Shown: one piece after another, positions 1-54,687 of the stretch
Position numbering within the stretch: the stretch's first letter is position 1
Layout of the letters: each line of letters opens with the position of its first letter
Source of the DNA: a virus
Virus record (IMG/VR): IMGVR_UViG_3300018080_000027
Coordinates: 1 to 54,687 of that record
Reading direction: 5' to 3' (one strand)
Length of the DNA stretch: 54,687 bases
Position numbers and translations under genes: made by a program
The notes under the pieces: model-generated
Told to the model about the DNA's origin: nothing
What the model saw: the letters and a program-made list of their open reading frames with translations, nothing else
Database searches by the model: none

Positions 1-123
1 CATTTGGGCGCAAATGCAGGCGGCGTCTGCCAAGGCATCCCCAGTAGCGGCTGACATCCTATTGATTCAGGACTCGGAGGACAGCAACAGCATCAAGGAA
101 GTGACCTTCGCCGAACTGAAGAC
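1..123. repeat. Terminal overlap, copy 1; identical to 54565-54687 (circular closure or terminal redundancy)
   Basis: Direct comparison: catttgggcgcaaatgcagg...gccgaactgaagac occurs at both ends of the window. The reading frame continues across the junction. Confidence 0.95.
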
Positions 124-679
124 GCACCTGGATACCGTTGGCACCTACGATGAAGTCTGGATTCCTGCCTCGCAAATGACCCCGAGCACGACGAACGGAG
201 CCGCGGCCGACACCAAAGAGTACGGCACCAACGACATGACCCACGAGACGCTTCTGTTTGATGGGGCAGCCCAAGACGAGAGCGCGGAATTCGATTTAGT
301 TATGCCGCCATCATGGGACCTGGGGACGATCAAGTTCAAGGCGTACTGGACCAACGGTCACGCCGACGCCAACGCTGATGAATATATCCGATTGGGGCTT
401 GCTGCGGCGGCGAGATCGAATGACGACGATTTAGACGACAACCTGGGGACCGCGGGATATGTGACGGATCAATTGATTGCCGACGACGACATGCACATTA
501 CTTCTGCGAGCGATGCGATCACGATAGCGGACATCCCGGCCCTTGGAGACATGATCCACTTCAAGCTCACTCGCGACTACGATTACGATGGCGGTGGTGG
601 CACCGCGATGGATGTTGACTTGCGACTGCTCGGCATCCTTATTCAATACCAGAAAACCGTTGCCGTTTCGGCGTGGTGA
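2..679 (+). CDS. C-terminal part of the tail-fibre-like protein that starts at 53702 and crosses the junction (about 513 aa in total)
   Basis: Frame of ORF 14..679 equals the frame of the open reading from ATG 53702 once 1-123 is superimposed on 54565-54687. 863 + 679 nt = 514 codons. The C-terminal domain looks beta-rich (jelly-roll-like). Confidence 0.8.
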   Translation: MWAQMQAASAKASPVAADILLIQDSEDSNSIKEVTFAELKTHLDTVGTYDEVWIPASQMTPSTTNGAAADTKEYGTNDMTHETLLFDGAAQDESAEFDLVMPPSWDLGTIKFKAYWTNGHADANADEYIRLGLAAAARSNDDDLDDNLGTAGYVTDQLIADDDMHITSASDAITIADIPALGDMIHFKLTRDYDYDGGGGTAMDVDLRLLGILIQYQKTVAVSAW

Positions 680-684
680 TAATC

Positions 685-1587
685 ATGGAAACGATCGTAC
701 CCGGCAATCAAATCACGGAAACTGATCCTGTCCCCCAGGATGCGCTGAACGCACTGAGTTGGTACTACACTCGCACGACCACTGTAACCGATGATGCTTT
801 GCCGTGGATGTTGTCGCAGGGATACTATGTTATCTCCTCGACGCCACATTATGATTTCTCCGGGAATCTGACTCACACACTCTACTCGATTCGTCGCGAT
901 GAATACCAAGCTAAGTTGGCCCTACAAGACCTCTCTGACACATTTGTAGAAGCCTACAATAATGGCCGTGAGGCGAACGAAACTCGGTACGATGACATTG
1001 TCGGGTTATGGGAAATTCTCATTTCCGCTACGCAAACCGACCTGGAAGCAATGGAGGATGCTTTCGATGTCAGTAGCGACAACACGGATGTTGCGGCGTT
1101 CGATACCGACTATTCAACCCACGCGGCAACTATCCGGGCCACCATCGATGACCTGGGAACAACCGAACTAGCCCGCATCAACGAGAAGTGGGACGACGCC
1201 CTAGCCCAAGAGACGAAGCAACTGATCGATCGAGGGCTCTACTCTTCAGCGTCACTTGCAGCTATCACGGCCAGGAACACGCGCGAGCGGGGCGAGGATA
1301 TTGCCGCCCACAACACTCGCATTGCCAGGGAAGAACGAGAGGCCGAAGAACGATTGTATGCCGCTCGCGCTTCGAGCCGTCAGGCAAAGGTTCAATTACG
1401 AATGGCGACAAACGAGCGTTACCAGAAGTTGCTAGAGTTGCAAGTCAGAACGCGAAACGAGTTCCTTGTTGGCCTTTTTGGGTTCATGGAGCGGAGGACG
1501 GACACATACCCGAATTTGGCTTCCTTGGCACAGCTGTCCGCTTCACTTGGGGAGTACGGATCAGCAGCATGGCAATCGGTACAGTAA
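685..1587 (+). CDS. Hypothetical virion/tail-associated protein with a coiled-coil C-terminal half
   Basis: ORF 673..1587. ATG at 685 lies just after the fibre stop (677-679). Tightly packed in the structural operon. Confidence 0.6.
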   Translation: METIVPGNQITETDPVPQDALNALSWYYTRTTTVTDDALPWMLSQGYYVISSTPHYDFSGNLTHTLYSIRRDEYQAKLALQDLSDTFVEAYNNGREANETRYDDIVGLWEILISATQTDLEAMEDAFDVSSDNTDVAAFDTDYSTHAATIRATIDDLGTTELARINEKWDDALAQETKQLIDRGLYSSASLAAITARNTRERGEDIAAHNTRIAREEREAEERLYAARASSRQAKVQLRMATNERYQKLLELQVRTRNEFLVGLFGFMERRTDTYPNLASLAQLSASLGEYGSAAWQSVQ

Positions 1588-1588
1588 G

Positions 1589-2743
1589 ATGCCTATCAAC
1601 TCTGGTGGAGATCCCGAGCAATTCAACCGCCCTCCGTTTGTGAAACGAAGGCCGCGGATGATGGGCACCGCCAATTTTGGGATGCCCGCCCCACATGACC
1701 CGAAGTTTGGTCATGCTATGCCGGTTGGTGATTTCCCGCTTTCGATCGGTGTCTTCACCGTTTTGCAGGTCCTTGATGACTACTTGATATGCGAGGGATA
1801 CGATGCGCTGACCCGGAAGTTCTACAACAATGCAGCCATCGCAAAGCCCTACTTGCTTCAGCGCACGCCCTGGGATGAACAAACCATTGACCTCGGTGAC
1901 TACACCGTAACCTACACGTACATCAACGACTACACCAGACAGATCGAGGGCTACGAAAACGAATCCAGCGAGGCTTTCGAGTCGGCCGTGGAATCCATCG
2001 ATCCTCCGTACTTTGTAGGCGATCGAATTACCGCAATTCGGAGGGATGTCGAAGCGGTGCAGATTGGAGGCGAAAACATTCAGTGGGAAGACCTGAATCT
2101 CGGCGCGAGAAAATGGTCGGCGTACAGTTCAACAACACCGACCGTACATTACTTCGCGATCATCACCGACAACGCAAATCAGGTGGTAATGGAAGTGTCG
2201 CGATACGGCAGGACGATTGCCAGCCTAAGCGAGGATCCGATAGATACTGAATTGTTGGTCCACAGCAATGGCACCGCCCTTTACTATGAGGATGAACTGA
2301 TTGCGGTTGTCCAAACGAGAGGGGCATGGTACGCGATGAAGCTGCTCTCTTCCTCATTGTGGGACACCGACATCATTGGGTGGGGGCAATTAGGAATCCA
2401 CTGCGGCAGTACGCCAGATACCAAGTGGGGGCCAGTAATCGATGCTAGGTATCTTCTGGAAATGGACTCCACTTACTGGAGCAGTAATGGGTATCCTTCG
2501 GAACACTTCTTTTCTCTACATGGAAGCATAACTGCCACGACGACAAATACCGGGTACGGTTACGACACATTCGGATGCGTGGTAGTTGAAAATGCTTCAG
2601 ACTTGGCTGGTTTGCACACAAGTGGATATTTCTATCCGTACGTTCAGGGCGACAACTATGAGTATTTGTTCACGGAAGGACAGTTGGCGGCAGGGTATCC
2701 ACACGTCTTTCGCGATTGGAAATTACGCATTGTAAAATGGTAG
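1589..2743 (+). CDS. Hypothetical structural protein
   Basis: ORF 1466..2743. ATG 1589 (MPINSGG...) follows the previous stop by 1 nt. The upstream extension overlaps the preceding gene. Confidence 0.6.
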   Translation: MPINSGGDPEQFNRPPFVKRRPRMMGTANFGMPAPHDPKFGHAMPVGDFPLSIGVFTVLQVLDDYLICEGYDALTRKFYNNAAIAKPYLLQRTPWDEQTIDLGDYTVTYTYINDYTRQIEGYENESSEAFESAVESIDPPYFVGDRITAIRRDVEAVQIGGENIQWEDLNLGARKWSAYSSTTPTVHYFAIITDNANQVVMEVSRYGRTIASLSEDPIDTELLVHSNGTALYYEDELIAVVQTRGAWYAMKLLSSSLWDTDIIGWGQLGIHCGSTPDTKWGPVIDARYLLEMDSTYWSSNGYPSEHFFSLHGSITATTTNTGYGYDTFGCVVVENASDLAGLHTSGYFYPYVQGDNYEYLFTEGQLAAGYPHVFRDWKLRIVKW

Positions 2744-2755
2744 GAAACGCCAAAG

Positions 2756-4450
2756 ATGACTGGATTGCCCCCGGTAATGACATCGACGCCCTTGCTTTCA
2801 CGCACGGGCTCTACGAATGTCTACGCGAATCCATACGGAATCTCAGGTGGACTAGAAGAGGAAGAGAAGAAAAAGCGGAAGTACCGGCAGTACCTAACGG
2901 ACCCCAACGCGGCTCGGCAAGCTGCTGGAATGCCTTCGCTTGGGAACCTCTCAGGATATTTCTACCGGTCGCCGACAAGCAGCAAGTACGACTGGGTGTC
3001 GCTTCAGGAAGGATCAACAGCCCCGAAGTACATCGCGAGACCGACTTCGGCAACACCAGGGTCGCCAACATCCACTCCAACCCCGACACCGACAACACCA
3101 CCGGCGCGACCGCCACTGATTCCTCCACCCGACGCACCGACGCGACCGCCGAAGCCGACGCAACCCAAGCCACCGACCCCCACTCCGACCCCGACAACGC
3201 CAAGGCCAACGCAGCCCGAGCCAAGACCAAGACCCGAGCAACCAACGCCCGAAAACCCGAACCCAACAGAGCCGATTCCTACCACGCCGGAACCGCAAAC
3301 CCCGTTCGAGGTCCCTTACTTCGAGTATCCGAGCTACCATACTCCAACGGGGTACGCAGACTCCAGCAAGCCCCATGACGTACCGGATGAACTATGGGAG
3401 TATATGCAAGCGGAAGGGTTGTACCAGCCGTACGTCTCCGAGTACCAGCGTGCTATGTTTCGGCAGTACACACCAGACGATCCGTCCATGATGTTCGAGT
3501 CGCCGGCGTATGCCCTGGACTTCGGCTTCCGCGACTGGGAATTCGGGAACGTCGCTCCGGACTTCGGGCCGTACGCGAGCGACGTGCGTGCCATTTCCGG
3601 GACCACCGGCGGACCTGTCGTTCGTCCGGCGACGAATTACCAGTACACGTACCAGGAGCCCGGGGAAGAAGCAGAAACCAGAACTGGCCGGAAATATGTG
3701 GCGGACCCGGACGCGGCAGCCTATTACGAGTCCGAAGAATTTCTCGGGTACGCTCCGGAGGTCCGGCAGCAAATTCGGCAGTACGCATCGGGTCGCGAAA
3801 CGACATTGGCCAACATGGCCAAGAGCGGCCGGAAGATCGCCGCTCCGTACTATGCAAACCAATACCTCAGTTCTCCAGAGTATCTATCACTTCCTGAAGG
3901 CCTGCAAAGGAACATTGCAGACACTTACAGCAAGAATGTGCCAAAGGGCAAGGGGCTTCCGGCGGGGATGGTCGGTAGCTTCATTTCACAAGACGCGGCC
4001 GACCAGTGGGCTATGTGGTACATGGCCCAAGACGACAAGCGAAAGGCTGGACAAGACCATGTGATGTTCGGTGACGACCTGTTAATCCAGGCCATGAACG
4101 ACTTGTCCGACACAATTGAGGCACAGGCCGCCGGGTTCCCGACCTATGAAGAGTTTCTCCAGGCCCTTGCCCCGAACCCCCTTTCGCATCCGCTGCTTCC
4201 ATCCTCGGAGTATGGCAAGGCGGCGGAAGATACGCCAGCACGACGCGAGTCTTACGAAAGGAAGACCTTGCAGGCGAAGCTCCAGGCAGGGAACCAACTC
4301 AGGAAAGAAGTATTCAAGCAGGCCGGTGTCCTGTCCAATTACGGAAAGCCGACATCAACCGCGTCCGGTGGCGTCAATTTTCTGAAGAACCAGTACGAAC
4401 CAGGGACGTGGGATCACTGGTTCCATTGGTTTATGACGGGCCAAGAGTAA
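2756..4450 (+). CDS. Hypothetical internal-virion/ejection-like protein with a long Pro/Thr-rich linker
   Basis: 564-aa ORF. Residues about 95-185 are PTSTPTPTPTTPPARPP...PEPQTP. Position is between the fibre genes and the giant virion gene. Confidence 0.6.
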   Translation: MTGLPPVMTSTPLLSRTGSTNVYANPYGISGGLEEEEKKKRKYRQYLTDPNAARQAAGMPSLGNLSGYFYRSPTSSKYDWVSLQEGSTAPKYIARPTSATPGSPTSTPTPTPTTPPARPPLIPPPDAPTRPPKPTQPKPPTPTPTPTTPRPTQPEPRPRPEQPTPENPNPTEPIPTTPEPQTPFEVPYFEYPSYHTPTGYADSSKPHDVPDELWEYMQAEGLYQPYVSEYQRAMFRQYTPDDPSMMFESPAYALDFGFRDWEFGNVAPDFGPYASDVRAISGTTGGPVVRPATNYQYTYQEPGEEAETRTGRKYVADPDAAAYYESEEFLGYAPEVRQQIRQYASGRETTLANMAKSGRKIAAPYYANQYLSSPEYLSLPEGLQRNIADTYSKNVPKGKGLPAGMVGSFISQDAADQWAMWYMAQDDKRKAGQDHVMFGDDLLIQAMNDLSDTIEAQAAGFPTYEEFLQALAPNPLSHPLLPSSEYGKAAEDTPARRESYERKTLQAKLQAGNQLRKEVFKQAGVLSNYGKPTSTASGGVNFLKNQYEPGTWDHWFHWFMTGQE

Positions 4451-4463
4451 TCGGAGACATATC

Positions 4464-5756
4464 ATGCCTATTGTTGTTGGACACGACCCGAACCCAACCG
4501 CGATTGCGGCGGCTGGCTTTGCGGCTGGCGCCGGGAAGAGCAAATACCGTCAGTCTTCCGAGTGGTTGAAGTACACCCAGGCGGAAGAGGAACGCAGGCT
4601 CCGCGAGCGGTTGGCCCAAGACAAAATGCGGTTCGAGGCCGACAGAGAGATGTTCCGTGCCGGCAAGCAAATGGAGTTGCAGGACCGGCAACTCCAATCC
4701 TATGCCGATCGTCAACGGATGGATCAGCAGGGCCGCATGGATGCCCAGCAAATGGACTGGCAGGGCCGATATGAGCTTCAAGCTCGCCAAGTGGATGCCG
4801 GGATCATGGAGGGCATCCGGCTTGGCAAACTGGAGTTACCCCCGGCTGCACAGAAGCAGCTAGACCAACTGAACGCCGACGAAGCATCGATGGTCCAGAG
4901 CGGTCATTACGACGACGAGGCGGTGGCTGAATTCCGCGAGAAGGCCCAAGCGATTCGGAGGAGGATTCTCCGCACAGCCAAGAAGAAGCCGCAGAACAAC
5001 GATCTGTCGCTCAAGGAAGGATGGGCCCAAGACACAATGCTCGTTGACGATGGCAATGGGCCGTACCGCGTGCAGCGGACTGATAACGGCTGGGAGGTCA
5101 TCAAGGGTGCGCCGGAAGGCGGCGGCAACGCTTCTGCGATCGAGCAGATGGAGAACCGCGGCAAAATCTACAAGGCCCGGTCGGACTACATCAAGCAACA
5201 GGCGTATCGATACGAGCCGAAAGACGAGCTTGGCACGCCCAATCAGGCAGAATTCGACAAGGTTGTGGCCGAAGCGAATGCCTTGTTCCCCGACATCTAC
5301 GAAGAAGCACCCGAGGAGCCGGAGGGTACGTCGGGGCTAACTACCAACCGCGGATCTTATCGCGATTTCTTCGATCGTAGGAGACTGGCGGAACTTGATA
5401 AGGTTCGAGCCGCGAACAAGGCAATTTCACAACCCAATGGGCAAAAGCCATCGGGAGCACCCGCCGCCGGCAAGCAGCCGATCACTATGAAGGCCATTTC
5501 CGAAGCCACGGAACTGACGAATGAGATGCTCGACAACCCCACCGACGATGGCGCGATCTACTACCATATCGTACGGAGCAAGACGGGCAAGCCGGTGCGG
5601 GCCTATGTCCGGTGGAATGCCAAGGACAAGAAGTGGGATGTCATTGACAGCGAGGATGTTCCTATTCCCCAGACCGCGGTAGAAGAATTCGAGAAGGGCG
5701 GCTATCGCATGCGCGGGATAATGGGCTACCCAACGAACCAGATTCGAGGTTTCTGA
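4464..5756 (+). CDS. Hypothetical internal-virion-like protein (Q/R/E-rich coiled coil)
   Basis: 430-aa ORF with a GGAGA RBS 7 nt upstream. Its stop overlaps the next start (TGATG at 5754-5758). Confidence 0.6.
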   Translation: MPIVVGHDPNPTAIAAAGFAAGAGKSKYRQSSEWLKYTQAEEERRLRERLAQDKMRFEADREMFRAGKQMELQDRQLQSYADRQRMDQQGRMDAQQMDWQGRYELQARQVDAGIMEGIRLGKLELPPAAQKQLDQLNADEASMVQSGHYDDEAVAEFREKAQAIRRRILRTAKKKPQNNDLSLKEGWAQDTMLVDDGNGPYRVQRTDNGWEVIKGAPEGGGNASAIEQMENRGKIYKARSDYIKQQAYRYEPKDELGTPNQAEFDKVVAEANALFPDIYEEAPEEPEGTSGLTTNRGSYRDFFDRRRLAELDKVRAANKAISQPNGQKPSGAPAAGKQPITMKAISEATELTNEMLDNPTDDGAIYYHIVRSKTGKPVRAYVRWNAKDKKWDVIDSEDVPIPQTAVEEFEKGGYRMRGIMGYPTNQIRGF

Positions 5757-8700
5757 TGCCACTGCAGCTCACGTCGGAACAACTGAAGTCGATGGTGTAC
5801 GAGGAACCAACTTCGTACACGTCGGAGGAACTGAAGGCGGAACGGACGGCCATCGATGCGACCCGCGAGATCATGGAGCATCTTGGCGACCGCCGCCGCG
5901 TGCTGAAGGCTTGGCGTGGCGCAACGCCGGAGCAACGAGAAGAGATCTTGGCGACGGCGCCGGGCATGGGTGAGTTCTTGCGCGAGCGGCGTCCTGGCCC
6001 GTTGGTCCGCACGGCCGAAGCGTTCGTGACCCGTGGTATGGCGCAGGACATTGCCCAACCGATCATGGAGCTTGCGAGGTTCGGCGGCACCGAGGAGGAG
6101 ATCGCAGCCATTCGCCAGCTTGAGGGGATTGCTTCCCAGCAGTACGCTCCAGCCACCCCGGACGATCCGTGGTACGAACGAGGTCCGCTTCTGGCAACGG
6201 AAATGGTTCCGTGGGCCGTTCTGGCGATTCGGGGCGGGGCGGCCGGCAAAGGCGTGGCTCGGAAGACCGGTCTGGCTAGCGCGATGGCCCGCACGGCCGG
6301 CATGGGGAATGTGACCCTCCGAGCGGCCGAAGTGGCGGGAATCACCACCGCCACATTTCCCACGCTGTATGCCCAGGAGTTGGACTCTCTGAGAGAGGCG
6401 GGGATCGGAGAGGGCGTTTGGTGGCGAGAGCCGGCAGCGGCACTAACGGCCACCGTCAACGGCACGATCGAGAGCGTTGTCCCGAATCCGTTCAAGGTGG
6501 GCAAGGTTCCTCTGAACCAGGGAGCGATGAAGGCCGCGAGGTCTTACCTTCTCGAAGCGGTGAAGCAGGCCCCCGGCGAGTTGAGTGAAGAGTTTCTGCA
6601 GGGCCTCGCGAGTGGAGTGGGTAGGGCGGTTGCGACCCACCTGGACGAGAACGCGCCCGACCAGGGGCTTGGGTCCGCATTCCAGGAATCATGGAATCAG
6701 GGGACCGAAGCCGCCCTGCCGTTGGCGTTTATGTTGGGTGTGCCGGCCGCGGGGGGGGCGGGGGTAACTGCAGCCCGGGTTCGGCTGGCAGAGCTTCAGC
6801 AGATTCGAGCCAAGGATTGGGTCACGGTGGAGGAGGGAGAGTCACTCGGCCTGTCCGAAGAGGAGATGCTGAACCGCAACACACGGAAGGAAGCCGTCGA
6901 CAAGCGGATCAAGGAAGCCGAGAAGGAGGTGGAAGATGCCGAAGCAGTACGAAGCCCTGAAGAGGAAGTACGGGAAGACGAAGGCGGCGAGGATCTTCGT
7001 GGGGCTGGGGAAGGGCAAGTACCAGCGGAGCCAGAGGGCGAAGGCGCTGCAGCACCGGAAGTACCGGTAGAGGAAGAGCCGCCGGCGCCGGCGACTGATC
7101 TCGAATCCATGACGCCCGAGGAGGTCGAGCGGGAATGGCGACGTGTCTTCCCGGATGCCCCGAAGATCGCGCCGGGCAAAACGCAGATGATCCGCGAGAT
7201 TCGCGGAGAGACAGTTCCGGAGCCGGAAGCCGAACCCGAGGAGCAACCCGCCGAGCCCGAGGGGCCGTACGAAGAGTTCCGCGATGAGTATCACCGCTTG
7301 CTCAAAAAGTTCATGGAGTACACGCCGGACCAGGCGGGCTCTCACGAGTACGCCCGCCGGCTGGGCGAATTCGCCGATCGGTTCCCGCCGGAGTGGGTAG
7401 AGCGAGCCGAGCGGGAGTTGGAAGAGCCAGAAGCGACGGTGGAGCCAGAGCCGGAGCCGGACCCCGAGGCTTCACCGGAGCCCGAATCGCCGTATCAGGT
7501 GGGCGACCGGGTAAGGGACATCAGAACCGGCGACATCGGCGTCGTTGAAGTGGTCGACAGATTCGGCAGTGGGAAGGTAGCGATCGAGTATCGCCGCGAG
7601 CGAGACGGGGTCATTGACACCCGCGGACTCGGCGATCTTGAGGATGCGACTGACGCGTCGTCTCAGGAGCCGGGGCAACAGGCCGAACCCGAACCGGAGA
7701 CCACCACTGCCGAAACTGAAGAAGTCAATATCCGCGCCCACATGGAGCGAAATGGCGTGGCGGCCAAGGATGGAGTGACCGCCAAGGTCATTCCGCACCG
7801 TACGCGGGACGGCTTCTACGAAGTACAGATCACCATTGCCGGAGATCGGCAATTCGCAGGTGAGTACGAGGCAATCAGTGACGCCCAGGAAGCGGCTATT
7901 GGGTTTCTGGAGAATCCGGAGTCTATCCCCGAGGAAGCAAAGCCAAAGCCCGAGGAAAAGAAGAAGAGACCGCTCAAATCCAAGAAGCGAGTGACCGCCA
8001 AGGGCGACCAGATCGACTTGTCCGGCCTGACCGACCAGGAGCTTCGGCACTTGAGTCGCTATCACAAGCGGCGGGCCTATGCCGGCGGTCACGACATCGG
8101 CGGATCCGTCGCTGATGAGATTCAACGGCGCGGGATCAAGGACTATCAAGAGGGGCCGCCGGAATCGAAAGAGGCGTTCGAGAAGTACAACAACCTTCGT
8201 AAGTTCCGGGAGGACACGCAGAGGAACGTCACTTCTGCCCACACGTCCCTGTATTCCCTCGAATGGACGCTCACCATCGAGGAGGCGCACAACAAGCGTG
8301 GCGTCCCGCTTGGCGGCCGTGGGGAGTATGGCCTGTCGGCGGCAAAGAAATGGAAAAGCCTTATCGCCGCAGCTAAGGCAGCAGTACCGGAGCGAGCCGA
8401 GTACAAGAAAGCGAAGCAGGCCATCGAGGATGCCAAGGCGGAAGTCGAGAAGGCAAAGGCTGAAGAACTGAAAGCCGAGCGAGCGTATAACCGGGCGGCA
8501 GCCGAAGGGTTTCCGAAGATCCCCAAGGGACAAGTGCGGTATCCGATTGAAGGCCGTCAATCAGTGAAGGTAGGCGAGTACGACCCCGAGCGAGGGCAGT
8601 ATGAAGTTGAGTCTCCTAGCCACACGCACTGGGTATCCCCCCAACCACTCCTGGACAACTACGTTTCCAAAGAGGAGCGGGACGCCCTGAACAGGATCGA

Positions 8701-11700
8701 GGAGCAGTACCGCGAAGCGAAGGGGGAAATTGAGAAGAAGAAGGCCGAAGCCGCACGCAAAAAAGCGGAGATGGCTGACAAAGACAAGTTGCGCAACGCC
8801 CGAAAGAAAGTGAGGCAGTTGCAAGACACCCGCTACTGGAAAGAATCCCGCAAACGAGCGCAAAAGCGGAAGGGGAAGAAGGGGAAGGTCGAAATTGCAA
8901 AGGATGATGAAAACCGCGAGGAGAGGGTGGCCACAATCCTGAGTGACAAGTGGGCCATTACGGAAGGCAAAGAGGAGGGCGGCGGCAAGGTTTACTCGCT
9001 AACCCACATCCCGACAGGTAGGTCTGCGGTTGGGTATGACAAACCACTCGACGTAAAACACTTCATGCAGTTTGCTGAAGAAATCGGTATGGATTGGGGA
9101 GCCATCCCCGACGACGGGAATGTCTCTTCCGAAGACCAGCGCCGCCTTAGGCGAGCGATGGTCGCTTTCGATGCGGAGAGCTTCACCGATTTGACGCAGG
9201 AAGAGCAGGACATCCTTCGCGGGGGCGTGGAAGTTGCTGATCCGGGGATTACGGCCGATATGATCCTCGATGCTTACGACCTCGGTAAGCACGGTGGCGA
9301 AACTTTAGGCTTGAAAAAACAGGGCGTCAAGATCATCGAGCAACTCACCAAGGACGTTCCCGAATTCGCCTACGACCCGGTGTTTGTGGTCGACAACGAG
9401 AAGAAGTTGATCTTTCGCGACCACTACACATTCAAGTTCGAGCCAGGCCTGTTCAATCTGCACCCCACCGAAGTCGAGCCGGGGCAGACGGTTGGAATCA
9501 ACTTGCCTGACCTGGGGCTGAAACTCGAAACGGATCAAGCCCGAGTTATTGCCAAGACCCTGAAGAACGCGGGCTATCAGGTCTCCGTGGGGCGAGGCAA
9601 GAAGGCGAGCGGCACGGTCAAGGTCAAGGCGGATGGCTACACATTCGAGGCATTCAGGGAGCGGGCCCGCGGCTGGGTGGTGCATGGCATCAAGAACGCA
9701 GAGGTCGCACTGGAAACCAAACTGCACAATCTGGTTGGGAGGATCCGCTGGAACCACCACTCGACGAAGGAGGCGCTCGCAGTCGCCGGCAAGGAAGCTG
9801 CATCGGATTTTGGGGAGACGACACCAGCCAAGAAGAAGGCCACCCCGAAGGCAGACGAAGGCTCCGGCATTGCCAAAATGGCCAACCCGACCCGCCAGTC
9901 TCGAACGGCACGGCGAAAGGCCAAAGACGAAGAGGTAGGGATTGCCGCCGCCGACATCGTAAAAACCGCCGAGCGACTATTCGGCGTAGCGATCCGAGAG
10001 GGCGGGTTCAGCAACAAGGCGGCCGGTATCTACAAGTGGATTACCGGGAGCAACACCCCGCCGAGTCCGGAAGTGGTTCGCACCGGCGAGCACTACTATG
10101 CCAGCTTGGCGGTCGCTTCCCACGAGATTGGGCACCATATTGACGAGAAGACCAAGGCGGTCAAGTCGATGCCTCCGGCGGTACGGGAGGAAGTGAAGGG
10201 GCTGGACTATCAACCGGAGAAGGCTCGACCGTCCGAGGGGTGGGCTGAATTCCTCCGGCGGTATATGACCGAGCCACCGATCGAAACGATAATACTCGCC
10301 GATGGCGGGTGGGTCAGACAGGAAGTTCCCAACCCCGGTGTGGATGCCCCGAAGACCCTTGCGTGGTTCGAGGGCACATTCCTGCCGGCCAATCCCAAGA
10401 TAGCTAAGGCCATCACCGAGTTCCGCGGATACGCTCAGCAGTTCGCCCAGCAGAGTGTGTTCCAACGGGTAGCATCCCTGATCGCCGACCGGAAACCTCA
10501 AGACCTGGACTTCAAGCAGCGGTGGCTGAACAAGTCGCGACGATGGTTGAACCGGCTGAAGACGTCTTTCGTCGACAAGTTCCACACGCTGGAGTGGATT
10601 CAGAAAGAGGCGAAGCGAAGGGGGCACAAAGGCGTTGGAATCTACGACCTCACGATGGCCCACTTCCTTTCCGCGTCGTCGCACGCAACGGTCGCGTTCG
10701 AGGAAGGGGTTCGTTCACTCCAGACCGGCCGACCGATCGGCGAAACAACCCTGTGGGGCCTGCGAGACCATTTGGAGTCGGACGGCGAATACACCGACGC
10801 TGTCCTGTATGCTCTCGCGCGACACACTGCTTTCATGGCGGAGACCAAGCCAGAGTACAATACGGGCATGGACGTCGAAGATGCGGATGCTTGGATCCGC
10901 GAAGTCGAGACCACGGGGAAGAAAGATCGATTCGAGGCGTTCGCGAGGGGTCTTTCTCAGTTCAACAACGACCTGATCCGGATGCTCGTTGAGGCTGGCG
11001 CTTTACCGGTGGCCGAAGCCGATCGGATGATGGCGTACTACGAGGACCAGAACTACTTCCCGTTGCATCGCGTTCGAGACGTGGAGAACAGTCAGTTTGC
11101 CGGCACGGGTGCGCGGTTCGTGAATCTCGGGCGTGCCGTTCGCCGCCGAAGCAGAACCGGTTCCGGCCGACAGGTCATCGACCCGATTGACGCCACCGTA
11201 GCTCAAGCCATCCGGTTCTACGGTCGAGCCATCCAGGCGAGGCAGCAACACGTTTTGTCGGAAACGCTTGACCCGCACCGCGGTGGTGTTGGCGGGATGG
11301 GCGGGCTGATGGACCGTGTAGACCCCCGCAAGAAGGTCACGCACGGCAAGATCCAGGAGATCCTCAAAACGCTTGTCGACGAGGGTATCATCGAAGCGGA
11401 CGACGCGAAGGCTATGCGAATTGCGGCCAAGATCCTACACCCCTATGAGGGATTACCTAGCGCCAAGTCGTTGCAGTGGTTCGCCGAACGGCATGGCATC
11501 GAGATCCCCGAGGCCGAAGAGGGCGAGATCGAGCCAGAGTTGGCGGAGGACGTCTGGGTCCAACTGGTGGATGCCGCCATGCAAGAGCCCGACGCATTGG
11601 CGGTCATTTCTCTTTGGCGGCCAGACTACACCCCGAATGCCGCAAAACGAACAGTGGTCATCTACAGCAAGAGTGGCGATCCGTTGATGTACGAGATGGA

Positions 11701-13726
11701 TCCGGACCTGTACGCAACGGCGACCGGGATGAATGAGATGCAGTTCGGGCCTTTCATGTCGGTGTTCCGGGCAGCGGCCAGATACTTCAAGACTGGGGCC
11801 GTAGGCGCAAGCACTGGGTTCGGCACGGCGAATCTCTTCCGTGACTACTGGGAGTTCCAGGGCAAGGCCCGCCATACAAAGGGATTCGATTCTCTCGGGA
11901 AGCCGCCGGAGATGCTCGGGCGTTACGTTGCCGAGAAGGCTCGCAAGTTGGCGGGGCACAAGGCGAACGACCCACTGATCCGCTTGTACGAAGAAACTGG
12001 CGGCAAGGTCTATTCCGTGATTGGCCACGACGTCCACGGGCGCCAGAGGTATCGCCGGCGGCGAATCGGAAAGTCGACGATGAGCCAGCTCGGCGTCTCC
12101 ATGAAGCGGCCGATGGAAACCGCCGAAGGGGCACTGCAGGCCGTCCAGGACATCATTGCCATCAGCGATGCACCACCCCGGCTGGCAGACGCCGAAGCCG
12201 CACTCAAGGAAGAAGGGTACGTGGTGCGCGACGGCAAATGGTTCGACCTCAACGCAGACAGGTACGTTGTTGCCCTGCCGGAACACGCGCGGATCAAAGC
12301 GGCTATCGCGATGGCAGAAGCCACGATCAACTTCAAGCGAATTGGGTCTAAGGGACAATACATCGAGTCGTTCATGCCGTTTTTCAACGCGACGGTCCAG
12401 GCGATGTACCGCCAGTACCGGCAAGTCAAGGGTCTGCGAAGTCTCGGGAAGGGTAACGCCGAGGCAATGAGGGCCAAGCGGTACTTGGTATACTTGAGCG
12501 CGTTGGTGTCGGCTGGAGTTCTGCACTGGTTGTTGCGGCACGACGACGACGATTGGAGGGAGCAGGACGCTTATCTTCGCGATGGGTACTGGACGTGGGG
12601 GGCGGACGGCAGAACGTACGTGCGGATACCAAAACCTCGGGACACGGCGGTTGTGTCCAACGTCACTGAGAACATGCTGGACGCGTGGTATCACGAGGAC
12701 GCACGAGGCATGGACGACCTGATCGGCCGGGACGTTATGAATCGATTGCCGACCGGAGGCGGGCTTGTGCGTGGTGCCATCGAGACGTATGTTGCCGACT
12801 ACGACTACTTCCGCGGGCGGCAACTGACGCCGGAATATGTGAAGCACCTACCGAAAGAACAGCAGGTCACTCCCTACACGACACGGGCTTCGGACGCCAT
12901 CGGGGCGGTCACGGGACGCTATTTCGGCACAAGCCCCGTCCAGGCTGAGCATCTCCTGAACAGTGCGTCCGGTGGATTCTATCATCGAATGGCCGACCTG
13001 TACGACGCGAGCGTAGATGGCCGGCTGGGGCCCGAGCACGTTCCTTTTATTCGCGGGCTCGTCATCAACCGCCACCAAGCGCGGTCCGTCAATGAGTTCT
13101 ACGAGGAGAAGGAAGCCACCCGCATCGCAATCCACCGAGAAAAGGCGGCGAAGGGCAAGGTCTCGGATGAATTGGTCCGCAAGCAAGCGATTTTGGACGG
13201 ATACGCTGAACTGATGACCAAGATTCGCGACATGGAAATGAGGGCTGGAAAACGCCGCGGGTATGAGTACCAGCCCTACATTGTCGGTCTCGCGAGGAAT
13301 GCACTTGGGTATAAGCCGCTGGAGAACAACCCCAACCCGCTGGTTGACGAGAACGCCCCGGACGCGATCAAAGGCGTAGTGAAAGACTACTCCCGGCGAG
13401 TCGTCAACCAAGCGGCGGCGCCCCTCAAACGGCAATCGGAGTACAAAGACGACGAGGCCTTCGAGGAAGCGAGGAAATCCCAGCTACGTGGACGGGCGAG
13501 GATGGAATTATTGGGGTTGTCCCACGATGAAGCCCAACGGCTACTTGTCGAATCCTACCGCCGAACGGATAGCAAGGGCCGGAGACAAACCGAGATGCAG
13601 GCAGGCGCACGAGGCAAGTTTGATCCTTCCTATCTCGCGAGGGCCTTGGAATTGGCTGAATTGTACGGCGAATCCGACCCGCGTGATGCCGTTCGGCGGG
13701 CCCGAGGGCGCATCGGGACACACTGA
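5756..13726 (+). CDS. Giant (2656 aa) virion-associated, polyvalent-type protein with a zincin HExxH motif
   Basis: Single uninterrupted ORF. Acidic PE-rich linkers, an SH3/KOW-like stretch (YQVGDRVRDIRTGDIGVVEVV), SLAVASHEIGHHIDEKT followed by EGWAEFLRRY, and a large conserved-looking C-terminal half. Sits where podoviruses carry internal core/ejection proteins. Confidence 0.7.
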   Translation: MPLQLTSEQLKSMVYEEPTSYTSEELKAERTAIDATREIMEHLGDRRRVLKAWRGATPEQREEILATAPGMGEFLRERRPGPLVRTAEAFVTRGMAQDIAQPIMELARFGGTEEEIAAIRQLEGIASQQYAPATPDDPWYERGPLLATEMVPWAVLAIRGGAAGKGVARKTGLASAMARTAGMGNVTLRAAEVAGITTATFPTLYAQELDSLREAGIGEGVWWREPAAALTATVNGTIESVVPNPFKVGKVPLNQGAMKAARSYLLEAVKQAPGELSEEFLQGLASGVGRAVATHLDENAPDQGLGSAFQESWNQGTEAALPLAFMLGVPAAGGAGVTAARVRLAELQQIRAKDWVTVEEGESLGLSEEEMLNRNTRKEAVDKRIKEAEKEVEDAEAVRSPEEEVREDEGGEDLRGAGEGQVPAEPEGEGAAAPEVPVEEEPPAPATDLESMTPEEVEREWRRVFPDAPKIAPGKTQMIREIRGETVPEPEAEPEEQPAEPEGPYEEFRDEYHRLLKKFMEYTPDQAGSHEYARRLGEFADRFPPEWVERAERELEEPEATVEPEPEPDPEASPEPESPYQVGDRVRDIRTGDIGVVEVVDRFGSGKVAIEYRRERDGVIDTRGLGDLEDATDASSQEPGQQAEPEPETTTAETEEVNIRAHMERNGVAAKDGVTAKVIPHRTRDGFYEVQITIAGDRQFAGEYEAISDAQEAAIGFLENPESIPEEAKPKPEEKKKRPLKSKKRVTAKGDQIDLSGLTDQELRHLSRYHKRRAYAGGHDIGGSVADEIQRRGIKDYQEGPPESKEAFEKYNNLRKFREDTQRNVTSAHTSLYSLEWTLTIEEAHNKRGVPLGGRGEYGLSAAKKWKSLIAAAKAAVPERAEYKKAKQAIEDAKAEVEKAKAEELKAERAYNRAAAEGFPKIPKGQVRYPIEGRQSVKVGEYDPERGQYEVESPSHTHWVSPQPLLDNYVSKEERDALNRIEEQYREAKGEIEKKKAEAARKKAEMADKDKLRNARKKVRQLQDTRYWKESRKRAQKRKGKKGKVEIAKDDENREERVATILSDKWAITEGKEEGGGKVYSLTHIPTGRSAVGYDKPLDVKHFMQFAEEIGMDWGAIPDDGNVSSEDQRRLRRAMVAFDAESFTDLTQEEQDILRGGVEVADPGITADMILDAYDLGKHGGETLGLKKQGVKIIEQLTKDVPEFAYDPVFVVDNEKKLIFRDHYTFKFEPGLFNLHPTEVEPGQTVGINLPDLGLKLETDQARVIAKTLKNAGYQVSVGRGKKASGTVKVKADGYTFEAFRERARGWVVHGIKNAEVALETKLHNLVGRIRWNHHSTKEALAVAGKEAASDFGETTPAKKKATPKADEGSGIAKMANPTRQSRTARRKAKDEEVGIAAADIVKTAERLFGVAIREGGFSNKAAGIYKWITGSNTPPSPEVVRTGEHYYASLAVASHEIGHHIDEKTKAVKSMPPAVREEVKGLDYQPEKARPSEGWAEFLRRYMTEPPIETIILADGGWVRQEVPNPGVDAPKTLAWFEGTFLPANPKIAKAITEFRGYAQQFAQQSVFQRVASLIADRKPQDLDFKQRWLNKSRRWLNRLKTSFVDKFHTLEWIQKEAKRRGHKGVGIYDLTMAHFLSASSHATVAFEEGVRSLQTGRPIGETTLWGLRDHLESDGEYTDAVLYALARHTAFMAETKPEYNTGMDVEDADAWIREVETTGKKDRFEAFARGLSQFNNDLIRMLVEAGALPVAEADRMMAYYEDQNYFPLHRVRDVENSQFAGTGARFVNLGRAVRRRSRTGSGRQVIDPIDATVAQAIRFYGRAIQARQQHVLSETLDPHRGGVGGMGGLMDRVDPRKKVTHGKIQEILKTLVDEGIIEADDAKAMRIAAKILHPYEGLPSAKSLQWFAERHGIEIPEAEEGEIEPELAEDVWVQLVDAAMQEPDALAVISLWRPDYTPNAAKRTVVIYSKSGDPLMYEMDPDLYATATGMNEMQFGPFMSVFRAAARYFKTGAVGASTGFGTANLFRDYWEFQGKARHTKGFDSLGKPPEMLGRYVAEKARKLAGHKANDPLIRLYEETGGKVYSVIGHDVHGRQRYRRRRIGKSTMSQLGVSMKRPMETAEGALQAVQDIIAISDAPPRLADAEAALKEEGYVVRDGKWFDLNADRYVVALPEHARIKAAIAMAEATINFKRIGSKGQYIESFMPFFNATVQAMYRQYRQVKGLRSLGKGNAEAMRAKRYLVYLSALVSAGVLHWLLRHDDDDWREQDAYLRDGYWTWGADGRTYVRIPKPRDTAVVSNVTENMLDAWYHEDARGMDDLIGRDVMNRLPTGGGLVRGAIETYVADYDYFRGRQLTPEYVKHLPKEQQVTPYTTRASDAIGAVTGRYFGTSPVQAEHLLNSASGGFYHRMADLYDASVDGRLGPEHVPFIRGLVINRHQARSVNEFYEEKEATRIAIHREKAAKGKVSDELVRKQAILDGYAELMTKIRDMEMRAGKRRGYEYQPYIVGLARNALGYKPLENNPNPLVDENAPDAIKGVVKDYSRRVVNQAAAPLKRQSEYKDDEAFEEARKSQLRGRARMELLGLSHDEAQRLLVESYRRTDSKGRRQTEMQAGARGKFDPSYLARALELAELYGESDPRDAVRRARGRIGTH

Positions 13727-13814
13727 GGCACACGCCCAAAATTCTTAATAAAATCAGCCAAACAACTTGACGTGGTCTTTCCCGTCGGGTGAAGACTGGT
13801 AGAATTTCTCTGTC

Positions 13815-14594
13815 ATGGATGCCGCCGAATACTTCGTCAAAGATGGTGTTTGCCCGGTTCTCGGGTGGCGCACCGGAGACGTGATGCTTTTCTCAGGCCG
13901 TGGACTTGTCTCTTTTGGCATCAAAGCCCGGACGTGCCGTCCCTGGGAGTTCATGTTCCGGCCGTGCTGTTCTCACGTCGAGCTTGTCGCGTTCACGACG
14001 CCCCGACACATTGACGAAGCCAGGAACCTCAAGAAGCACCCACTCAAAATTAGCGATGCGAGGGCAAGTGCGGTCAAACGCAAGCTCGGAATCGGCGATT
14101 GGTTGCTCTACGGCTCGACGGTAATGGCTGGTAATATGCCGTGCGAGGTCTTGGGGGAGCCGATTCACGGAATGCAATGCCACTCGCCGGAGGATCGAAT
14201 CGAAGGCTACAACGGTCGCGTCTACCATCTCCAGTGGCGGGACGGCGTGAATCTCACCCACACCGAGAAAGACCGTCTCGTAATCCACCTGTTGGCCAAA
14301 TTGGGCACGCCGTACGATTTTGCCGGAGCCGCTCGATTAGTGACGATTCTCGCGAAACGGGTGTGGCCGCACACGATCTATGACGAGTCGAGCCTGTTTT
14401 GTAGTGAGGTCTCGGCCCGCCGGCTGAAGCACGCTACGAAAGATCGAACTACCAAGCAGGGGCGACCGCCGATAATCACCGGCGACCCGAACCGATGGAC
14501 CCCCCAACATTTTTGTCGGCTAGCAACCCCGGTCTGGTGGTTTCAAGACCCGGGCAAGTTGGCCGACCTGTACGAAGTAGAAATGGAGAACTGA
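13815..14594 (+). CDS. Permuted papain-fold amidase (YiiX/YaeF, peptidase C92-like; NlpC/P60 superfamily); probable cell-wall hydrolase
   Basis: GDVMLFSGRG...CCSHVELV, then GTPYDF and FCSEV. These match the GDIIF...YSHTG / GKPYDF / YCSELV landmarks of E. coli YiiX. Confidence 0.7.
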   Translation: MDAAEYFVKDGVCPVLGWRTGDVMLFSGRGLVSFGIKARTCRPWEFMFRPCCSHVELVAFTTPRHIDEARNLKKHPLKISDARASAVKRKLGIGDWLLYGSTVMAGNMPCEVLGEPIHGMQCHSPEDRIEGYNGRVYHLQWRDGVNLTHTEKDRLVIHLLAKLGTPYDFAGAARLVTILAKRVWPHTIYDESSLFCSEVSARRLKHATKDRTTKQGRPPIITGDPNRWTPQHFCRLATPVWWFQDPGKLADLYEVEMEN

Positions 14595-14597
14595 ACG

Positions 14598-15620
14598 ATG
14601 AAGAGCTTTTGGGCGTGTATAGCCGCCGCGATGTTGTGGCTGATCTTTGTAGCGAACGTGATGGGGCAAACTCAGGAGGCAGCAAAGGCCGTGGTCGACG
14701 TCCGTGCCGGCTGCTATGGCGGCTCGGGCTTGCTGGTCGACTCCGACGGGCTCAACTACTGGGGACTCACGGCCAAGCACGTCGTCAAGGGAAGCCAGAA
14801 GATTTGCGTTCAAGTGGCCGGCATCGAGAAGCCGTTCTGTGCGGAGGTCATCGAAGAAACCGCCGGCGTTCATAGTGCAGGTATTGACCTCGCCGTCTTC
14901 CGATTCCAGTCGACTGTGCCGTTGACGATAGTTCCTCTTGCAACAATTGCCGAGCATCCCGAGGTTGGTGAGCCCGTCTGGAGCGCCGGATTTCCGGGCT
15001 TTGCTCGTGACAAGCTGGTCGTTCGCCGAGGAGTGATTACCGACGGCCATGCGGCACCAACTTTGAGTTTCCCAATTGCCCGCGGTGAATCTGGTTCCCC
15101 GGTGTTCTCGAGCGCTGGTTGTATCGGCATCCTCGGCGGCCATTACAAAGGCACAGAAGAATCGTATTTTACCAACGTCGGCCGCCTCGGCGCCGAAGAG
15201 GAAGTGGATTGCGGTTTGCTTGGACGTCGCCGCGATGGCTGCAGCAACGGCCAATGCCAGGTGCCCCAAGGAAGTCAGCCCGCGGCCAACCCACATGAGA
15301 CGGTGGTGACGCCGGCCGTGCCGAATGTGGCGGCCACGGTGATGGAGATCAGGGATGGCGTGGCGGCCAATAGACAAGGCATTAGCCAGCTTGCCGCAAT
15401 GGTCGCAGAGCACGAAGCGGCACGCCGGGCCGGTACTGGCGAAATCAAGGCAATACTGACCGATCCAGAGCCGGAAGCTCCTCCGAGTATCTTCCCGAAG
15501 CTGCTAGCCGGTCTTGGCGTCGGTGGTGTGGCCCTAGTGATTGTCTGCGCGGTCGGCGCGTTTGCGTCTGCCGGCAGAGAGGTAGTCGAGCAGGCAGGCT
15601 TCAACCTGGACACTGAATAG
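14598..15620 (+). CDS. Exported trypsin-like (S1-family) serine protease with an N-terminal signal peptide and a C-terminal TM anchor
   Basis: Triad contexts LTAKHVV (His), IDLAVFRF (Asp) and GESGSPVF (Ser). N-terminus MKSFWACIAAAMLWLIFVANVMGQ. C-terminal LLAGLGVGGVALVIVCAVGAFA. Confidence 0.75.
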   Translation: MKSFWACIAAAMLWLIFVANVMGQTQEAAKAVVDVRAGCYGGSGLLVDSDGLNYWGLTAKHVVKGSQKICVQVAGIEKPFCAEVIEETAGVHSAGIDLAVFRFQSTVPLTIVPLATIAEHPEVGEPVWSAGFPGFARDKLVVRRGVITDGHAAPTLSFPIARGESGSPVFSSAGCIGILGGHYKGTEESYFTNVGRLGAEEEVDCGLLGRRRDGCSNGQCQVPQGSQPAANPHETVVTPAVPNVAATVMEIRDGVAANRQGISQLAAMVAEHEAARRAGTGEIKAILTDPEPEAPPSIFPKLLAGLGVGGVALVIVCAVGAFASAGREVVEQAGFNLDTE

Positions 15621-15685
15621 TTCCCTTTAAGGCTCCCGACCGAGTTAAAATCCAACCCCCATTTCTTGAATTCGGAGACCGAAAC

Positions 15686-16201
15686 ATGACCGCCGGAGTA
15701 ATGCAAGCAATCATCGCCGTCTTGACGTCCATACTGTCGGTTGGTGCCGGCATCTGGATCTACCGCGAAGTGAAGCAGTGGGCCCGCTCGAAGGCCCAGA
15801 AGGGGCTCGCTCTGAAAGCGAAAGTGGACAATTGGCAACAGGAAGTGACGGAGTTTGCTACGCTGTTGGCAATCGCCCAATTCCCGGACGCAGCCAAGAT
15901 CGCCGGCAAGATTTCATCGATCGCCGTCATCCAAACGATCAACGCGTTGCGCGACCTACGCAAGAAACTGTCGGAACCGAATGGCCTGATCGTCGCGCTG
16001 ACCGAGAATTTCTTCTGGCAATTCCCGCAGCGAGTCAAACGCGCCGACGACATTGACCGCCTCGCTGAGATGGTAGCGAAAGAGCCCGAGTTGATGCGCC
16101 GGGTCGACGCGATTCGCGCGAAGACGATCACCGTCGCGCCGACCGCTCCGGGCCCGGTGACGATCGACGTCACACCAACTCCCGTAGCGGCCGCCAAATA
16201 A
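15686..16201 (+). CDS. Single-pass membrane protein (holin- or spanin-like candidate)
   Basis: N-terminal TM segment VMQAIIAVLTSILSVGAGIWIY. RBS GGAGACCGAAAC-ATG. Last gene before the convergent terminator. Confidence 0.5.
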   Translation: MTAGVMQAIIAVLTSILSVGAGIWIYREVKQWARSKAQKGLALKAKVDNWQQEVTEFATLLAIAQFPDAAKIAGKISSIAVIQTINALRDLRKKLSEPNGLIVALTENFFWQFPQRVKRADDIDRLAEMVAKEPELMRRVDAIRAKTITVAPTAPGPVTIDVTPTPVAAAK

Positions 16202-16239
16202 TGGTAGCCGCGAGTTGAGTAATCCGCCGCATCGTGAGC

Positions 16240-16279
16240 AAAACGGCCCTCCCTACTACAGAGTGGAGAGGGCCGTTTT
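16240..16279. terminator. Bidirectional intrinsic terminator between the convergent late and early operons
   Basis: 12-bp perfect stem aaaacggccctc / gagggccgtttt, flanked by an A-run on the left and a T-run on the right. Lies between the stops at 16201 (+) and 16333 (-). Confidence 0.75.
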
Positions 16280-16332
16280 CGTCCGGGGAAACTGACCTTG
16301 TGAACTGGACACTTTCGGAAATGTTACAGCCG

Positions 16333-18159
16333 TTAGAATGCTTCACCGACCGGTTCACCAACCGGTTCTTCCCCCTCCCCGGAGAACATATCCCGGAACC
16401 GATCAAGCGAGAACCGCACGCCCCGGCCATGCACACCACCAACCCGCTGACGGGTCGTGCTGGCCCCCTCAACCCGTCGTAGGTACTGGCTGATTTCCTG
16501 GCCGTCCCAACGGGTGCCCTTCAGGAGCTTCGCGGAGACCTGCTGGTACTGGAACATGATCTGCGGGCAATCGCCGCCATCGATGCGGATCCCCACGCCA
16601 CTGAGCACTTCGAGCCACTCGTCACGGATCACTGGGCCTAGACTGTAAAGGCTCTCGATCACTTGGCCGATGGTCTGCTTTTGCTGCCCCCGCTGGACAT
16701 GCACCCCGAGGATGCACTTCACTAAAACTACCTCGTCTGCCTCTATTGCCTCGCCGCCGTCGTTTGCGCTGGCCAGCATTTCACGCAAGAGACCGGCCGC
16801 TTCAGTCTCGTCCATACCCATTACGGCCGATAGCATGGCCGCTGGAACCGCGTAAGACTCCACTTGTCGGGGGTCAGAGTCCTCGACCGGGGTGGACTTC
16901 AGGCTGACCGCCCGCTGACGGGCCGTGTGCGCAACGAAAAGGGCCGCAGCGAGGCTCCTTTGACCGATAGAGGCAAGTTCCCCGGCAGACGGCAGGGCGA
17001 GCTTATTACGCATGTCTGGGGTCGCAGGGAGCAAAGTGAGGATGACGGCCCGGTTCCGGTCGGCCTGATCTTCGTACGGCAGGCTAATCCCGGCAAGCCA
17101 GCAAAGATGGTGAAGAGAGAAGGACGCCGCCTCGCCCGTAGGCGTGCCCCGAATGGCCCTGGCGCCGGAAGACCGGCTGGCCGATCGGAGCATTTTGAGG
17201 ATTTCGCGTTGCTTCTGGGCTTCGCGGCGGCTTTTCGTGTCGATCTCGTCGACCACCACGACTTTGGCCGATCGCCGCATCTCCTGCCGGAGCCCGGCGG
17301 CCGTGGTGTCGTAGGTGCTGATCGTCATGTCGCGAAACAATCCCATCAGGGCCTCACAGAAGACCGTCTTGCCCGATCCGCTGGCCCCGAGCACATCAAT
17401 ACGAGGGCGCCAAGGCCATGTGGTCTGCAGCCACGTTGCGAAGACCAGGGCCGACGCAGTGAGCACATCCTCGTTGCTGCCCCATCGCCAGCGACGGAAG
17501 AGGTCCACGATGTCGTCAGCTACCTTCCTTCGCCATTCTGCATCCTCGGCCTGCTGGATCATGGATGTCAGCTGGTCGTGATCGTACCAGGGCTTCGTGC
17601 CGCTGGAGAAGTCGAGCAACATATCGTCGTGCCGCGGGTGCTCGATCTTCTCCGTGCCGGCGGAAGTCAATCGCATCCCCTCGCCGAGATTCACCAGCAC
17701 AAGGCTATCGGCCGCCCCGGGCCACACGCCGAAGCCCCGCTTGGTTTCGGACCCGATAAGCCGCTTCCCGGACAATATCCCCAGCATGTTTCGGAGGTCG
17801 GAAATTGAGTACATCCCCGGTACGTCTTCGTTCGTGATGGTAATGTGCTTCCGAACCGGCTGGCCGAATAGCTGCAGCGCTCGAGCGTACCGGAGCCGGT
17901 CGTGGTCCTTCACTTCGATGGTGCGTTTGAAGTGGGTGCTGTAGGCTTCGACAATCCCGCCTTCGCGATGCCCGAGCACGTCTATTTGAATCGCGTCGGC
18001 AATCTGGCGGTCGGCGAATTCGTCTAGCTCTTGATCGGTTGGGCGATCGGGATCGAGCGACTTGCCATCCGGGCCGACTTCCGGCGGACGCCAAGGCTCG
18101 GCGGCTTCGTAGAGATCAAGTAGATCGGCGTATGTGCGTGGCGTCCGTTCCGATTGCAT
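16333..18159 (-). CDS. P-loop NTPase, probable replicative (SF3/D5-like, primase-associated) helicase
   Basis: Walker A GASGSGKT and Walker B VVVVDEID. ATG 18159 (MQSERT) has a GGAG RBS and lies 4 nt after the upstream stop. Downstream of the primase gene in the same operon. Confidence 0.65.
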   Translation of the reverse strand: MQSERTPRTYADLLDLYEAAEPWRPPEVGPDGKSLDPDRPTDQELDEFADRQIADAIQIDVLGHREGGIVEAYSTHFKRTIEVKDHDRLRYARALQLFGQPVRKHITITNEDVPGMYSISDLRNMLGILSGKRLIGSETKRGFGVWPGAADSLVLVNLGEGMRLTSAGTEKIEHPRHDDMLLDFSSGTKPWYDHDQLTSMIQQAEDAEWRRKVADDIVDLFRRWRWGSNEDVLTASALVFATWLQTTWPWRPRIDVLGASGSGKTVFCEALMGLFRDMTISTYDTTAAGLRQEMRRSAKVVVVDEIDTKSRREAQKQREILKMLRSASRSSGARAIRGTPTGEAASFSLHHLCWLAGISLPYEDQADRNRAVILTLLPATPDMRNKLALPSAGELASIGQRSLAAALFVAHTARQRAVSLKSTPVEDSDPRQVESYAVPAAMLSAVMGMDETEAAGLLREMLASANDGGEAIEADEVVLVKCILGVHVQRGQQKQTIGQVIESLYSLGPVIRDEWLEVLSGVGIRIDGGDCPQIMFQYQQVSAKLLKGTRWDGQEISQYLRRVEGASTTRQRVGGVHGRGVRFSLDRFRDMFSGEGEEPVGEPVGEAF

Positions 18160-18163
18160 CGAA

Positions 18164-18514
18164 TCACTCCCGTTCCTCAAAGAGTCGTCCCTGTCCACTC
18201 AATAAGTGCTCCAAGCACCGATCGACCTTCTTCTCCTGCCGCTTTGCTTCGACCAGCGTGGATTGGTTCGGCACGCGAAAGTATTCTTTTTGGGCGTTCC
18301 GCATCTCTTGCACGATGCGGGCTAGGTCTGTGGCATCCATGACATCCTCTATAATTATCACGGAAAAAGGTATTGTAACGACACCAAGCTGAACGTCTCT
18401 GAAAAGCGATGGACCATACGCGGCCTTTATGCCTCGCATTTCTTTACGCTGGAGGCTATGGGGTTCCGCCATGATGGCCCACCGCTCCTTTCCATGTTGG
18501 GTTATGGCGTCCAT
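18164..18514 (-). CDS. Hypothetical small protein
   Basis: ORF 18164..18574. ATG at 18514 is preceded by GAAGGGGA. The start is uncertain (GTG 18574 and ATG 18472 are alternatives). Confidence 0.4.
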   Translation of the reverse strand: MDAITQHGKERWAIMAEPHSLQRKEMRGIKAAYGPSLFRDVQLGVVTIPFSVIIIEDVMDATDLARIVQEMRNAQKEYFRVPNQSTLVEAKRQEKKVDRCLEHLLSGQGRLFEERE

Positions 18515-18690
18515 GCTTCGATCCCCTTCTGCCCCCCGGGCCGGGTCTTCTATGCCGGCCCGGGGGCGGTTCACTTAGAGGGTCAGATGAATTGCAGCTT
18601 CCCCACCCCCAACCGCCACCGCGTCCCTAGCGACCTATCCTGCTGTGGCTCCGTCCAGGTAGCTAGGGGCGGGGATGCTGCTTGTCGCGA

Positions 18691-19452
18691 TCACGACTTC
18701 TTCTTTTTGCCCCAGCGTTTCCAGAAGGCAGCCCAAGCGTCATCGACTTTCGCCCGCTGGATTCGCTTGAACTCCTTTGGCCACCAGTCGCCCTTCTCAG
18801 CCATCAGGTCTGAAAGCTGCCCGAGGTTGGTGCATTTCTCGCAGATGATGTTGTGCTGGCCGAGAGGCAACTTCAGTTCAGCGATTGCCAGCTTCCTCCA
18901 TGAATCATCGCCATCCTCAACTTCGTCTTTTTTGTCGTTCAGCAAGGGCCGGTTAGCATCATTCACTGCCGCCTGGGCGATAGCCGCGAGGTCATCAGTG
19001 TAGAGACCGTGCCGGTCCACAATGTCGCGGAACTCCTCGATGTCGTGCTTGCGAATGCGGCACACGAATCTGCCGCGATCGTCTTTCTTCGGTTCGCCGT
19101 CGGCGTCGACAACCACTTGGGCGTGGCACAGTTCATGGTCAATGAGTGCCACCTTCTGGCTGTCGTTCATTCCGGGCCAGGCTTCCTTGTTGAGCAGGAT
19201 CACGAAATCAAACGAATCCAATTCACGATCGAGATCTCCACGCTTCCGGCACTGGCCCAACCGCAAATGGCCGTTGGCATCGATCCGCCAGCCTATTCGC
19301 CACGCGATCACGATCTTCGTGCCCTTCAGGTCGCCGTGCTCGCTCGCGATGAGCTGCTCCATGATCCGATAGGGCTCCGTCACTTTGCCTTGGTGCTTCC
19401 GCTTGAGCACCTGGACTGTCACTCGCTTCCGCTTCTTTTTCTTCTCGGCCAC
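18691..19452 (-). CDS. Putative phage metallopeptidase-domain protein (HExxH) with a lysine-rich N-terminus
   Basis: VALIDHELCHAQV motif inside a domain of about 130 aa. MAEKKKKRKR N-terminus. Confidence 0.5.
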   Translation of the reverse strand: MAEKKKKRKRVTVQVLKRKHQGKVTEPYRIMEQLIASEHGDLKGTKIVIAWRIGWRIDANGHLRLGQCRKRGDLDRELDSFDFVILLNKEAWPGMNDSQKVALIDHELCHAQVVVDADGEPKKDDRGRFVCRIRKHDIEEFRDIVDRHGLYTDDLAAIAQAAVNDANRPLLNDKKDEVEDGDDSWRKLAIAELKLPLGQHNIICEKCTNLGQLSDLMAEKGDWWPKEFKRIQRAKVDDAWAAFWKRWGKKKKS

Positions 19453-19455
19453 TGA

Positions 19456-20547
19456 TTAGGCTCCTATAAGAAAGTCTCGAACGTCCTTGCCTGACTTAGG
19501 CTGGATCTCGTAGGGTAGTTTCGCTACGCGAGCTTCTGCCGCGACACCATGCAGTGCCCGGCACCATTTCTCCACGCCGACTTGGCCGGCTTCGTCCGCG
19601 TCTCCCACAACGGCAACCGGAAGGCCCGCCAAGAGCTTGACTTGGTGCGACACTATCTCGGCGGTGGCTCCGGCGGGGGAAGTCACGACGGCGATATACT
19701 CTCTCTGGTCCTCGGGAATTGCACCCATGAGCGACAGTAGGTCCGGAATGCCTTCTACCTTCCAGACTAGCTTGATTTCTTTCCGCCGCTCCTCATCGAG
19801 CAGCATTATCAGGCTAGATAGCCCGCAAAGCGTTCCGTGCGTTGGGCCAACGCTGACGTTCTTCGCGTACCGCCGATCGCCGCCCGCTTTCCGCACGTCC
19901 GGTGGGGTCACGTCGATCGGCTGGCCCGACGTGTCGAAGACTTGCCACGCCACCGGATCGGCGTCGAGGAACCATTCCCCGTAGCACGGAAACGCGACCA
20001 CCTGCCGAACATTGTGTGTTCTCTTGAGCTTCTTCGTCTTTTTGTCGACGTAGCACGGGTAGTAGGCGAGTTGACCGCCGGCCGCCTTGATCGATTCGAG
20101 CGTGACACCCGGCTTGTGAAGGCACCACCCTTGGGCCAGCATTTCGTTTCCCGGCGTCTCCCACGATTGGAATTCAATCCTCGTTCTCCAGTTGGTCTCC
20201 CCCCGGTTGGATTGCTTTGTGCGGCCGATCGTGATTCCCGCCTTCTCCGCGTACGCCTTACGAGCCGCTTTCCAGTCAGCAAATTTACCCGCGTTGGCCG
20301 CGAAGTCGAATAGCGAGCAGGAATAGGCGGCCACGTTCTTGCCGCCGGAGTCGCCGTAGTATCCCGTCTTGATGTTGATCCAGGCCGATGGCTTCCGGTC
20401 CTCGCGTCCAAACGCATAGCACGACACCATGCCGGATGATCGAGGCGAGCCACTGACCTGGACGCCGAGAGCAGCGTACTCGCCGGCAACGTCGAGGCGG
20501 CTCATTATTTCGGCATTGATCTCTTGTGGTGTTTGACTAGCCATTTT
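19456..20547 (-). CDS. DnaG-like primase (TOPRIM) with a degenerate CHC2 zinc-finger region
   Basis: TOPRIM motifs KVEGIPDLLS and VAVVGDADEAGQ. N-terminal SCYAFGREDRKPSAWINIKTGYYGDSGG resembles CPFHxEKTPSF...CFGCGxxGD but lacks most Cys residues. ATG 20547 has a GGGAG RBS and overlaps the upstream stop. Confidence 0.75.
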   Translation of the reverse strand, partial: KMASQTPQEINAEIMSRLDVAGEYAALGVQVSGSPRSSGMVSCYAFGREDRKPSAWINIKTGYYGDSGGKNVAAYSCSLFDFAANAGKFADWKAARKAYAEKAGITIGRTKQSNRGETNWRTRIEFQSWETPGNEMLAQGWCLHKPGVTLESIKAAGGQLAYYPCYVDKKTKKLKRTHNVRQVVAFPCYGEWFLDADPVAWQVFDTSGQPIDVTPPDVRKAGGDRRYAKNVSVGPTHGTLCGLSSLIMLLDEERRKEIKLVWKVEGIPDLLSLMGAIPEDQREYIAVVTSPAGATAEIVSHQVKLLAGLPVAVVGDADEAGQVGVEKWCRALHGVAAEARVAKLPYEIQPKSGKDVRDFLIGA

Positions 20548-21091
20548 GCTCCCACCATTTGTGCATGATCTGAAATGCCAGTAGTTCTGCTCGCCGCCGG
20601 TCGCCGGCATAGAACCACGGCACGCCATATTTCTGAGGCCACGACGCGGTCACACCGAGGATCGTATTTCCGCTCGCCCGCCGGCCGTCGTCGGCATCTA
20701 GTTCCTCGCAGATTGCCGACATCGAGCCCTCGATCACGACGCACGCGAATCCTCCCGATTCGATCATCTCGGCCATGCGTTCGTGCTCGCGACGGAACCG
20801 AGCGTTCCCGGCGGTGACAGAACCCACGAGATCGGATGCTGACTTTCGCTCGATCGTGAAGTGGTGCGCGTAACTCTGGATTGAGTAGTCGCCAATCGCG
20901 ATTGAGTAGTCTCCGGTCTGGAGAGTTTGCTTATGCTGTCTGACTACCTGCTGGTCGCCCCTGAGCACAATCCCTTGAAACGTCCACGGAGCTTGCTCTC
21001 GCGTGTCGACGAGTATACCGAACGGACAAACCGACAGGTTCATAGTGGGTTGCTGCACGATGCGTTTCGTGGGGGGGGAGCACTGTATCAT
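20537..21091 (-). CDS. ERCC4/XPF-Mus81-type nuclease domain protein
   Basis: VDTREQ, GDYS and IERKSASDLVGS (ERKxxxD signature). ATG 21091 overlaps the upstream stop as ATGA and is preceded by GGGAGA. Confidence 0.75.
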   Translation of the reverse strand: MIQCSPPTKRIVQQPTMNLSVCPFGILVDTREQAPWTFQGIVLRGDQQVVRQHKQTLQTGDYSIAIGDYSIQSYAHHFTIERKSASDLVGSVTAGNARFRREHERMAEMIESGGFACVVIEGSMSAICEELDADDGRRASGNTILGVTASWPQKYGVPWFYAGDRRRAELLAFQIMHKWWEQNG

Positions 21092-22074
21092 AGCGACCCG
21101 TCTCCCTCTCCCTCGGCAGCCCCAACATTCCCGCGCAACTCCATCTCCCCAATAACGAACTCGAAACCATGTTGATACTCGGCCTGTTGCTCTTCGGTGT
21201 AGCCATGATCCGCGGCACATTGCTCGCCGTGCTCACGCCACCAAGAGACCGGTTTGCGAATGCAGCCGCTCGTGATATGGCCGTTGTCCGATTCGCAGAC
21301 GAAATGACTGGATGGCTGAATGAATACGGGGGATTGGTACCATTCCCCGCCGTGGAAGATCCCGTCGTGGAAGGTCCCGCCGTAGAAGGCCCCGCCGTGG
21401 AAGGTCCCGCCGCGGAAGATCCCGCCGCGGAAGGTCCCGCCGCGGAAGGTCCCGCCGCAGAAGGCCCCGCCGCGGAAGGTCCCGTCGTAGAAGGCCCCGC
21501 CGTAGAAGGTCCCGCCGCGGAAGGTCCCGCCGTGGAAGGCCCCGTCGCGGAAGGTCCCGTCGTGGAAGGTCCCGCCGTGGAAGGTCCCGTCGTGGAAGGT
21601 CCCGTCGTAGAAGGTCCCGTCGCAGAAGGCCCCGCCGTAGAAGGTCCCGTCGTGGAAGATCCCGCCGTAGAAGGCCCCGCCGCGGAAGGTCCCGCCGCGG
21701 AAGGCCCCGCCGCGGAAGGCCCCGCCGTGGAAGATCCCGTCGTGGAAGGCCCCGCCGTGGAAGGTCCCGCCGTGGAAGGTCCCGTCGTGGAAGGTCCCGC
21801 CGCGGAAGGTCCCGCCGCAGAAGGTCCCGCCGCGGAAGGTCCCGCCGTAGAAGGCCCCGCCGCCGAAGGTCCCGCCGTGGAAGGTCCCGCCGTGGAAGAT
21901 CCCGCCGTAGAAGGTCCCGTCGCGGAAGGTCCCGCCGTAGACAATTGCCGGTCCCGAAAATCGGCAACCATCGCTTGGACTCACAGCCTTATGCACTGCT
22001 GCTTTTCCGATCATCCTCCAATCGGATGTGTCAGTGCTAGTAATGCGTGCCGCCCTTTCAATTAGCGATTCCAT
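21088..22074 (-). CDS. Repeat protein with 40 tandem non-canonical pentapeptides x(G/D)G(T/A/I)F, plus a Cys/His-containing C-terminal domain
   Basis: ATG 22074 (MESLIERAAR) lies 26 nt after the helicase stop, with a GAGAAAGGAAA RBS. The stop is coupled to the nuclease start (ATGA at 21088-21091). Only this frame has coupled boundaries. Confidence 0.7.
   Translation of the reverse strand: MESLIERAARITSTDTSDWRMIGKAAVHKAVSPSDGCRFSGPAIVYGGTFRDGTFYGGIFHGGTFHGGTFGGGAFYGGTFRGGTFCGGTFRGGTFHDGTFHGGTFHGGAFHDGIFHGGAFRGGAFRGGTFRGGAFYGGIFHDGTFYGGAFCDGTFYDGTFHDGTFHGGTFHDGTFRDGAFHGGTFRGGTFYGGAFYDGTFRGGAFCGGTFRGGTFRGGIFRGGTFHGGAFYGGTFHDGIFHGGEWYQSPVFIQPSSHFVCESDNGHITSGCIRKPVSWWREHGEQCAADHGYTEEQQAEYQHGFEFVIGEMELRGNVGAAEGEGDGSL
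21340..21939. repeat. Perfectly phased 15-bp tandem repeat, 40 units, + strand consensus GAAG[G/A][T/C]CCCG[C/T]CG[T/C][G/A]
   Basis: All 39 full units were enumerated by eye. There are no indels, 10 of 15 positions are invariant, and 5 positions toggle between transition pairs (one exception, gcc in the unit at 21850-21864). Confidence 0.95.
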
Positions 22075-22100
22075 GTCATTTCCTTTCTCGTATTGCTTCC

Positions 22101-24467
22101 TCACCAAGTCCTTTCGTCTCCCTCCACAAGAAGAACCCCCGCGTCCGCTGCTATCTGGCGGATCGTTTCCGCCATAAACGTCTTTCGCTCTTGAAGCACC
22201 GCTCGGCGGCACACCGAATCGGCCACATGCTTTGCCCCGACGGCGATACACACCTTCTGCGCTCGAGACAGTCCGGTGTAGACGTGTTCTCGGCTCATCA
22301 CGCCATGTGGACCGCTCGCACCGGGGTACTCGTCGAGGCAGTAGATAACGACCGGCCATTGGCTGCCTTGCGATTTGTGCGTGGTCACGGCGTACGCCAA
22401 GTCGAGGTCGCAGCCCGTGCCTGCCTCGTCGCCGTTCTTTTCGTCGCTGGCCGGCTTGCCGGCGCCGCGGAACACAATCACCGGCTTGAGTGTGCTGGGA
22501 AATTGCACCACCGTTTTCTTCTCTTCCGCGACCAGCACCTTGCCGATTTCTCCGTTGGCAATCAGTGCCTTTTCGTCGGCAGAAGACCATTCCCCTTTCC
22601 GGGATCGCGTTGCAAACGGAATGAATTGGTTCTTGAGCTGAATCACCTTGTCGCTAGCGCGAAACGGGGTGCGGATATTCTTGTCGGCAACGGCTGGATT
22701 CAGAAGGTCCTGAAGTCGCTTGTTCAGGGCCACGCGACCTAGCGTCGACCGCTTGTTGACCGCTACCAATACCTGCGCGTCCCAGACAGCATCGAAGGGC
22801 GAATTGTCGCGGATGTCTCCGAGTATTTCACAGATGACGTTCGGCGCCTGCGAGCCCTTGCAGTGGCGCAGGATTAGGTTCTTGGGGTTTTCGGCTTGCA
22901 GGTCGAATTGTTCGTCCGGCTCCCACGGCTCTCGGTCGATGATCGCGGAGCAGACCCGAACGATAGTGCCGGCATTTCGGTGAATCTCCACCAGTTCCCC
23001 GCTCGGCAATCCCGCTTCGAGCATGTCGCGTACCGGGGCACCGTACTCGACTGGGGGAAGCTGGTTGACGTCGGCTACCAAGAGCAACCCGCACCCCCGC
23101 GGTATCGCGGCCAGTAGCGAGCGGAACAATCCCGTACCGAGCATCGACGCTTCTTCGACGATCACGAAACGAGCCGCGAGCGGGTTGGCCTCATCGTGCT
23201 GGAACTCCCACCCGCCCTCGTCGACCGCCTGGACGCCAAGTCCCGAATGGATCGTCGTCGGATTCGTGCCGGCGAGTTTCGCTTCGGCCATCAATTCCTT
23301 GACTCGCTGGGCGGCTTTTCCGGTCGGCGCCATCACCTTCACGCAGCCCTGACCGTGCATCTTCTGGATCGCACGGACAAGCCGCACGAGCGTAAACGAT
23401 TTCCCGGTCCCCGGCCGCCCGCCAAGGATGCCCACCGGGCCGCCTAGCGCACGGCGAAGCTCGCTCCGCTGATGGTCAGTCAATTCGCTGAAGTCTTCCT
23501 GGTCTACAGACGGCCACTCGATCGAATCATGGGCCATCTTGTCGGCCAGCTTCCGGCAACAATACTCCTCGGCGTTCGCGCGTCGAATGTCGGCCGACCA
23601 CACCTTCCCAAACTGGTCTTTTCGCACCTTCAGGATCTTGCCGCGGACGGCCAGTGTGAGCGCCTTCTCGGGAGTGACTTGCGTACCGCCCACCGCGGCC
23701 TTCAGGTAATCGATGCCCTTCTGCCACTCCACCCACGTATGCCCCTCGCCGTCTGAGGCTTTCAGGGTCGCGTAGGTCAGGCAGTACGCTTGCCGCTTCA
23801 GCTTGGCCGGGTCATGGCCGAGGTCTAAGTAGAACTTGTCCGCCTTCAGGAACCCGACGCCACGCAAGGCCATCGCCCGGTGCGGCCAACGGGTGAGGAT
23901 GTCGTGTGCCGCTGCCCCCCACAGCGTCAGCGATTGGCGAACACACGCCTTGCCGAATCCACGGCCATCGAATAGATCGTATAGCTGGATCGTGAGGTCT
24001 TCGGCGGCCTTCAACTCGTGCAACGTCTCGGCCGCCTCGCGTGCTTTCTCGGGCGTGAATTGTCTCACGCCGATGGCTTCGGCTGCCTGCTCCGGTTCCT
24101 CTCGCAGTTCTTTGACCGCATCGCCCCGAAACGCATCCCACAACGCGTGGGCGATCGCCGGGCCGACGTGCTTGGCCTGCTGGAGGTACTTGACAATTCC
24201 CGCCTGGTTGTGCGGCTGAACGGAAGCGAATGAATCGAAGCGGAACGATGGCCCGTACTGGCTATTACTGTTGTCCCATCGCCCCCAGAACCGAAATGGC
24301 AATTGGGCCTTCAGTTCGCCCGGTTCCGCGTTGCCGAGGATCGAGAACCTCGCGGGTGCGTCCCGGTTGACCGGCGGCTGTTGTTTCGCCGACATGATGC
24401 AGAACGAATCACGGCGAAACTTTTCGTCGATCGGGACCGCTGTTATCTCGTGCAATTTTGCTGGCAT
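22101..24467 (-). CDS. RecD/TraA-family SF1 DNA helicase
   Basis: GGRPGTGKSF (motif I), APTGKAAQR (Ia), FVIVEEASML (II), LLLVADVNQLPPVEYGAP (III), AVTTHKSQGSQWPVVI (V/VI) and VYTGLSRAQK. Confidence 0.9.
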   Translation of the reverse strand: MPAKLHEITAVPIDEKFRRDSFCIMSAKQQPPVNRDAPARFSILGNAEPGELKAQLPFRFWGRWDNSNSQYGPSFRFDSFASVQPHNQAGIVKYLQQAKHVGPAIAHALWDAFRGDAVKELREEPEQAAEAIGVRQFTPEKAREAAETLHELKAAEDLTIQLYDLFDGRGFGKACVRQSLTLWGAAAHDILTRWPHRAMALRGVGFLKADKFYLDLGHDPAKLKRQAYCLTYATLKASDGEGHTWVEWQKGIDYLKAAVGGTQVTPEKALTLAVRGKILKVRKDQFGKVWSADIRRANAEEYCCRKLADKMAHDSIEWPSVDQEDFSELTDHQRSELRRALGGPVGILGGRPGTGKSFTLVRLVRAIQKMHGQGCVKVMAPTGKAAQRVKELMAEAKLAGTNPTTIHSGLGVQAVDEGGWEFQHDEANPLAARFVIVEEASMLGTGLFRSLLAAIPRGCGLLLVADVNQLPPVEYGAPVRDMLEAGLPSGELVEIHRNAGTIVRVCSAIIDREPWEPDEQFDLQAENPKNLILRHCKGSQAPNVICEILGDIRDNSPFDAVWDAQVLVAVNKRSTLGRVALNKRLQDLLNPAVADKNIRTPFRASDKVIQLKNQFIPFATRSRKGEWSSADEKALIANGEIGKVLVAEEKKTVVQFPSTLKPVIVFRGAGKPASDEKNGDEAGTGCDLDLAYAVTTHKSQGSQWPVVIYCLDEYPGASGPHGVMSREHVYTGLSRAQKVCIAVGAKHVADSVCRRAVLQERKTFMAETIRQIAADAGVLLVEGDERTW

Positions 24468-24622
24468 AGGTCCTCCGTGGCTATTTCCCAGGCAGCTCTC
24501 ATTAGGTCCGCTGCGTCTTCTTGCGAAAAACCGTCTCGGACAAGGGCTTCAGCGGCCATGAGCACGGCGGCTGTAGTCTGCTTGTCCGACTTGGCCTCAG
24601 TCGTTTCTGCTCTAGCAATCAT
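24443..24622 (-). CDS. Hypothetical small protein
   Basis: ORF 24443..24634. ATG 24622 overlaps the upstream stop (TAATG). The 3' end overlaps the helicase start by 25 nt. Confidence 0.4.
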   Translation of the reverse strand: MIARAETTEAKSDKQTTAAVLMAAEALVRDGFSQEDAADLMRAAWEIATEDLCQQNCTR

Positions 24623-25038
24623 TAGTGAAACCATTTCGATAGTCCCTCCAGCATGTTTTCGAGTGCAGCAAGTTGCCCGTCGGTTGCAGAGCCGATTCTC
24701 TCGACTGTAGCAATGATCTCCGTTGCCTTTTCGAGCACGCTGGTAGCGAAGTCGTAACCAGCATCGGGAATGTTCCCGTTCGCTACTAAGTCCTCGATTT
24801 CAGAAAACATCTCGCACGCCTCGTCGTGGCTGTTCGAGGCCGGCGATACCGGCGCGGGCTTCGTTGATTCCGTCGCAGGAAGCAATTTCTTTTCGATCGA
24901 CTCCCGCATCAACTCCCAGAAGCGTCTCCGCGACTGGTCAGACGGTAGCAGCGGGACCTCTCCTGCCAATAAACGGCCGATAGTGCGGTGCAGGTTCCGT
25001 GCTGCCTTACCGTCGTTGACGTTGTCTTCAATGGCCAT
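24622..25038 (-). CDS. Hypothetical protein
   Basis: ORF 24622..25083 (TTG start in the track). First ATG is at 25038. No clear RBS, so the start is uncertain. Confidence 0.4.
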   Translation of the reverse strand: MAIEDNVNDGKAARNLHRTIGRLLAGEVPLLPSDQSRRRFWELMRESIEKKLLPATESTKPAPVSPASNSHDEACEMFSEIEDLVANGNIPDAGYDFATSVLEKATEIIATVERIGSATDGQLAALENMLEGLSKWFH

Positions 25039-25146
25039 GTCGAACACCGTGAAAGAAAAGTGCGGCGGCCCGCGCAAAAGCAACCGAAAAGGGAGTCCTG
25101 ATTCGCCTTCGGAGACACTTGAGCCGCAGGCCGCCGCGTAGTAGAG

Positions 25147-25722
25147 TTACCAGTCCATTCCCGCATTACCGGCAGCGGGAGCCGCGGCTGCCGGCGGTTG
25201 CTGCTGGGTCGCCGGCCCGCCCGCTTGCTGTGTAAGCATCCCGAGAAACTGCTTGTCCTTCGGAATGCGGATTGCTTTCGGTGAATGCACCGAGAACGTG
25301 CGGAATCCGATCCGCGGGTACGGGCCGGGCTTCTCCTTGTCGGGCTCGTACTTGCCGGTGGCCTCGTTCTTGGTCATGTTCGGCTCCATCTTGACGCTGG
25401 CGCAGATTTGCCGGCCCTTGAAGAGCGATTCGTCGATGTCGAGACCTAGGCCGGCGTCGGCCGCCGCTTTCCGCTGTTCGGCGGTAATGATCCCCGCCGC
25501 CTCCGCGAGGTTGTAGAGCTTGTCGACGGCCTTCCCTTCGCACGGGAAGAACTCGCTGACCTGTTTGCCCTTCTGGGAAGCATCGCTCGCCGCGAGAACT
25601 TGGAAGACACACTTCACGGCCGTGCCGTACTGCGTTTCGACCGAGCAATCTTCGATCAGCAGGTGGCAATCGCAGTCGGCATCGATCATCCGACTAGAAG
25701 AACCCGGATCGCATTGAACCAT
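25147..25722 (-). CDS. DUF669-like putative ssDNA-binding protein
   Basis: ATG 25722 is preceded by GGAGGA. The pattern resembles DUF669 proteins that usually follow Sak4/AAA_24 ATPases. C-terminal Q/P/A-rich tail. Confidence 0.45.
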   Translation of the reverse strand: MVQCDPGSSSRMIDADCDCHLLIEDCSVETQYGTAVKCVFQVLAASDASQKGKQVSEFFPCEGKAVDKLYNLAEAAGIITAEQRKAAADAGLGLDIDESLFKGRQICASVKMEPNMTKNEATGKYEPDKEKPGPYPRIGFRTFSVHSPKAIRIPKDKQFLGMLTQQAGGPATQQQPPAAAAPAAGNAGMDW

Positions 25723-25893
25723 TTCAGTTTCCTCCATTCAGTAGGGCCTCAAGTTTGATCTGTTGGCTCGCCGTGAGGCCCCAGGTGGGCGGAAAGCCAT
25801 TTACTTCAAGGCTACCAAGCCATACTCTGGCGTGTCCGAATCGCCCGCACAGTACGGACAGGTCATTGGGCCAGGCGAGCGACCGGAGCCACG

Positions 25894-27432
25894 CTAAAAA
25901 GGGATCTCGTCTTCCTTAACCGTTTGCGCCGCGGGGTTCAGCATTCCCTCGAGCGCCGCGATACGATCCGCTGCTTGCTGGAAGCTGAGGGAATTCGCCG
26001 AGTTGTACCCGAGCGATTGCAGGAATTTCGCGTTCTCTGCCATCGCACCCTGGCTGTAGAGCTTCATCGAGAGATCGCGAATCCGGTCTCGCTGCTCTTG
26101 TGTGGCCCTGCCGTTGGTGGGCAGCGCCGGTTCTTTTTCGGCTGGCGGGAGCACTGGCATTGCCGCCATGTCTTTGTCGTGCTTCATCTTCAGCAGCTTG
26201 GAGAGGACATCTTCGGCCTCCGAAGCGGGCAGTTGTGCCGGGCTGTTGACGTTTGTTTGCGCCGAGAACCATTCGCACGCATGGGCGCCGGTCTCGAATA
26301 GTTCCCTCAAGAGCCCCATGATCTCTTGCTGCTCTCGGTCTGAAGCCAACGCCGGCTGAGGATCTTCGGCGGGCGGTGCCGTTGCGGGTGGCTGCGATCG
26401 AGTGTCTGCGTTTCCGGCCGCCGCGGCTTGCTTTGCCAATTCCAAAGCCGACAGCTTCGATTGCTCTGCCTCGGCCTGGAATTGGGCGATCTGCTGCTGA
26501 ACCGCGAGCCGCTCGTCCTCGCTCAGTTTCGCCGGCTCGGGCAGCCGTTCGGCAGCCGCCAGCTTACTAAAGTCCGGCGGGTTCGCGATGTACGCCCGAA
26601 TTGCGTCGGGAGTGCATTCCGGTATTCGAGGCGGGAGAACGGGTCGATCGTCGGCCGCCGTCTTCCCGAAGACGACTAACCGCTCCTTCTTCAAGATGCC
26701 GGCCGGTACTTTGGGTGCTTCCTTGCCCTTCGCTTTCGGAGACCGGTCAAGCTCGATGTGGAGGGTCGCGAGTTTCTCAAGGACATCGAGTCCTTCGGCA
26801 ATCTTGTTCTTCGTCTTCTTGCCATCAGCCCACTCGTTCTTCAGATGAACCGTCATCACGAAGGTCTCGAACCGCAACCGGCAATCGGTCGACAGGATGT
26901 GTGAGAGCATCGACTTCACGTCCGGCCAGAGAAACATGCTGGCGGCCTTCGTGTACTCGGCCGCCGATCGCCCGAACGCCTCGGGGTGCCGACGAAGCCA
27001 GTCGATGAGCCCTTCTTGCAATGGCGTGAACGTGTCGACGATACCTACGCGGTATCGACCGGGTGGAATCGAGAGCATCGAGAGATACCACGCGCGAAAG
27101 AGTGAGGCCGATGGCGAATTGCCGCAATCGGCTTTCTCTTTCAAGATTCGGAGCCAACGAGGGTCGTTGCTCTCGGGTGTGACCACGCGATTATGAACCC
27201 CCGCGTCAATAGCCGCTCGCGTGTCCTTGTGCTCGAAGTTGAGCCCACCAGCGTAGGAATCCAGCGACCCCTCTTGGTCGAATGCGATAGTGGTCGGCTC
27301 GACTTCCGACGACGGCAGCCGGCAATTTTCATCGATCGTCACGCCGAACAGGCTCTTCCCGCTGTTGACTGCGCCGGACACCATGATGATCGGTATCCGC
27401 TGGTTCCCCCAAAGACTTGTGGATGTTGGCAT
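25894..27432 (-). CDS. RecA-superfamily P-loop ATPase (Sak4/AAA_24-like) with a long C-terminal extension ending in an SSB-type acidic tip
   Basis: Walker A SGAVNSGKS and Walker B-like RVGIVDTF. ATG 27432 is preceded by GGAGGGAG. The last residues are KEDEIPF. Confidence 0.6.
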   Translation of the reverse strand: MPTSTSLWGNQRIPIIMVSGAVNSGKSLFGVTIDENCRLPSSEVEPTTIAFDQEGSLDSYAGGLNFEHKDTRAAIDAGVHNRVVTPESNDPRWLRILKEKADCGNSPSASLFRAWYLSMLSIPPGRYRVGIVDTFTPLQEGLIDWLRRHPEAFGRSAAEYTKAASMFLWPDVKSMLSHILSTDCRLRFETFVMTVHLKNEWADGKKTKNKIAEGLDVLEKLATLHIELDRSPKAKGKEAPKVPAGILKKERLVVFGKTAADDRPVLPPRIPECTPDAIRAYIANPPDFSKLAAAERLPEPAKLSEDERLAVQQQIAQFQAEAEQSKLSALELAKQAAAAGNADTRSQPPATAPPAEDPQPALASDREQQEIMGLLRELFETGAHACEWFSAQTNVNSPAQLPASEAEDVLSKLLKMKHDKDMAAMPVLPPAEKEPALPTNGRATQEQRDRIRDLSMKLYSQGAMAENAKFLQSLGYNSANSLSFQQAADRIAALEGMLNPAAQTVKEDEIPF

Positions 27433-27560
27433 GGCTCCCTCCGTTGAGTTGAATGACATTCAAGTTCCAGAGTGGAGCGGCCGGGAATCGGGCCCGGCAC
27501 AAGGCCACGAGCGGTGATAAGTGGAGTCCCGTCCTTCGCTCGTTCCTTCGCTCCGGTCGT

Positions 27561-28319
27561 TTAGCCCATTCCCAATCGCTGGGCGACCCAAAGCGTGACA
27601 CGCACGTCTTGGCGAAGGTACTCCAGGGCCAACTCTCGCTCTTTCTTCGATCCGTGGTACATCCGGTCGAAGTCGGCGCCGGTACATCCCTTCAGTTTGC
27701 CCTCGACGCCGAACGCCCTGGCCAGAACGTCGAGTTTCACGTACTGACCATACGCGCCCATCGTCCAGGTAGTCATGGTGTCGAGAAACGCCTCGCTGTT
27801 GAATTGCAGACGACCGCCGCGAAACGTGAACACCCAGTCGGGAATTGAGACGTCGAGCAGCCACGAACGACGCACGAGAAATGGCAAGTCAAAACCGACG
27901 CCGTTATGGAAGACAAACTCTTCGCCGTCTACGTGGCTTATAACGGCTGTCTCCCACCAATGAGTCAGCACTCCGACTTCTCCGTGCCCGTGGAGCAAAT
28001 GCGGTTCCCTCACGGAAAACCCGTCCCACATCCCGATTGCCAGCACCCTCCCCGTCAGCGGATCGAGCGCCGCCTTCTCTTTCACGCCGGCCAACCATTC
28101 GGCTTTATGGCTGGCGAGGTAGTTTGGCCAGTTGGCGATCTTCGCGCAATGGATGGCTTCTGCCTCCGCAATCTTCGCGTCGATCGTTTCCTGCTTCTTC
28201 GCCCGTCCAAGGTCTACCGATGCCGGGTCAAACGCCCCCGGTTTCTCCGGCGGCTCGTACTGCCGCAACAGTTCCTCGTCAGGCTGTGCCCCCGTCTCGA
28301 TGTCGACCGCTATTAGCAT
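27561..28319 (-). CDS. DEDD (DnaQ/PolB-exo-like) 3'-5' exonuclease
   Basis: MLIAVDIETG (ExoI), FHNGVGFDLPFL (ExoII) and YLRQDV (ExoIII-like). A GGAGGGAG RBS sits inside the csrA 3' end. Confidence 0.75.
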   Translation of the reverse strand: MLIAVDIETGAQPDEELLRQYEPPEKPGAFDPASVDLGRAKKQETIDAKIAEAEAIHCAKIANWPNYLASHKAEWLAGVKEKAALDPLTGRVLAIGMWDGFSVREPHLLHGHGEVGVLTHWWETAVISHVDGEEFVFHNGVGFDLPFLVRRSWLLDVSIPDWVFTFRGGRLQFNSEAFLDTMTTWTMGAYGQYVKLDVLARAFGVEGKLKGCTGADFDRMYHGSKKERELALEYLRQDVRVTLWVAQRLGMG

Positions 28320-28479
28320 CGCTCCCTCCTCGGGTTAGAAGTTCTTCGCGCAGAATGCGCAAGTCATCGGGTGCCTCGATGGCCAAACGAGCTTCGCCCG
28401 CTTTGGCCCGAGTGACGGTGATTCGCACGTTGTTCCCGATATGAATCGCTTGTCCGATCTTCCTTGCTAAGACGAGCAT
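28279..28479 (-). CDS. csrA: CsrA/RsmA-family RNA-binding translational regulator
   Basis: MLVLARKIGQAIHIGNNVRITVTRAKAGEARLAIEAPDDLRILREEL aligns almost residue for residue with E. coli CsrA ([47 protein letters not shown]). AAGGAG RBS 7 nt upstream. Confidence 0.9.
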   Translation of the reverse strand: MLVLARKIGQAIHIGNNVRITVTRAKAGEARLAIEAPDDLRILREELLTRGGSDANSGRHRDGGTA

Positions 28480-28505
28480 CGCTTCACTCCTTTGATTGGA
28501 TTACC

Positions 28506-28554
28506 AAGAAACAAAAACGCCCCTGGCCGATGGGTGCGAGTCATCGACCAGGGG
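28506..28554 (-). terminator. Strong intrinsic terminator on the minus strand, about 27 nt upstream of the csrA start codon
   Basis: Minus strand: CCCCUGGUCGAUG-ACUCGCACC-CAUCGGCCAGGGG (13-bp stem with one G.U), followed by CGUUUUUGUUUCUU. Confidence 0.7.
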
Positions 28555-28754
28555 GCACACTCGCGGAGGGGCATCCGCGTCGACCTGACAATTACTGGAC
28601 GGTCTTTCCTGTGGTCCGTGTCCTCCGAACGCGCAGCACCAAGCTGCAACACCATCCGTGCGTGCTTCCATGCTAGACCCCAGCGCGAGTTAGTTTGCAC
28701 CGGATTGATTCGAGAGGGAACCAAGAGGGTGCTGTGTTTTGGAAACGCTTAACG
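28555..28754 (-). promoter_or_regulatory. Untranslated GGA-rich leader, or a possible stand-alone small RNA, between the promoter and the terminator
   Basis: No credible ORF. Seven GGA triplets on the minus strand cluster within about 28574-28670, including CACGGAUGG and a GGAC...GUCC hairpin with GGA in its loop. An eighth GGA is in the csrA Shine-Dalgarno. Confidence 0.4.
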
Positions 28755-28777
28755 CATCGCAAATGTATATTGCGATG
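28755..28777. promoter_or_regulatory. Perfect palindrome CATCGCAA-N7-TTGCGATG overlapping the -10 and start site (candidate operator)
   Basis: 8-bp arms at 28755-28762 and 28770-28777. Confidence 0.55.
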
Positions 28778-28790
28778 AAGAATTAGTCAA
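28762..28790 (-). promoter_or_regulatory. Sigma70-type promoter for the leftward early (csrA-led) transcript
   Basis: Minus strand TTGACT (28790-28785), 17-nt spacer, TACATT (28767-28762). Located in a local AT-rich island. Confidence 0.55.
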
Positions 28791-28796
28791 GTGCCG

Positions 28797-29030
28797 TTAT
28801 CGCTTTTTCTTCCGGCGCCGCTTTCTGAACATCGGATTACCGCGCAATCGCTCGGTCTCCTTGAATCGGAAAACCTCATCTTCCGGAATGAGCCACATTG
28901 GCCCTACCCGTCGAGTGTCCTTGAATCGGCCTTCTTTGCAGTAGCGTGAAACGAGGCTGTTGCAAATCCCGATAACCGGAGCCGCCTCGTCGACCGTCAT
29001 CATTCCCGGAATGTTGGTTGCCATACTCAT
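28797..29030 (-). CDS. xis: Excisionase-family (MerR-like HTH) DNA-binding protein
   Basis: MTVDEAAPVIGICNSLVSRYCKEGRFKDTRRVGPMWLIPEDEVFRF is a typical excisionase/HTH_17 pattern. Divergent from int, with attP between them. Basic C-terminal tail. Confidence 0.65.
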   Translation of the reverse strand: MSMATNIPGMMTVDEAAPVIGICNSLVSRYCKEGRFKDTRRVGPMWLIPEDEVFRFKETERLRGNPMFRKRRRKKKR

Positions 29031-29062
29031 GCCTTTATTGTAGGATGTGATGGACAATTGAG

Positions 29063-29145
29063 CAATACAGACACGCGGGAAGTTCCACGGCTCACAGCAT
29101 TGCCGCCGGGGCGTTGCCGCTACCCGCTTCCCGCGGTCTGTATTG
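29063..29145. repeat. Imperfect 19/20-bp inverted repeat flanking about 44 bp, next to the attP core
   Basis: CAATACAGACACGCGGGAAG (29063-29082) versus CTTCCCGCGGTCTGTATTG (29127-29145), with a one-base length difference between the arms. Confidence 0.6.
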
Positions 29146-29153
29146 GGGTTCAG

Positions 29154-29206
29154 TGCGGGCGAGAGGAGTCGAACCTCCACGTCCTTACCGGACACAGGAA
29201 CCTGAA
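29154..29206 (-). other. attP core: 3' 53 nt of a type-II tRNA-Leu(CAG)-like gene (anticodon loop to discriminator); not a complete tRNA
   Basis: Minus strand UUCAGGU-UCCUG-U-GUCCGGUAAGGAC-GU-GGAGG-UUCGACU-CCUCU-CGCCCGC-A parallels E. coli tRNA-Leu(CAG) element by element. The 5' stem partner (CAGGA) and the 5' acceptor strand (GCGGGCG) are absent upstream. Confidence 0.75.
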
Positions 29207-29357
29207 GTAAGGGGCTGGAAAAAATGGAATTCCCTGCCAAATGCCTAATCGGAGGGGTATCGGCCCAGCTACTAGACAACCACTATTAGGGTTGTTTGGT
29301 AGCGGCATTGACGGAGTTTTCTGCATGGAGGCGTGGTTGCTCTCAGGAGGACCCGCC

Positions 29358-30209
29358 GTGATTAGAAGCTGCACCCTCGCGGAATACGTAGACGCGTACG
29401 CGACACGCCGGCCGATAGCCCCCGCCTCCGTTGAATTGTTGCGGGTTTCTTGCCGCCTGCTGGCGTCCTACCTCGAACGATCGCCAACCCTGCCCGATCT
29501 CTCGGACGATACGCTCAACGGCTTCGTGCAATGGCTTGAAGCCGGCCGACGGCCAGCGACCGTGAAGAAACACCGGGCGAACATTCTGTCACTCTGGCGA
29601 GACGCTTGGCATGGCAATCTGGTCGAGGACCCGCCGGCCCGGATCCGGGTGGTGCGGCTCGAACGGTCACTCCCCGACGCTTGGACCATCGAAGAGATTC
29701 AGCAATTGATTTCGACCGCCGAGAAAATGAGGGGGCGATTCCGCAAAACGCTGATTCCGAAAAGCTGGTTCTGGCACTCGATGATCCTCGGCCTTTGGGA
29801 TACCGGATTGCGGATTGGGGACCTGCTCGAAGTCCGTCGCCCGCGCGTCACTGGCGATGGGCGGTTCCGCGTCCTGCAGCGGAAAACGCAGCATTGGAAG
29901 GATTGCCAATTTCGGCGGCCAACGCTCGAATTGATTGATTCCGGTCTGGATGGCCGAGTGGTCATCTGGCCGCTCTGGGCTTCGAGGCGAGACTTCTACA
30001 AGGCATTCAAGAGGATCGTCAGGGCAGCGAGGATCCGGCCGGGCACCACCCGCTGGATCCGGCGATCGGCGGCGAGTTACGTCGAGCGTGACCACCCTGG
30101 AGCGGCTACCGAGTTCCTCGGGCACCGAGATAGGACCATCGCCGACCGGCATTACATCGACCCGCGAATTGCCAGGCCGGCACTGCATCAACCCCCAGAG
30201 TTGGGGTGA
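29358..30209 (+). CDS. int: Tyrosine recombinase (phage integrase)
   Basis: GLRIGDLLEV (Arg box), RWIRRSAAS, LGHRDRTIADRHYID (His...Tyr). GTG 29358 is preceded by AGGAGG. ATG 29241 and ATG 29325 are alternative starts. Confidence 0.85.
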   Translation: MIRSCTLAEYVDAYATRRPIAPASVELLRVSCRLLASYLERSPTLPDLSDDTLNGFVQWLEAGRRPATVKKHRANILSLWRDAWHGNLVEDPPARIRVVRLERSLPDAWTIEEIQQLISTAEKMRGRFRKTLIPKSWFWHSMILGLWDTGLRIGDLLEVRRPRVTGDGRFRVLQRKTQHWKDCQFRRPTLELIDSGLDGRVVIWPLWASRRDFYKAFKRIVRAARIRPGTTRWIRRSAASYVERDHPGAATEFLGHRDRTIADRHYIDPRIARPALHQPPELG

Positions 30210-30224
30210 GCACCTAGCGTTACC

Positions 30225-30538
30225 GGCCACACTGGCCTCATTTTGCGCGCTACCGTCAACAGCACTATTGCACACACAAACCATTATAATACACACACTT
30301 ACAAGAAATAGATTTAAGTTTGTGGCCAGTGTGGCCACTGTGGCCAGTATTTTATATACGCGTATGTATTAGGGTGTATGAAGTGAAAGAGAACGAACCA
30401 AAGTATACGCAAGAGTGTATACGTATGTTTTTCGCCGGCCACATTGGCAACACTGGCCACAAAATGACGCAAGTGATTGCGAACGAACAACTTAGGTGTG
30501 TGGCCAGTAGGTTGGAAAAGCGGGACAGTGTGGCCAGT
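30225..30538. repeat. Iteron-like repeat field in a non-coding AT-richer gap
   Basis: GTGGCCAGT/GTGGCCACT x3 in tandem at 30322-30348. TGTGGCCAGT again at 30499 and 30529. Inverted copies at 30452-30460 and within GGCCACACTGGCC at 30225-30237. Also palindrome ATACGCGTAT (30355-30364) and GTATACG x2 (30403, 30416). Confidence 0.8.
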
Positions 30539-30640
30539 AACCAAAGTGACTTGAGAAACAGGGAAAGATAGGGGAGCACAAGCGAGCTTCCAATTCCCCC
30601 GATCGGCGGATTCGGTGGGGCACCCATAAGAGGCAGATAG

Positions 30641-31342
30641 CTACGGCGAGGCATCGCAGCTTTCGTATCTTGCCAAGATTCTCGCTACAATCTGGTGCGG
30701 CCAAGTGTACTTGCCGCGGCGTTCGATCCTCTCGGCTTCCAATCGCCGGCCGATCGCTCGAAGTGATAGCCCCTCGGTTCGCAGCCGTTGGATGTGTCCA
30801 ACGACCTCGATTTCTTCCGGGCACTCGACAAGCCGGGCCGGGTCTTCCGGATCCCGCATCGTGCCCCAGGGTACACGATTGCTCATCCGCCGGCCGTTTG
30901 CCTGATGGCAGAGCATAGCCGCGCTGGTCCTCATGGCCCCTTCCTCGCGGAAATACTGATCCATCGCCACCGCGAAGTGGAACATCAACCGGCCTTGGGG
31001 CGTGCTGGTGTCAACCTGGAAGCCCTCGAGCGCTCGCAATTCGGCCCCTGCCGCGTCGAGCCGTTCGTAGACCTCTATTGCATCCCGAAGGTTACGGGCG
31101 AACCTGGAGAGCGTGTAGACGCATAGAACGGCCTTCTGCCGGCAAGCGGCGTCGATCGCGGCCAGAAACCCGGGCCGGTTGTCCATCCTGCCCCCACTCT
31201 TGAGGGAATCGGAGTGTTCCCCAACGACCGTATCCCCCCGCCGGTCGCAGTCAGCCCGCAATACCTGGCACTGCAGGGCGATGCTCTCATTTTCTTCCGG
31301 CCTAGGGGAGATTCGAGCATACAAGACGGCGGGCGTTGTCAT
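30641..31342 (-). CDS. Small serine recombinase (resolvase/invertase family) with a C-terminal HTH
   Basis: AVLYARISPRPEENESIALQ (catalytic Ser context), VYTLSRFARN, VDTSTPQGRL, C-terminal LSLRAIGRRL. ATG 31342 overlaps the methylase stop (ATGA). Confidence 0.85.
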   Translation of the reverse strand: MTTPAVLYARISPRPEENESIALQCQVLRADCDRRGDTVVGEHSDSLKSGGRMDNRPGFLAAIDAACRQKAVLCVYTLSRFARNLRDAIEVYERLDAAGAELRALEGFQVDTSTPQGRLMFHFAVAMDQYFREEGAMRTSAAMLCHQANGRRMSNRVPWGTMRDPEDPARLVECPEEIEVVGHIQRLRTEGLSLRAIGRRLEAERIERRGKYTWPHQIVARILARYESCDASP

Positions 31343-31989
31343 GCCGGGGCCTCGTTCATGGTCAACAGAACCGCATTCACCCGGGTGCCTTCCTCCCGGA
31401 ACGATCCCTCGGGTAACTCCTCCCACGAATCGGCCAACGGCTGCAGCTTCTCGCGTTGCCGAGGTCCATTGGCACACAATGCAACCAGCCGGCCGCCGGG
31501 CACCAACAAGCCCCGGGCGTGCTGGATGTGCTTCACGTCTCGCCCCATCTTGAATGGGGGGTTCATTACGATCCGGTCGAACCGCCCTCCGAGGCGATCC
31601 GGGCCACACTCCAGAAAATCGGCCTGCACTAGCCGTATCCCGCCGCCGAATCGATACAACTCGCCGCAACAGTCCGCGGAGTTCTCAACCAGGATAACCT
31701 CGATCCGATCACGGCAAGCCCGCCGGATGGCCTGGTACAGCCGACCGAGACCCGCCGACGGCTCTAAGACCCTATGCCCCTCCTCGATCTCCGCAATCGC
31801 CGCCATGCGGTCGGCCAACCACTCTGGAGTTTGAAATAGATTGAACGCCGAGACGGCCCGGGGGGCGGAATCCTCCCGGGCCAGCCGGTGGAACCTCGAG
31901 CGCTCGCGGCTCATCTCCTCCCCGACCGCCTCCGTCACTTCGCGCAGGTGGCGAAGTCGGAGACGGCCGGTCAACTGGGACTCTCTCAT
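31339..31989 (-). CDS. Orphan N6-adenine DNA methyltransferase (no cognate endonuclease recognised in the window)
   Basis: FQTP, VLEPSAGLG (motif I) and VMNPPF (motif IV). ATG 31989 overlaps the upstream stop (ATGA). Confidence 0.8.
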   Translation of the reverse strand: MRESQLTGRLRLRHLREVTEAVGEEMSRERSRFHRLAREDSAPRAVSAFNLFQTPEWLADRMAAIAEIEEGHRVLEPSAGLGRLYQAIRRACRDRIEVILVENSADCCGELYRFGGGIRLVQADFLECGPDRLGGRFDRIVMNPPFKMGRDVKHIQHARGLLVPGGRLVALCANGPRQREKLQPLADSWEELPEGSFREEGTRVNAVLLTMNEAPA

Positions 31990-33521
31990 GCTGTCACCTT
32001 CTCCGCTTGTGCCTCGATGGCATCCCAATCGAGGGGTAACGGCTTTTGCGGCTTGTCTTCGAGCACAACCACCGAATCGGCCCCCATGCGCCACATAATT
32101 CGGATCCGGAACACCGCCGCTCCACTGGATCGATTCGAGCGCCGACCGTTGGCATTGATCGCCACCGCCTGGGCCATATCGCCTCGGGACCAGCGGCTAT
32201 ACTTGGCCTGGGTGATTCGCGTGACCTCTTCATGGTAGCTGTGCCCGTTCCAAAGGGCCTGAAGCCTCGCGGCGTCCTCATCGGTCGGATTGACCAGGGG
32301 AGGGGCTTTCGGCTTCCTTGTCTTCGCTGCCTTGACCGCCGCCGCCTCTTCCTCGGTCGGGGGCGTGTAGGCGCCTGACCCTAGCCGGGTAACGTCCAGC
32401 TTGTGCAGCACCAACGGCCGCGGATTGTCGGGCCCGTATTCCCTGCCCTGGCTGTCATAGCGGTTCTGATTCGGGGCCTCAACCATCACCGAAGTGACGG
32501 CGCCCGTGACCCGGCTCTTGTTCACCTTCTGAATCTGATACCGCCCACGCTCCAGCGGCCACCGGTCGCGCCACTGGATCCAGCCGCCGGGCTCCATTTC
32601 GACCGCTCCAGCGCTCCCCCCCTCGACTTCGAGCATGGCCCGTTCATAGGTCAGCCGCAACGCATAGTGAGCCAGCCAACGGGCATGAAGCCCGCCGGGT
32701 TCCCCCGGATCCCTCCAGCCCTCCAACGCGAAAGCCGCTGCTTCGCGAGGCGTGATAGGGTCCTCAGGATCCGTCAGAAGCGAATAGAGCGATTGCCGGC
32801 CGTTTCCAAACGCCTCCGGATCCGGTTCCCGCCGCGGGTGGTGATATGTCCGACACCCCGAGAAGTGATTCGCCAGCGTGTAGGCGAGTTTCCCCGCCTC
32901 GGTGGCGTCGGGGTTCTCCGCGTCGGCCACGTCAGCCCCAGGCAAGCCCGAAACCCGGTTCCATGCGTCGAAAAGCTCCCGGGCCCTGTCGAGTTCCTTC
33001 TGCAACTTTCGCTCCCCGGCCTCCAACCGCTTGATCCTCGAGCGCCGCACCGGGGCACTCGACTTATGCAACGCGTGTCGAATCACGCCGGCCGTCCGAG
33101 TCTGCCAGTATTCGGCCTTCGACCACTGCGAGACCGCGGCGACGCGATGCCGATCATGCCTCGCCGCCTGCCGCTCTGCCCTTGCCCGGCTCTGATGGCC
33201 GAACACTGCCGGCCCGGCCTCGAACGCATCCGCACGCCCCTCGGCCTCTCCCCGCCGGCGATCTCGATACCCGCCGAACCGTTCCGCCCGATCTGCGCTT
33301 CGCTCCTCGGGGCTGTAGTCCTCGTCGTCGATCTCGTCGACGAATTGAAACAACTCGTCTTCGGCTTGAGGCGTCCACCGCGGGCACACGAAGCACTGTT
33401 GGTGCCGTGCCCACTTGAACCCGACGCCCTTCAAGGCTTGGTATTCGTCCTCATCGAGGCGATAAGCCGCGTACAGCCGCAGCTTGTTGTCTTCGGGGCT
33501 GTAGGTTGCTTGGTGTTCCAT
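31986..33521 (-). CDS. DUF3560-like protein
   Basis: N-terminal DNKLRLY...LKGVGFKW...EDYSPEERSADRAERF...GHQSRARAER...AEYW pattern recalls DUF3560 proteins of plasmids and phages. The start carries the shared start-associated sequence. Confidence 0.5.
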   Translation of the reverse strand: MEHQATYSPEDNKLRLYAAYRLDEDEYQALKGVGFKWARHQQCFVCPRWTPQAEDELFQFVDEIDDEDYSPEERSADRAERFGGYRDRRRGEAEGRADAFEAGPAVFGHQSRARAERQAARHDRHRVAAVSQWSKAEYWQTRTAGVIRHALHKSSAPVRRSRIKRLEAGERKLQKELDRARELFDAWNRVSGLPGADVADAENPDATEAGKLAYTLANHFSGCRTYHHPRREPDPEAFGNGRQSLYSLLTDPEDPITPREAAAFALEGWRDPGEPGGLHARWLAHYALRLTYERAMLEVEGGSAGAVEMEPGGWIQWRDRWPLERGRYQIQKVNKSRVTGAVTSVMVEAPNQNRYDSQGREYGPDNPRPLVLHKLDVTRLGSGAYTPPTEEEAAAVKAAKTRKPKAPPLVNPTDEDAARLQALWNGHSYHEEVTRITQAKYSRWSRGDMAQAVAINANGRRSNRSSGAAVFRIRIMWRMGADSVVVLEDKPQKPLPLDWDAIEAQAEKVTA

Positions 33522-33585
33522 TGTCTCTGGTCTCCTACTGTGGATTCTGGAAAAAGGAAAGTCTGCCCCACCGCACGCACCGACG

Positions 33586-33969
33586 CTATCCGTAGATAGA
33601 AAACGCCATATCCCCGGCCGGCAATGAAATATCGCGGACGTAGTCGGTCTTGTCGTTGGTGATGACTTCGATCCAGTGCCGGGCGTCTTGGGCGGGGCAC
33701 ATCAAGCGCCCGTTGCCGCACCGGACGAGGACCAGCCGCAGGCGGTCGAGCGATTTCAGCCGGTCTACCTGCTCCATGGTCATGAAGCCATGGTTCTTGA
33801 CGATCGCCGCGAGCAACTCGCCTAACAAGCTCTGTTGAGCGTGCCGCTGCCGCTCCTCTCGCATCCGCTCTATCCGTGTCACTCGGTCGTTGGCTCGCTG
33901 GATCGCTGCCGCGGTGGTCAAGCCGGCCGGCATATTCGGGTTGCGTTGGTTGGTGCTGATTGTCTCCAT
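33586..33969 (-). CDS. Hypothetical protein
   Basis: 127-aa ORF. ATG immediately preceded by AAGGGAGACCAGAGACA. Confidence 0.55.
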   Translation of the reverse strand: METISTNQRNPNMPAGLTTAAAIQRANDRVTRIERMREERQRHAQQSLLGELLAAIVKNHGFMTMEQVDRLKSLDRLRLVLVRCGNGRLMCPAQDARHWIEVITNDKTDYVRDISLPAGDMAFSIYG

Positions 33970-34032
33970 TGTCTCTGGTCTCCCTTGTGCTGTTGTTTTG
34001 GAAATTCGCGGGTATTCGGTCGGTTACGTTAG

Positions 34033-34230
34033 TTACTCCCCGCGATCTATGTCGCTGGCAATCTGCCGTAGATCGAGCACGTACGCGGCCACACATCGCG
34101 CTGCGTCGTGCTTCGACAGATACTCAACGTGCCCTGGTCGAGCATCGGCGGCCAGACGTTCGACGATTCGCTCCAGCCCGTTTGCGATCGTGTCAAGCCG
34201 CATCCGCCATAGTGTCTGCTCATCGCTCAT
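34033..34230 (-). CDS. Hypothetical small protein
   Basis: 65-aa ORF. ATG preceded by AAGGGAGACAAGAGACA. Confidence 0.55.
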   Translation of the reverse strand: MSDEQTLWRMRLDTIANGLERIVERLAADARPGHVEYLSKHDAARCVAAYVLDLRQIASDIDRGE

Positions 34231-34278
34231 TGTCTCTTGTCTCCCTTGTGTGATTGCCTGCCGTGAAAACTCCCCAGC

Positions 34279-34533
34279 CTATGCGCGCATCGACTGGATT
34301 GCATCGTCCAGATCATCGGCATAATCTGCCGGGTCGTCGCCACCCTCGTGTATGATCTCGGTCAGATGGTCTCGCATGGCGGCCTCAGTAGAGTGGCTGT
34401 AGTCTGCCACCTGTCGGCCGGTTGCGATCCACTCGCCATCCCGATAGAATTCGATCGTCGAGGCCGCATCGGACCAGGTGGCCCGCAGGCTGTATGGGGT
34501 GCCGAATAGCTCCGCTGTGATCGTGCGCGTCAT
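34279..34533 (-). CDS. Hypothetical small acidic protein
   Basis: ATG 34533 (MTRTITAELF) is preceded by AAGGGAAACGAGAAA. Acidic C-terminus GGDDPADYADDLDD. Confidence 0.55.
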   Translation of the reverse strand: MTRTITAELFGTPYSLRATWSDAASTIEFYRDGEWIATGRQVADYSHSTEAAMRDHLTEIIHEGGDDPADYADDLDDAIQSMRA

Positions 34534-34585
34534 TTTCTCGTTTCCCTTGTGTGTGGTGTTTATGAAACAGACTCCGCCGCGCGGG

Positions 34586-34801
34586 CTACCAGCCGGCGAC
34601 GTCGTCGGCCGTGTCGTGTACGTAATCGTCACTGGGGGAAATCCAATCCGTCCAGCCCGCGATATACTCCTCCGCCTCGCGGCGGGTGGCAAAGTCCGTG
34701 TCTTCGCTGCATCCGGCCGGGTCGACCCACACGCCGTTGCTGTCGCGGCTTTCGACGATATGGCGGCCGTATTGATGGCGGATGCGGAAGTTAGTGGTCA
34801 T
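34586..34801 (-). CDS. Hypothetical small acidic protein
   Basis: 71-aa ORF. ATG preceded by AAGGAGACCGAGACA. Confidence 0.55.
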   Translation of the reverse strand: MTTNFRIRHQYGRHIVESRDSNGVWVDPAGCSEDTDFATRREAEEYIAGWTDWISPSDDYVHDTADDVAGW

Positions 34802-34864
34802 TGTCTCGGTCTCCTTGTGTGTGGTGTGAATCGGTCTCCCTGTGTGGTGGTGTGAAATAGTCCG

Positions 34865-35044
34865 CTACCGCTTGATGTACGCATTCAAGCCAATCACCAC
34901 CGGTTGGCCGTCCACAACCGCAGCCGTCGCCCGGTTGCCGCCGCTGCTGGCTACAATCAACGTCTTGCCGCTCTTGCTCGGGCTCGGGGGATCGTTCACC
35001 GGGATCCGCACTACTAATTCGCCGTTCTCGATTGTCGCGTGCAT
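34865..35044 (-). CDS. Hypothetical small protein; first gene of the leftward operon
   Basis: ATG 35044 (MHATIENGELVV) is preceded by GGAGGTGCGAGAC and a T8 run. Confidence 0.5.
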   Translation of the reverse strand: MHATIENGELVVRIPVNDPPSPSKSGKTLIVASSGGNRATAAVVDGQPVVIGLNAYIKR

Positions 35045-35142
35045 GTCTCGCACCTCCAAAAAAAATGCCTCGCCGGTCTCCTGGGTGGCAACCCTAGGAT
35101 GGAAGACCGACAAGGCGTATTGTGTTGCTCAGAATTCACGGG

Positions 35143-35171
35143 TTGCCACCTGATAGAGCACAGCATATGAA
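35143..35171 (+). promoter_or_regulatory. Sigma70-type rightward promoter
   Basis: TTGCCA (35143-35148), 17-nt spacer, TATGAA (35166-35171). Confidence 0.5.
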
Positions 35172-35198
35172 TATACATACCCTTCCTCGGATAGTCAA
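35170..35198 (-). promoter_or_regulatory. Sigma70-type leftward promoter whose -10 overlaps the -10 of the rightward promoter
   Basis: Minus strand TTGACT (35198-35193), 17-nt spacer, TATATT (35175-35170). Confidence 0.6.
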
Positions 35199-35225
35199 CG
35201 CTAGGATCTAAAAAAAATACCCCTA

Positions 35226-35555
35226 ATGCCGAAACAACGGCCAAGACAGCCCGGGCAACGTGGCCCGCAACGGTTCGCAGCTATCACGTACCCGCTGCTT
35301 TCTACCTGGACAGGGCTCACTATCCAGACGATCAGGACCTACGCACAGAAGGGCCATTTCGACCCGCACGACCTTGCAGGCACCCTAGTCTGGGTCAATA
35401 CTCGGCGCGCGCAGCAAGGGCTCCGGCCGATCGGCCAGCCCGAGAGCCCACGACCAGACCAGCCACAACAGCCGCCAATACCTGGGATACCCGGGGCAAC
35501 GGATGCCCCGCCCAGCGGCGGCTATAACCCCCAAACGGGAGAATTCAACGCATGA
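35226..35555 (+). CDS. Putative HTH DNA-binding protein; first rightward gene
   Basis: LSTWTGLTIQTIRTYAQKG is HTH-like, followed by a Pro/Gln-rich tail. Confidence 0.45.
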   Translation: MPKQRPRQPGQRGPQRFAAITYPLLSTWTGLTIQTIRTYAQKGHFDPHDLAGTLVWVNTRRAQQGLRPIGQPESPRPDQPQQPPIPGIPGATDAPPSGGYNPQTGEFNA

Positions 35556-35902
35556 ACGGACGCAGAAGACCGCCCCGCGGACCCAACCAACACCCCCACC
35601 CCTTCCAGCCAGGACCGCCAGACCCCAACGTGGTCCCCCTCATCGGCCAGCAGCAGGCCCAGCAACGGGCCGGCGTTATGCAGCTCGTTGGGCAAATGGG
35701 GCTCAATATCTACACAGCAACGGCAATTCAGTATCTCCAGCGGCTCGATGACCACGAACAAGCCGACCGCGAGCACCTGCGGCAACTCGCCAGGGACGCC
35801 AACGCAGCGGGGAAGGCGTATTTCGAAGGGCTCAAGATTGCTGAGTTCGAGCCAGAGCCAGGGATTGACGATACCCCACAGATACAAACGGGAGAATGTT
35901 AG
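35552..35902 (+). CDS. Hypothetical protein
   Basis: 116-aa ORF. ATGA overlap with the previous gene. Confidence 0.5.
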   Translation: MNGRRRPPRGPNQHPHPFQPGPPDPNVVPLIGQQQAQQRAGVMQLVGQMGLNIYTATAIQYLQRLDDHEQADREHLRQLARDANAAGKAYFEGLKIAEFEPEPGIDDTPQIQTGEC

Positions 35903-36699
35903 GGAAAATGAACGGGAAACAAGAAGATTCCGGCGGGGGTGGTTCGGCAGGGGACGAGCCGGCCGACCGCAAGGCCCGCCAACGAGCCGCCCGTTCATCC
36001 GCTCGGGCGCGAGCCAGATCGACCGCGAGCCGTGTTTTCCAAAGACTGAATAGGGAAGCACGATGGACCGGCGAGGTAGAGCAGATCAAAAACGATATGA
36101 TCGCCGAAGCCAAGGCCGGCGGCATGGACACCGCGACAGCCAAGGAGTGGGCATACGCTGAGCTCGACCTACTCTACCCGCCATTGCCCAAGCCCGAGGA
36201 CAAGCCGGCCACCGAAGCACCCCCGCCGGCGAAGCCGGCCAACGAGTCGGGCCGCGGCCGCATCCAAGGGTTGGGCGAGATCCCCGAACACTGGCCGGCA
36301 CTGCAGCCCAACGCGAGTTTACAAAGCGACATAGCCTGGGTGCAGGCCCAGCGGCTTCGAGTGTGCGAGGAGAAGCCAACGGGGGCGATGGTCGTCCACC
36401 TGGCCCGAGCGACGGCCCCGGCGCCTTCGATGTCTGCGATCGGCTGGCTTGAGACCAGCATTCGCAGCTATGCCAAGTTCGTGGACGTCGCCACCCGCAC
36501 GTTGGCTTCCACCGATGACGATGCCGAGCACATACGGCGCGAGCGCATGGCCATCGAAGAGATTAAGGCCTTGCTCGGGGAGATGATCGACGAGCGGGCG
36601 GCACAGTGCGAGCGGACAGCGGACAAAAAGAGGAAGGGGAAGACATCCGGCCGGAAATCGAACCAGGCCCCCCGGCGGCCGCGGGGCCCACGGTCCTAA
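35896..36699 (+). CDS. Hypothetical protein with basic N- and C-termini (small-terminase candidate not demonstrable)
   Basis: 267-aa ORF overlapping the previous stop. An alternative ATG is at 35908. Confidence 0.5.
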   Translation: MLGKMNGKQEDSGGGGSAGDEPADRKARQRAARSSARARARSTASRVFQRLNREARWTGEVEQIKNDMIAEAKAGGMDTATAKEWAYAELDLLYPPLPKPEDKPATEAPPPAKPANESGRGRIQGLGEIPEHWPALQPNASLQSDIAWVQAQRLRVCEEKPTGAMVVHLARATAPAPSMSAIGWLETSIRSYAKFVDVATRTLASTDDDAEHIRRERMAIEEIKALLGEMIDERAAQCERTADKKRKGKTSGRKSNQAPRRPRGPRS

Positions 36700-36754
36700 A
36701 TATCCCTGACGGGCGAATCACCATTTTCAGCGTTAAAATAGGCAACTCATCAAA

Positions 36755-37201
36755 ATGTTGACCCAACACCAACCCCTCCTGAAAACTCTTGCAGACCACT
36801 TCGACGACGAGCAACCGATTTCGGTGGTGATACTCAGCACGTCGAGTGTGGACTTGCATCGTGAGTTCATACGGCAGAATGGAGGTTTTTCCCTCAACTT
36901 TGATGATTTCCTGGAATTGAAAGGTGTTCGCATCGAGGTCATCGATGGGACTTCGTTTCGGTATTTTCGAGCGATGCGGCTAGTGTTATTTGAGGGGAAG
37001 CGGGTCTTGTTCGAGGGTGTGGACGCGGGGCAACTGATGGAATGCCGGATGCCGGTTCCGGACCCGGAGTTATCGAAGTATTTCGCGGAGTGGTGGGACA
37101 CCACGAAGGACAAGGAGAAGGTCGATGACGGACGGCCAGAGCGAATGGATGCGAGTAAGCGAGGAGGAGCTTGCGGAGAAGAGGGAGCAGGCGGCCCTTG
37201 A
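36755..37201 (+). CDS. Hypothetical protein (lower-GC gene)
   Basis: 148-aa ORF. Its composition is visibly AT-richer than its neighbours. Confidence 0.5.
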   Translation: MLTQHQPLLKTLADHFDDEQPISVVILSTSSVDLHREFIRQNGGFSLNFDDFLELKGVRIEVIDGTSFRYFRAMRLVLFEGKRVLFEGVDAGQLMECRMPVPDPELSKYFAEWWDTTKDKEKVDDGRPERMDASKRGGACGEEGAGGP

Positions 37202-37325
37202 GGTTCCGAAGCGTCCGGACCTGCACTGTCGGGAGCATGGCGAGACGTGCCGGGCGGTTCGGTCGTTGGAGGTCCGGGTGAAGGAGTTGGAAAGCCGCTG
37301 GGCAGCAAAGGAGAAAGCCACATGA
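37125..37325 (+). CDS. Hypothetical small coiled-coil protein
   Basis: RBS AAGGAGAAGG 4 nt upstream. ATGA coupling to the next gene. Overlaps the previous ORF by 77 nt. Confidence 0.4.
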   Translation: MTDGQSEWMRVSEEELAEKREQAALEVPKRPDLHCREHGETCRAVRSLEVRVKELESRWAAKEKAT

Positions 37326-37618
37326 ACTACACACCTTGGTACATAGCCCGCGATATTGTGAAGGAGTATACTAACAGATACTTACAACTTCCTGAGGACT
37401 TTGTTATTCGCGGCCCACAACTCATCGACGGCAATTACAATGAGGTAGTCTTTTTCGTGGACTACATCGCAAAGATACCGCATTCGACGTGCCATATCCA
37501 CGTCTGCGCGCTTTCGCTTATGAACATGAGAAACACCGGGGCGTTTCTTCAAGACGCGGTTGACCACGCAATTGAGGAGTTGAAGGCGTTCGAGGCAGAG
37601 CGAGAGGCAGCCCCATGA
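37322..37618 (+). CDS. Hypothetical protein (lower-GC gene), translationally coupled to terL
   Basis: ATG 37322 (MNYTPWYIARD). ATGA overlaps at both ends. Confidence 0.5.
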   Translation: MNYTPWYIARDIVKEYTNRYLQLPEDFVIRGPQLIDGNYNEVVFFVDYIAKIPHSTCHIHVCALSLMNMRNTGAFLQDAVDHAIEELKAFEAEREAAP

Positions 37619-39543
37619 CGCCCCTCTACGACTACTATCCGAAGGACCCGATCGAAAATCTCCAGTGGCGGGTGAAGTGCCGCGAGCGGGCGATGACGGA
37701 CATTCGGTTCCGGCACGCTTTGTACGATGCGTGCATGATCGACCCGCTGTTCTTCATGGCGTTTGCCTGCTGGTCGTACGAACCGCGAGCGAAGGTGAAG
37801 ATCCAGCCGTTCATCCCGTGGCCGCATCAGGAGTCGGTCTTTGTCGCGATGGACGATGCGATCGACGAGTCGGAGCGGGAAGAGAAGGCGATCGACGTAT
37901 TGGTGGACAAGTCGCGTGCTCAAGGTGGCACGTTCGGGTACTTGTGGATCGACTTGCGGCGGTGGTTGCGGGATCCGATGTTCTCTGCCGGGTACGTGAC
38001 GCGGAACGAGGACCTTGTCGACTCGAAGACCGACGCGAACACGGTGATGTGGAAGATTGCGTGGGCGATCGAGCGGTTGCCGTTTTGGATGGTGCCGGTC
38101 GGCTTCGACATGAACAAGCATCGGAGCTTGAGCCAACACACGTTCCAGAACCCGGAGAACAATGCGATCCTTGCGGGCTACGCGGCGGGCCAGGACGTTG
38201 CCGCCGGCGGCCGGATGACGGTATTCACATGCGACGAGTTTGGAGCGAAGGACTTCATCTCCGGCGGAAAAGACGAAGCGGTGATGGAGGCCACGCACGA
38301 CGTCACGAATTGCCTTCGGATGGTGTCTGCCCGGTATGCGGACGCCGGCGTGTTTCACGAGGCGTGCGAGAACCCGGACAGTGCCCAGAACGGCGTCCAT
38401 TTGGTACTCGACTGGAAAGACAACCCGATTCACGGGAAGAACTCGTATGTTGTTCGGGACAACAAGCCGGAAGCGGTGAAGCCCGAAGAGCAATCAGCGG
38501 TTGAAGAGTATCACGCCAACACGCCCGACTTGCGAGGCCGGTTGGAACGGAAGGGTTTCAAGTTTGACGGTGTGGTCCGGAGTCCGTGGTACGATATGCG
38601 TTGCTTGCGGCCGACGGCTACCCCTCGGCTGATTGCGAGCCAGTTGGATCGTGACCCGCGGGGTGCCGTCGGCAAGGTGTTCCCGTCCGAACTACTCGAT
38701 CTGGTGAAGCGGCGGAAGTGTAAGCCGCCGATCTGGCGAGGAACGCCGGTCTTCGATTCGGAGACGTTGTTGCTCAAGGGGCTGGTGACTCGCGACGATG
38801 GGCCGTTGAAATTGTGGTTCCGCCCGGGGCCGAATCAATCTTGTCCGCTCGGGCCGTTCTCGCTCGGCTGTGACATCGCGATCGGAAGCGATGGGGTGTA
38901 CTCCTCGAATTCGGTTACGTGCGGCATCGACCACCGCACTGGTGAGCAAGTCATGGAGTATGTCGTTCGCGGGATGCCGATGATTAAGTTCGCCCGGAAC
39001 GTGGTCGGGCTTGCGAAGTGGCTCCGCAAGGCGAAGCTCGGCTGGGAAGATTCGGGGATGGTCGGGCCGTTCGCAAAAGAGATCCTCGAAGTGCTCTACT
39101 ACGGGAATGTTTACTACCGCGACGTGGAGGAAATCGGGAGAAAAACGAAGACCCGAAAGGCCGGGTGGTGGAACGGAAAGGACGAACACAAGGCCGACCT
39201 GTTCGAGAAAATGACCTTGGCGATGGAGACCGACGCATTCACGATCCGCTCGAAGGACCTGATTCGCGAATGCGGGGAGTACGAATGGGAAAACGGAAAA
39301 ATCATCCACGCCCCCACGAAAAACAAGGGTGCAACCGAGAAAGCTCACGGCGATCGGTGCATCGCTGCGGGGGTTGCCTACCTTGTCTATTCTGAAGAAG
39401 TCGGGGAAAAGTCCCTTGACAAAAGAGAAGAGACCGGCAAAACTCCTGAATATGGTAGTTTCCTTTGGCGGGAACGAAGGGAACGAGAGCGAATTGATTC
39501 AGGCAGCCCGGACTTTGGGCTGCGGGATGTGATTGGACACTGA
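37615..39543 (+). CDS. terL: Terminase large subunit
   Basis: Walker A-like VDKSRAQGGTF, Walker B MTVFTCDEFG, C-terminal RNase H-like nuclease acidic residues (LGCDIAIGSDG; HGDRCIAAGVAY). Immediately precedes the portal gene. Confidence 0.85.
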   Translation: MTPLYDYYPKDPIENLQWRVKCRERAMTDIRFRHALYDACMIDPLFFMAFACWSYEPRAKVKIQPFIPWPHQESVFVAMDDAIDESEREEKAIDVLVDKSRAQGGTFGYLWIDLRRWLRDPMFSAGYVTRNEDLVDSKTDANTVMWKIAWAIERLPFWMVPVGFDMNKHRSLSQHTFQNPENNAILAGYAAGQDVAAGGRMTVFTCDEFGAKDFISGGKDEAVMEATHDVTNCLRMVSARYADAGVFHEACENPDSAQNGVHLVLDWKDNPIHGKNSYVVRDNKPEAVKPEEQSAVEEYHANTPDLRGRLERKGFKFDGVVRSPWYDMRCLRPTATPRLIASQLDRDPRGAVGKVFPSELLDLVKRRKCKPPIWRGTPVFDSETLLLKGLVTRDDGPLKLWFRPGPNQSCPLGPFSLGCDIAIGSDGVYSSNSVTCGIDHRTGEQVMEYVVRGMPMIKFARNVVGLAKWLRKAKLGWEDSGMVGPFAKEILEVLYYGNVYYRDVEEIGRKTKTRKAGWWNGKDEHKADLFEKMTLAMETDAFTIRSKDLIRECGEYEWENGKIIHAPTKNKGATEKAHGDRCIAAGVAYLVYSEEVGEKSLDKREETGKTPEYGSFLWRERRERERIDSGSPDFGLRDVIGH

Positions 39544-39559
39544 TCGGAGGTAAAACCCG

Positions 39560-39724
39560 GTGAAGCAAATCGACGATGCGATCGAACTCCTCGCGAAGAA
39601 GATAACCGCGGCGACTCGGCCTGACGATGCGTTGAAATACACACAGGCCGCGCTGAATTTGGCTCATGTCAATGGGCTTATTCTTGCAGCGGGGAGACAA
39701 AGAAAAGAGGGGGCCAGCGCTTAG
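39560..39724 (+). CDS. Hypothetical 54-aa protein (GTG start)
   Basis: GGAGG RBS 7 nt upstream of GTG. Translated by hand: VKQIDDAIELLAKKITAATRPDDALKYTQAALNLAHVNGLILAAGRQRKEGASA. Too short for the ORF track. Confidence 0.4.
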   Translation: MKQIDDAIELLAKKITAATRPDDALKYTQAALNLAHVNGLILAAGRQRKEGASA

Positions 39725-39789
39725 GCGCGGGTCTACAATGGCATAGGCGGCTGATCCCCGCCAAGATGCCTTCAACATCGCAGCCATTG

Positions 39790-39826
39790 AAGGAGGCCGC
39801 GCTGGAAAGCGTTGGCCTCCTTTTTT
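39790..39826 (+). terminator. Intrinsic terminator or attenuator between terL and the portal gene
   Basis: AAGGAGGCC-N15-GGCCTCCTT followed by TTTT. Confidence 0.6.
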
Positions 39827-39847
39827 CGTTCGTGCGAAAGGCTGTCG

Positions 39848-41632
39848 ATGATCGACCTGCACGACAAACAGTCTCGCGGTCGTCTTTTGAAGGCCGTCAA
39901 GACATCGCGGCAAGCGATGGATCCGTTCCGTAAGGTCCGCAAGGAACTGATCCGCGACTACGTTGGTTCTTGGTACAGCGAAGGCGGCGCCCGGAACAAA
40001 ACACTCGTCAATCTGATGAACCAGACGGCCCGGATCTACACCGTGGCCCTTGCGGCGAACAACCCGCAAGTGATGGTTTCCACCCCGCGATCCGAGAACT
40101 GGCCGTTTGCGAAGCGGTTCGAGGTCAATCTGAACAAACTGATCTCGGACATGACGCTCGACAAGACGTTTCGGTCGATCGTCCTGGACGCTTTCTTCTG
40201 CCTCGGTTGCGGCGTCGTGATGATGCGGGACACCGACACCCGATTTCATGGACTACTGGAGTCGGAGGAGGATGTCTGGCTCGACCCGGGCGAACCGTGG
40301 CTGAACCGGGTTGCCATCGACGACTTGATCTTGGACATGCCCGCCAAGGAACTCTCGAAGATGCGATTCTGCGGACACATGTACCGCGCAGACTTCGAGA
40401 AGGTAATGGATGAACCGGGCTACGACAAGAAGGTCAAGTCCCATCTCACCCCGACGAGCAAGAACACGACCGACAACCCCGATACCGCCCGCGATATTGC
40501 CGCCGGTATGGCCGTCGATGACGACGAACTGAAGCCGATGATTTGGCTTCAAGACATTTGGGTCGCCGAGAATGGCTCGGTCGCCACGATGACGGTCGAC
40601 AAGGACTTGCCGCCACTACTGGAGCGAGCGTGGACCGGAAGCCAGTCAGGGCCTTACAAGTTTCTCTCTCTGGGGAATGTGCCCGATAACGTCATCCCAG
40701 CCTCGCCGGCCGTGAACCTGAAGGGACTGCACGACCTGCAGAACCGCTTGCATCGCAGGATGGAGCAGGATTCGGACGCCCACCGAATTGTCAACGTCTA
40801 CCCACCCGGCAAAGAAGACGATGCCGAGGGGCTGCGGAGGGCAAGACGAAACTCGTGGCACCGGATGAACGACCCCAAGAGCATTTCCCAGATCGAGATA
40901 GGTGGCGTTGACCCGCGGGACCAAGCGCTTTCCCTGTTCATCCAGGACGAGCACGACCGCTTTGCCGGGAATCTGCTGGCAATGGGCGGACTTGGGCCGC
41001 AAGCCTCAACGGTCGGTCAAGAGGAGATGATTCACGGCCAGGTCTCCCGCACGGAAGCCGATATGCGGATGTCGGTCGTCGGCTTCGCATCGGAGTGCGT
41101 TCTGGACCTCGGGAGACTCATGTGGGAGGACGAAGCCCTTGAGTTGCAATCGTCGATCCCCGTTGGAAACAGTGGTATTGAAGTACGATCGCACTGGAAA
41201 CCCGACGTTCGCGTGGGTTCGTTTGAGGATTACGAGTTTCGCGTGGAACCGTACTCGATGGTCTTCAAGACTCCGGAACAAAAGCTCCAAGAGCTTTTCC
41301 AGACCCTCCGAGAAATTGCACCACTTTGGCCGATGTTCCAGGCGTCTGGGGCGTCACTGGACGCAGAAGCAATTATCGATGAGATCGCCCGACTGAAGAA
41401 TCGGCCGGAATTTAAGCGATTCATCACGTTCGCCTCCCCCGCCGACATGCTCGGCGGCGACCAGAACTCAGTACGACAATCGCCCGTCACGTCGCGAGAG
41501 ACGATACGCCGGAATATCCCGACCGGCGGCACGCAAGGTGCGCGTTCGCAGATTCTTCAGCAAGCGCTGATGGGGGGCGGTTCGCAAGTCAATGGACAAC
41601 AAGCGGCGGCAATGGCACGGAGCCCGGCATGA
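39848..41632 (+). CDS. Portal protein
   Basis: 594 aa. Sits directly after terL and before the scaffold and capsid genes. ATG 39848 was chosen because the TTG 39812 extension would include the terminator. Confidence 0.7.
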   Translation: MIDLHDKQSRGRLLKAVKTSRQAMDPFRKVRKELIRDYVGSWYSEGGARNKTLVNLMNQTARIYTVALAANNPQVMVSTPRSENWPFAKRFEVNLNKLISDMTLDKTFRSIVLDAFFCLGCGVVMMRDTDTRFHGLLESEEDVWLDPGEPWLNRVAIDDLILDMPAKELSKMRFCGHMYRADFEKVMDEPGYDKKVKSHLTPTSKNTTDNPDTARDIAAGMAVDDDELKPMIWLQDIWVAENGSVATMTVDKDLPPLLERAWTGSQSGPYKFLSLGNVPDNVIPASPAVNLKGLHDLQNRLHRRMEQDSDAHRIVNVYPPGKEDDAEGLRRARRNSWHRMNDPKSISQIEIGGVDPRDQALSLFIQDEHDRFAGNLLAMGGLGPQASTVGQEEMIHGQVSRTEADMRMSVVGFASECVLDLGRLMWEDEALELQSSIPVGNSGIEVRSHWKPDVRVGSFEDYEFRVEPYSMVFKTPEQKLQELFQTLREIAPLWPMFQASGASLDAEAIIDEIARLKNRPEFKRFITFASPADMLGGDQNSVRQSPVTSRETIRRNIPTGGTQGARSQILQQALMGGGSQVNGQQAAAMARSPA

Positions 41633-41940
41633 AGGCTGTTTACATCAAGAACGGAAAGCGTGTAACCCGCGAGGAGTTTTGCGACGGCGCGAAAGCGGAT
41701 GCCTTCACTTCCGCTCCGATGACGGCCAATACATACCGCGAGCACGACCCGCTCATTTCCGATGGGATCGGTTGCATGAAGTCGCAAGTCCCCGAGATGC
41801 GCGATGTCATACGAAAGCACAACATTAAGGGCATTCGTGTGCGGGATAACGGACAACTGGAAATCACGAGTCGGCAGGGCCGCCGCGAATTACTGCGACG
41901 GCGGAAGCTGGCCGATGCCGACGGAGGCTACGGAGACTGA
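41629..41940 (+). CDS. Hypothetical small head-module protein
   Basis: 103-aa ORF overlapping the portal stop. Confidence 0.5.
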   Translation: MKAVYIKNGKRVTREEFCDGAKADAFTSAPMTANTYREHDPLISDGIGCMKSQVPEMRDVIRKHNIKGIRVRDNGQLEITSRQGRRELLRRRKLADADGGYGD

Positions 41941-41941
41941 C

Positions 41942-42925
41942 ATGACCATCGAGTTAGCGGACGATGCGACCCACGAAGATGTCCAACGAGTCGTAGATCA
42001 GATCATTGAAGATCGTAGCGGAGGCGACTCCGATGCGGCCGACGATTCAGCCAAGGGTGATGCCCAGCGGATCGCGGAAGATCGCGACCAACCAGTGGGA
42101 GATTTGACTGCCGAGACCAATTCCGGCAGTGACGATACCGCCCAGTCGGGCGAGGAGACCGGCGATTCAGAAGGTGGAGCCGATTGGCTCGACGACGATC
42201 TGAAAGCCGAGGTAGCCGCGTATGGGATCGACGAGAAGGAACTCGACGACTTCACCAGCCGCGAGGAGTTAGACCGGGCACTGCGATTCCTTGACCGAAG
42301 CGCTTTGGAAGCCGGCCGCAAGGCGATGGCGGAAAGCGACAAGGGAGAGACCAAAACGCCCGAGAGCAAAACCAAGGAAGGGGAAACTGGCCAAGCTGAC
42401 CAAGCGCAGCCAAGCCGGTTCGAGATCAGCCTAGATTCGGATGTCGGCGTGTATGAGGACGACCTAGTCACCGAACTCAAACGCATGGCCGAGCACTACG
42501 AGTCTCGTATCGACGCGATGGAAGCCCGGTTCGCAGAAGCGGCCAGGGCAGCGGAAGAGCAGCACTTCGATCGCCTCGTTGATTCTCTCGGCCATTCTGA
42601 CCTGTTTGGCAAGAGTGGCAAAGAAAGTCCCAAAGAACTCGAGCGCAGGCAGGAACTATTCACTTCGGCGAAAGCCCAGATGATCGGCCTGAGGCAGTTG
42701 GGACACCCCGTTGATCTCGACGAATCGTTGCTCCAGCGAGTGGCCCGGATGGCCTTCTCGGAGGAGCTTGGCAAGAAGGACTTGAAAAACCGAACCCGCA
42801 GAATTTTCCGGCAGGCAGATCGTCGCTCCGGTGGAGGCTCCGGCAAAACGCCAGATACCCCGGAAACGGCGAGAGAGAAGGCCCGCCGCTACTACAAAGA
42901 GTTGGAAGAGGCGGGTTCGGGTTAA
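41942..42925 (+). CDS. Scaffolding protein candidate
   Basis: Acidic, helical, coiled-coil 327-aa protein between portal and capsid. RBS GGAGACTGAC-ATG. Confidence 0.6.
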   Translation: MTIELADDATHEDVQRVVDQIIEDRSGGDSDAADDSAKGDAQRIAEDRDQPVGDLTAETNSGSDDTAQSGEETGDSEGGADWLDDDLKAEVAAYGIDEKELDDFTSREELDRALRFLDRSALEAGRKAMAESDKGETKTPESKTKEGETGQADQAQPSRFEISLDSDVGVYEDDLVTELKRMAEHYESRIDAMEARFAEAARAAEEQHFDRLVDSLGHSDLFGKSGKESPKELERRQELFTSAKAQMIGLRQLGHPVDLDESLLQRVARMAFSEELGKKDLKNRTRRIFRQADRRSGGGSGKTPDTPETAREKARRYYKELEEAGSG

Positions 42926-42942
42926 CATAAAGGAGATGCCAG

Positions 42943-44049
42943 ATGGCACTCGGAATTGAACAACTCGACGATTTTGTCGCGAGTTATCTCCAGGCATACC
43001 CAATGGGTCAGTGGCAGGACATTTCCTTGCCGCTGCAGGAGTATTACTTCGCCTCGCGGCTGTTCGATCGAGCGAACAAGCGGGAAATGTCCACTTCACA
43101 ATGCAAGTGGAAACTGAAGATCGACAACAACTCGAACTTCCAGGTCGTCGGTCTTTACCACCGCGACTCGTCTAGCCGGGTCAACGTGCTGACCGAAGGT
43201 AGCCTGAAGTGGGGCATGACAACGACCAACTACCACTACGACATCGACGAGGAAACCTTCGCGCAGGGCGCCGATGCGATCGTCGACTACCTGGACCTGC
43301 AAGAGCAGGGCTTAATGCAGGACTTCTTCGTGGGCATGGAAGACATCATGTTCGGGCCCGGCCCATCGGCTTCGACGGTGACTCCGTTCCCGCCCGTGTC
43401 GCTATTGTGGTGGATCACGGCCACCGACGACAGCACGTCCGAGAACAACTCGGAAGAGGGCTTCGACGGGTACGAACCGGTCGGATGGGGTTCATCCGGC
43501 GCTGGCGGAATCTCCTGCACCGACTACGAGCAGTGGCGGAATCGGACCTTTCCGTATACGGTCGTCGATCGGGACGACTTCATCGAGAAGACCATCAACT
43601 CGATGGATCTCTGCACGTTCAAGCCGCCGATCGACCGATCGGACATCAAACCGGAAGGGAAGCATCGGTGGGAACTGCTGACCACGCATTCCCGTGTCGC
43701 AGCCGGGCGCAAGTTGTTGCAGCTTGGCAACGACAACATCAAGGATGACTTGGCCGCCCACTCCGGCAGCGTTTTCATTCGCGGCGTCCCGATGACCTGG
43801 GTGCCGGCCTGGACCAACGCGAATAGCGACAACGCCCGCGATGACGGCATTATCCTCGGCGTTGACTGGAATACGTTCGATGCCTACTACGCTTCCGGTC
43901 GCAGCCAGAGGAAGCGGAAGCCGTACCAGCATCCGGAAATGAGCAACGTCCGTGTTCGTGCGATGGACGATGCCCTGCAAATCGTGTGCTACAACCGCCG
44001 GGCCAACTTCCGCGGTTATTGCACGGAGACTGTCACCGAAACCGCGTAG
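42943..44049 (+). CDS. Major capsid protein candidate
   Basis: 368 aa. Canonical position after the scaffold gene and followed by a strong terminator. No motif-level proof. Confidence 0.65.
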   Translation: MALGIEQLDDFVASYLQAYPMGQWQDISLPLQEYYFASRLFDRANKREMSTSQCKWKLKIDNNSNFQVVGLYHRDSSSRVNVLTEGSLKWGMTTTNYHYDIDEETFAQGADAIVDYLDLQEQGLMQDFFVGMEDIMFGPGPSASTVTPFPPVSLLWWITATDDSTSENNSEEGFDGYEPVGWGSSGAGGISCTDYEQWRNRTFPYTVVDRDDFIEKTINSMDLCTFKPPIDRSDIKPEGKHRWELLTTHSRVAAGRKLLQLGNDNIKDDLAAHSGSVFIRGVPMTWVPAWTNANSDNARDDGIILGVDWNTFDAYYASGRSQRKRKPYQHPEMSNVRVRAMDDALQIVCYNRRANFRGYCTETVTETA

Positions 44050-44064
44050 GGAGAGCGGTTTTTT
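44039..44064 (+). terminator. Intrinsic terminator overlapping the capsid stop codon
   Basis: AAACCGC-N9-GCGGTTT followed by TTTT. Confidence 0.6.
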
Positions 44065-44150
44065 GTCCTCCAGGAGTAGCGGCCCTGGTCAACTAGCCGC
44101 CTCCGTTTTGTTGTGTAGCGTTTCATTTTCTACATGGAAGGAGTCTTCCA

Positions 44151-44990
44151 ATGACCCAAATTCATTTCGTGGAAACCGAAGGCATTGGGCCTTCCGCGCG
44201 AGTCTGGAGGAAAATCAACTGTCCGCATAGCAGTGGATTCTTCCGAACTCGCGGCGAAGGCAACCCGGCCATCGGGTACTACGACGATTTCTTGATGCAG
44301 TCGGATACGTCTCTCGAAGACGGATATGGCCGACTTCAATCGGGGACGGGTACGGTAACGCAGATTGCCAGCGAGGCAACGGCGCCCGGTATCTGTCGAT
44401 TGACGTCGGCCGCCGACAATGACGAAGCCGTGATTCAGCCGGGGAACATCCTGGACGTTGGACCGTTCCGGCTGCAGAAGGACTTCGCCTTCGAGGCCCG
44501 TGTTCGACTCAATGCGGCGGCGATCGTCGCGGGCGATCACGGGTTCTTCATCGGCATGGCGACCGGTGGTGCGGCAGGTGCGTGCGTCACGAACCTACTG
44601 TTCACGACCGGCGATGCGATCTACGCCACGGCCAACTTCCTTGGCTTTCAGCACCTTGCAGCCGAGAGCACGGCGCTCGACGCGATGTACCAAGCCAGTG
44701 GCCAGACGAAGGTAGACGGAGCGGTCGACACGGATCTCGACACCGCCCATACCCTTGTGGCGTCCACCTGGGTCAAGCTCGGTGTTGTGTTCCGAGCCAC
44801 CCGGCCGCGGAAGACGATCTGGTACGTCGATGGCGTCCAGGTTTGCCAGATTGAGGAAACTGGCGTGGCCGCCGCCGGATTCCCCGATGCCGACACGGCC
44901 TTCATGCAGCCGACCATCGGTATCCGGGGTGTGGACTCCACGTCGGCGTACCTGGACATCGATTGGATGGCCTGTGCCCAACTGTACTAA
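44151..44990 (+). CDS. Jelly-roll-like structural protein (decoration/cement candidate)
   Basis: 279-aa beta-rich ORF with an AAGGAG RBS, immediately after the capsid gene. Confidence 0.45.
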   Translation: MTQIHFVETEGIGPSARVWRKINCPHSSGFFRTRGEGNPAIGYYDDFLMQSDTSLEDGYGRLQSGTGTVTQIASEATAPGICRLTSAADNDEAVIQPGNILDVGPFRLQKDFAFEARVRLNAAAIVAGDHGFFIGMATGGAAGACVTNLLFTTGDAIYATANFLGFQHLAAESTALDAMYQASGQTKVDGAVDTDLDTAHTLVASTWVKLGVVFRATRPRKTIWYVDGVQVCQIEETGVAAAGFPDADTAFMQPTIGIRGVDSTSAYLDIDWMACAQLY

Positions 44991-45128
44991 CGATTCGCCC
45001 GGTCGATGAGAACCGGGCGCAACGCGGGCGGGCCAGTGCTCATTGGAGGCCCATAACCTCCGACTGCCGGGTGCGACTCCCGGGCCCGCTATTTTTGGGC
45101 GGTCCAAAAACAAGGGGCGATGTGAGGC

Positions 45129-45428
45129 ATGACGATGGTTGCGACGATGACTATGACGACCGAGGGGTTGCTGACCGTACTGATAGCCCTCACTGGCCTA
45201 CTGGTGGCAATCATCTATCCGCTCGCGAAGGGGTGGACCAGTACCGCGAAGGGTATCGCAACACTCGTTCAATGGACCAAAGGGCACGATAAGGAGACGG
45301 AAAAACTATCAAAGTCGGTGCATGAGCTATGGAGGCGAACCGACGATCACGAAACGCGGCTCTCGCACGTCGAAGCGACCTGTGTGGTCACACATGGACG
45401 AACGCGAGAGATAGTAGGTAAGGAGTAA
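45129..45428 (+). CDS. Small membrane protein
   Basis: TM segment LLTVLIALTGLLVAIIYPL followed by a charged helix. Confidence 0.5.
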   Translation: MTMVATMTMTTEGLLTVLIALTGLLVAIIYPLAKGWTSTAKGIATLVQWTKGHDKETEKLSKSVHELWRRTDDHETRLSHVEATCVVTHGRTREIVGKE

Positions 45429-45433
45429 AAGTC

Positions 45434-45760
45434 GTGTACCGAAACCACGCAAAGCAGCCCGGGGTGGCGATCACAAACGACATTGACACTTGCACCGCTG
45501 TTTCATTCTCAAATTGGGCGGGGGGACTAATCCTCTTCCCCGACGACTGCGACCAGACGGAAATCGCGATCTACGTCGCCGAGGATGCGGATGGGACGTT
45601 CACACTGCTCTACGACACCGGTGGTAATGCGATCGACGAGATTCCGGTGGCGGCTTCGCGGGCGGTGCCGATTCCCGACGAGGCGTTTGGCGCCGGCTCC
45701 GTGAAGTTCCTCGGCGACAATGCAAACTCAGTTGATGTGATTGTCTCACTCAAGGGGTGA
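45434..45760 (+). CDS. Hypothetical structural protein
   Basis: GTG start with an AAGGAG RBS 8 nt upstream. Confidence 0.5.
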   Translation: MYRNHAKQPGVAITNDIDTCTAVSFSNWAGGLILFPDDCDQTEIAIYVAEDADGTFTLLYDTGGNAIDEIPVAASRAVPIPDEAFGAGSVKFLGDNANSVDVIVSLKG

Positions 45761-46518
45761 TGGTGATTTCGATGGTCATGTCACAAGCGTTATTGAGGCC
45801 GAAAAGCTCGTCGCTGCTGAATGGGCTGCTGGCTTATTGGCTGTACCGCGAGGCGGTGGGGGTAGCGAAGAAAGATTCTCGCGGCGGGCACCATCTGTCT
45901 GATGCGAATAATGTTGCGCAGTCGACGGGGAAATTCGGTTATGGTGCCGGGTTCACGAACGGGCAGAATCAGATTTTGACTCAGACCGACGACGCCTTGA
46001 AGTTGCTCAACTGGACGGTCGCGTCGTGGATTCAGTTTGGCAGTACGGCCGGCGAAGCAACCCAGAGGTTCTTCAGCCGCCGGGAACTAGGCGGCGGATT
46101 CACCTGGGAGGCTTACCGCCAGTCCAGCAAGTTATCTTACATTGTCTACGCCAACAGCACTCCTACCAGCGTGACTTCCACGTTAACCGTTCCCAATGAT
46201 GGTACTTGGTCGTGTGTGTTCCTGCAGAGCGACAATTCGGGAGCGATCGGCGATCCGCACAAGATGTACCAGAGGATCTTCTTCAACGATGGCGTTGAGC
46301 GAGACGAGACGAAGAGCAATACCTATCACGCGAACGGGCCGGACGTGACGACGGCTCCATTCTGTGTGGGAAACATTTTGCTTGGTGGGGCAGGTCACAC
46401 TACAGGCATCACGGCTGTCATTGACGAGACGGCCGTGTGGAATCGGGCACTGAGCCTGTCTGAGTGTCAGCGGTATTACAACTCCAACATCGGGAGGAGG
46501 TTCCCGGGACAATGGTAG
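45760..46518 (+). CDS. LamG/concanavalin-like (Laminin_G_3-type) domain protein
   Basis: WTVASWIQF...IFFNDGVE...CVGNILLGG...ITAVIDETAVWNRALSLSECQRYY is a typical LamG-like jelly-roll C-terminal signature. Confidence 0.65.
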   Translation: MVISMVMSQALLRPKSSSLLNGLLAYWLYREAVGVAKKDSRGGHHLSDANNVAQSTGKFGYGAGFTNGQNQILTQTDDALKLLNWTVASWIQFGSTAGEATQRFFSRRELGGGFTWEAYRQSSKLSYIVYANSTPTSVTSTLTVPNDGTWSCVFLQSDNSGAIGDPHKMYQRIFFNDGVERDETKSNTYHANGPDVTTAPFCVGNILLGGAGHTTGITAVIDETAVWNRALSLSECQRYYNSNIGRRFPGQW

Positions 46519-46877
46519 CCATCCCCGAGAGGCTAATAGGCGTCCTAGAAGACGACCATCAACGGGTACAAGAGGCAGAGGACAAGATTCTTGCTGCTCG
46601 CGGCACATACGCGCAGCACTTAGCTGTCCATTCGGCGGCCGGTGGGCCTGATGGGCGGCCCAACAATGAAGCGATAGTCGTTACGGAGCAAGCTCCGCTC
46701 GATTCGTCAGTCGCGTATCGGCGACAAGTGGATTGCTACTGTGGCCCTTGCGGGAGTGGGTACGTAGTAACTTACTTCTGGGTCGATGACGGCAAGAATT
46801 TTGCCGTGTGTTACCATCACGGCCCACCGGAGGAAAGCTGGCGGGAACATCCGCCATACGAAATAGAGGATGCCTAG
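46512..46877 (+). CDS. Hypothetical protein
   Basis: ATG 46512 overlaps the previous stop (ATGGTAG). Confidence 0.5.
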   Translation: MVAIPERLIGVLEDDHQRVQEAEDKILAARGTYAQHLAVHSAAGGPDGRPNNEAIVVTEQAPLDSSVAYRRQVDCYCGPCGSGYVVTYFWVDDGKNFAVCYHHGPPEESWREHPPYEIEDA

Positions 46878-48041
46878 ATGTCCGGATTCCAAGGATTCTT
46901 GCGACAAGCGACGTCGGTAGACGTGCTGATCGGCCCATTTCTCGACGAGGACGACCAGAAGACGGCCGAGAGTAGCCTGACGATCACTTCCTCCGATGTT
47001 TATTTGAGCAAGAACGGACAGGGGTTGGCTGCCAAGCATGATTCCACGGCTTGTGCGTTCGATGAGGGCGGTCCTGGCGGATGCTACAATTGCCCGCTCG
47101 ACTCGGATGACACCGACACCTGTGGCCAACTGACGCTGATAGTCCACGAGTCTGGGGCATTGCCCGTGCGGAATGACTATCAGGTGATAACGCGAGCGGC
47201 TTACGATGCGATGTTTGGTTCCTCCGCAAAGGGGCCAACAATCCACGCTGCGCATACGCCGTCATCGGTGGCGAATGTTACCGGTCAACAGACGGGTACG
47301 TATGCCAGCGCGGCCAGCCGGGATGGAAGCTACCACCTACTCACGGATGAAGGTGATGGAATCGAAATCGACTATGTATTCAACGACGTAGCCGCCGAAA
47401 TCATCCCCGTGGCCGTAGAAATCACCGCCCGGTACAACGGTCAGTCGGGCACGTCGATCAACGTGTCGGCCTACAACTACGAAACCAGCGAGTGGGAGCA
47501 ACTAAACGACTCCAATACGGCGTTCACGCATAGCTCCAGCGATTCAACAGTGCGGTTCGACCTGGATGCTGCTCATCGAGAAGACGGTGCGGCAAAGCTC
47601 CGATTCGTTTCCGACACCGCGAACTCCGGCGATACCTTGCGATTCGATCAAGTCAGAATCCTTTCTTCGACGAATGAACCACCACTGAAGCAAGCAGCGA
47701 TTGCCACAGCGATCGAGGGATTGTCAGCAATTGTTGCCGCCAAGACGATTGCCGACGACTGGACCGATGGTGGCCGGCTCGATTTGCTCCTTGATGCCAT
47801 CCCGACGACCGGTACTGGCTCTGTATCGACAACGATCAATGTCAAGGTAGGTGGCGTAGCGGTTGACGGCGCCGAGGTTCGCATCACATCCGACGCGGAT
47901 GGCAACACGGCAGTCGCCGGACCCAAGTACACGGACGCCAGCGGCAATGCCACTTTCCTCTTGGACCCAGGCACCTACTACGCTTGGGTCCAATCCGCCG
48001 GATACGACTTTAGTAATCCAACCACGGTCACGGTGACGTAA
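46878..48041 (+). CDS. Tail-associated protein with a C-terminal carboxypeptidase-regulatory-like beta-sandwich
   Basis: VKVGGVAVDGAEVRITSDADGN...TDASGNATFLLDPGTYYAWVQSAGY. Confidence 0.5.
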   Translation: MSGFQGFLRQATSVDVLIGPFLDEDDQKTAESSLTITSSDVYLSKNGQGLAAKHDSTACAFDEGGPGGCYNCPLDSDDTDTCGQLTLIVHESGALPVRNDYQVITRAAYDAMFGSSAKGPTIHAAHTPSSVANVTGQQTGTYASAASRDGSYHLLTDEGDGIEIDYVFNDVAAEIIPVAVEITARYNGQSGTSINVSAYNYETSEWEQLNDSNTAFTHSSSDSTVRFDLDAAHREDGAAKLRFVSDTANSGDTLRFDQVRILSSTNEPPLKQAAIATAIEGLSAIVAAKTIADDWTDGGRLDLLLDAIPTTGTGSVSTTINVKVGGVAVDGAEVRITSDADGNTAVAGPKYTDASGNATFLLDPGTYYAWVQSAGYDFSNPTTVTVT

Positions 48042-49036
48042 TGGGTACTACCAACATCACGGGTTCTGCCGCATCCGCACCGGGCGGGATGCCCGCAACG
48101 TACGCCAGCCTGCTCGAGCGCGTGGGGCATTACCTGTTTGGCATCCGCACCGGGTTTTCCGCCGATCAGACCAGCGACATCGAGGATTGCATCCAGGACG
48201 GCTTGAACGACGTCTACGCGGCGCATTCGTGGTCGTTCTTCCGCCCAATCGAAGAGATCACTACCACGGCGCCGTATGACACCGGCACGATTGAGGTCGC
48301 CAGTGGGGTCGTGACGCTTACTGATGGCACGTTCCCTTCCTGGGCGGCTGTCGGCGTGCTGCAAGTTGACGACGAATACCATGACGTTGACACCAGGGAC
48401 GGCGATACCCAAATCACACTGGAAGACACGACGGTCGACGCGGATTCCGGCTCCAGTTATGAGTTAGGGCGACCGGAATACGACTTGCCGACTGCTTTTG
48501 AGGCGATCGAGGACGATTTGGTGTACGAACCTGGCCAATCGGATTTCTACCCGCCGGTGCGGCAGAGGCACGACGGGGAGATCCTCCGGATGCGGCAGGA
48601 CGATCCCTACCACGATCGGCCGGTCTTCTACGGCATCCGCACGGTGGAATTCGATCCTACCGTAGGGTCCCGCCGAAGGCTTTCGCTATATCCGACGCCC
48701 GACGCGGCCTACGTATTCAAGGCTCGCATGAAGTTGCGGGCGACGATGATTGACGAGACCAATTTGTATCCGGTTGGCGGGGAGTCGCTCGCGCAGGTCA
48801 TCACCGAGGCGTGTCTTGCCGCGGCCGAACGCAATTTCGACGAACAAGAAGGCCGGCACACAAAGCGGTTCCAAGAGTTACTTCCGCTAGCGATTGCCGC
48901 CGACCAGCAGATGACAAGCCCGACGAGCCTTGGCCCCGACAGACCGAAAGGCGAGAGATGGGGCGGGAGATACGATTCAGACTACCTTCGGGCCTCCCGC
49001 ATTGGAGACCTAACACTCGACGGAGAGACGTTATGA
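48041..49036 (+). CDS. Hypothetical structural protein (adaptor-like candidate)
   Basis: 331-aa ORF overlapping its neighbours at both ends. Confidence 0.45.
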   Translation: MGTTNITGSAASAPGGMPATYASLLERVGHYLFGIRTGFSADQTSDIEDCIQDGLNDVYAAHSWSFFRPIEEITTTAPYDTGTIEVASGVVTLTDGTFPSWAAVGVLQVDDEYHDVDTRDGDTQITLEDTTVDADSGSSYELGRPEYDLPTAFEAIEDDLVYEPGQSDFYPPVRQRHDGEILRMRQDDPYHDRPVFYGIRTVEFDPTVGSRRRLSLYPTPDAAYVFKARMKLRATMIDETNLYPVGGESLAQVITEACLAAAERNFDEQEGRHTKRFQELLPLAIAADQQMTSPTSLGPDRPKGERWGGRYDSDYLRASRIGDLTLDGETL

Positions 49037-49413
49037 GCCACAGAATCCATCACGATTTGTATGAAGGCCACAAGAGACTCGAAGACCCGGGCGACGGGAA
49101 AACGATTCGCGTGGTGGAAGACCTCTCCATCTGCGAACTTGTATCCGGGGCTTCCGCCGAAACGCGGGTACTGGCCAACCCAACCAAGCCCGGCATCCGA
49201 TTCACCCTCCGGATGCTCACGGACGGTGGCGGGGATGTTGTCGTGTCGGCGGAGAACGGCATCAACGTCGACTTGGAAACCCACATTACGTTCGCCGATG
49301 CCGCTGACTCGCTGGACCTGATTTCCGTAACGAAGACCGTGGGCGAGCCCCAGTCCGCCGCCGTGTACCGATGGCAGGTGCATGACGGGAATATCGGGGT
49401 GACTCTCGCGTAG
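49033..49413 (+). CDS. Structural-module protein, paralogue A
   Basis: ATGA overlap with the previous gene. Shares HRIHHxLYxGxK, DPGDGKTIR, SGASAETRVLANPTK, LTDGGGDVVVSA and RWQV with 49472..50128. Confidence 0.6.
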   Translation: MSHRIHHDLYEGHKRLEDPGDGKTIRVVEDLSICELVSGASAETRVLANPTKPGIRFTLRMLTDGGGDVVVSAENGINVDLETHITFADAADSLDLISVTKTVGEPQSAAVYRWQVHDGNIGVTLA

Positions 49414-49471
49414 TGCATGTTCCTCTCGGCCGCTTGGCCGTGTTCCTCTCTCCTTAAAAGGAGTGTTCCTC

Positions 49472-50128
49472 ATGTCGAGTCCCCATAGAATTCACCACCA
49501 ACTGTACCGCGGGTCCAAGGTAATGACGGATCCGGGGGACGGGAAGACAATTCGCCCAAACAAAGACCTTCAGATTTGCGAAATGACGTCCGGGGCTTCT
49601 GCCGAGACCCGGGTACTCGCCAATCCAACGAAGGCAGGAATTCGGTTCGCGCTTCGGCTCTTGACCGATGGTGGCGGGGATGTTGTTGTTTCGGCCGCCA
49701 ACGGCCTGAATACGGCGCTCGAGACGAGTGCCACGTTTGCCGACGCCGGAGATATGCTCTCGCTGATTTCGGTTTCTCTTACCGCCACCACGTTCCGATG
49801 GCAGGTATTGGATGGTCAGCTTGGCGCCGGCATAGCCACGGCAACCGCCACGGCCACGGCTACCGCAACCTCGACGGCAACCAGTTCGACAACGGCTTCG
49901 GCGACGACGTCTTCCTCGAAGTCCACGTCGGCAACCACGTCGGCAACCATGACGGTTACGGCAACCGGTTCCGGAACCAAGACGGATTCGCCGACGGCCA
50001 CCAGCACGTCTACGCGGACGGCAACCAGCACGAAAACCGCGACTTCGACGCAGACGCAGACGCCGAGTGCTACCAGCACGAGCACTTCGACTGCAACGTC
50101 TACGGCCACCGCAACCGGCACCCAGTAA
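49472..50128 (+). CDS. Structural-module protein, paralogue B, with a Thr/Ala/Ser-rich C-terminal extension of about 98 aa
   Basis: AAGGAG RBS 8 nt upstream of ATG 49472. The tail spans 49832-50125 (ATATATATATSTATSSTTASATTSSSKSTSATTS...). Confidence 0.65.
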   Translation: MSSPHRIHHQLYRGSKVMTDPGDGKTIRPNKDLQICEMTSGASAETRVLANPTKAGIRFALRLLTDGGGDVVVSAANGLNTALETSATFADAGDMLSLISVSLTATTFRWQVLDGQLGAGIATATATATATATSTATSSTTASATTSSSKSTSATTSATMTVTATGSGTKTDSPTATSTSTRTATSTKTATSTQTQTPSATSTSTSTATSTATATGTQ

Positions 50129-50137
50129 GGAGGACCG

Positions 50138-50773
50138 ATGGATTTCCAGACCGCGCTGGAGAAGCATTTCAAGTTCACTGGCAGGGCGTCACGCGACAAC
50201 CTGCCGGCACTTGCAATGGCGAGATTCCATTGGGGCGAGAAAGGAGATCATGGCCGACAGGCGCTTGCCCGCATGATTGCCGACTTGGGTTATCGCGAAG
50301 GCGTAGAAATTGGAACGCTTCGCGGCGATTCGGCCGTTATGTTCCTGGAGCAAGCCCCAAAGCTCCACTTGACGTGCGTTGACCCCTACGCGAGGTATAA
50401 CGCCCGGCACTCCCAGGAGTCGCAGGACGAGATCTTCGTGGAGGCCACCAAGAGGCTGAGGCCATACAACGCCGACATCGTTCGCGAGTTTAGCATGGAT
50501 GCCGTTGAAAGTTTCGAGGATGGCTCCATTGACTTCGTCAACATTGACGGGAACCACGAATTCGACCCGGTGATGCAGGACCTTATCTGCTGGGCAAGGA
50601 AGGTTCGGCGGGGCGGCCTGATTATGCTCCACGACTACTGTACGTTATGGTGGGGCGGAATCGTGAGGGCCGTTGATGCGTACACAATGGCCCACCGGGT
50701 AGACCCGTGGTACGTAACGCGCGATCACTTGCCGACCGCGTTTTGGAGGAAAGGCGACGAACGGGTAAAATGA
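50138..50773 (+). CDS. Class I SAM-dependent methyltransferase (Methyltransf_24 / O-methyltransferase-like)
   Basis: GVEIGTLRGDSAVMF (motif I) and IDFVNIDGNHEFDPVMQDL...GGLIMLHDY. Confidence 0.7.
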   Translation: MDFQTALEKHFKFTGRASRDNLPALAMARFHWGEKGDHGRQALARMIADLGYREGVEIGTLRGDSAVMFLEQAPKLHLTCVDPYARYNARHSQESQDEIFVEATKRLRPYNADIVREFSMDAVESFEDGSIDFVNIDGNHEFDPVMQDLICWARKVRRGGLIMLHDYCTLWWGGIVRAVDAYTMAHRVDPWYVTRDHLPTAFWRKGDERVK

Positions 50774-51513
50774 AACTCTCCATCGTCATCCCGGTACTCG
50801 ACAGCCACGAGGGCCTGCGCAGGCAACTCCTCCACATGGAGCGGATCGGACTTCCGGACGACACCGAGTTGATCTTGGTCGACGATGGCAGTGACCCGCC
50901 GATCGAAAACACGTCCAGTCTCCCGGTGAAGATACTCCGCACGGGCGACAAGCGGCCTTGGACATGGGCCCTTGCCAGGAATCGCGGGGCGGAAGAGGCA
51001 ACTGGCGAATACCTGTTGATGTTCGATCTCGATCATATTGTGACGCGAGAGTTGATGGACTTTGTTGTTGAGTCTGATGGGCCTCGGATTCACTTCCTCA
51101 GGTATTTTGGTGTTCTGGATGAAGAAGGGGTACTCATTACCGATCGGAGCACGTTAGAATCCTATGGGTTGCGTGACCCGAGGAAGCGGATTGAGTCCCA
51201 CCACAATAGCTTCGCCATGAAGCGTGACCTGTTTTGGAAGCTCGGCGGGTATCGCGAAGACATGATTGGGAGGCCATACCCGCAAGGAGAAGACAGTGAC
51301 TTCTACTCCAAGTGGAAGGCATACAGCGAAGTGGCCGGGATACCATCCACCGAAGGACCAATTTTGTTCGTGTTCCCAACGGGCCGGTGGTGTGGCGATG
51401 TCGACCATGACCAACACGGCCTGTTTCACAATCTGAGTCGCAAGACGACCAACAATTACTGGTGGAATCACCAAAGGAGGCAAGAGTGTCAGACGGTTTC
51501 GCACGAGACTTGA
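50770..51513 (+). CDS. Family-2-type (GT-A) glycosyltransferase
   Basis: KLSIVIPVLDSHEGL...ELILVDDGSD and a DLD (DxD) motif. ATGA coupling to the methyltransferase gene. Confidence 0.75.
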   Translation: MKLSIVIPVLDSHEGLRRQLLHMERIGLPDDTELILVDDGSDPPIENTSSLPVKILRTGDKRPWTWALARNRGAEEATGEYLLMFDLDHIVTRELMDFVVESDGPRIHFLRYFGVLDEEGVLITDRSTLESYGLRDPRKRIESHHNSFAMKRDLFWKLGGYREDMIGRPYPQGEDSDFYSKWKAYSEVAGIPSTEGPILFVFPTGRWCGDVDHDQHGLFHNLSRKTTNNYWWNHQRRQECQTVSHET

Positions 51514-52457
51514 GCGTGATTATCCCAGGTCGGAACGAAATGTTCCACGCGCAGACGGTTGAGGACGTTCTGTCGCGCACCGAAGCGGACACCGAAGTTA
51601 TTTGCATCCTCGATGGCGACTGGCCGCCAGAGCGAGGAATCCGAGACGACCCGCGGGTGAAGGTCGTCAAGACGACAACGCCGATCGGGCAGCGAGCCGC
51701 GACGAACCTCGGGGCACAGATGAGCCGGGCAAAGTACATTATGAAGCTCGACGCCCACTGCAGGATGGACGATGGCTTCGACACGAAGATGATCGAGGCG
51801 ATGCAGCCCGAGTACACAATGATCCCGCAGATGTATCGGCTTCATGCGTTTGATTGGTGCTGCAACAACTGTGGCAATGGGACATACCAGGGCAGCAAAC
51901 CGGAGAAGTGCGAAGAGTGCGGCAAGAACGACCTATACATGAAGTTGGTGTGGGAGCCGAAGTGGAAAGTCGGGCCGACTGTTTCTTGGCGATTCGACGG
52001 CAACCTGCGAATGCAGTATTGGGGAGCCCACCGGAAGCGGGCGGAAGTGAAGGAACAGGCCAAGACCGGAGTTATCGATACGCCGATTTGTGTCGGGTGC
52101 TGCTTTCTGATGGAGCGGGAGCGGTTCCTGGACCTCGGCGGGATGGACGAGGGGCACGGAAGCTGGGGGCAGTACGGGTTCGAGTTGGGCGCCAAGGCGT
52201 GGCTCTCGGGCGGCAAGATGGTAACGAACATGAATACGTGGTTTGCCCATCTCTTCCGCACGGGCAACTTCTCGGTCAACGGGGAAAGCACATTCCCCTA
52301 CCCGCTCTCCGGGGCAGAACAAGAGAAGGCCCGCAAGTATTCCCGGGACCTGTGGATGAACGACAAGTGGCCCTTGGCGACTCGTAAGTTGCAATGGCTG
52401 ATCGATTACTTTGCCCCGATGCCGGACTGGCACGAGGAAAAGAGCGATGCCGCGTAA
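51486..52457 (+). CDS. GT-A glycosyltransferase with polypeptide-GalNAc-transferase-like (GT27/GT2) motifs and an inserted CxxC...CxxC zinc ribbon
   Basis: LSVIIPGRNE, MKLDAHC (DxH), SWGQYGFELGAKAWLSGGKMV...FAHLFR. GTG 51486 is preceded by AAGGAGG. ATG 51462 is an alternative start. Confidence 0.65.
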   Translation: MSDGFARDLSVIIPGRNEMFHAQTVEDVLSRTEADTEVICILDGDWPPERGIRDDPRVKVVKTTTPIGQRAATNLGAQMSRAKYIMKLDAHCRMDDGFDTKMIEAMQPEYTMIPQMYRLHAFDWCCNNCGNGTYQGSKPEKCEECGKNDLYMKLVWEPKWKVGPTVSWRFDGNLRMQYWGAHRKRAEVKEQAKTGVIDTPICVGCCFLMERERFLDLGGMDEGHGSWGQYGFELGAKAWLSGGKMVTNMNTWFAHLFRTGNFSVNGESTFPYPLSGAEQEKARKYSRDLWMNDKWPLATRKLQWLIDYFAPMPDWHEEKSDAA

Positions 52458-53697
52458 GACGATGGACATCCAGTTTCCCGCCGCCGGAGTTGTGAGGCGG
52501 TGGGGCCTTCATGCAGCAACAGGGGGTCGGGGACCATACCCGGCCCCCTGGGCGACGAATGTTCGCCTTGAGGGCGGTGTCGCGAATCGTCTGCGAGGCG
52601 GCTCGTTCACCGGGCAATCTGCAAGCTCCGTTGACGCCCCCCGCTACCCCTATCTCGTTACCGAGAACGGGGACAACGTCGTCACGGAGAACGGCGACAA
52701 GATCGTTCTTGGTCCGCAGTATGGCGTAGTGACCGGAGATGGTCGAGCTTGGGTTGCGGATGGGGACGATGCCCCCGACAGCGGAACGGCCGACTGCTAC
52801 TATCGAGGCCGGCTGCTTCGCGTCGAAGACAATGCGATTCTTGTGAGCAAGCAGGGGGACACGACGGACTGGGATTACGGTGGCGACTCCAGCAATACGG
52901 GACGGGCGACCATCATCCAGTTGTCCGAGGCGGGGGAAATCGGCGATGACGTGGTGGCTCTGGTGCCCCACAAGGATTCTTTCCTACTGGGGTTCACTGC
53001 CGCCGAGACGTGGGTGTTGACCGGAGACCCCACGAGCGGCACACTCCGCAACGTCTCTCGCGAAGTGGGAGTTATTGCCGCCCGTGCGTGGTGCAAGAAC
53101 CACGACACAATTTATTTCCTGTCTTCGCAAGGACTGTATTCGGTAGGGGCCGATGGAAGTGGATTGAAGCCGATCTCGGAGGACAAGATTCCCGAGGAGT
53201 TGACCGGCGTATCCGACGACGATTGTGTGCTTGACTACAACCATGCCGACCGGGGTGTCTACATCCACCTGTCGGAGGCGGACGTTTCGTGGTTCTACGA
53301 CACGGCGAGGGAGCAGTTCTGGCCGTTCACAACGGATTCGACTGACAGCCACGTCCTGATCGGACCATTTCGGCTGGGGCAAGTGAATTCCTTCGGGCGG
53401 ATCCTGAATCTGAATGGCATGATTGCCAGCGGCAGTGACGACGTGAATTGGCGGCTTGTGACCGGCGATTCCCCCGAGGAAGCCGTGGCGAACGGCAAGG
53501 CCGCCATCGAGGCCGCGATTGCCGGAGAAGACTACGACAGCTACGTTGCGTCGGAGGGGACATGGTCTGCCGGCCGATCGCATCGTTCGTACCCGCGGAC
53601 CAGGGCGGTTTGGTGCTGCCTCTGGTTGCACTCCGAAGGCGACTGGGCGTACGAAGGGGCCTCGCTCGAAGCGATGGTCTCTGGGAAATGGAGATAG
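52447..53697 (+). CDS. Hypothetical tail/structural protein
   Basis: ORF 52411..53697. ATG 52447 or ATG 52462 are the likely starts. Confidence 0.5.
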   Translation: MPRKTMDIQFPAAGVVRRWGLHAATGGRGPYPAPWATNVRLEGGVANRLRGGSFTGQSASSVDAPRYPYLVTENGDNVVTENGDKIVLGPQYGVVTGDGRAWVADGDDAPDSGTADCYYRGRLLRVEDNAILVSKQGDTTDWDYGGDSSNTGRATIIQLSEAGEIGDDVVALVPHKDSFLLGFTAAETWVLTGDPTSGTLRNVSREVGVIAARAWCKNHDTIYFLSSQGLYSVGADGSGLKPISEDKIPEELTGVSDDDCVLDYNHADRGVYIHLSEADVSWFYDTAREQFWPFTTDSTDSHVLIGPFRLGQVNSFGRILNLNGMIASGSDDVNWRLVTGDSPEEAVANGKAAIEAAIAGEDYDSYVASEGTWSAGRSHRSYPRTRAVWCCLWLHSEGDWAYEGASLEAMVSGKWR

Positions 53698-53701
53698 AGC
53701 A

Positions 53702-54687
53702 ATGGCCGATCGCAAGATGAGCGAAATGTCGCTCGACAACTCCCTTGACGGGACCGAGCGAATCCTAGCCCAAGGCGCCGACGGAGCGTGCATCACAACG
53801 GCCGTCATGGCTGCCTATGCCGTCGACCAGCTTCACCAAGCAGACGTCATCACGTCCCTTTCCGACGCCCATGAATTGGTAGTTTTCGTCTCTGACGTGG
53901 AGAAGATCATCACCGTTGCCAACCTCTCGGCGTGGGTAATAGACGAGATCGAGGCAATCACGACCGGGAGCACGATTACCAGCGGCGACACGCTCATATA
54001 TTCCGATGGTGGCACGCTGAAGCAAATCGACATCGACGACGTGGAGAGCTACTTGCAGGCGAATCTCGAATCTGCGTCTCACAACTTCACGAGCATGGAC
54101 GCCGTTGTTGCCGTCGCGGGGACGGATGTTTTCGCACTGGATCAAGGCGCTGCCACGAAGAAGCTGACTTACACGCAACTCTCTGCGGAGATCTGGGGGG
54201 AGTTGGCCGCGAATGTCGCTGGGTGCTCGGCGATTTCTTCCCCGAGTGGATCGGACCAGTTTTACGTGTCTCGGGCCGGTGCTGACAAAAGCATAACCCT
54301 CACGGTGTTGTCTACCTACCTACTGAATCAAATAGACCCCGACGGCGCCTCCTGGATGCTCGATGAAGATGACATGGCGTCGAACGATGACACCAAAGTT
54401 CCAAGCCAACAGAGCGTGAAGGCATTTGCTGAGACGATCGCCAACCACGACATCAGCAGCGGGACGGATATTGGCGAGGCTTTGGCTGACGGCGATTTAT
54501 TCAGTGTTTACAACCTGTCGAGTACCGTTGTGCGAAAGTCGGCGGTATCAAGAATCTGGACGTACATTTGGGCGCAAATGCAGGCGGCGTCTGCCAAGGC
54601 ATCCCCAGTAGCGGCTGACATCCTATTGATTCAGGACTCGGAGGACAGCAACAGCATCAAGGAAGTGACCTTCGCCGAACTGAAGAC
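53702..54687 (+). CDS. N-terminal part of the tail-fibre-like protein; open to the window end and continues at position 124 of the circle
   Basis: Hand translation from ATG 53702 finds no stop. Seven DxLxxxD...K(K)xT...L modules and a DEDDMASNDDTKVPSQQSVKAF motif common in phage fibre proteins. Absent from the ORF track because it has no stop in the window. Confidence 0.75.
   Translation, partial: MADRKMSEMSLDNSLDGTERILAQGADGACITTAVMAAYAVDQLHQADVITSLSDAHELVVFVSDVEKIITVANLSAWVIDEIEAITTGSTITSGDTLIYSDGGTLKQIDIDDVESYLQANLESASHNFTSMDAVVAVAGTDVFALDQGAATKKLTYTQLSAEIWGELAANVAGCSAISSPSGSDQFYVSRAGADKSITLTVLSTYLLNQIDPDGASWMLDEDDMASNDDTKVPSQQSVKAFAETIANHDISSGTDIGEALADGDLFSVYNLSSTVVRKSAVSRIWTYIWAQMQAASAKASPVAADILLIQDSEDSNSIKEVTFAELK
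54565..54687. repeat. Terminal overlap, copy 2; identical to 1-123
   Basis: Same 123-nt string as the window start. Confidence 0.95.

Follow-up and report, generated by a model that had tools for sequence, protein, structure and literature searches.

A gene within the replication/recombination module of a phage encodes what we consider, with a probability of about 0.65, to be a pentapeptide-repeat-like solenoid under concerted evolution, in which selection keeps the diversity of the surface and which would serve as a rod or binding surface with a conserved C-terminal domain. The window, meaning the whole analyzed stretch of 54,687 nt, represents a phage genome that is complete and was assembled as a circle of about 54.6 kb.

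The architecture of the product, a short N-terminal cap followed by a long solenoid of xGGxF repeats and a conserved C-terminal domain, is strongly supported (Table 1). The protein consists of 328 aa and not of 329 aa as given in the initial annotation. Its start codon agrees with M1 of the homologue P0001 in the alignment, and the ribosome binding site proposed for it was found, 13 nt past the helicase stop codon. The proposed ATGA overlap with the following gene was present as well; on sequence grounds it suggests translational coupling of the repeat gene and the nuclease gene. The C-terminal domain is characterized by the conserved motif SP..IQG....SGCI.KP..WW.E....CA...GYT..Q..EY.

Table 1. 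Features of the repeat gene and its surroundings in the window
Feature	Position	Strand	Remarks
RecD2-like SF1 helicase gene	22101..24467	-	upstream, same operon-like block; Pfam AAA_19, AAA_30, UvrD_C_2, HHH_RecD2; phrog_4412 E = 2.4e-81
Shine-Dalgarno-like GAAAGGA	22081..22087	-	spaced 6 nt from the following ATG (22074), read from the sequence
Gene of the 328-aa protein, complete	21088..22074	-	encodes cap, 40 repeats of five residues and C-terminal domain; coordinates include the stop codon
N-terminal cap, aa 1-45	21940..22074	-	motif DWRMIGKAAVH...C.F.GPAI common to homologues (alignments)
Repeat array, 40 x 15 nt	21340..21939	-	40 pentapeptides [H/R/Y/C/G][G/D]G[T/A/I]F; HGGEW in the final unit
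C-terminal domain, aa 246-328	21091..21339	-	modelled as three strands and two helices
ATGA stop/start overlap	21088..21091	-	shared with the ERCC4-type nuclease gene that follows (20537-21091); from the sequence

The previously described 40 units of 15 bp without any indel were exact on the minus strand, in agreement with TRF (period 15, 39.5 copies, 0% indels, score 808). On this strand the unit reads [C/T][A/G]C G[G/A]C GGG [A/G][C/T]C TTC. As reported before, ten of the 15 positions were invariant in units 1-39 (positions 3, 4, 6, 7, 8, 9, 12, 13, 14 and 15), and the five others (1, 2, 5, 10 and 11) toggled between transition pairs with a single transversion, namely in unit 6, where position 1 is G and the pentapeptide is GGGAF. 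Unit 40 was degenerate (HGGEW). The array is in phase with ORF 22074..21088 at an offset of 135 nt, and all five toggling positions are first or second codon positions of this ORF. A degenerate 21-mer had 39 matches with 0.13 expected by chance. In total, 16 unit types were present, the five toggle sites were near linkage equilibrium, and lag autocorrelation over lags 1-20 detected no higher-order period in the array. Further copies of the unit outside the array were not found within the genome.

Thirty homologues shared the same N- and C-terminal domains together with xGGxF repeats. The reading frame is fixed because these homologues keep the cap and the C-terminal domain in the xGGxF frame, and the minus-strand frame assumed earlier is therefore, judged by this conservation, very probably the translated one. 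The peptide of the antisense frame differs between lineages (EGPAV in the window, ERAAT in array L017).

The homologues also bear on a proposed role of the 15-mer array as DNA, either as an iteron-type origin or as a recombination or packaging signal with a secondary peptide period. Forty phased copies in a replication module, adjoining helicase and primase-like genes, and a GC content of 73% compared to 59% in the genome would fit such a role. However, the homologues keep xGGxF and not the DNA, with wobble minor-allele fractions of 0.3-0.5 in arrays L001, L002 and L009; homogenized arrays elsewhere use other codons, and in some relatives the units are 18 or 24 nt long. Together with terminal domains conserved as protein and the lack of another unit copy in the genome, this makes a DNA-level role highly improbable. 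The iteron idea in particular was not supported, since members with diverged arrays retain the peptide period and lose the DNA sequence.

The expected solenoid was in agreement with the AlphaFold2 model, which predicts a regular beta-solenoid with a pLDDT of 90-97 in the array (mean of the whole model 82) and an 'EEE--' strand-turn pattern every 5 residues. In the cap, residues 2-11 were modelled as a helix, accompanied by short strands (pLDDT 55-75), and the C-terminal domain modelled alone reached a pLDDT of 88.5. When the family profile was compared to the PDB, the best match was the luminal domain of SV2C (E = 1.7e-6). The profile also matched 6fls, annotated as a pentapeptide-repeat protein, as well as QnrB1, EfsQnr and AlbG, with the Phe aligned to the central Phe; the similarity to the latter three was weak (E = 0.085-0.33). 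Pfam matches stayed below threshold (Pentapeptide_4 with 23.7 bits versus 38, LD_SV2 with 23.8 versus 29), the window protein reached the threshold of no curated family, and pentapeptide-family models were matched at all by one of 18 family members. Searches of BFVD led to phage proteins named 'pentapeptide repeat'. The whole model had no significant Foldseek match in the PDB (best E = 0.086), and the weak ones were a mixture of left-handed hexapeptide helices and pentapeptide-repeat proteins, triangular as well as quadrilateral. For the C-terminal domain alone there was likewise no significant PDB match (best E = 1) and no family match in profile searches. The Hailong effector HalA (19 bits at a cut-off of 250; PDB 9nyi, E = 0.016) was dismissed as a candidate and taken as repeat-pattern similarity only.

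The protein resembles pentapeptide-repeat proteins (Rfr fold; Pfam PF00805/PF13599 clan; SV2C luminal domain, HetL, Np275/276, QnrB1 and MfpA), to which its best PDB profile matches belong, in the strict 5-residue period, the central aromatic or aliphatic residue (here Phe), the small residue two before it, the Gly/Asp at the corner and the regular, here predicted, beta-solenoid. It departs from the consensus A(D/N)LXX by its xGGxF repeat with Gly and not Ala at i-2, an invariable Phe at i and T/A/I instead of D/N at i-1. Moreover, cut-offs of Pfam and NCBIfam were unreached and no solved member was significantly matched by Foldseek; the surface is neutral and His-rich, an extra C-terminal domain is present and the repeats are homogenized in DNA. 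Mapped onto the Rfr fold, Phe would be the central inward residue (i) and the invariant Gly would replace the usual small inward Ala (i-2). The residues T/A/I (i-1) and H/R/Y/C (i+1) would point outward, with G/D (i+2) at the corner. The array may form the ten quadrilateral coils proposed before, with 20 residues each and right-handed as in the Rfr fold, or triangular coils of 15 residues. According to DSSP, the AlphaFold2 model contained two irregularities 15 residues apart. The D or I residues did not segregate significantly by face with either 3 or 4 repeats per coil, the order of the units being uncertain.

Codon bias could be excluded as the cause of the wobble invariance, since the codon usage of the window predicts 98.5 of 195 codons to differ and none did (log10 P = -67). 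The homogenization of the array assumed in the initial annotation was confirmed by its uniformity at the DNA level, which arose independently in lineages with other fixed codons. For the invariant residues these were GGC GGG TTC in the window, GGT GGC TTT in L004 and GGT GGA TTC in L006. Array L017 had fixed CGT/CAT/TAT, GGC and ACG; it varied at the same five nucleotide positions and showed zero wobble variation in 26 units, and its toggle at positions 10-11, AC<->TG, couples two changes, with a transversion among them. At least seven independent homogenized arrays with differing synonymous codons were distinguished (L017, L006, L008, L004, L012, L013 and L023).

Within homogenized arrays, codon pairs for the same amino acid differed in 0-6% and amino-acid pairs in 13-43% of cases, compared to 26-63% and 38-56%, respectively, in diverged arrays. 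The ratio of synonymous to non-synonymous variants was 7:64 in homogenized versus 99:138 in diverged arrays (Fisher p = 1.7e-7). It remained at 7:55 versus 99:138 when the window was left out (p = 2.8e-6), and an MK-type test gave p = 0.0035. The amino-acid variety at the three surface positions, for which diversifying selection had been suggested, was far above the synonymous variety and recurred in independent lineages.

For the window array alone the case is different. The earlier observation that all variation is non-synonymous, read there as the opposite of neutral drift, was correct, and the pattern was replicated in other lineages. However, five variable sites would miss the wobble class of the given frame with P = 0.084, and that of any phase with P = 0.25. 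The antisense ORF 21169-22065 likewise lacked wobble variation. Counted as mutational events (about six) and not as units, the selection signal of this array is weak, and the non-synonymous-only pattern thus becomes compelling only through its replication in other lineages.

These chance values would also be compatible with neutral concerted evolution only, in which five or six old polymorphisms outside the wobble positions were by chance spread and shuffled by unequal recombination, with no selection for diversity. Recombinational shuffling indeed predicts near linkage equilibrium of the five sites and numerous unit types such as the 16 found here, and the assemblies compared below differ only by re-assortment of existing alleles. 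We nevertheless regard this explanation as unlikely, because the synonymous deficit recurs, with the window excluded, in independent arrays with other fixed codons. Furthermore, founder units taken from a diverged array would differ synonymously in 26-63% of same-residue codon pairs, and the H/R/Y and G/D toggles are common to lineages in which the wobble bases were replaced array-wide.

The preferred reading combines concerted evolution with selection. That duplication, deletion and unequal recombination of units are frequent and keep the 15-nt units almost identical in DNA is strongly supported. The same process probably also creates alleles differing in number and order of units within an otherwise clonal phage population. 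Because selection would act on the protein, fixing the two inward residues and maintaining a small but varied set of residues at each of the three surface sites, non-synonymous differences between units would persist or be regenerated, and synonymous ones would be swept away. If true, this is a clean natural case of concerted evolution erasing the silent variation of a folded repeat protein whose surface variety is kept by selection.

Concertedly evolving intragenic repeats with an excess of non-synonymous variation are known from Plasmodium circumsporozoite-type arrays, bacterial contingency loci and hyvI/hyvII of Liberibacter prophages. Common features are units nearly identical at synonymous sites, a unit number varying between close relatives and few variable codon positions. 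The window array differs from them as it forms, according to the prediction, a folded solenoid core and not a disordered or surface-antigen repeat, and as it is located in a phage replication module.

The toggles could alternatively be made by targeted mutagenesis, through a diversity-generating retroelement (DGR) or a deaminase acting on the structured repeat. With CGCGGCGGGGCCTTC as a possible ancestor, all five can be read as transitions of the GC<->AT type, and as in DGR variable repeats the wobble positions are avoided. The repeat gene has in common with DGR target genes that its variation is restricted to the first two positions of codons, and that it is a phage gene with hypervariability inside a population. 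However, the window contains no second unit copy that could be the template repeat, there are two states per site instead of the adenine-to-any-base spectrum of DGRs, and the variation consists of unit re-assortment. The wobble positions 3 and 6 share the CpG/GCG context of the mutated position 2 and are yet invariant, and the AC<->TG change in L017 involves a transversion. We therefore consider targeted mutagenesis extremely improbable. Mutational context, that is methylation of CpG, GCC or GGCC followed by deamination, was rejected as well, since these two wobble positions are invariant despite an identical context.

A change in copy number among related genomes, proposed as a check on the array, was indeed found. 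Four assemblies of the same phage carried arrays of 40 (the window), 34 or about 36 units, and their flanks agreed throughout the compared 2242 + 3803 nt, about 6 kb (0 mismatches). The comparison is based on short-read assemblies of metagenomes, and the sample sets behind the variant contigs overlap (JGI 3300017991; ENA ERZ27256796 and ERZ27256773). The array of L029 contained 34 units and that of L033 was different again. L034 and L030 represent opposite ends of one contig, which would have about 36 units if joined by a 22-nt overlap. All differences between the assemblies were inside the array, which was the only variable locus within the compared flanks of this phage population, and all base changes affected the five toggle positions. 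The unit type GGGAF was confined to the window and CGGAF to L029 and L033; toggles of one base were also present in the unambiguous 3' half of the array, for example at position 11 of unit 24. A 2656-aa protein encoded elsewhere in the genome was identical in 5 contigs. In a second, co-occurring phage, the arrays comprised 26, 14 and 11 units.

Part of this heterogeneity could be assembly error because of the short reads, the overlapping samples and the two contigs breaking inside the array. That all of it is artefactual and the array truly monomorphic would be in line with the origin of all variant contigs from overlapping sample sets and with one of the two contig ends entering an apparent cycle. 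Private unit types and single-base toggles, on the other hand, are not producible by mis-threading if the window derives from the same reads, and the second phage behaves alike; an entirely artefactual origin is in our opinion rather unlikely. Caution is called for with short-read assemblies, which arrays of this kind break or scramble. If the preferred reading is true, the gene would be of practical use for typing strains of these phages.

A further, tentative reading, which we rate as possible but not probable, is that of a contingency locus. Here, intra-array recombination would re-deal length and surface of the solenoid and provide many protein alleles in a clonal population, for escape from or continued binding of a fast-evolving host factor, e.g. 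a defense sensor. It would represent a recombination-based analogue of DGRs or antigenic variation inside a replication module, and the solenoids of penta-, hexa- or octapeptides that replace each other before the one conserved C-terminal domain would be the long-term trace of this arms race.

The gene downstream of the repeat gene was confirmed as an ERCC4-type nuclease gene (ERCC4 Pfam E = 4.7e-11; phrog_3490 E = 1.2e-16). In other viral contigs, family members were also flanked by replication or recombination genes. The helicase/nuclease neighborhood, however, was confined to one phage group, and the neighbors elsewhere were ERF/YqaJ, DUF5906, SNF2 or methylase genes. The functional link to the ERCC4 nuclease and the RecD helicase suggested before was therefore not supported.

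This is also of importance for the idea of a DNA-mimicking solenoid of the Qnr/MfpA/AlbG type that would act on a topoisomerase, nuclease or helicase as protector or inhibitor. The location between the RecD-like helicase and the ERCC4 nuclease, a rod of 40 repeats that is long enough, and the weak similarities to QnrB1, EfsQnr and AlbG mentioned above and to the NCBIfam Qnr model all speak for it. But that model, the equivalog NF033086, yielded 16.5 bits at a cut-off of 240, and the His/Arg/Tyr-rich repeat domain has a net charge of 0 (R12, D11, H15), the pI of the whole protein being 6.1. Among homologues the net charge of the repeats ranged from -10 to +6, i.e. from acidic to basic. In relatives, hexapeptide arrays replace the pentapeptide array, which argues against a precise DNA-like geometry. 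With the helicase/nuclease neighborhood limited to a single phage group in addition, the charge and the Qnr score leave DNA mimicry very unlikely.

The solenoid is probably a rod or binding surface that evolves rapidly and carries the conserved C-terminal domain; in relatives, this domain follows solenoids of hexapeptide or 8-residue repeats. As a low-confidence guess based on the position in the early/replication module, the protein might interact with a host or phage factor in DNA metabolism or host takeover. If true, the repeat gene is a candidate host-interaction or anti-defense gene.

In the literature on phage pentapeptide-repeat proteins or repeat-variable solenoids we found no description of an xGGxF family. 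A DNA search of window positions 16000-36000 against GenBank phages had no match, and the window protein had none by tblastn against that collection, the latter probably in part because of low-complexity masking. A metagenome scan with the C-terminal domain detected only 3 loci, and a genome scan only 4 MAG loci. The sole PHROG match of the window protein was a weak one on the repeat region (phrog_12514, E = 7.9e-5), and the profiles of phrog_7964 and phrog_5353 were not matched directly.

By phmmer, the C-terminal domain (window aa 242-328) was recovered in at least 153 clusters of 50% identity at E <= 1e-3 and in 10 at E <= 1e-10, located at the C-terminus in nearly all of them. It was joined to penta-, hexa- and octapeptide repeats in different relatives, and superfamily relatives were present in 81 GenBank phage records. 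If true, this constitutes an unannotated and fairly widespread phage superfamily with a conserved C-terminal domain on interchangeable beta-solenoids. The hexapeptide relatives P0036, P0052 and P0105 matched phrog_5353 across the region of the C-terminal domain, and the latter two matched phrog_7964 there as well. The uncharacterized families phrog_7964, phrog_5070 and phrog_5353 include orf229 of Streptococcus phage Sfi19 and hypothetical proteins of Liberibacter phages SC1/SC2, Bacillus phage Bp8p and Xanthomonas phage CP1. They have the same cap and a solenoid of variable length, with the C-terminal domain in many members, and differ from the window protein by hexapeptide (V.G.A. or IGS.A.) instead of pentapeptide repeats. 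Like the window gene, their members are located in early or DNA-metabolism regions of the phages.

The gene encodes a pentapeptide-repeat-like solenoid followed by a conserved C-terminal domain. The initial annotation had described an uninterrupted array of exactly 40 units, a ribosome-binding site in front of the ATG and an ATGA overlap with the ERCC4 nuclease gene. All of these were found in the sequence (GAAAGGA, 6 nt 5' of the ATG), and only the stated protein length of 329 aa had to be corrected. The unit reads [C/T][A/G]C G[G/A]C GGG [A/G][C/T]C TTC. Within units 1–39 ten positions were invariant, and positions 1, 2, 5, 10 and 11 (here referred to as toggles) each alternated within a transition pair, the single transversion being in unit 6, which has a G at position 1. 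The fortieth unit (HGGEW) was degenerate. The array contained 16 unit types with the five toggles near linkage equilibrium, and no higher-order period was found among the units. A degenerate 21-mer derived from the unit matched 39 times in the whole window (0.13 expected), never outside the array.

Coordinates of the repeat gene and of further features
Feature	Position	Strand	Remarks
ORF with array in phase	22074..21088	minus	328 aa
Repeat array	21939..21340	minus	40 x 15 nt, no indel
ATGA overlap with ERCC4 nuclease gene	21088-21091		
Antisense ORF	21169-22065	plus	AVEGP repeats
Alternative-frame ORF	20931-21971	minus	
Alternative-frame ORF	21233-21967	minus	
Exact terminal repeat	1-123 and 54565-54687		123 nt
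Eight large ORFs, presumed structural region	1466-5756 and 37615-48041	plus	
2656-aa ORF	5756-13726	plus	LPD38 'large polyvalent protein' domain
HTH_17 protein	28797-29279	minus	
Serine recombinase	30641-31669	minus	Resolvase and Recombinase domains
Second tandem-repeat run	49835-49949		12- and 18-nt periods
Head-closure Hc3	52411-53697		PHROG match
Tandem paralogues in contig L002 (= L003; IMGVR_UViG_3300033141_005605)	8721-12430		five, head-to-tail

Homology settles the reading frame. In total, 30 metagenome proteins share with the window protein the N-terminal region (DWR.VG.AAVH...C.F.GPAI), xGGxF repeats in varying number and the C-terminal domain (SP..IQG...SGCI.KP..WW.E...CA...GYT..Q..EY), and the closest homologue (P0001) has the same start Met. 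These conserved termini confirm the minus-strand xGGxF frame preferred initially. The long ORFs running through the array in other frames, with AVEGP, GPSTA and RRDLP repeats, are a side effect of the repetition; the peptide that the units give on the antisense strand is not conserved, being EGPAV in the window and ERAAT in L017, a contig of a related phage.

AlphaFold2 modelling with an 18-sequence alignment (mean pLDDT 82, array 90–97) predicted a regular beta-solenoid, the fold that the initial annotation had proposed to look for, with 3-residue strands (x4-F-x1) and 2-residue turns (x2-G) at a period of five residues. Among all PDB sequences the family profile matched best to the luminal domain of SV2C (E = 1.7e-6), a Phe-rich pentapeptide-repeat helix, followed more weakly by 6fls, annotated as a pentapeptide-repeat protein (E = 0.003), QnrB1 (0.085), EfsQnr (0.11) and AlbG (0.33). 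Since the repeat Phe aligned with the central Phe of these matches, it was assigned to position i, facing inward as does the invariant Gly at i-2; T/A/I at i-1 and H/R/Y/C at i+1 face outward and G/D at i+2 lies at the corner. Usual pentapeptide-repeat proteins carry Ala at i-2 and Leu/Phe at i. A putative coil of four Phe and four Gly would have a core volume roughly like that of the usual four Leu/Phe and four Ala. The window protein missed the thresholds of Pentapeptide_4 (23.7 bits vs 38) and LD_SV2 (23.8 vs 29) in Pfam and of the NCBIfam Qnr model (16.5 vs 240). Foldseek with the whole model gave no significant match in the PDB, the weak ones mixing triangular and quadrilateral helices. 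A search of BFVD gave one apparent homologue, A0A2I7QWZ5 (E = 1.9e-7 at 36% identity); further matches, at E ~1e-3, were phage proteins carrying a pentapeptide-repeat annotation. Residues 122–185 bore a weak resemblance to HalA, the anti-phage effector of Hailong (19 bits in NCBIfam, cut-off 250; PDB 9nyi, E = 0.016), which probably reflects the common repeat pattern only.

The exclusively non-synonymous variation had been taken as evidence of selection. On the window array alone this argument fails, since five variable sites miss the wobble class of one frame by chance with a probability of 0.084, and any phase class with 0.25, and since the antisense ORF likewise has no wobble variation. Codon bias was ruled out as the cause of the invariant wobble bases: if codons were drawn as elsewhere in the window, 98.5 of the 195 should differ from the codon used (log10 P = -67), so the units must have a very recent common DNA ancestry.

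The argument for selection was carried by replication in other arrays. All arrays were set in 15-nt register and their codon variation was compared. In a diverged class (L001, five in L002, L007, L009) same-residue codon pairs differed in 26–63% and amino-acid pairs in 38–56%. In a homogenised class (window, L004, L006, L008, two in L012, L013, L017–19, L023) the former value was 0–6% and the latter 25–43%, or 13% in L023 with its 10 units. Homogenisation took place independently in each lineage, because the invariant residues became fixed with a different codon set in each array (GGC GGG TTC in the window, GGT GGC TTT in L004, GGT GGA TTC in L006, GGC GGC TTC in L008 and GGC GGA TTC in L012). 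Counted per codon column, the ratio of synonymous to non-synonymous variants was 7:64 in homogenised and 99:138 in diverged arrays (Fisher p = 1.7e-7; p = 2.8e-6 without the window). The sharpest replicate was L017 with 26 units of [C/T/G][G/A]T G[G/A]C GGC [AC/TG]G TTC, where the same five nucleotide positions vary as in the window, again with zero wobble variation but with other codons (CGT/CAT/TAT, GGC, ACG vs CGC/CAC/TAC, GGG, ACC). Between the two consensus sequences three synonymous and no non-synonymous differences were fixed, whereas inside the arrays 10 variable sites were non-synonymous and 0 synonymous (MK-type table, p = 0.0035). The hexapeptide array of L027 had a like tendency, with one linked synonymous variant.

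A mutational hotspot was ruled out, as wobble positions 3 and 6 stay constant in spite of their CpG/GCG contexts and positions 10–11 of L017 toggle as a linked double change including a transversion. A DGR was excluded by the absence of a template copy from the window and of an adenine-specific spectrum from the variation. The suggested iteron role gained no support either, the DNA of the array being unconserved in relatives. The signature of concerted evolution with maintained surface diversity is well replicated, and it is through these replicates, not the window array alone, that homogenisation combined with diversifying selection, the central idea of the initial annotation, is supported. 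Units of the array turn over and recombine rapidly, which removes synonymous variation and creates alleles of differing length and order; selection on the protein probably fixes the inward Phe and Gly and keeps a mixed, restricted alphabet at the three surface positions.

When exact copies of the adjacent ERCC4 and helicase proteins were sought, three more assemblies of the same phage emerged, each ~54.5 kb in size. Their flanks were identical (0 mismatches, over 2242 nt on the upstream and 3803 nt on the downstream side), and the 2656-aa protein was the same, residue for residue, in five public contigs, one of them Logan SRR6963352. Copy number, which the initial annotation had proposed to compare, differed, these short-read assemblies having 40 units in the window, 34 in L029, ~36 in L034 and L030 (opposite ends of one contig) if joined, and yet another arrangement in L033. 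The 3' 22 units were common with single toggles (unit 24 position 11 C/T; unit 40 position 2), the codon directly after unit 40 toggled TAC/CAC, and all differences fell on toggle positions. Two contigs terminated within the array. Some differences may be artefacts, because short reads from overlapping sample sets were assembled. Mis-threading of the same reads, however, cannot account for unit types private to an assembly, GGGAF being exclusive to the window and CGGAF to L029 and L033. Hypervariability of the array within the phage population is probable. The co-occurring related phage (L017, L018, L019) carried 26, 14 and 11 units between flanks 99–100% identical.

When 1.84 billion representatives were searched with only the C-terminal 87 residues, 153 clusters matched at E <= 1e-3. 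The domain was preceded by xGGxF pentapeptides, by hexapeptides (IGS.A., V.G.A., LG..C., VVLG..) or by an 8-residue CTF.TG.. repeat, and was also found in repeat-less proteins and in an intein-bearing one. Fusions to other modules were listed for P0037, P0039, P0043, P0047, P0052, P0085, P0112 (hexapeptide or 8-residue solenoids) and P0077 (intein/LAGLIDADG-like region). Since one domain is joined to such different regions, the sequences suggest that the repeat module in front of it is exchangeable. A model of the domain by itself was confident (pLDDT 88.5) and consisted of three strands and two helices; the domain had no fold match in the PDB and was without annotation in Pfam, NCBIfam and PHROG. 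Hexapeptide-type relatives belong to the uncharacterised families phrog_7964, 5070 and 5353 and occur in 81 GenBank phage records, every one hypothetical or misannotated, among them Streptococcus Sfi19 (orf229), Liberibacter SC1/SC2, Bacillus Bp8p and Xanthomonas CP1. The feature is real: a non-canonical pentapeptide-repeat solenoid in an uncharacterised phage superfamily, notable for its evolutionary pattern and its modular family. The tandem paralogues in L002, all cap-xGGxF-C-terminal proteins with arrays of the diverged type, are located just 3' of YqaJ and ERF recombination genes.

The window gene is flanked by a RecD2-like helicase and the ERCC4 nuclease, then Toprim primase-like and phage metallopeptidase genes. 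In the related phage of L017–L019 (RecD 401 bits) the repeat gene lies on the opposite side of ERCC4; its RecD, ERCC4 and orf16333 module is the same, as are the three sample sets. Neighbours in other contigs were YqaJ and ERF, a DUF5906 primase-helicase, SNF2 helicase, HNH nuclease, DNA methylase and NUDIX. No specific partner gene was common across the neighbourhoods compared (window, L017–L019, other contigs); the constant feature is location in the early, DNA-metabolism region. A DNA mimic, as initially considered, is not supported by the repeat domain, which has a net charge of 0 and is His/Arg/Tyr-rich. Our best guess at a role is a rod or binding surface which evolves fast and, in early infection, may present the C-terminal domain to a factor of the host or the phage.

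The exact terminal repeat suggests that the window is a circularly closed assembly and a complete genome of ~54,564 bp. The serine recombinase and HTH_17 genes suggest a putative temperate or integrative lifestyle. None of the eight large ORFs had a PHROG match at E <= 1e-3, head-closure Hc3 being the only match, and positions 16000-36000 of the window had no DNA match in GenBank phages; judged by sequence, the lineage is very divergent. The second, short repeat run, GCCACGGCAACC (TRF scores 54–61), is Thr/Ala-rich in one frame.

Follow-up and report, generated by a model that had tools for sequence, protein, structure and literature searches.

The E. coli csrA leader, as outlined in PMC7652899, carries several GGA motifs, one of them within the Shine-Dalgarno sequence, and is associated with translational self-repression; the same source names sRNAs in Gammaproteobacteria and FliW elsewhere as the antagonists of CsrA. 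At the pgaA leader, CsrA controls Rho-dependent termination by RNA remodelling (Figueroa-Bossi et al. 2014, PMC4052769). Phage-borne CsrA is already known, in the form of the RsmM-type csrA homologues on P. aeruginosa phages (PMC7366521), and further CsrA homologues are RsmQ of plasmid pQBR103 (PMC9928087) and CsrT of Legionella ICEs (as cited in PMC7366521). The control and the benefit of such phage and plasmid copies are largely unexplored. In phage lambda, a gene-free leader of ~200-250 nt is followed by a strong terminator that has to be overcome, both at PR-cro-nutR-tR1 (by N) and at PR'-6S RNA-tR' (by Q).

The locus described here lies in the viral record IMGVR_UViG_3300018080_000027 of IMG/VR, and the window, meaning the whole stretch of DNA that was analysed, comprises 54,687 nucleotides. 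An earlier note on this DNA had placed a promoter, a GGA cluster, a terminator and a ribosome-binding site one after the other ahead of csrA. This order is real, and each of the four elements lies on the minus strand at the position given there (Table 1).

Table 1. Coordinates of features at the csrA locus of the window
Feature	Coordinates	Strand	Basis
HTH_17 gene, excisionase-like or small DNA-binding regulator	29027..28797	-	Pfam HTH_17; PHROG DNA-binding and excisionase families
Promoter-like TTGACT-17-TACATT	28790..28762	-	promoter scan; 9/12 match
Perfect 8-bp inverted repeat CATCGCAA-N7-TTGCGATG, overlapping the -10 (candidate operator)	28777..28755	-	inverted-repeat search
Predicted 5'-proximal leader stem-loop	28697..28732	-	full-length and most nascent-length folds
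Predicted domain enclosing the GGA cluster 28574-28670	28559..28690	-	inverted repeat, minimum-free-energy folds
Intrinsic terminator	28506..28556	-	inverted repeat, folding energy
Shine-Dalgarno AAAGGAG of csrA, holding the eighth GGA (28490)	28493-28487	-	sequence
csrA, 66 aa	28479..28279	-	Pfam PF02599, phrog_9500, alignment to PDB 2jpp and 1y00
DnaQ/PolB-type 3'-5' exonuclease gene	27561..28319	-	Pfam RNase_H_2 and DNA_pol_B_exo2; homologues

The identification of the small gene as a csrA homologue, already made in the earlier note, is borne out by family searches and by structure. Its product matches the CsrA family of Pfam with E = 1.5e-18 (67 bits versus a cutoff of 27; residues 1-49 of the 53-position model), and its PHROG label is 'CsrA-like regulator'. 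Mutagenesis of E. coli CsrA has defined L2, L4, R6 and R44 as conserved RNA-binding residues. The phage protein aligns end to end with the structures of RsmE and E. coli CsrA (PDB 2jpp and 1y00), and the RNA-binding motifs are kept in this alignment: the N-terminal MLxLxRK is present as M-L-V-L-A-R-K at positions 1-7, and REE lies within L-R-E-E at positions 43-46. The predicted ribosome-binding site and ATG of csrA are both found in place. The GGA in the Shine-Dalgarno sequence is itself a candidate CsrA site, and CsrA bound there would occlude the ribosome.

csrA shares its last 41 nt with the beginning of the exonuclease gene, which comes first among the replication genes behind it. A RecD/Dda-like helicase and a primase are also encoded downstream of csrA (Pfam, PHROG), as had been expected for an early operon with replication genes. 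The same proposal had csrA as the first gene of this operon; on its strand csrA is the second gene, after the HTH_17 gene, and for it to come first the internal promoter would have to be real. The phage stems from a lineage without cultured members, and PHROG gave no match for most of its structural proteins. It is temperate, with a planctomycete as its probable host, and its attP (29206-29152) equals the last 55 nt, at the 3' end, of a planctomycete tRNA-Leu(CAG) that points towards the HTH-csrA genes. In planctomycetes, FliW is the known type of CsrA antagonist; sRNAs are not known in this role. With the exonuclease as query, no prophage relatives were found in GTDB genomes, and a word-indexed protein search with CsrA alone returned only the query itself. 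The best non-family CsrA match, P0003, lies in a cellular context and was set aside.

The promoter sequence claimed ahead of the leader is present as a sigma-70-like site, and it implies a transcription start near 28755. The scan covered positions 26000-32000, for which 2.2 such sites are expected per 6 kb on both strands together, and we estimate that a promoter-like match in the right orientation within a 60-nt slot is a ~1% event. No second promoter-like site was found on the minus strand in 26000-32000; past the terminator, this range takes in the first ~2.3 kb (28279-26000) of an operon that continues for another ~10 kb down to 16333. Between the terminator and the ribosome-binding site there is too little space for a promoter. 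The window contains no further copy of the inverted repeat over the -10, and in relatives of the phage the same operon begins with similar sigma-70-like sites.

Within the 317-nt region upstream of csrA, seven GGA triplets are clustered in 97 nt (28669, 28657, 28626, 28623, 28617, 28609 and 28576), which agrees with the cluster that had been reported. Seven GGA in 97 nt were never reached when the leader was shuffled 2000 times with its dinucleotides preserved, and only 0.24% of the 100-nt windows on the minus strand hold that many. There are, however, 16 clusters of equal density in the window when both strands are counted, so that the GGA density is unusual but not unique, and this counts against a CsrA-binding leader. 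Five to six of the eight GGA, including that of the Shine-Dalgarno sequence, stand in an A(N)GGA or AGGA context. The predicted domain around the cluster, in which a long-range helix pairs 28690-28678 with 28571-28559 at the base, includes CACGGAUGG, ACAGGAAAG and the hairpin GUUCG-GAGGACA-CGGAC, which presents one GGA in its 7-nt loop. Two results of the folding analysis also speak against a CsrA-binding leader: the GGA have predicted probabilities of being unpaired between 0.05 and 0.98, and the fold of the leader as a whole is not significantly stable (z = -1.59). A search for iterons or direct repeats in the leader returned only short two-copy chance families.

The region appears to be non-coding, as had been claimed. 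Two open reading frames do run across it, an 85-aa frame with a TTG start (28724..28467) and a 56-aa frame with an ATG start (28671..28501). The AUG of the shorter one overlaps the first GGA and its frame crosses the terminator, so that, if translated, it could couple translation to read-through. Neither frame has a Pfam or PHROG match or a convincing Shine-Dalgarno sequence, and neither resembles the small upstream proteins of relatives. Their GC contents by codon position (0.56/0.55/0.60 and 0.67/0.60/0.54) differ from the ~0.64/0.43/0.73 of real genes, and their matches among 1.84 billion representatives are tandem-repeat artefacts only, scored over stretches of 5-12. We therefore rejected a protein-coding leader, which we regard as very improbable. 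Searches for RNA families were equally negative: Rfam returned nothing but tRNAs elsewhere for the whole window, no match for the leader at the gathering threshold, no family, including the Csr/Rsm sRNAs (CsrB, CsrC, RsmX/Y/Z and others), for 28200-29100 at E<=10, and no family for ten related loci including their csrA leaders.

The terminator that had been predicted ahead of csrA, with a 13-bp stem and a U-tract, was confirmed. Its GC-rich arms (28554-28542 and 28532-28520, one pair being G-U) enclose the 9-nt loop ACUCGCACC and are followed by UUUUUGUUUCUU, which runs to 28506 and ends 27 nt before the csrA ATG. With a folding energy of -31.3 kcal/mol (z = -3.45), it ranks among the approximately five cleanest canonical terminators in the window. 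It equals in quality the bidirectional terminators at the junctions of converging gene blocks, which suggests that the phage and its host use canonical terminators. Other strong terminators stand directly before the next open reading frame in the rightward block (39789-39823 and 44050-44104). One of the two functions originally envisaged for the leader, that of an attenuator, is not supported when taken as an RNA switch. Folding of nascent transcripts revealed no antiterminator that would sequester the 5' arm of the terminator; the closing helix of the GGA domain and the terminator coexist in these folds, and the best alternative pairings comprise 4-8 bp. With nothing competing with the terminator, a riboswitch-like attenuator finds no support.

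In related phages, identified through the exonuclease as a marker (48-62% identical), csrA likewise belongs to this early operon. The csrA leaders of nine related lineages are unrelated in sequence and jointly contain 40 GGA, versus 24.4 +/- 3.4 expected, and the Shine-Dalgarno sequence of csrA contains a GGA in all nine. Individually, the leaders of L008, L076 and L085 are enriched (p = 0.006-0.07); in L004, the only GGA is that of the Shine-Dalgarno sequence, which counts against a CsrA-binding leader. A GC-rich hairpin lies 20-40 nt before the csrA start in five of the nine lineages. A canonical terminator is confined to the window and L008/L077, where the layout of a GGA-rich spacer followed by a terminator 23 nt before the ATG is repeated. 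L085 has a weaker one; L004, L078, L075 and L080 have no terminator before csrA, again a point against the CsrA-leader model. The check on conservation in related phages proposed in the note thus has a mixed outcome, with a joint GGA enrichment and a terminator in part of the lineages. A hairpin common to L076 and L085 presents two GGA in its loop and shows two compensatory pairs.

Among the loci fetched, no leader could be aligned to that of the window (nhmmer, blastn), and blastn found no homologue of it in 50,697 GenBank phages. Two exact k-mer scans of IMG/VR gave 27 matches, which we regard as chance because none extended beyond 18-36 nt. The 10-mer CGATGACTCG, common to the pre-csrA hairpins of the window and of L053, was likewise judged to be chance, there being no wider similarity. 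The idea that a GGA-rich or terminator-bearing upstream region is the rule for csrA genes of phages was rejected on 47 unrelated viral csrA loci from IMG/VR. These have 3.11 GGA in the 100 nt upstream versus 2.82 for control genes (p = 0.32), and a strong terminator within 80 nt upstream in ~9% of cases versus 4.8% for control genes, which is not significant. Both outcomes, like the negative search for a homologous leader, count against the CsrA-leader model. We also found csrA homologues in 46 GenBank Pseudomonas phages.

We favour, with a probability of roughly 45%, a CsrA-binding autoregulatory leader of the E. coli csrA type, combined with a constitutive terminator gate and a decoy RNA as by-product. 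In its favour are the identity of the CsrA protein with its RNA-binding motifs, the GGA cluster and the GGA of the Shine-Dalgarno sequence, the joint GGA enrichment in relatives and the hairpin of L076 and L085, the quality of the terminator, the layout repeated in L008/L077, and the negative searches for an antiterminator and, in 26000-32000, for another promoter-like site on the strand. The 317-nt stretch would then be the non-coding 5' leader of a leftward early operon consisting of csrA, the exonuclease gene and further replication genes. Transcription would start from the sigma-70-type promoter, probably near the implied position, and would probably be controlled through the overlapping inverted-repeat operator. 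The leader RNA is predicted to fold into a domain displaying several A(N)GGA motifs. From the motifs we infer that these GGA and that of the Shine-Dalgarno sequence would most likely bind CsrA, that of the host first and that of the phage later, and that binding would repress translation of csrA, a negative autoregulation as in E. coli csrA. The terminator may act as a constitutive attenuator without an RNA switch, such that most transcripts would end as an RNA of ~250 nt and csrA and the replication genes would be reached by the read-through fraction only. Since the terminated RNA necessarily contains the seven GGA, it would act as a CsrA decoy too, a by-product sponge rather than the product of a separate sRNA gene. 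A stronger version, in which CsrA binding to the nascent leader alters read-through into the csrA-replication operon and/or the terminated RNA is a true sponge, seems unlikely to us.

The same elements could also make up a gate in which CsrA plays no part, comparable to lambda PR'-6S RNA-tR' (Q) or cro-nutR-tR1 (N), the GGA richness being incidental; we consider this somewhat unlikely. Here a phage factor would render RNA polymerase resistant to termination and thereby open the replication operon. Candidates for this factor are the HTH_17 protein, some other factor that targets the inverted repeat or the leader RNA, and a put-like RNA. The gene order is exactly that of a gate, with a small HTH gene, a terminator and the replication genes, also in L008/L077, and the promoter is overlapped by the inverted repeat. 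The strong terminators inside the rightward block suggest that this phage uses operon-internal terminators generally and without connection to CsrA, and terminators are not generally enriched upstream of csrA. However, inspection by eye revealed no N-, Q- or boxA/boxB-like element and no protein family match points to one, and such a gate leaves unexplained why GGA clustering in the leader exceeds that of all shuffles and why csrA leaders are GGA-rich in relatives without the terminator. Alternatively, the terminator might serve only as an insulator against transcription arriving from upstream, both from the HTH_17 (xis-like) gene and, in the lysogen, by read-through of the host tRNA-Leu gene rebuilt at the attachment site, with the 'promoter' as a chance match. 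The direction in which the tRNA-Leu(CAG) part of attP points, the promoter match of only 9/12, and the terminator of L008, which comes after the HTH gene, no internal promoter being detectable there, would agree with this. It nevertheless appears improbable, as a promoter has neither space nor a match between the U-tract and the Shine-Dalgarno sequence, and csrA and the first ~2.3 kb of replication genes (to 26000, in a scan of 26000-32000 and an operon reaching 16333) would be left with no detected promoter. Moreover, the terminator lies ~240 nt past the HTH stop codon instead of directly behind it, and the perfect inverted repeat over the -10, together with the similar promoters of relatives, argues for a real promoter.

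A dedicated phage sponge sRNA, encoded by a gene of ~250 nt (28755..28506) and titrating host CsrA or buffering phage CsrA, with csrA itself expressed by read-through only, would account for an apparently non-coding RNA with seven GGA that is flanked by a promoter-like site and a strong Rho-independent terminator. Its size and motif density resemble those of CsrC and RsmY/Z-type RNAs, and besides the GGA in the 7-nt loop several others are predicted to be partly unpaired. We nonetheless judge a dedicated sRNA unlikely. Only some of the GGA are predicted to be exposed, Rfam contains no matching Csr/Rsm family even at E<=10, and the RNA is physically the 5' UTR of csrA, with no promoter between the terminator and the Shine-Dalgarno sequence. 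In addition, the GGA-rich spacers of relatives are plainly intercistronic (67-147 nt) and mostly lack a terminator, and cis-regulation therefore fits them better than an sRNA gene.

The locus joins csrA, a cluster of its likely binding motif and a strong terminator in one compact unit at the entrance of a replication operon. It is thus a clean case for asking whether CsrA copies of mobile elements autoregulate and whether a 5' UTR can double as a decoy, and it offers an entry into the Csr biology of Planctomycetota. If the leader were a sponge, it would have no known precedent, either as a Csr-type decoy RNA coupled in cis to its own CsrA or as one from outside Proteobacteria. With a sponge or a CsrA-responsive gate, the phage would possess a post-transcriptional switch by which to decide between lysis and lysogeny or on replication. 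If the GGA cluster is incidental, the locus would be an ordinary lambda-like early-operon gate.

Like the E. coli csrA leader, the phage leader has several GGA and a further one in the Shine-Dalgarno sequence. It differs from it in being longer, with seven GGA in a predicted closed domain, in having a strong intrinsic terminator between these putative CsrA sites and the Shine-Dalgarno sequence, and in belonging to a phage-borne gene that heads a replication operon. With CsrB, CsrC and RsmX/Y/Z of Gammaproteobacteria it shares an apparently non-coding nature, a length of ~250 nt, multiple GGA, one of them in a predicted hairpin loop, and a Rho-independent terminator; unlike these sRNAs, it is the 5' UTR of csrA and has no Rfam match. 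The lambda gates likewise consist of a promoter or small regulator gene, a gene-free leader and a strong terminator with an operon behind it. In contrast to lambda, neither inspection by eye nor the protein family matches pointed to an N-/Q-like protein, nut or QBE element in the phage, and the first gene past its terminator codes for an RNA-binding regulator, in whose motif the leader is enriched. As in pgaA, a 5' leader carries CsrA sites, putative in the phage, ahead of the point of termination, but the phage terminator is of the intrinsic type, and the folds contain no alternative structure that would connect the GGA sites with it. RsmM, RsmQ and CsrT are, like the phage protein, small CsrA-family proteins on mobile elements, and in Pseudomonas phage phi297 the csrA homologue is likewise located in an early operon, upstream of recombination genes. 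For the RsmM-type, RsmQ and CsrT genes, no cis leader or terminator is described in PMC7366521 and PMC9928087. The arrangement of a GGA-rich leader and a terminator before a phage csrA is unusual, while its parts are otherwise known.

The identity of the csrA product as CsrA is secure on sequence and structural comparison: it scores 67 bits in Pfam against a cutoff of 27, carries the PHROG label 'CsrA-like regulator', and the RsmE and CsrA structures align end to end with it, the N-terminal and REE motifs being retained. The contig is complete (~54.6 kb), and identical copies were recovered from three assemblies. Since the majority of rightward-block proteins have no PHROG match, the phage belongs to a little-explored lineage. 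One ORF, at 5756-13726, is giant (2656 aa), and ORFs of 2216-3723 aa lie directly upstream of the early region in three related loci (L076, L078 and L085). The last 41 nt of csrA (28279-28319) overlap the start of the exonuclease gene, whose ribosome-binding site, GAGGAGGGAGCGAUG, with two GGA, lies inside csrA; translational coupling to csrA, or control by CsrA, is possible.

Features of the csrA region and intrinsic terminators of the phage
Feature	Position	Strand	Remarks
Serine recombinase or invertase	30641-31669	-	PHROG integrase and DNA invertase; side by side with tyrosine integrase
Tyrosine integrase	29241-30209	+	
tRNA-Leu(CAG), 3' 55 nt	29206-29152	-	presumed attP core; adjoins tyrosine integrase gene
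HTH_17 gene	29027..28797	-	Pfam, PHROG; first in order on strand
Gap (leader)	between HTH_17 gene and csrA	-	317 nt
Promoter-like site	28790..28762	-	TTGACT-17-TACATT; promoter scan
Predicted 5' stem-loop	28732-28697	-	folds
Predicted domain	28690-28678 with 28571-28559	-	folds; 12-13-bp closing helix; encloses all seven GGA
Terminator hairpin	28554..28520	-	13 pairs, 9-nt loop, then UUUUUGUUUCUU
csrA	28479..28279	-	Pfam, PHROG, structure alignment
DnaQ/PolB-type exonuclease gene	28319..27561	-	41-nt overlap with csrA 3' end
521-aa protein, RecD/Dda-like helicase, primase-helicase, primase	to 16333	-	in this order after the exonuclease gene
Clean bidirectional intrinsic terminators	16245-16274 and 35067-35116	both	at junctions of converging gene blocks
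Strong terminators	39789-39823 and 44050-44104	+	-25.5 and -24.8 kcal/mol; 29-46 nt before next ORF start

The earlier note had described a promoter-like site, a cluster of seven GGA triplets, a terminator and the Shine-Dalgarno (SD) sequence and ATG of csrA, and all were confirmed in place by sequence inspection, scans and folding. A perfect 8-bp inverted repeat (28777..28755) overlaps the -10 of the promoter-like site. The seven GGA lie in 28574-28670, and an eighth is found within the csrA SD. None of 2000 dinucleotide-preserving shuffles of the leader packs seven GGA into 97 nt, and only 0.24% of 100-nt windows on the same strand attain that count. Clusters of equal density number 16 over the two strands together, and what is noteworthy is the cluster's place, apparently non-coding and directly before csrA, not the density itself. 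The whole leader is not unusually stable on folding (z = -1.59) and matches no Rfam family, even at E<=10; a predicted 7-nt loop (GUUCG-GAGGACA-CGGAC) holds one GGA, while the others are partly exposed in the folds.

The terminator hairpin (-31.3 kcal/mol, z = -3.45) leaves 27 nt between its U-tract and the csrA ATG. A terminator scan of both strands ranks it with the two bidirectional terminators and with two in the rightward, presumably structural, gene block, so that operon-internal terminators are not unique to the csrA leader and the phage appears to use canonical intrinsic terminators. The terminator loop and 5' arm (CGAUGACUCGCAC, 28534-28546) are 85% complementary to 13 nt inside the csrA coding region (28416-28428). 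In addition, ACUCGC occurs twice, on the 5' side of the closing helix (28685-28692) and in the terminator loop (28536-28541), and each copy is complementary to GCGAGU, which lies shortly before the terminator (28559-28564). These complementarities could be due to chance, or could form a pseudoknot or a P4-like pairing scheme.

Relatives were found with the exonuclease as marker, and the genomic contexts of the homologues were fetched. Eight further lineages, with exonucleases 48-62% identical, carry csrA: upstream of the exonuclease gene in L004, L008/L077, L076, L078, L083 and L085, and downstream in L075 (3290-3499) and L080 (1257-1511); it is absent in L081/L082. Given these differences in position and presence, csrA is a variable member of the early operon and behaves as a movable accessory gene. 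As a check on conservation of the GGA-rich, terminated leader, the relatives give a divided answer. Their csrA 5' spacers jointly hold 40 GGA, compared with 24.4 +/- 3.4 in 1000 shuffles (maximum 37), and the layout recurs in L008/L077, where an HTH gene is followed by a GGA-rich 147-nt spacer and a terminator (-19.8 kcal/mol, then UUUUACUUU) 23 nt before the csrA ATG. However, none of their csrA leaders can be aligned with that of the window, and L004, where the SD holds the only GGA of the spacer, L078, L075 and L080 have no terminator before csrA. In L076, L085 and L083 a 7-9-bp GC stem surrounds a ~20-nt loop with two GGA; then come a U-rich but weak tract and an SD that includes GGA. The L076 and L085 leaders align, with two compensatory pairs in the hairpin, and under relaxed criteria the L085 hairpin qualifies as a terminator. 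At the head of the early operon in L076 (2000-2040), L085 (1995-2045), L008 (2351-2400) and L077 (1865-1910), TGGACA is repeated three to four times at a spacing of ~10-11 nt. The repeats overlap both a TTGACA-16-GGACAAT promoter and the beginning of the operon's first gene, a small HTH gene, and look like operator arrays.

Among 47 distinct IMG/VR csrA loci, GGA per 100 nt upstream is 3.11 for csrA versus 2.82 for control genes (p = 0.32), and a strong terminator lies within 80 nt upstream of ~9% of csrA genes versus 4.8% of controls, which rules out a GGA-rich or terminator-bearing upstream region as a general rule for phage csrA. One unrelated viral contig, L039, is suggestive: its csrA is preceded, within 60 nt (2065-2125), by a ACAGGAUGA motif, then a terminator hairpin whose loop contains ACGGAC and which runs into UUUUUU, and finally the SD AAGGAG. 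This is the clearest layout of putative CsrA sites on a terminator among the loci examined.

What is shown here, namely sequence anatomy, statistics and a comparative pattern, is best fitted by a 5' leader through which bound CsrA autoregulates translation of csrA, combined with a constitutive intrinsic terminator; every functional step we infer. CsrA would bind the leader and so control its own translation, and the terminator would restrict how much transcription enters the csrA-replication operon. On inspection, the interval from the U-tract to the csrA SD accommodates no promoter. A scan of 26000-32000, which takes in ~2.3 kb of the operon behind the terminator but none of the ~10 kb beyond that (26000-16333), found no second promoter-like site on the minus strand; csrA, and presumably the genes co-transcribed with it, must be reached through the terminator. 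A lambda-like antitermination gate, independent of CsrA, could act at this point and is possible, if unlikely. The attenuator proposed by the earlier note is not supported as a riboswitch-like switch, because folds of nascent transcripts of increasing length contain no antiterminator and nothing that sequesters the terminator 5' arm, and the closing helix and terminator coexist. A dedicated sponge sRNA, its other proposal, is doubtful; under the autoregulatory reading, too, the terminated RNA of ~250 nt with its seven GGA would act as a decoy, whether selected for that role or not.

The terminator might also merely insulate against upstream transcription, which we consider improbable. The tRNA-Leu fragment beside the integrase gene has its longest matches (55 nt at 94.5% identity) in Pirellulaceae, Pirellulales and Planctomycetota MAGs, indicating that the phage is temperate and its host probably a planctomycete; planctomycetes have CsrA, and a Pirellulales CsrA is 60% identical to phage CsrA. 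Integration would rebuild the tRNA gene in an orientation facing the HTH-csrA genes, hence the possible insulating role. The stretch that separates the tRNA fragment from the HTH_17 gene contains a 19-bp interrupted inverted repeat (29063-29082 and 29127-29145; CAATACAGAC.CGCGGGAAG / CTTCCCGCG.GTCTGTATTG, 44-nt spacer), which might be an operator, a site of recombination or the terminator of a tRNA. Between the two recombinase genes (30225-30545), GTGGCCA(G/C) occurs about eight times, in either orientation, around a core rich in AT, and the motif recurs upstream of the early operon in L004 (2160-2290); the copies are candidate protein-binding sites (regulator, arm-type or origin). That the leader encodes a small protein is highly improbable. 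Two ORFs cross it, with no Pfam or PHROG match, a GC content by codon position unlike that of the phage's own genes and no similarity to small upstream proteins of relatives; among 1.84 billion representatives, the only matches to the 85-aa ORF were tandem-repeat pseudo-proteins with scores spread over 5-12 stretches. A coding leader was rejected on these grounds, and the 317-nt stretch is apparently non-coding.

CsrA self-repression and CsrA sponges have already been described. Phage-borne CsrA is likewise documented: it occurs in 30 of 2517 phage genomes (PMC7366521), has its own PHROG family and is carried by 46 GenBank Pseudomonas phages. Pseudomonas phage phi297 also has csrA in an early operon, ahead of recombination genes. 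In E. coli, csrA autoregulation involves four CsrA sites, one over the SD (PMC7652899); the mechanism proposed here, translational autoregulation via the leader, is the same, now combined with an intrinsic terminator. New is this combination, a strong intrinsic terminator that ends the leader directly before the csrA SD and heads the replication operon, in an uncultured phage lineage of probable planctomycete host. To our knowledge, CsrA-linked termination is known for a single case only. That case is Rho-dependent (PMC4052769), whereas the terminator here is intrinsic.

Follow-up and report, generated by a model that had tools for sequence, protein, structure and literature searches.

A gene cassette that probably constitutes a phage-encoded, cytoplasmic protein O-glycosylation module decorating virion fibres was found in IMG/VR virus record IMGVR_UViG_3300018080_000027 (the window, i.e. 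the whole stretch of 54,687 nucleotides that was analysed). This prediction, drawn from the genome and from models built on it, agrees with a sequence-only reading that had proposed a virion O-glycosylation module at this site, and is supported computationally by the likeness of one enzyme to the polypeptide GalNAc-transferases (ppGalNAc-transferases, GT27), the fold of a fibre-anchor domain, the periodicity of a Ser/Thr-rich tail, and the finding that tail and enzymes occur together and are lost together.

Gene organization

An ORF check found the open reading frames where the sequence-only reading had placed them, and those of the cassette and its flanks are as follows.

48041..49036, + strand, upstream structural gene (331 aa), conserved and next to the module in every relative; listed for context
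49033..49413, + strand, paralogue A (126 aa), untailed copy of the fibre-anchor (N-terminal) domain
49472..49831, + strand, paralogue B N-terminal domain (~120 aa), a beta-sandwich folded like the N-terminal attachment domains of tail fibres and tailspikes
49832..50128, + strand, paralogue B C-terminal tail (~97 aa, range 97-100, plus stop), (X-S/T)n tract, proposed O-glycan acceptor
49923..49949, + strand, perfect tandem repeat of 12 bp within the tail, where assemblies of this one phage differ in length by 12 nt (TSAT)
50138..50773, + strand, class I SAM methyltransferase (MT), Methyltransf_24, weakly TylF-like, proposed sugar O-methyltransferase
50770..51513, + strand, GT-A family 2 glycosyltransferase (GT2), DxD = DLD, proposed chain-extending enzyme
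51486..52457, + strand, GT27-like polypeptide glycosyltransferase (323 aa), proposed initiating enzyme, with DxH, Gal/GalNAc-T-like motif, distal His and a CxxC...CxxC zinc-ribbon insert
52447..53697, + strand, downstream structural gene, conserved, phrog_578, connector category

The location in a late structural operon, as first suggested, is borne out by the product of 42943-44049, a major capsid protein of podovirus type (NCBIfam capsid_maj_Podo, 8e-18), by the faint similarity of 39812-41632 to an SU10-type portal and by the connector-category PHROG match of the downstream gene. The start of this downstream gene at 52447, taken from homologues, gives an 11 nt overlap with the end of the GT27-like gene; in some relatives the counterpart of the downstream product carries a long S/T-rich C-terminal tract. 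At the opposite border an ATGA at 49033 combines the stop codon of the upstream structural gene with the start codon of paralogue A. Ribosome-binding sites are present ahead of paralogue B (AAAAGGAG) and ahead of the MT (TAAGGAGG), and the three enzyme genes follow directly after paralogue B in overlapping or near-abutting reading frames, with an ATGA overlap between MT and GT2 at 50770-50773 and a 28 nt overlap between GT2 and the second glycosyltransferase gene. Elsewhere in the window, the PT-rich linker suggested as a second putative acceptor is present at 3040-3300.

Paralogues A and B and the fibre-anchor domain

The products of 49033..49413 and 49472..50128 (218 aa), previously read as tandem paralogues with a tail on the second only, share 68% identity over 120 aa (E=4e-58), and the extension is found in B alone. 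Paralogue A is identical to metagenome protein P0021, and short A-like copies are the only form present in relatives lacking the cassette. The AF2 model of the B N-terminal domain (pLDDT 88) gave best Foldseek matches in the PDB to the N-terminus of CBA120 TSP4 (E=1.5e-4), T4 gp9/gp10 and the Pa223 capsid spike, and in BFVD it matched the N-terminal parts of minor tail proteins and tail fibre proteins. In relatives the B-type anchor domain is fused to lectin (LamG), esterase (SGNH) or Gly-rich fibre payloads. Gene position, fibre-anchor fold and payload fusions thus lend indirect support to the 49472 product being a virion component.

The Ser/Thr tail

The Thr/Ser/Ala-rich C-terminal extension reported for B at 49832-50125 was recovered with a length of about 97-100 aa and a composition of 42% T, 21% S and 20% A. 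Ser or Thr occupies 100% of alternate positions without a phase slip and 31% of the positions in the other phase, and none of 2000 shuffles was as periodic. This dipeptide periodicity had been overlooked in the sequence-only reading. B and 14 of 15 homologous tails keep to the strict (X-S/T)n register; the homologous tails adjoin the cassette and are carried by three unrelated N-terminal domains. Merely short imperfect 6/12/18-bp arrays were found in the coding DNA, and the tail is therefore no simple microsatellite. The homologous tails also share conserved blocks and a conserved ...ATATGTQ end, hinting at a structural or docking role that may go beyond simple mucin-like disorder.

The methyltransferase and GT2

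Both family assignments of the earlier annotation were upheld. The MT matched Pfam Methyltransf_24 (PF13578) at 71.2 bits against a cut-off of 26.3 bits (1.6e-19), its similarity to TylF (19.9 bits) lies under the 23-bit cut-off, and its best GenBank phage/virus match is annotated as an O-methyltransferase. Its only PDB match was 6g7d (E=4e-4), which is presumably a mycobacterial sugar O-methyltransferase. GT2 matched Glycos_transf_2 (1.4e-10) and contains both SIVIPV...VDDGSD and DLD. Since hydrophobic segments were found in none of the five proteins, A, B and the three enzymes, cytoplasmic action is plausible.

The GT27-like enzyme

The second GT-A enzyme, as judged from its predicted structure, closely matches the enzymes by which animals initiate mucin O-glycosylation. 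In Pfam it matched Glycos_transf_2 (1.9e-12), with Glyco_transf_7C at 20.0 bits and under the 23-bit cut-off, and several of its homologues carry PF02709 in precomputed annotation. All of the top 15 matches were ppGalNAc-transferases both by sequence search (phmmer, E=2.7e-10) and by profile search (E=4.7e-13), as were all of the top 50 Foldseek matches in the PDB (E=4.6e-17, TM-score 0.59-0.65), and the AF2 model (pLDDT 90) superposes on GalNAc-T2. GT27 was thus the leading family in the profile and structure searches that had been proposed for this gene, and O-antigen and cell-wall enzymes were not.

The GalNAc-transferase-like signature noted earlier, MKLDAHC and SWGQYGFELGAKAWLSGGKMV...FAHLFR, was found in full and confirmed by motif alignment to GalNAc-T10. 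LDAHC aligned in HMMER with LDSHC/LDAHC of GalNAc-T10 and -T1, SWGQYGFELGAKAWLSGGKM aligned in a divergent form with the region of the Gal/GalNAc-T motif (WGGENxE...CGG), and FAHLFR aligned with GHIYR/GHVFR of GalNAc-transferases. Residues D89, A90, H91, W227, G228, H255, F257 and R258 are invariant in 46 homologues. No lectin domain was found by Pfam in the 323 aa protein, which ends soon after the catalytic domain, and a maximal 19-residue Kyte-Doolittle hydropathy of 1.08 indicates that it lacks a transmembrane segment or type II anchor. More than 1500 metagenomic homologues were found, and at least 262 IMG/VR contigs encode a relative.

Co-occurrence of tail and enzymes

Of the relatives whose interval is complete, 24-25 combine a full GT27-like gene with a tailed paralogue and 16 are without either, an association (Fisher p ~2e-9) that was computed uncorrected for phylogeny and that inside this close clade could reflect one ancestral event. 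Relatives lacking the tail also lack the glycosyltransferase genes, the comparison that had been suggested at the outset, and in contig L016 both were lost jointly, the tail being gone and a deletion fusing the remnants of both glycosyltransferases. In a sample selected by the capsid gene, a periodic tract was present in 4/5 GT27-like-positive loci and in 0/10 negative ones.

A further 74 viral loci were chosen by the GT27-like gene alone. Periodic (X-S/T)n tracts were found in 62 of these (84%) and an MT homologue in 65 (88%), at a tract density of 20.5 aa/kb compared with 0.8 aa/kb in cassette-less relatives. The anchor domain is common to just 18 of the 74, the phage backbones being mostly different, and in other lineages the tract-bearing proteins have LamG, GDSL/CE2 esterase or beta-helix tailspike domains. 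Distant GT27-like genes are adjoined by (S-X)n tracts. Tailoring genes differ among relatives and include sulfotransferases, radical SAM enzymes and extra glycosyltransferases, a variability that, by analogy, would be as in glycan loci. One GT27-like-positive relative, L166, showed no tract within 20 kb, and poly-Ser tracts were seen in a few cassette-less loci (L035, L036). The earlier description of a self-contained set of acceptor and enzymes stands as far as the two being together is concerned, and needs widening in that several virion proteins carry tracts in relatives.

Proposed pathway and alternative explanations

In the proposed pathway, the late structural operon would co-express B and the three enzymes through overlapping reading frames. 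The GT27-like enzyme, with a predicted metal site of DxH and distal His, would put the first sugar on hydroxyls of the tail, its putative substrate, probably from UDP-hexose or UDP-HexNAc. The glycan would then be lengthened by GT2 and O-methylated by the Methyltransf_24 enzyme, and the N-terminal domain would dock the glycosylated mucin-like filament onto a podovirus-like particle, at its tail or neck and next to the untailed A. Such a glycan coat may serve in shielding, anti-aggregation or adhesion.

It is unlikely that the enzymes instead target the host envelope, in serotype conversion or superinfection exclusion, or other virion proteins such as the capsid, with the tails being unglycosylated flexible spacers or self-associating, silk-like or Thr-ladder-like beta-structures. 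An envelope target would fit the PDB and NCBIfam matches of GT2, which are generic only (polysaccharide or lipid-linked GT2 enzymes, DPM synthase, EpsD and MftF-like), and the serine recombinase that the genome encodes together with a weak match to a tyrosine integrase, from which a lysogenic lifestyle is possible. The cassette, however, is placed between structural genes and translationally coupled to them, ~20 kb away from the recombinase genes, membrane segments are absent from all its enzymes, and the top matches of the key enzyme modify polypeptides rather than lipids or polysaccharides. The alternating polar/small pattern of the tails fits a beta-strand face, as do the conserved X residues in blocks; enzyme and tract nevertheless travel together across different phage backbones and were co-lost in L016, which argues against another target.

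Modification of phage DNA, a nucleotide or a small molecule (e.g. glycosylated and methylated bases in anti-restriction), with a coincidental adjacency to the tailed protein, is very improbable. Phage DNA glycosylation is a known strategy, and the sole PHROG match of the MT is a family labelled DNA methyltransferase, the label that its cyanophage homologues also have in RefSeq. Against this, the cassette lies in the late structural module and not among the replication genes at 16-35 kb, Methyltransf_24 together with weak TylF similarity indicates O-methylation, the fold and motifs of the GT27-like enzyme fit polypeptide transferases, and the near-constant (X-S/T)n neighbourhood would be left unexplained. 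Scarcely any weight is likewise given to initiation by host enzymes, with the cassette only tailoring or extending a host-started glycan on the tails. Bacteria with general O-glycosylation or serine-rich-repeat systems do exist (PMC12041528, PMC5856776), but the GT27-like enzyme resembles initiating polypeptide transferases, and the host systems known to modify S/T-rich regions are extracytoplasmic, whereas virions are assembled in the cytoplasm. GT2 is moreover dispensable in some relatives, being missing from L007 and L008, and the enzyme set of these two, MT and GT27-like enzyme only, suggests the latter as the essential step.

The virion O-glycosylation reading may extend well beyond this genome. 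It is tentatively proposed, with chances that fall just short of even, that in hundreds of uncultured phage lineages fibre, spike and connector proteins are glycosylated on their strictly periodic (X-S/T)n tracts by a compact soluble GT27 relative in the bacterial cytoplasm, accompanied by variable methyl-, sulfo- and radical-SAM tailoring enzymes. On this tentative reading the virions would bear bottle-brush, mucin-like appendages, and the whole would be a mobile viral protein O-glycosylation system of a sort not described before. Since enzyme and acceptor recur together in hundreds of uncultured phages that are not related to one another, virion fibres with a sugar coat are probably widespread beyond the few known mycobacteriophages.

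Comparison with known systems

Giant viruses glycosylate their virions, as in the capsid glycans of chloroviruses and the fibrils of mimivirus. They resemble the proposed module in having their own cytoplasmic glycosylation machinery and sugar-modifying enzymes for surface structures and differ as eukaryotic viruses with other enzyme families and acceptor types.

Virion glycosylation in mycobacteriophages is described for Che8, Corndog/cluster O and Myrna in PMC11600133 and PMC12363180, which cite Freeman et al. 2023, and in cluster O an O-methyltransferase and three glycosyltransferases in the structural operon modify virion proteins, according to PMC4351075, PMC11600133 and PMC12363180. The present module is alike in having phage glycosyltransferases, with an O-methyltransferase as in cluster O, inside the structural operon (cf. 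Corndog gp35-38 in the gene map of PMC4351075), and the tandem MT-GT-GT gene order is common to both. The suggestion that it is of the mycobacteriophage kind and yet belongs to a distinct phage is consistent with the lack of detectable enzyme homology: BLASTP and phmmer against Corndog gp35-38 gave nothing significant except GT2 with gp37 (E=9e-5), and the GT27-like enzyme had zero tblastn matches in 50,697 GenBank phage records. The mycobacteriophage acceptors are major capsid and tail-tube subunits, whereas here the putative acceptor is the long periodic (X-S/T)n tract that a podovirus-like phage has on its fibre-anchor protein. No S/T tract was found in the capsid candidate at 42943-44049, and the Corndog C-termini are not low-complexity.

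The Fap1/GspB-type serine-rich repeat glycoproteins of Gram-positive bacteria are glycosylated in the cytoplasm by GtfA/GtfB. Related glycosylation of S/T-rich regions has been described in streptococci (PMC12041528, PMC5856776). These systems are alike in the long tract, in which every other residue is a hydroxy-amino acid, and, as proposed here, in neighbouring cytoplasmic glycosyltransferases and a surface-fibre product. Their initiators are GT-B enzymes (GT4), whereas both glycosyltransferases here are GT-A, and their acceptors use accessory Sec export and are cell-wall anchored, whereas the Thr-rich tract is here on proteins predicted to belong to the phage particle and the module proteins have no hydrophobic N-terminal segment able to serve as a signal peptide.

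The closest likeness in sequence, profile and structure is to eukaryotic GT27, with which the phage enzyme shares the GT-A fold with DxH, a Gal/GalNAc-T-like motif and the distal His, and, as predicted, Ser/Thr-rich tandem-repeat acceptors. At ~20% identity, the phage form differs in being without the ricin-type lectin domain and type II anchor, in having a zinc-ribbon insert, and in its cytoplasmic, prokaryotic-viral setting. On the tentative wider reading, with chances just short of even, it would represent a prokaryotic-virus sister, or the source, of GT27.

Gene layout and genome context

The module consists of two paralogues and an enzyme cassette, located on the plus strand within a structural operon that runs rightward from about 37.6 kb to the window end and on into the window start:

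49033-49413 (+), paralogue A, 126 aa, untailed
49472-50128 (+), paralogue B, 218 aa, C-terminal tail at 49832-50125
50138-50773 (+), methyltransferase (MT), Methyltransf_24 in Pfam
50770-51513 (+), GT2 glycosyltransferase, Glycos_transf_2 in Pfam
51486-52457 (+), GT27-like enzyme (second glycosyltransferase), 323 aa, Glycos_transf_2 in Pfam

These reading frames had been interpreted, in a sequence-only reading, as a candidate virion O-glycosylation module, and all their coordinates were confirmed. A and B are indeed tandem paralogues with 68% identity over 120 residues (E=4e-58), and the tail of about 97 residues (42% Thr, 21% Ser, 20% Ala) is found only on B. The ATGA overlap of MT and GT2 is present at 50770; a second ATGA, at 49033, joins the start of A to the end of the gene before it, and GT2 shares 28 nt with the GT27-like gene. 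Good ribosome-binding sites lie upstream of B and of MT. All five proteins lack hydrophobic segments and should therefore be cytoplasmic.

Terminal sequence comparison showed that nucleotides 1-123 of the window are repeated at 54565-54687, so the window is a complete, circularly permuted phage genome of 54,564 bp, either circular or with terminal redundancy. The same phage was recovered in three separate assemblies, with lengths of 54,560-54,571 bp. No tRNA genes were found in the window. The genome's sole DNA match among GenBank phages, a low-complexity stretch annotated as 'lamprin' that blastn of the region gave, was dismissed as compositional. Other annotated features are:

5756-13726, giant 2656-aa ORF with an LPD38 'large polyvalent protein' domain (6e-21)
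14598-15620, trypsin-like peptidase, after the 2656-aa ORF
29241-30209 (+), marginal tyrosine Phage_integrase (27.4 bits against a 27.1-bit cut-off)
30641-31669 (-), serine recombinase (Resolvase, 8e-26, and Recombinase domain)
42943-44049, podovirus-type major capsid protein (NCBIfam capsid_maj_Podo, 8e-18, below the curated cut-off)
upstream of the module, Laminin_G_3 protein (Pfam)
downstream of the module, protein with a connector-category PHROG match

The operon also contains a faint match to an SU10-type portal. Sequence searches of PDB with the capsid and with the structural proteins that flank the module yielded noise only, and PHROGs and Pfam contained no match for paralogues A and B or for most structural proteins. 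The 2656-aa ORF probably encodes a virion protein that is internal or ejected, and the recombinase and integrase-like genes indicate that the phage may be temperate. At 21346-21938, inside a minus-strand ORF region (21088-22590), a 15-bp tandem repeat occurs in 39.5 copies, its long minus-strand frame giving about 40 pentapeptide units (GGTF[H/R/Y]/DGTFH) and another frame (GPSTA)n. With a sub-threshold Pentapeptide_4 match (Pfam, 5e-5), this ORF may encode a pentapeptide-repeat (Qnr/MfpA-like) early protein.

A periodic Ser/Thr tail

The tail of B carries Ser or Thr at every second residue over its full length, with 100% in one phase versus 31% in the other, a difference reached by none of 2000 shuffles. 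Of 15 homologous tails, 14 keep this register without a break, some of them with Leu, Lys, Asp or Pro in between, and both register and motifs are kept among homologues at 58-82% identity. The DNA of the tail is no simple repeat, and a recent microsatellite as its origin was rejected in view of the short and imperfect repeat arrays, the variable codons and the conserved register and motifs. At a perfect 12-bp repeat (49923-49949), 12 nt (TSAT) are missing in the JGI assembly of the same phage (contig locus L062, 1440-2084), in which the flanks of the repeat are 100% identical; this difference is a step of two dipeptides and preserves the register. Conserved blocks are embedded in the low-complexity tails, namely TVTATGSGTKTDSPTAT and STQSISGSDTASGTFSAS (B, metagenome homologues P0001-P0028 and relative L009, 8262-9364), and near-identical tails ending in a conserved ...ATATGTQ are found in relatives on at least three unrelated N-terminal domains. 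These blocks and this ending could reflect gene conversion, or a docking or termination signal. Tailed genes often escape gene callers, as other frames of the repeat are open too.

The linker at 3040-3300, put forward from the sequence as a second possible acceptor, is present in the protein encoded at 2756-4450 as a Pro/Thr-rich stretch of about 90 aa (PTPTPTTPP...PKPTQPKPPTPTPTPTT); it is dominated by Pro, and the strict X-S/T register is absent.

The cassette enzymes

The likeness of the second glycosyltransferase to GT27 was confirmed in sequence, profile and structure searches, all of which were headed by polypeptide GalNAc-transferases. In phmmer searches the top 15 PDB matches were all of this kind (best GalNAc-T10, E=2.7e-10), a 46-sequence profile again gave GT27 in its top 15 with both halves aligned (E=4.7e-13), and a pLDDT-90 model gave GT27 in the top 50 Foldseek matches, with E down to 4.6e-17 and TM-scores of 0.59-0.65. 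Its Glyco_transf_7C match in Pfam is sub-threshold. Three elements do not vary among its homologues: the DxH, the WG of the Gal/GalNAc-T motif and the distal H-x-F-R. Also invariant, in 46 homologues, are the four Cys of a zinc-ribbon insert (CxxC...CxxC; 51861-51920, residues ~126-145) in the GT-A domain. This insert, which could serve to bind the acceptor in place of a lectin domain, is the reason why the protein is called 'rubrerythrin' in some JGI records. The middle GT2 has generic GT2 matches only, and MT belongs clearly to Methyltransf_24 and is weakly similar to TylF (Pfam), its best match in a deposited virus being annotated as an O-methyltransferase.

More than 1500 metagenomic homologues of the GT27-like enzyme were found, and 262 IMG/VR contigs encode a relative. 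Among 185,579 bacterial and archaeal species genomes it was found only on seven phage-sized contigs of metagenome-assembled genomes, and the family therefore looks phage-specific. These contigs (L052-L058, from GTDB) are assigned to discordant phyla, three of the seven to Planctomycetota, and are likely mis-binned phage DNA, giving only a weak host hint.

Association of enzymes and tails

Relatives were collected as 51 loci from an IMG/VR scan with the domain shared by A and B and from contigs of metagenomic B homologues. Cassette-bearing loci have one short and one tailed paralogue. Some 20 relatives at a greater distance have just one copy, without a tail; the downstream structural gene comes directly after it, and MT and GT genes are absent. 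Counting loci with a complete interval, 24-25 have enzyme and tail (L006, in which a tail is present, counted as positive) and 16 have neither, so that relatives without the tail also proved to be without the GT genes. L016 is a natural double loss: its B is tail-less, and a deletion has left a fusion of the N-terminal ~70 residues of GT2 with the C-terminal ~37 of the GT27-like enzyme. The cassette is reduced to MT and the GT27-like enzyme in L007 and L008; L015, which looks rearranged or mis-assembled, was left out as evidence. In a sample chosen on the capsid gene only, a periodic tract occurred in four of five enzyme-positive and in none of ten enzyme-negative loci.

The association was also found in 74 new IMG/VR loci selected only on the GT27-like gene (46-81% identity). 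A locus was scored as having a periodic tract if any ORF within 10 kb contained ≥15 in-register S/T dipeptides; this was the case in 62 of them, and an MT homologue was present in 65. Most of these loci represent different phage backbones, since the shared A/B domain occurs in only 18. Tract density was 20.5 aa/kb versus 0.8 aa/kb in cassette-less relatives. The longest tracts run to about 1000 residues (SPSASVS... type), and most tracts lie next to the enzyme gene. The proteins bearing them have LamG, GDSL/CE2 esterase or right-handed beta-helix domains, which are typical of fibres and spikes.

Accessory gene content of the cassette differs among relatives:

L004 8876-9508 and 10176-10802, L028 2696-3355: carbohydrate-type Sulfotransfer_2 genes in the cassette (marine relatives, including a TARA scaffold)
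L019 4467-9110: GT-B-like GT, B12-binding radical SAM, radical SAM/SPASM and an extra GT2, between MT and the GT27-like gene
L001 ~2324-3000 (-), L012 11298-12173, L026 11836-12498: HNH (plus NUMOD3) homing-endonuclease-like genes

The sulfotransferase genes suggest sulfated glycans in these marine relatives, whose tails are short and Ser/Pro-rich. In several relatives the HNH-type genes are inserted between the paralogues or within the enzyme cassette.

Putative anchor domain and proposed mechanism

The domain shared by A and B was modelled with AF2 (pLDDT 88) as a beta-sandwich, and its best PDB structure matches are N-terminal attachment domains of CBA120 tailspike 4, T4 gp9/gp10 and a capsid spike; BFVD matches are the N-termini of minor tail and tail fibre proteins. 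In enzyme-less relatives a second copy forms fusions with payloads of the LamG, SGNH esterase or glycine-rich fibre type. The domain is read as a fibre anchor whose payload in this phage is the periodic tail, and we infer that B is located on the virion.

The best-supported model, which we consider probably correct, is that the tail is O-glycosylated in the cytoplasm by the cassette and the product docked on the particle via the anchor domain. The GT27-like enzyme would initiate the glycan on the periodic tail in the cytoplasm, GT2 would extend it and MT would O-methylate it, after which the anchor domain would dock the glycosylated product. It is less likely that the enzymes modify the envelope or that the tail is an unglycosylated structural element; the genome does have recombinase and integrase-like genes, but at a distance of about 20 kb from the cassette. 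Modification of DNA by the cassette, or initiation of tail glycosylation by the host, is also judged less likely than this model.

Comparison with known systems

Glycosylation of mycobacteriophage virions blunts antibody recognition, and to our knowledge phage-encoded virion glycosylation is experimentally documented only in a few mycobacteriophages. Theirs is the closest known system in function (PMC4351075, PMC11600133, PMC12363180). The gene architecture is parallel, but the enzymes are non-homologous and the acceptors differ in kind, the C-termini of the Corndog capsid and tail-tube proteins being ordinary sequence. Orthology with the Corndog/Che8 system was rejected, as tblastn of MT, GT2 and the GT27-like enzyme against GenBank phages gave no mycobacteriophage homologue; direct comparison of the three with Corndog gp35-38 gave one generic GT-A match only.

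In the literature searched, no earlier description was found of phage GT27-like enzymes or of S/T-rich glycosylated phage fibres, nor of a GT27-like enzyme combined with a serine-rich-repeat-like acceptor. Should the module work as proposed, glycan-coated virion fibres would be widespread among environmental phages, the acceptor code, Ser/Thr at alternate residues, would be both simple and portable, and its sequence signature could predict glycosylated phage proteins in metagenomes. The enzyme would then be a minimal soluble GT27-like catalyst for glyco-engineering of proteins and therapeutic phages. The putative acceptor tail resembles bacterial serine-rich-repeat glycoproteins, and the phage enzyme resembles eukaryotic GT27, but the lectin domain and membrane anchor of the latter are both absent from it; if the proposal is true, the glycosylation chemistry would have no relation to that of the mycobacteriophages, and the module would open a fresh view of how mucin-type O-glycosylation arose.
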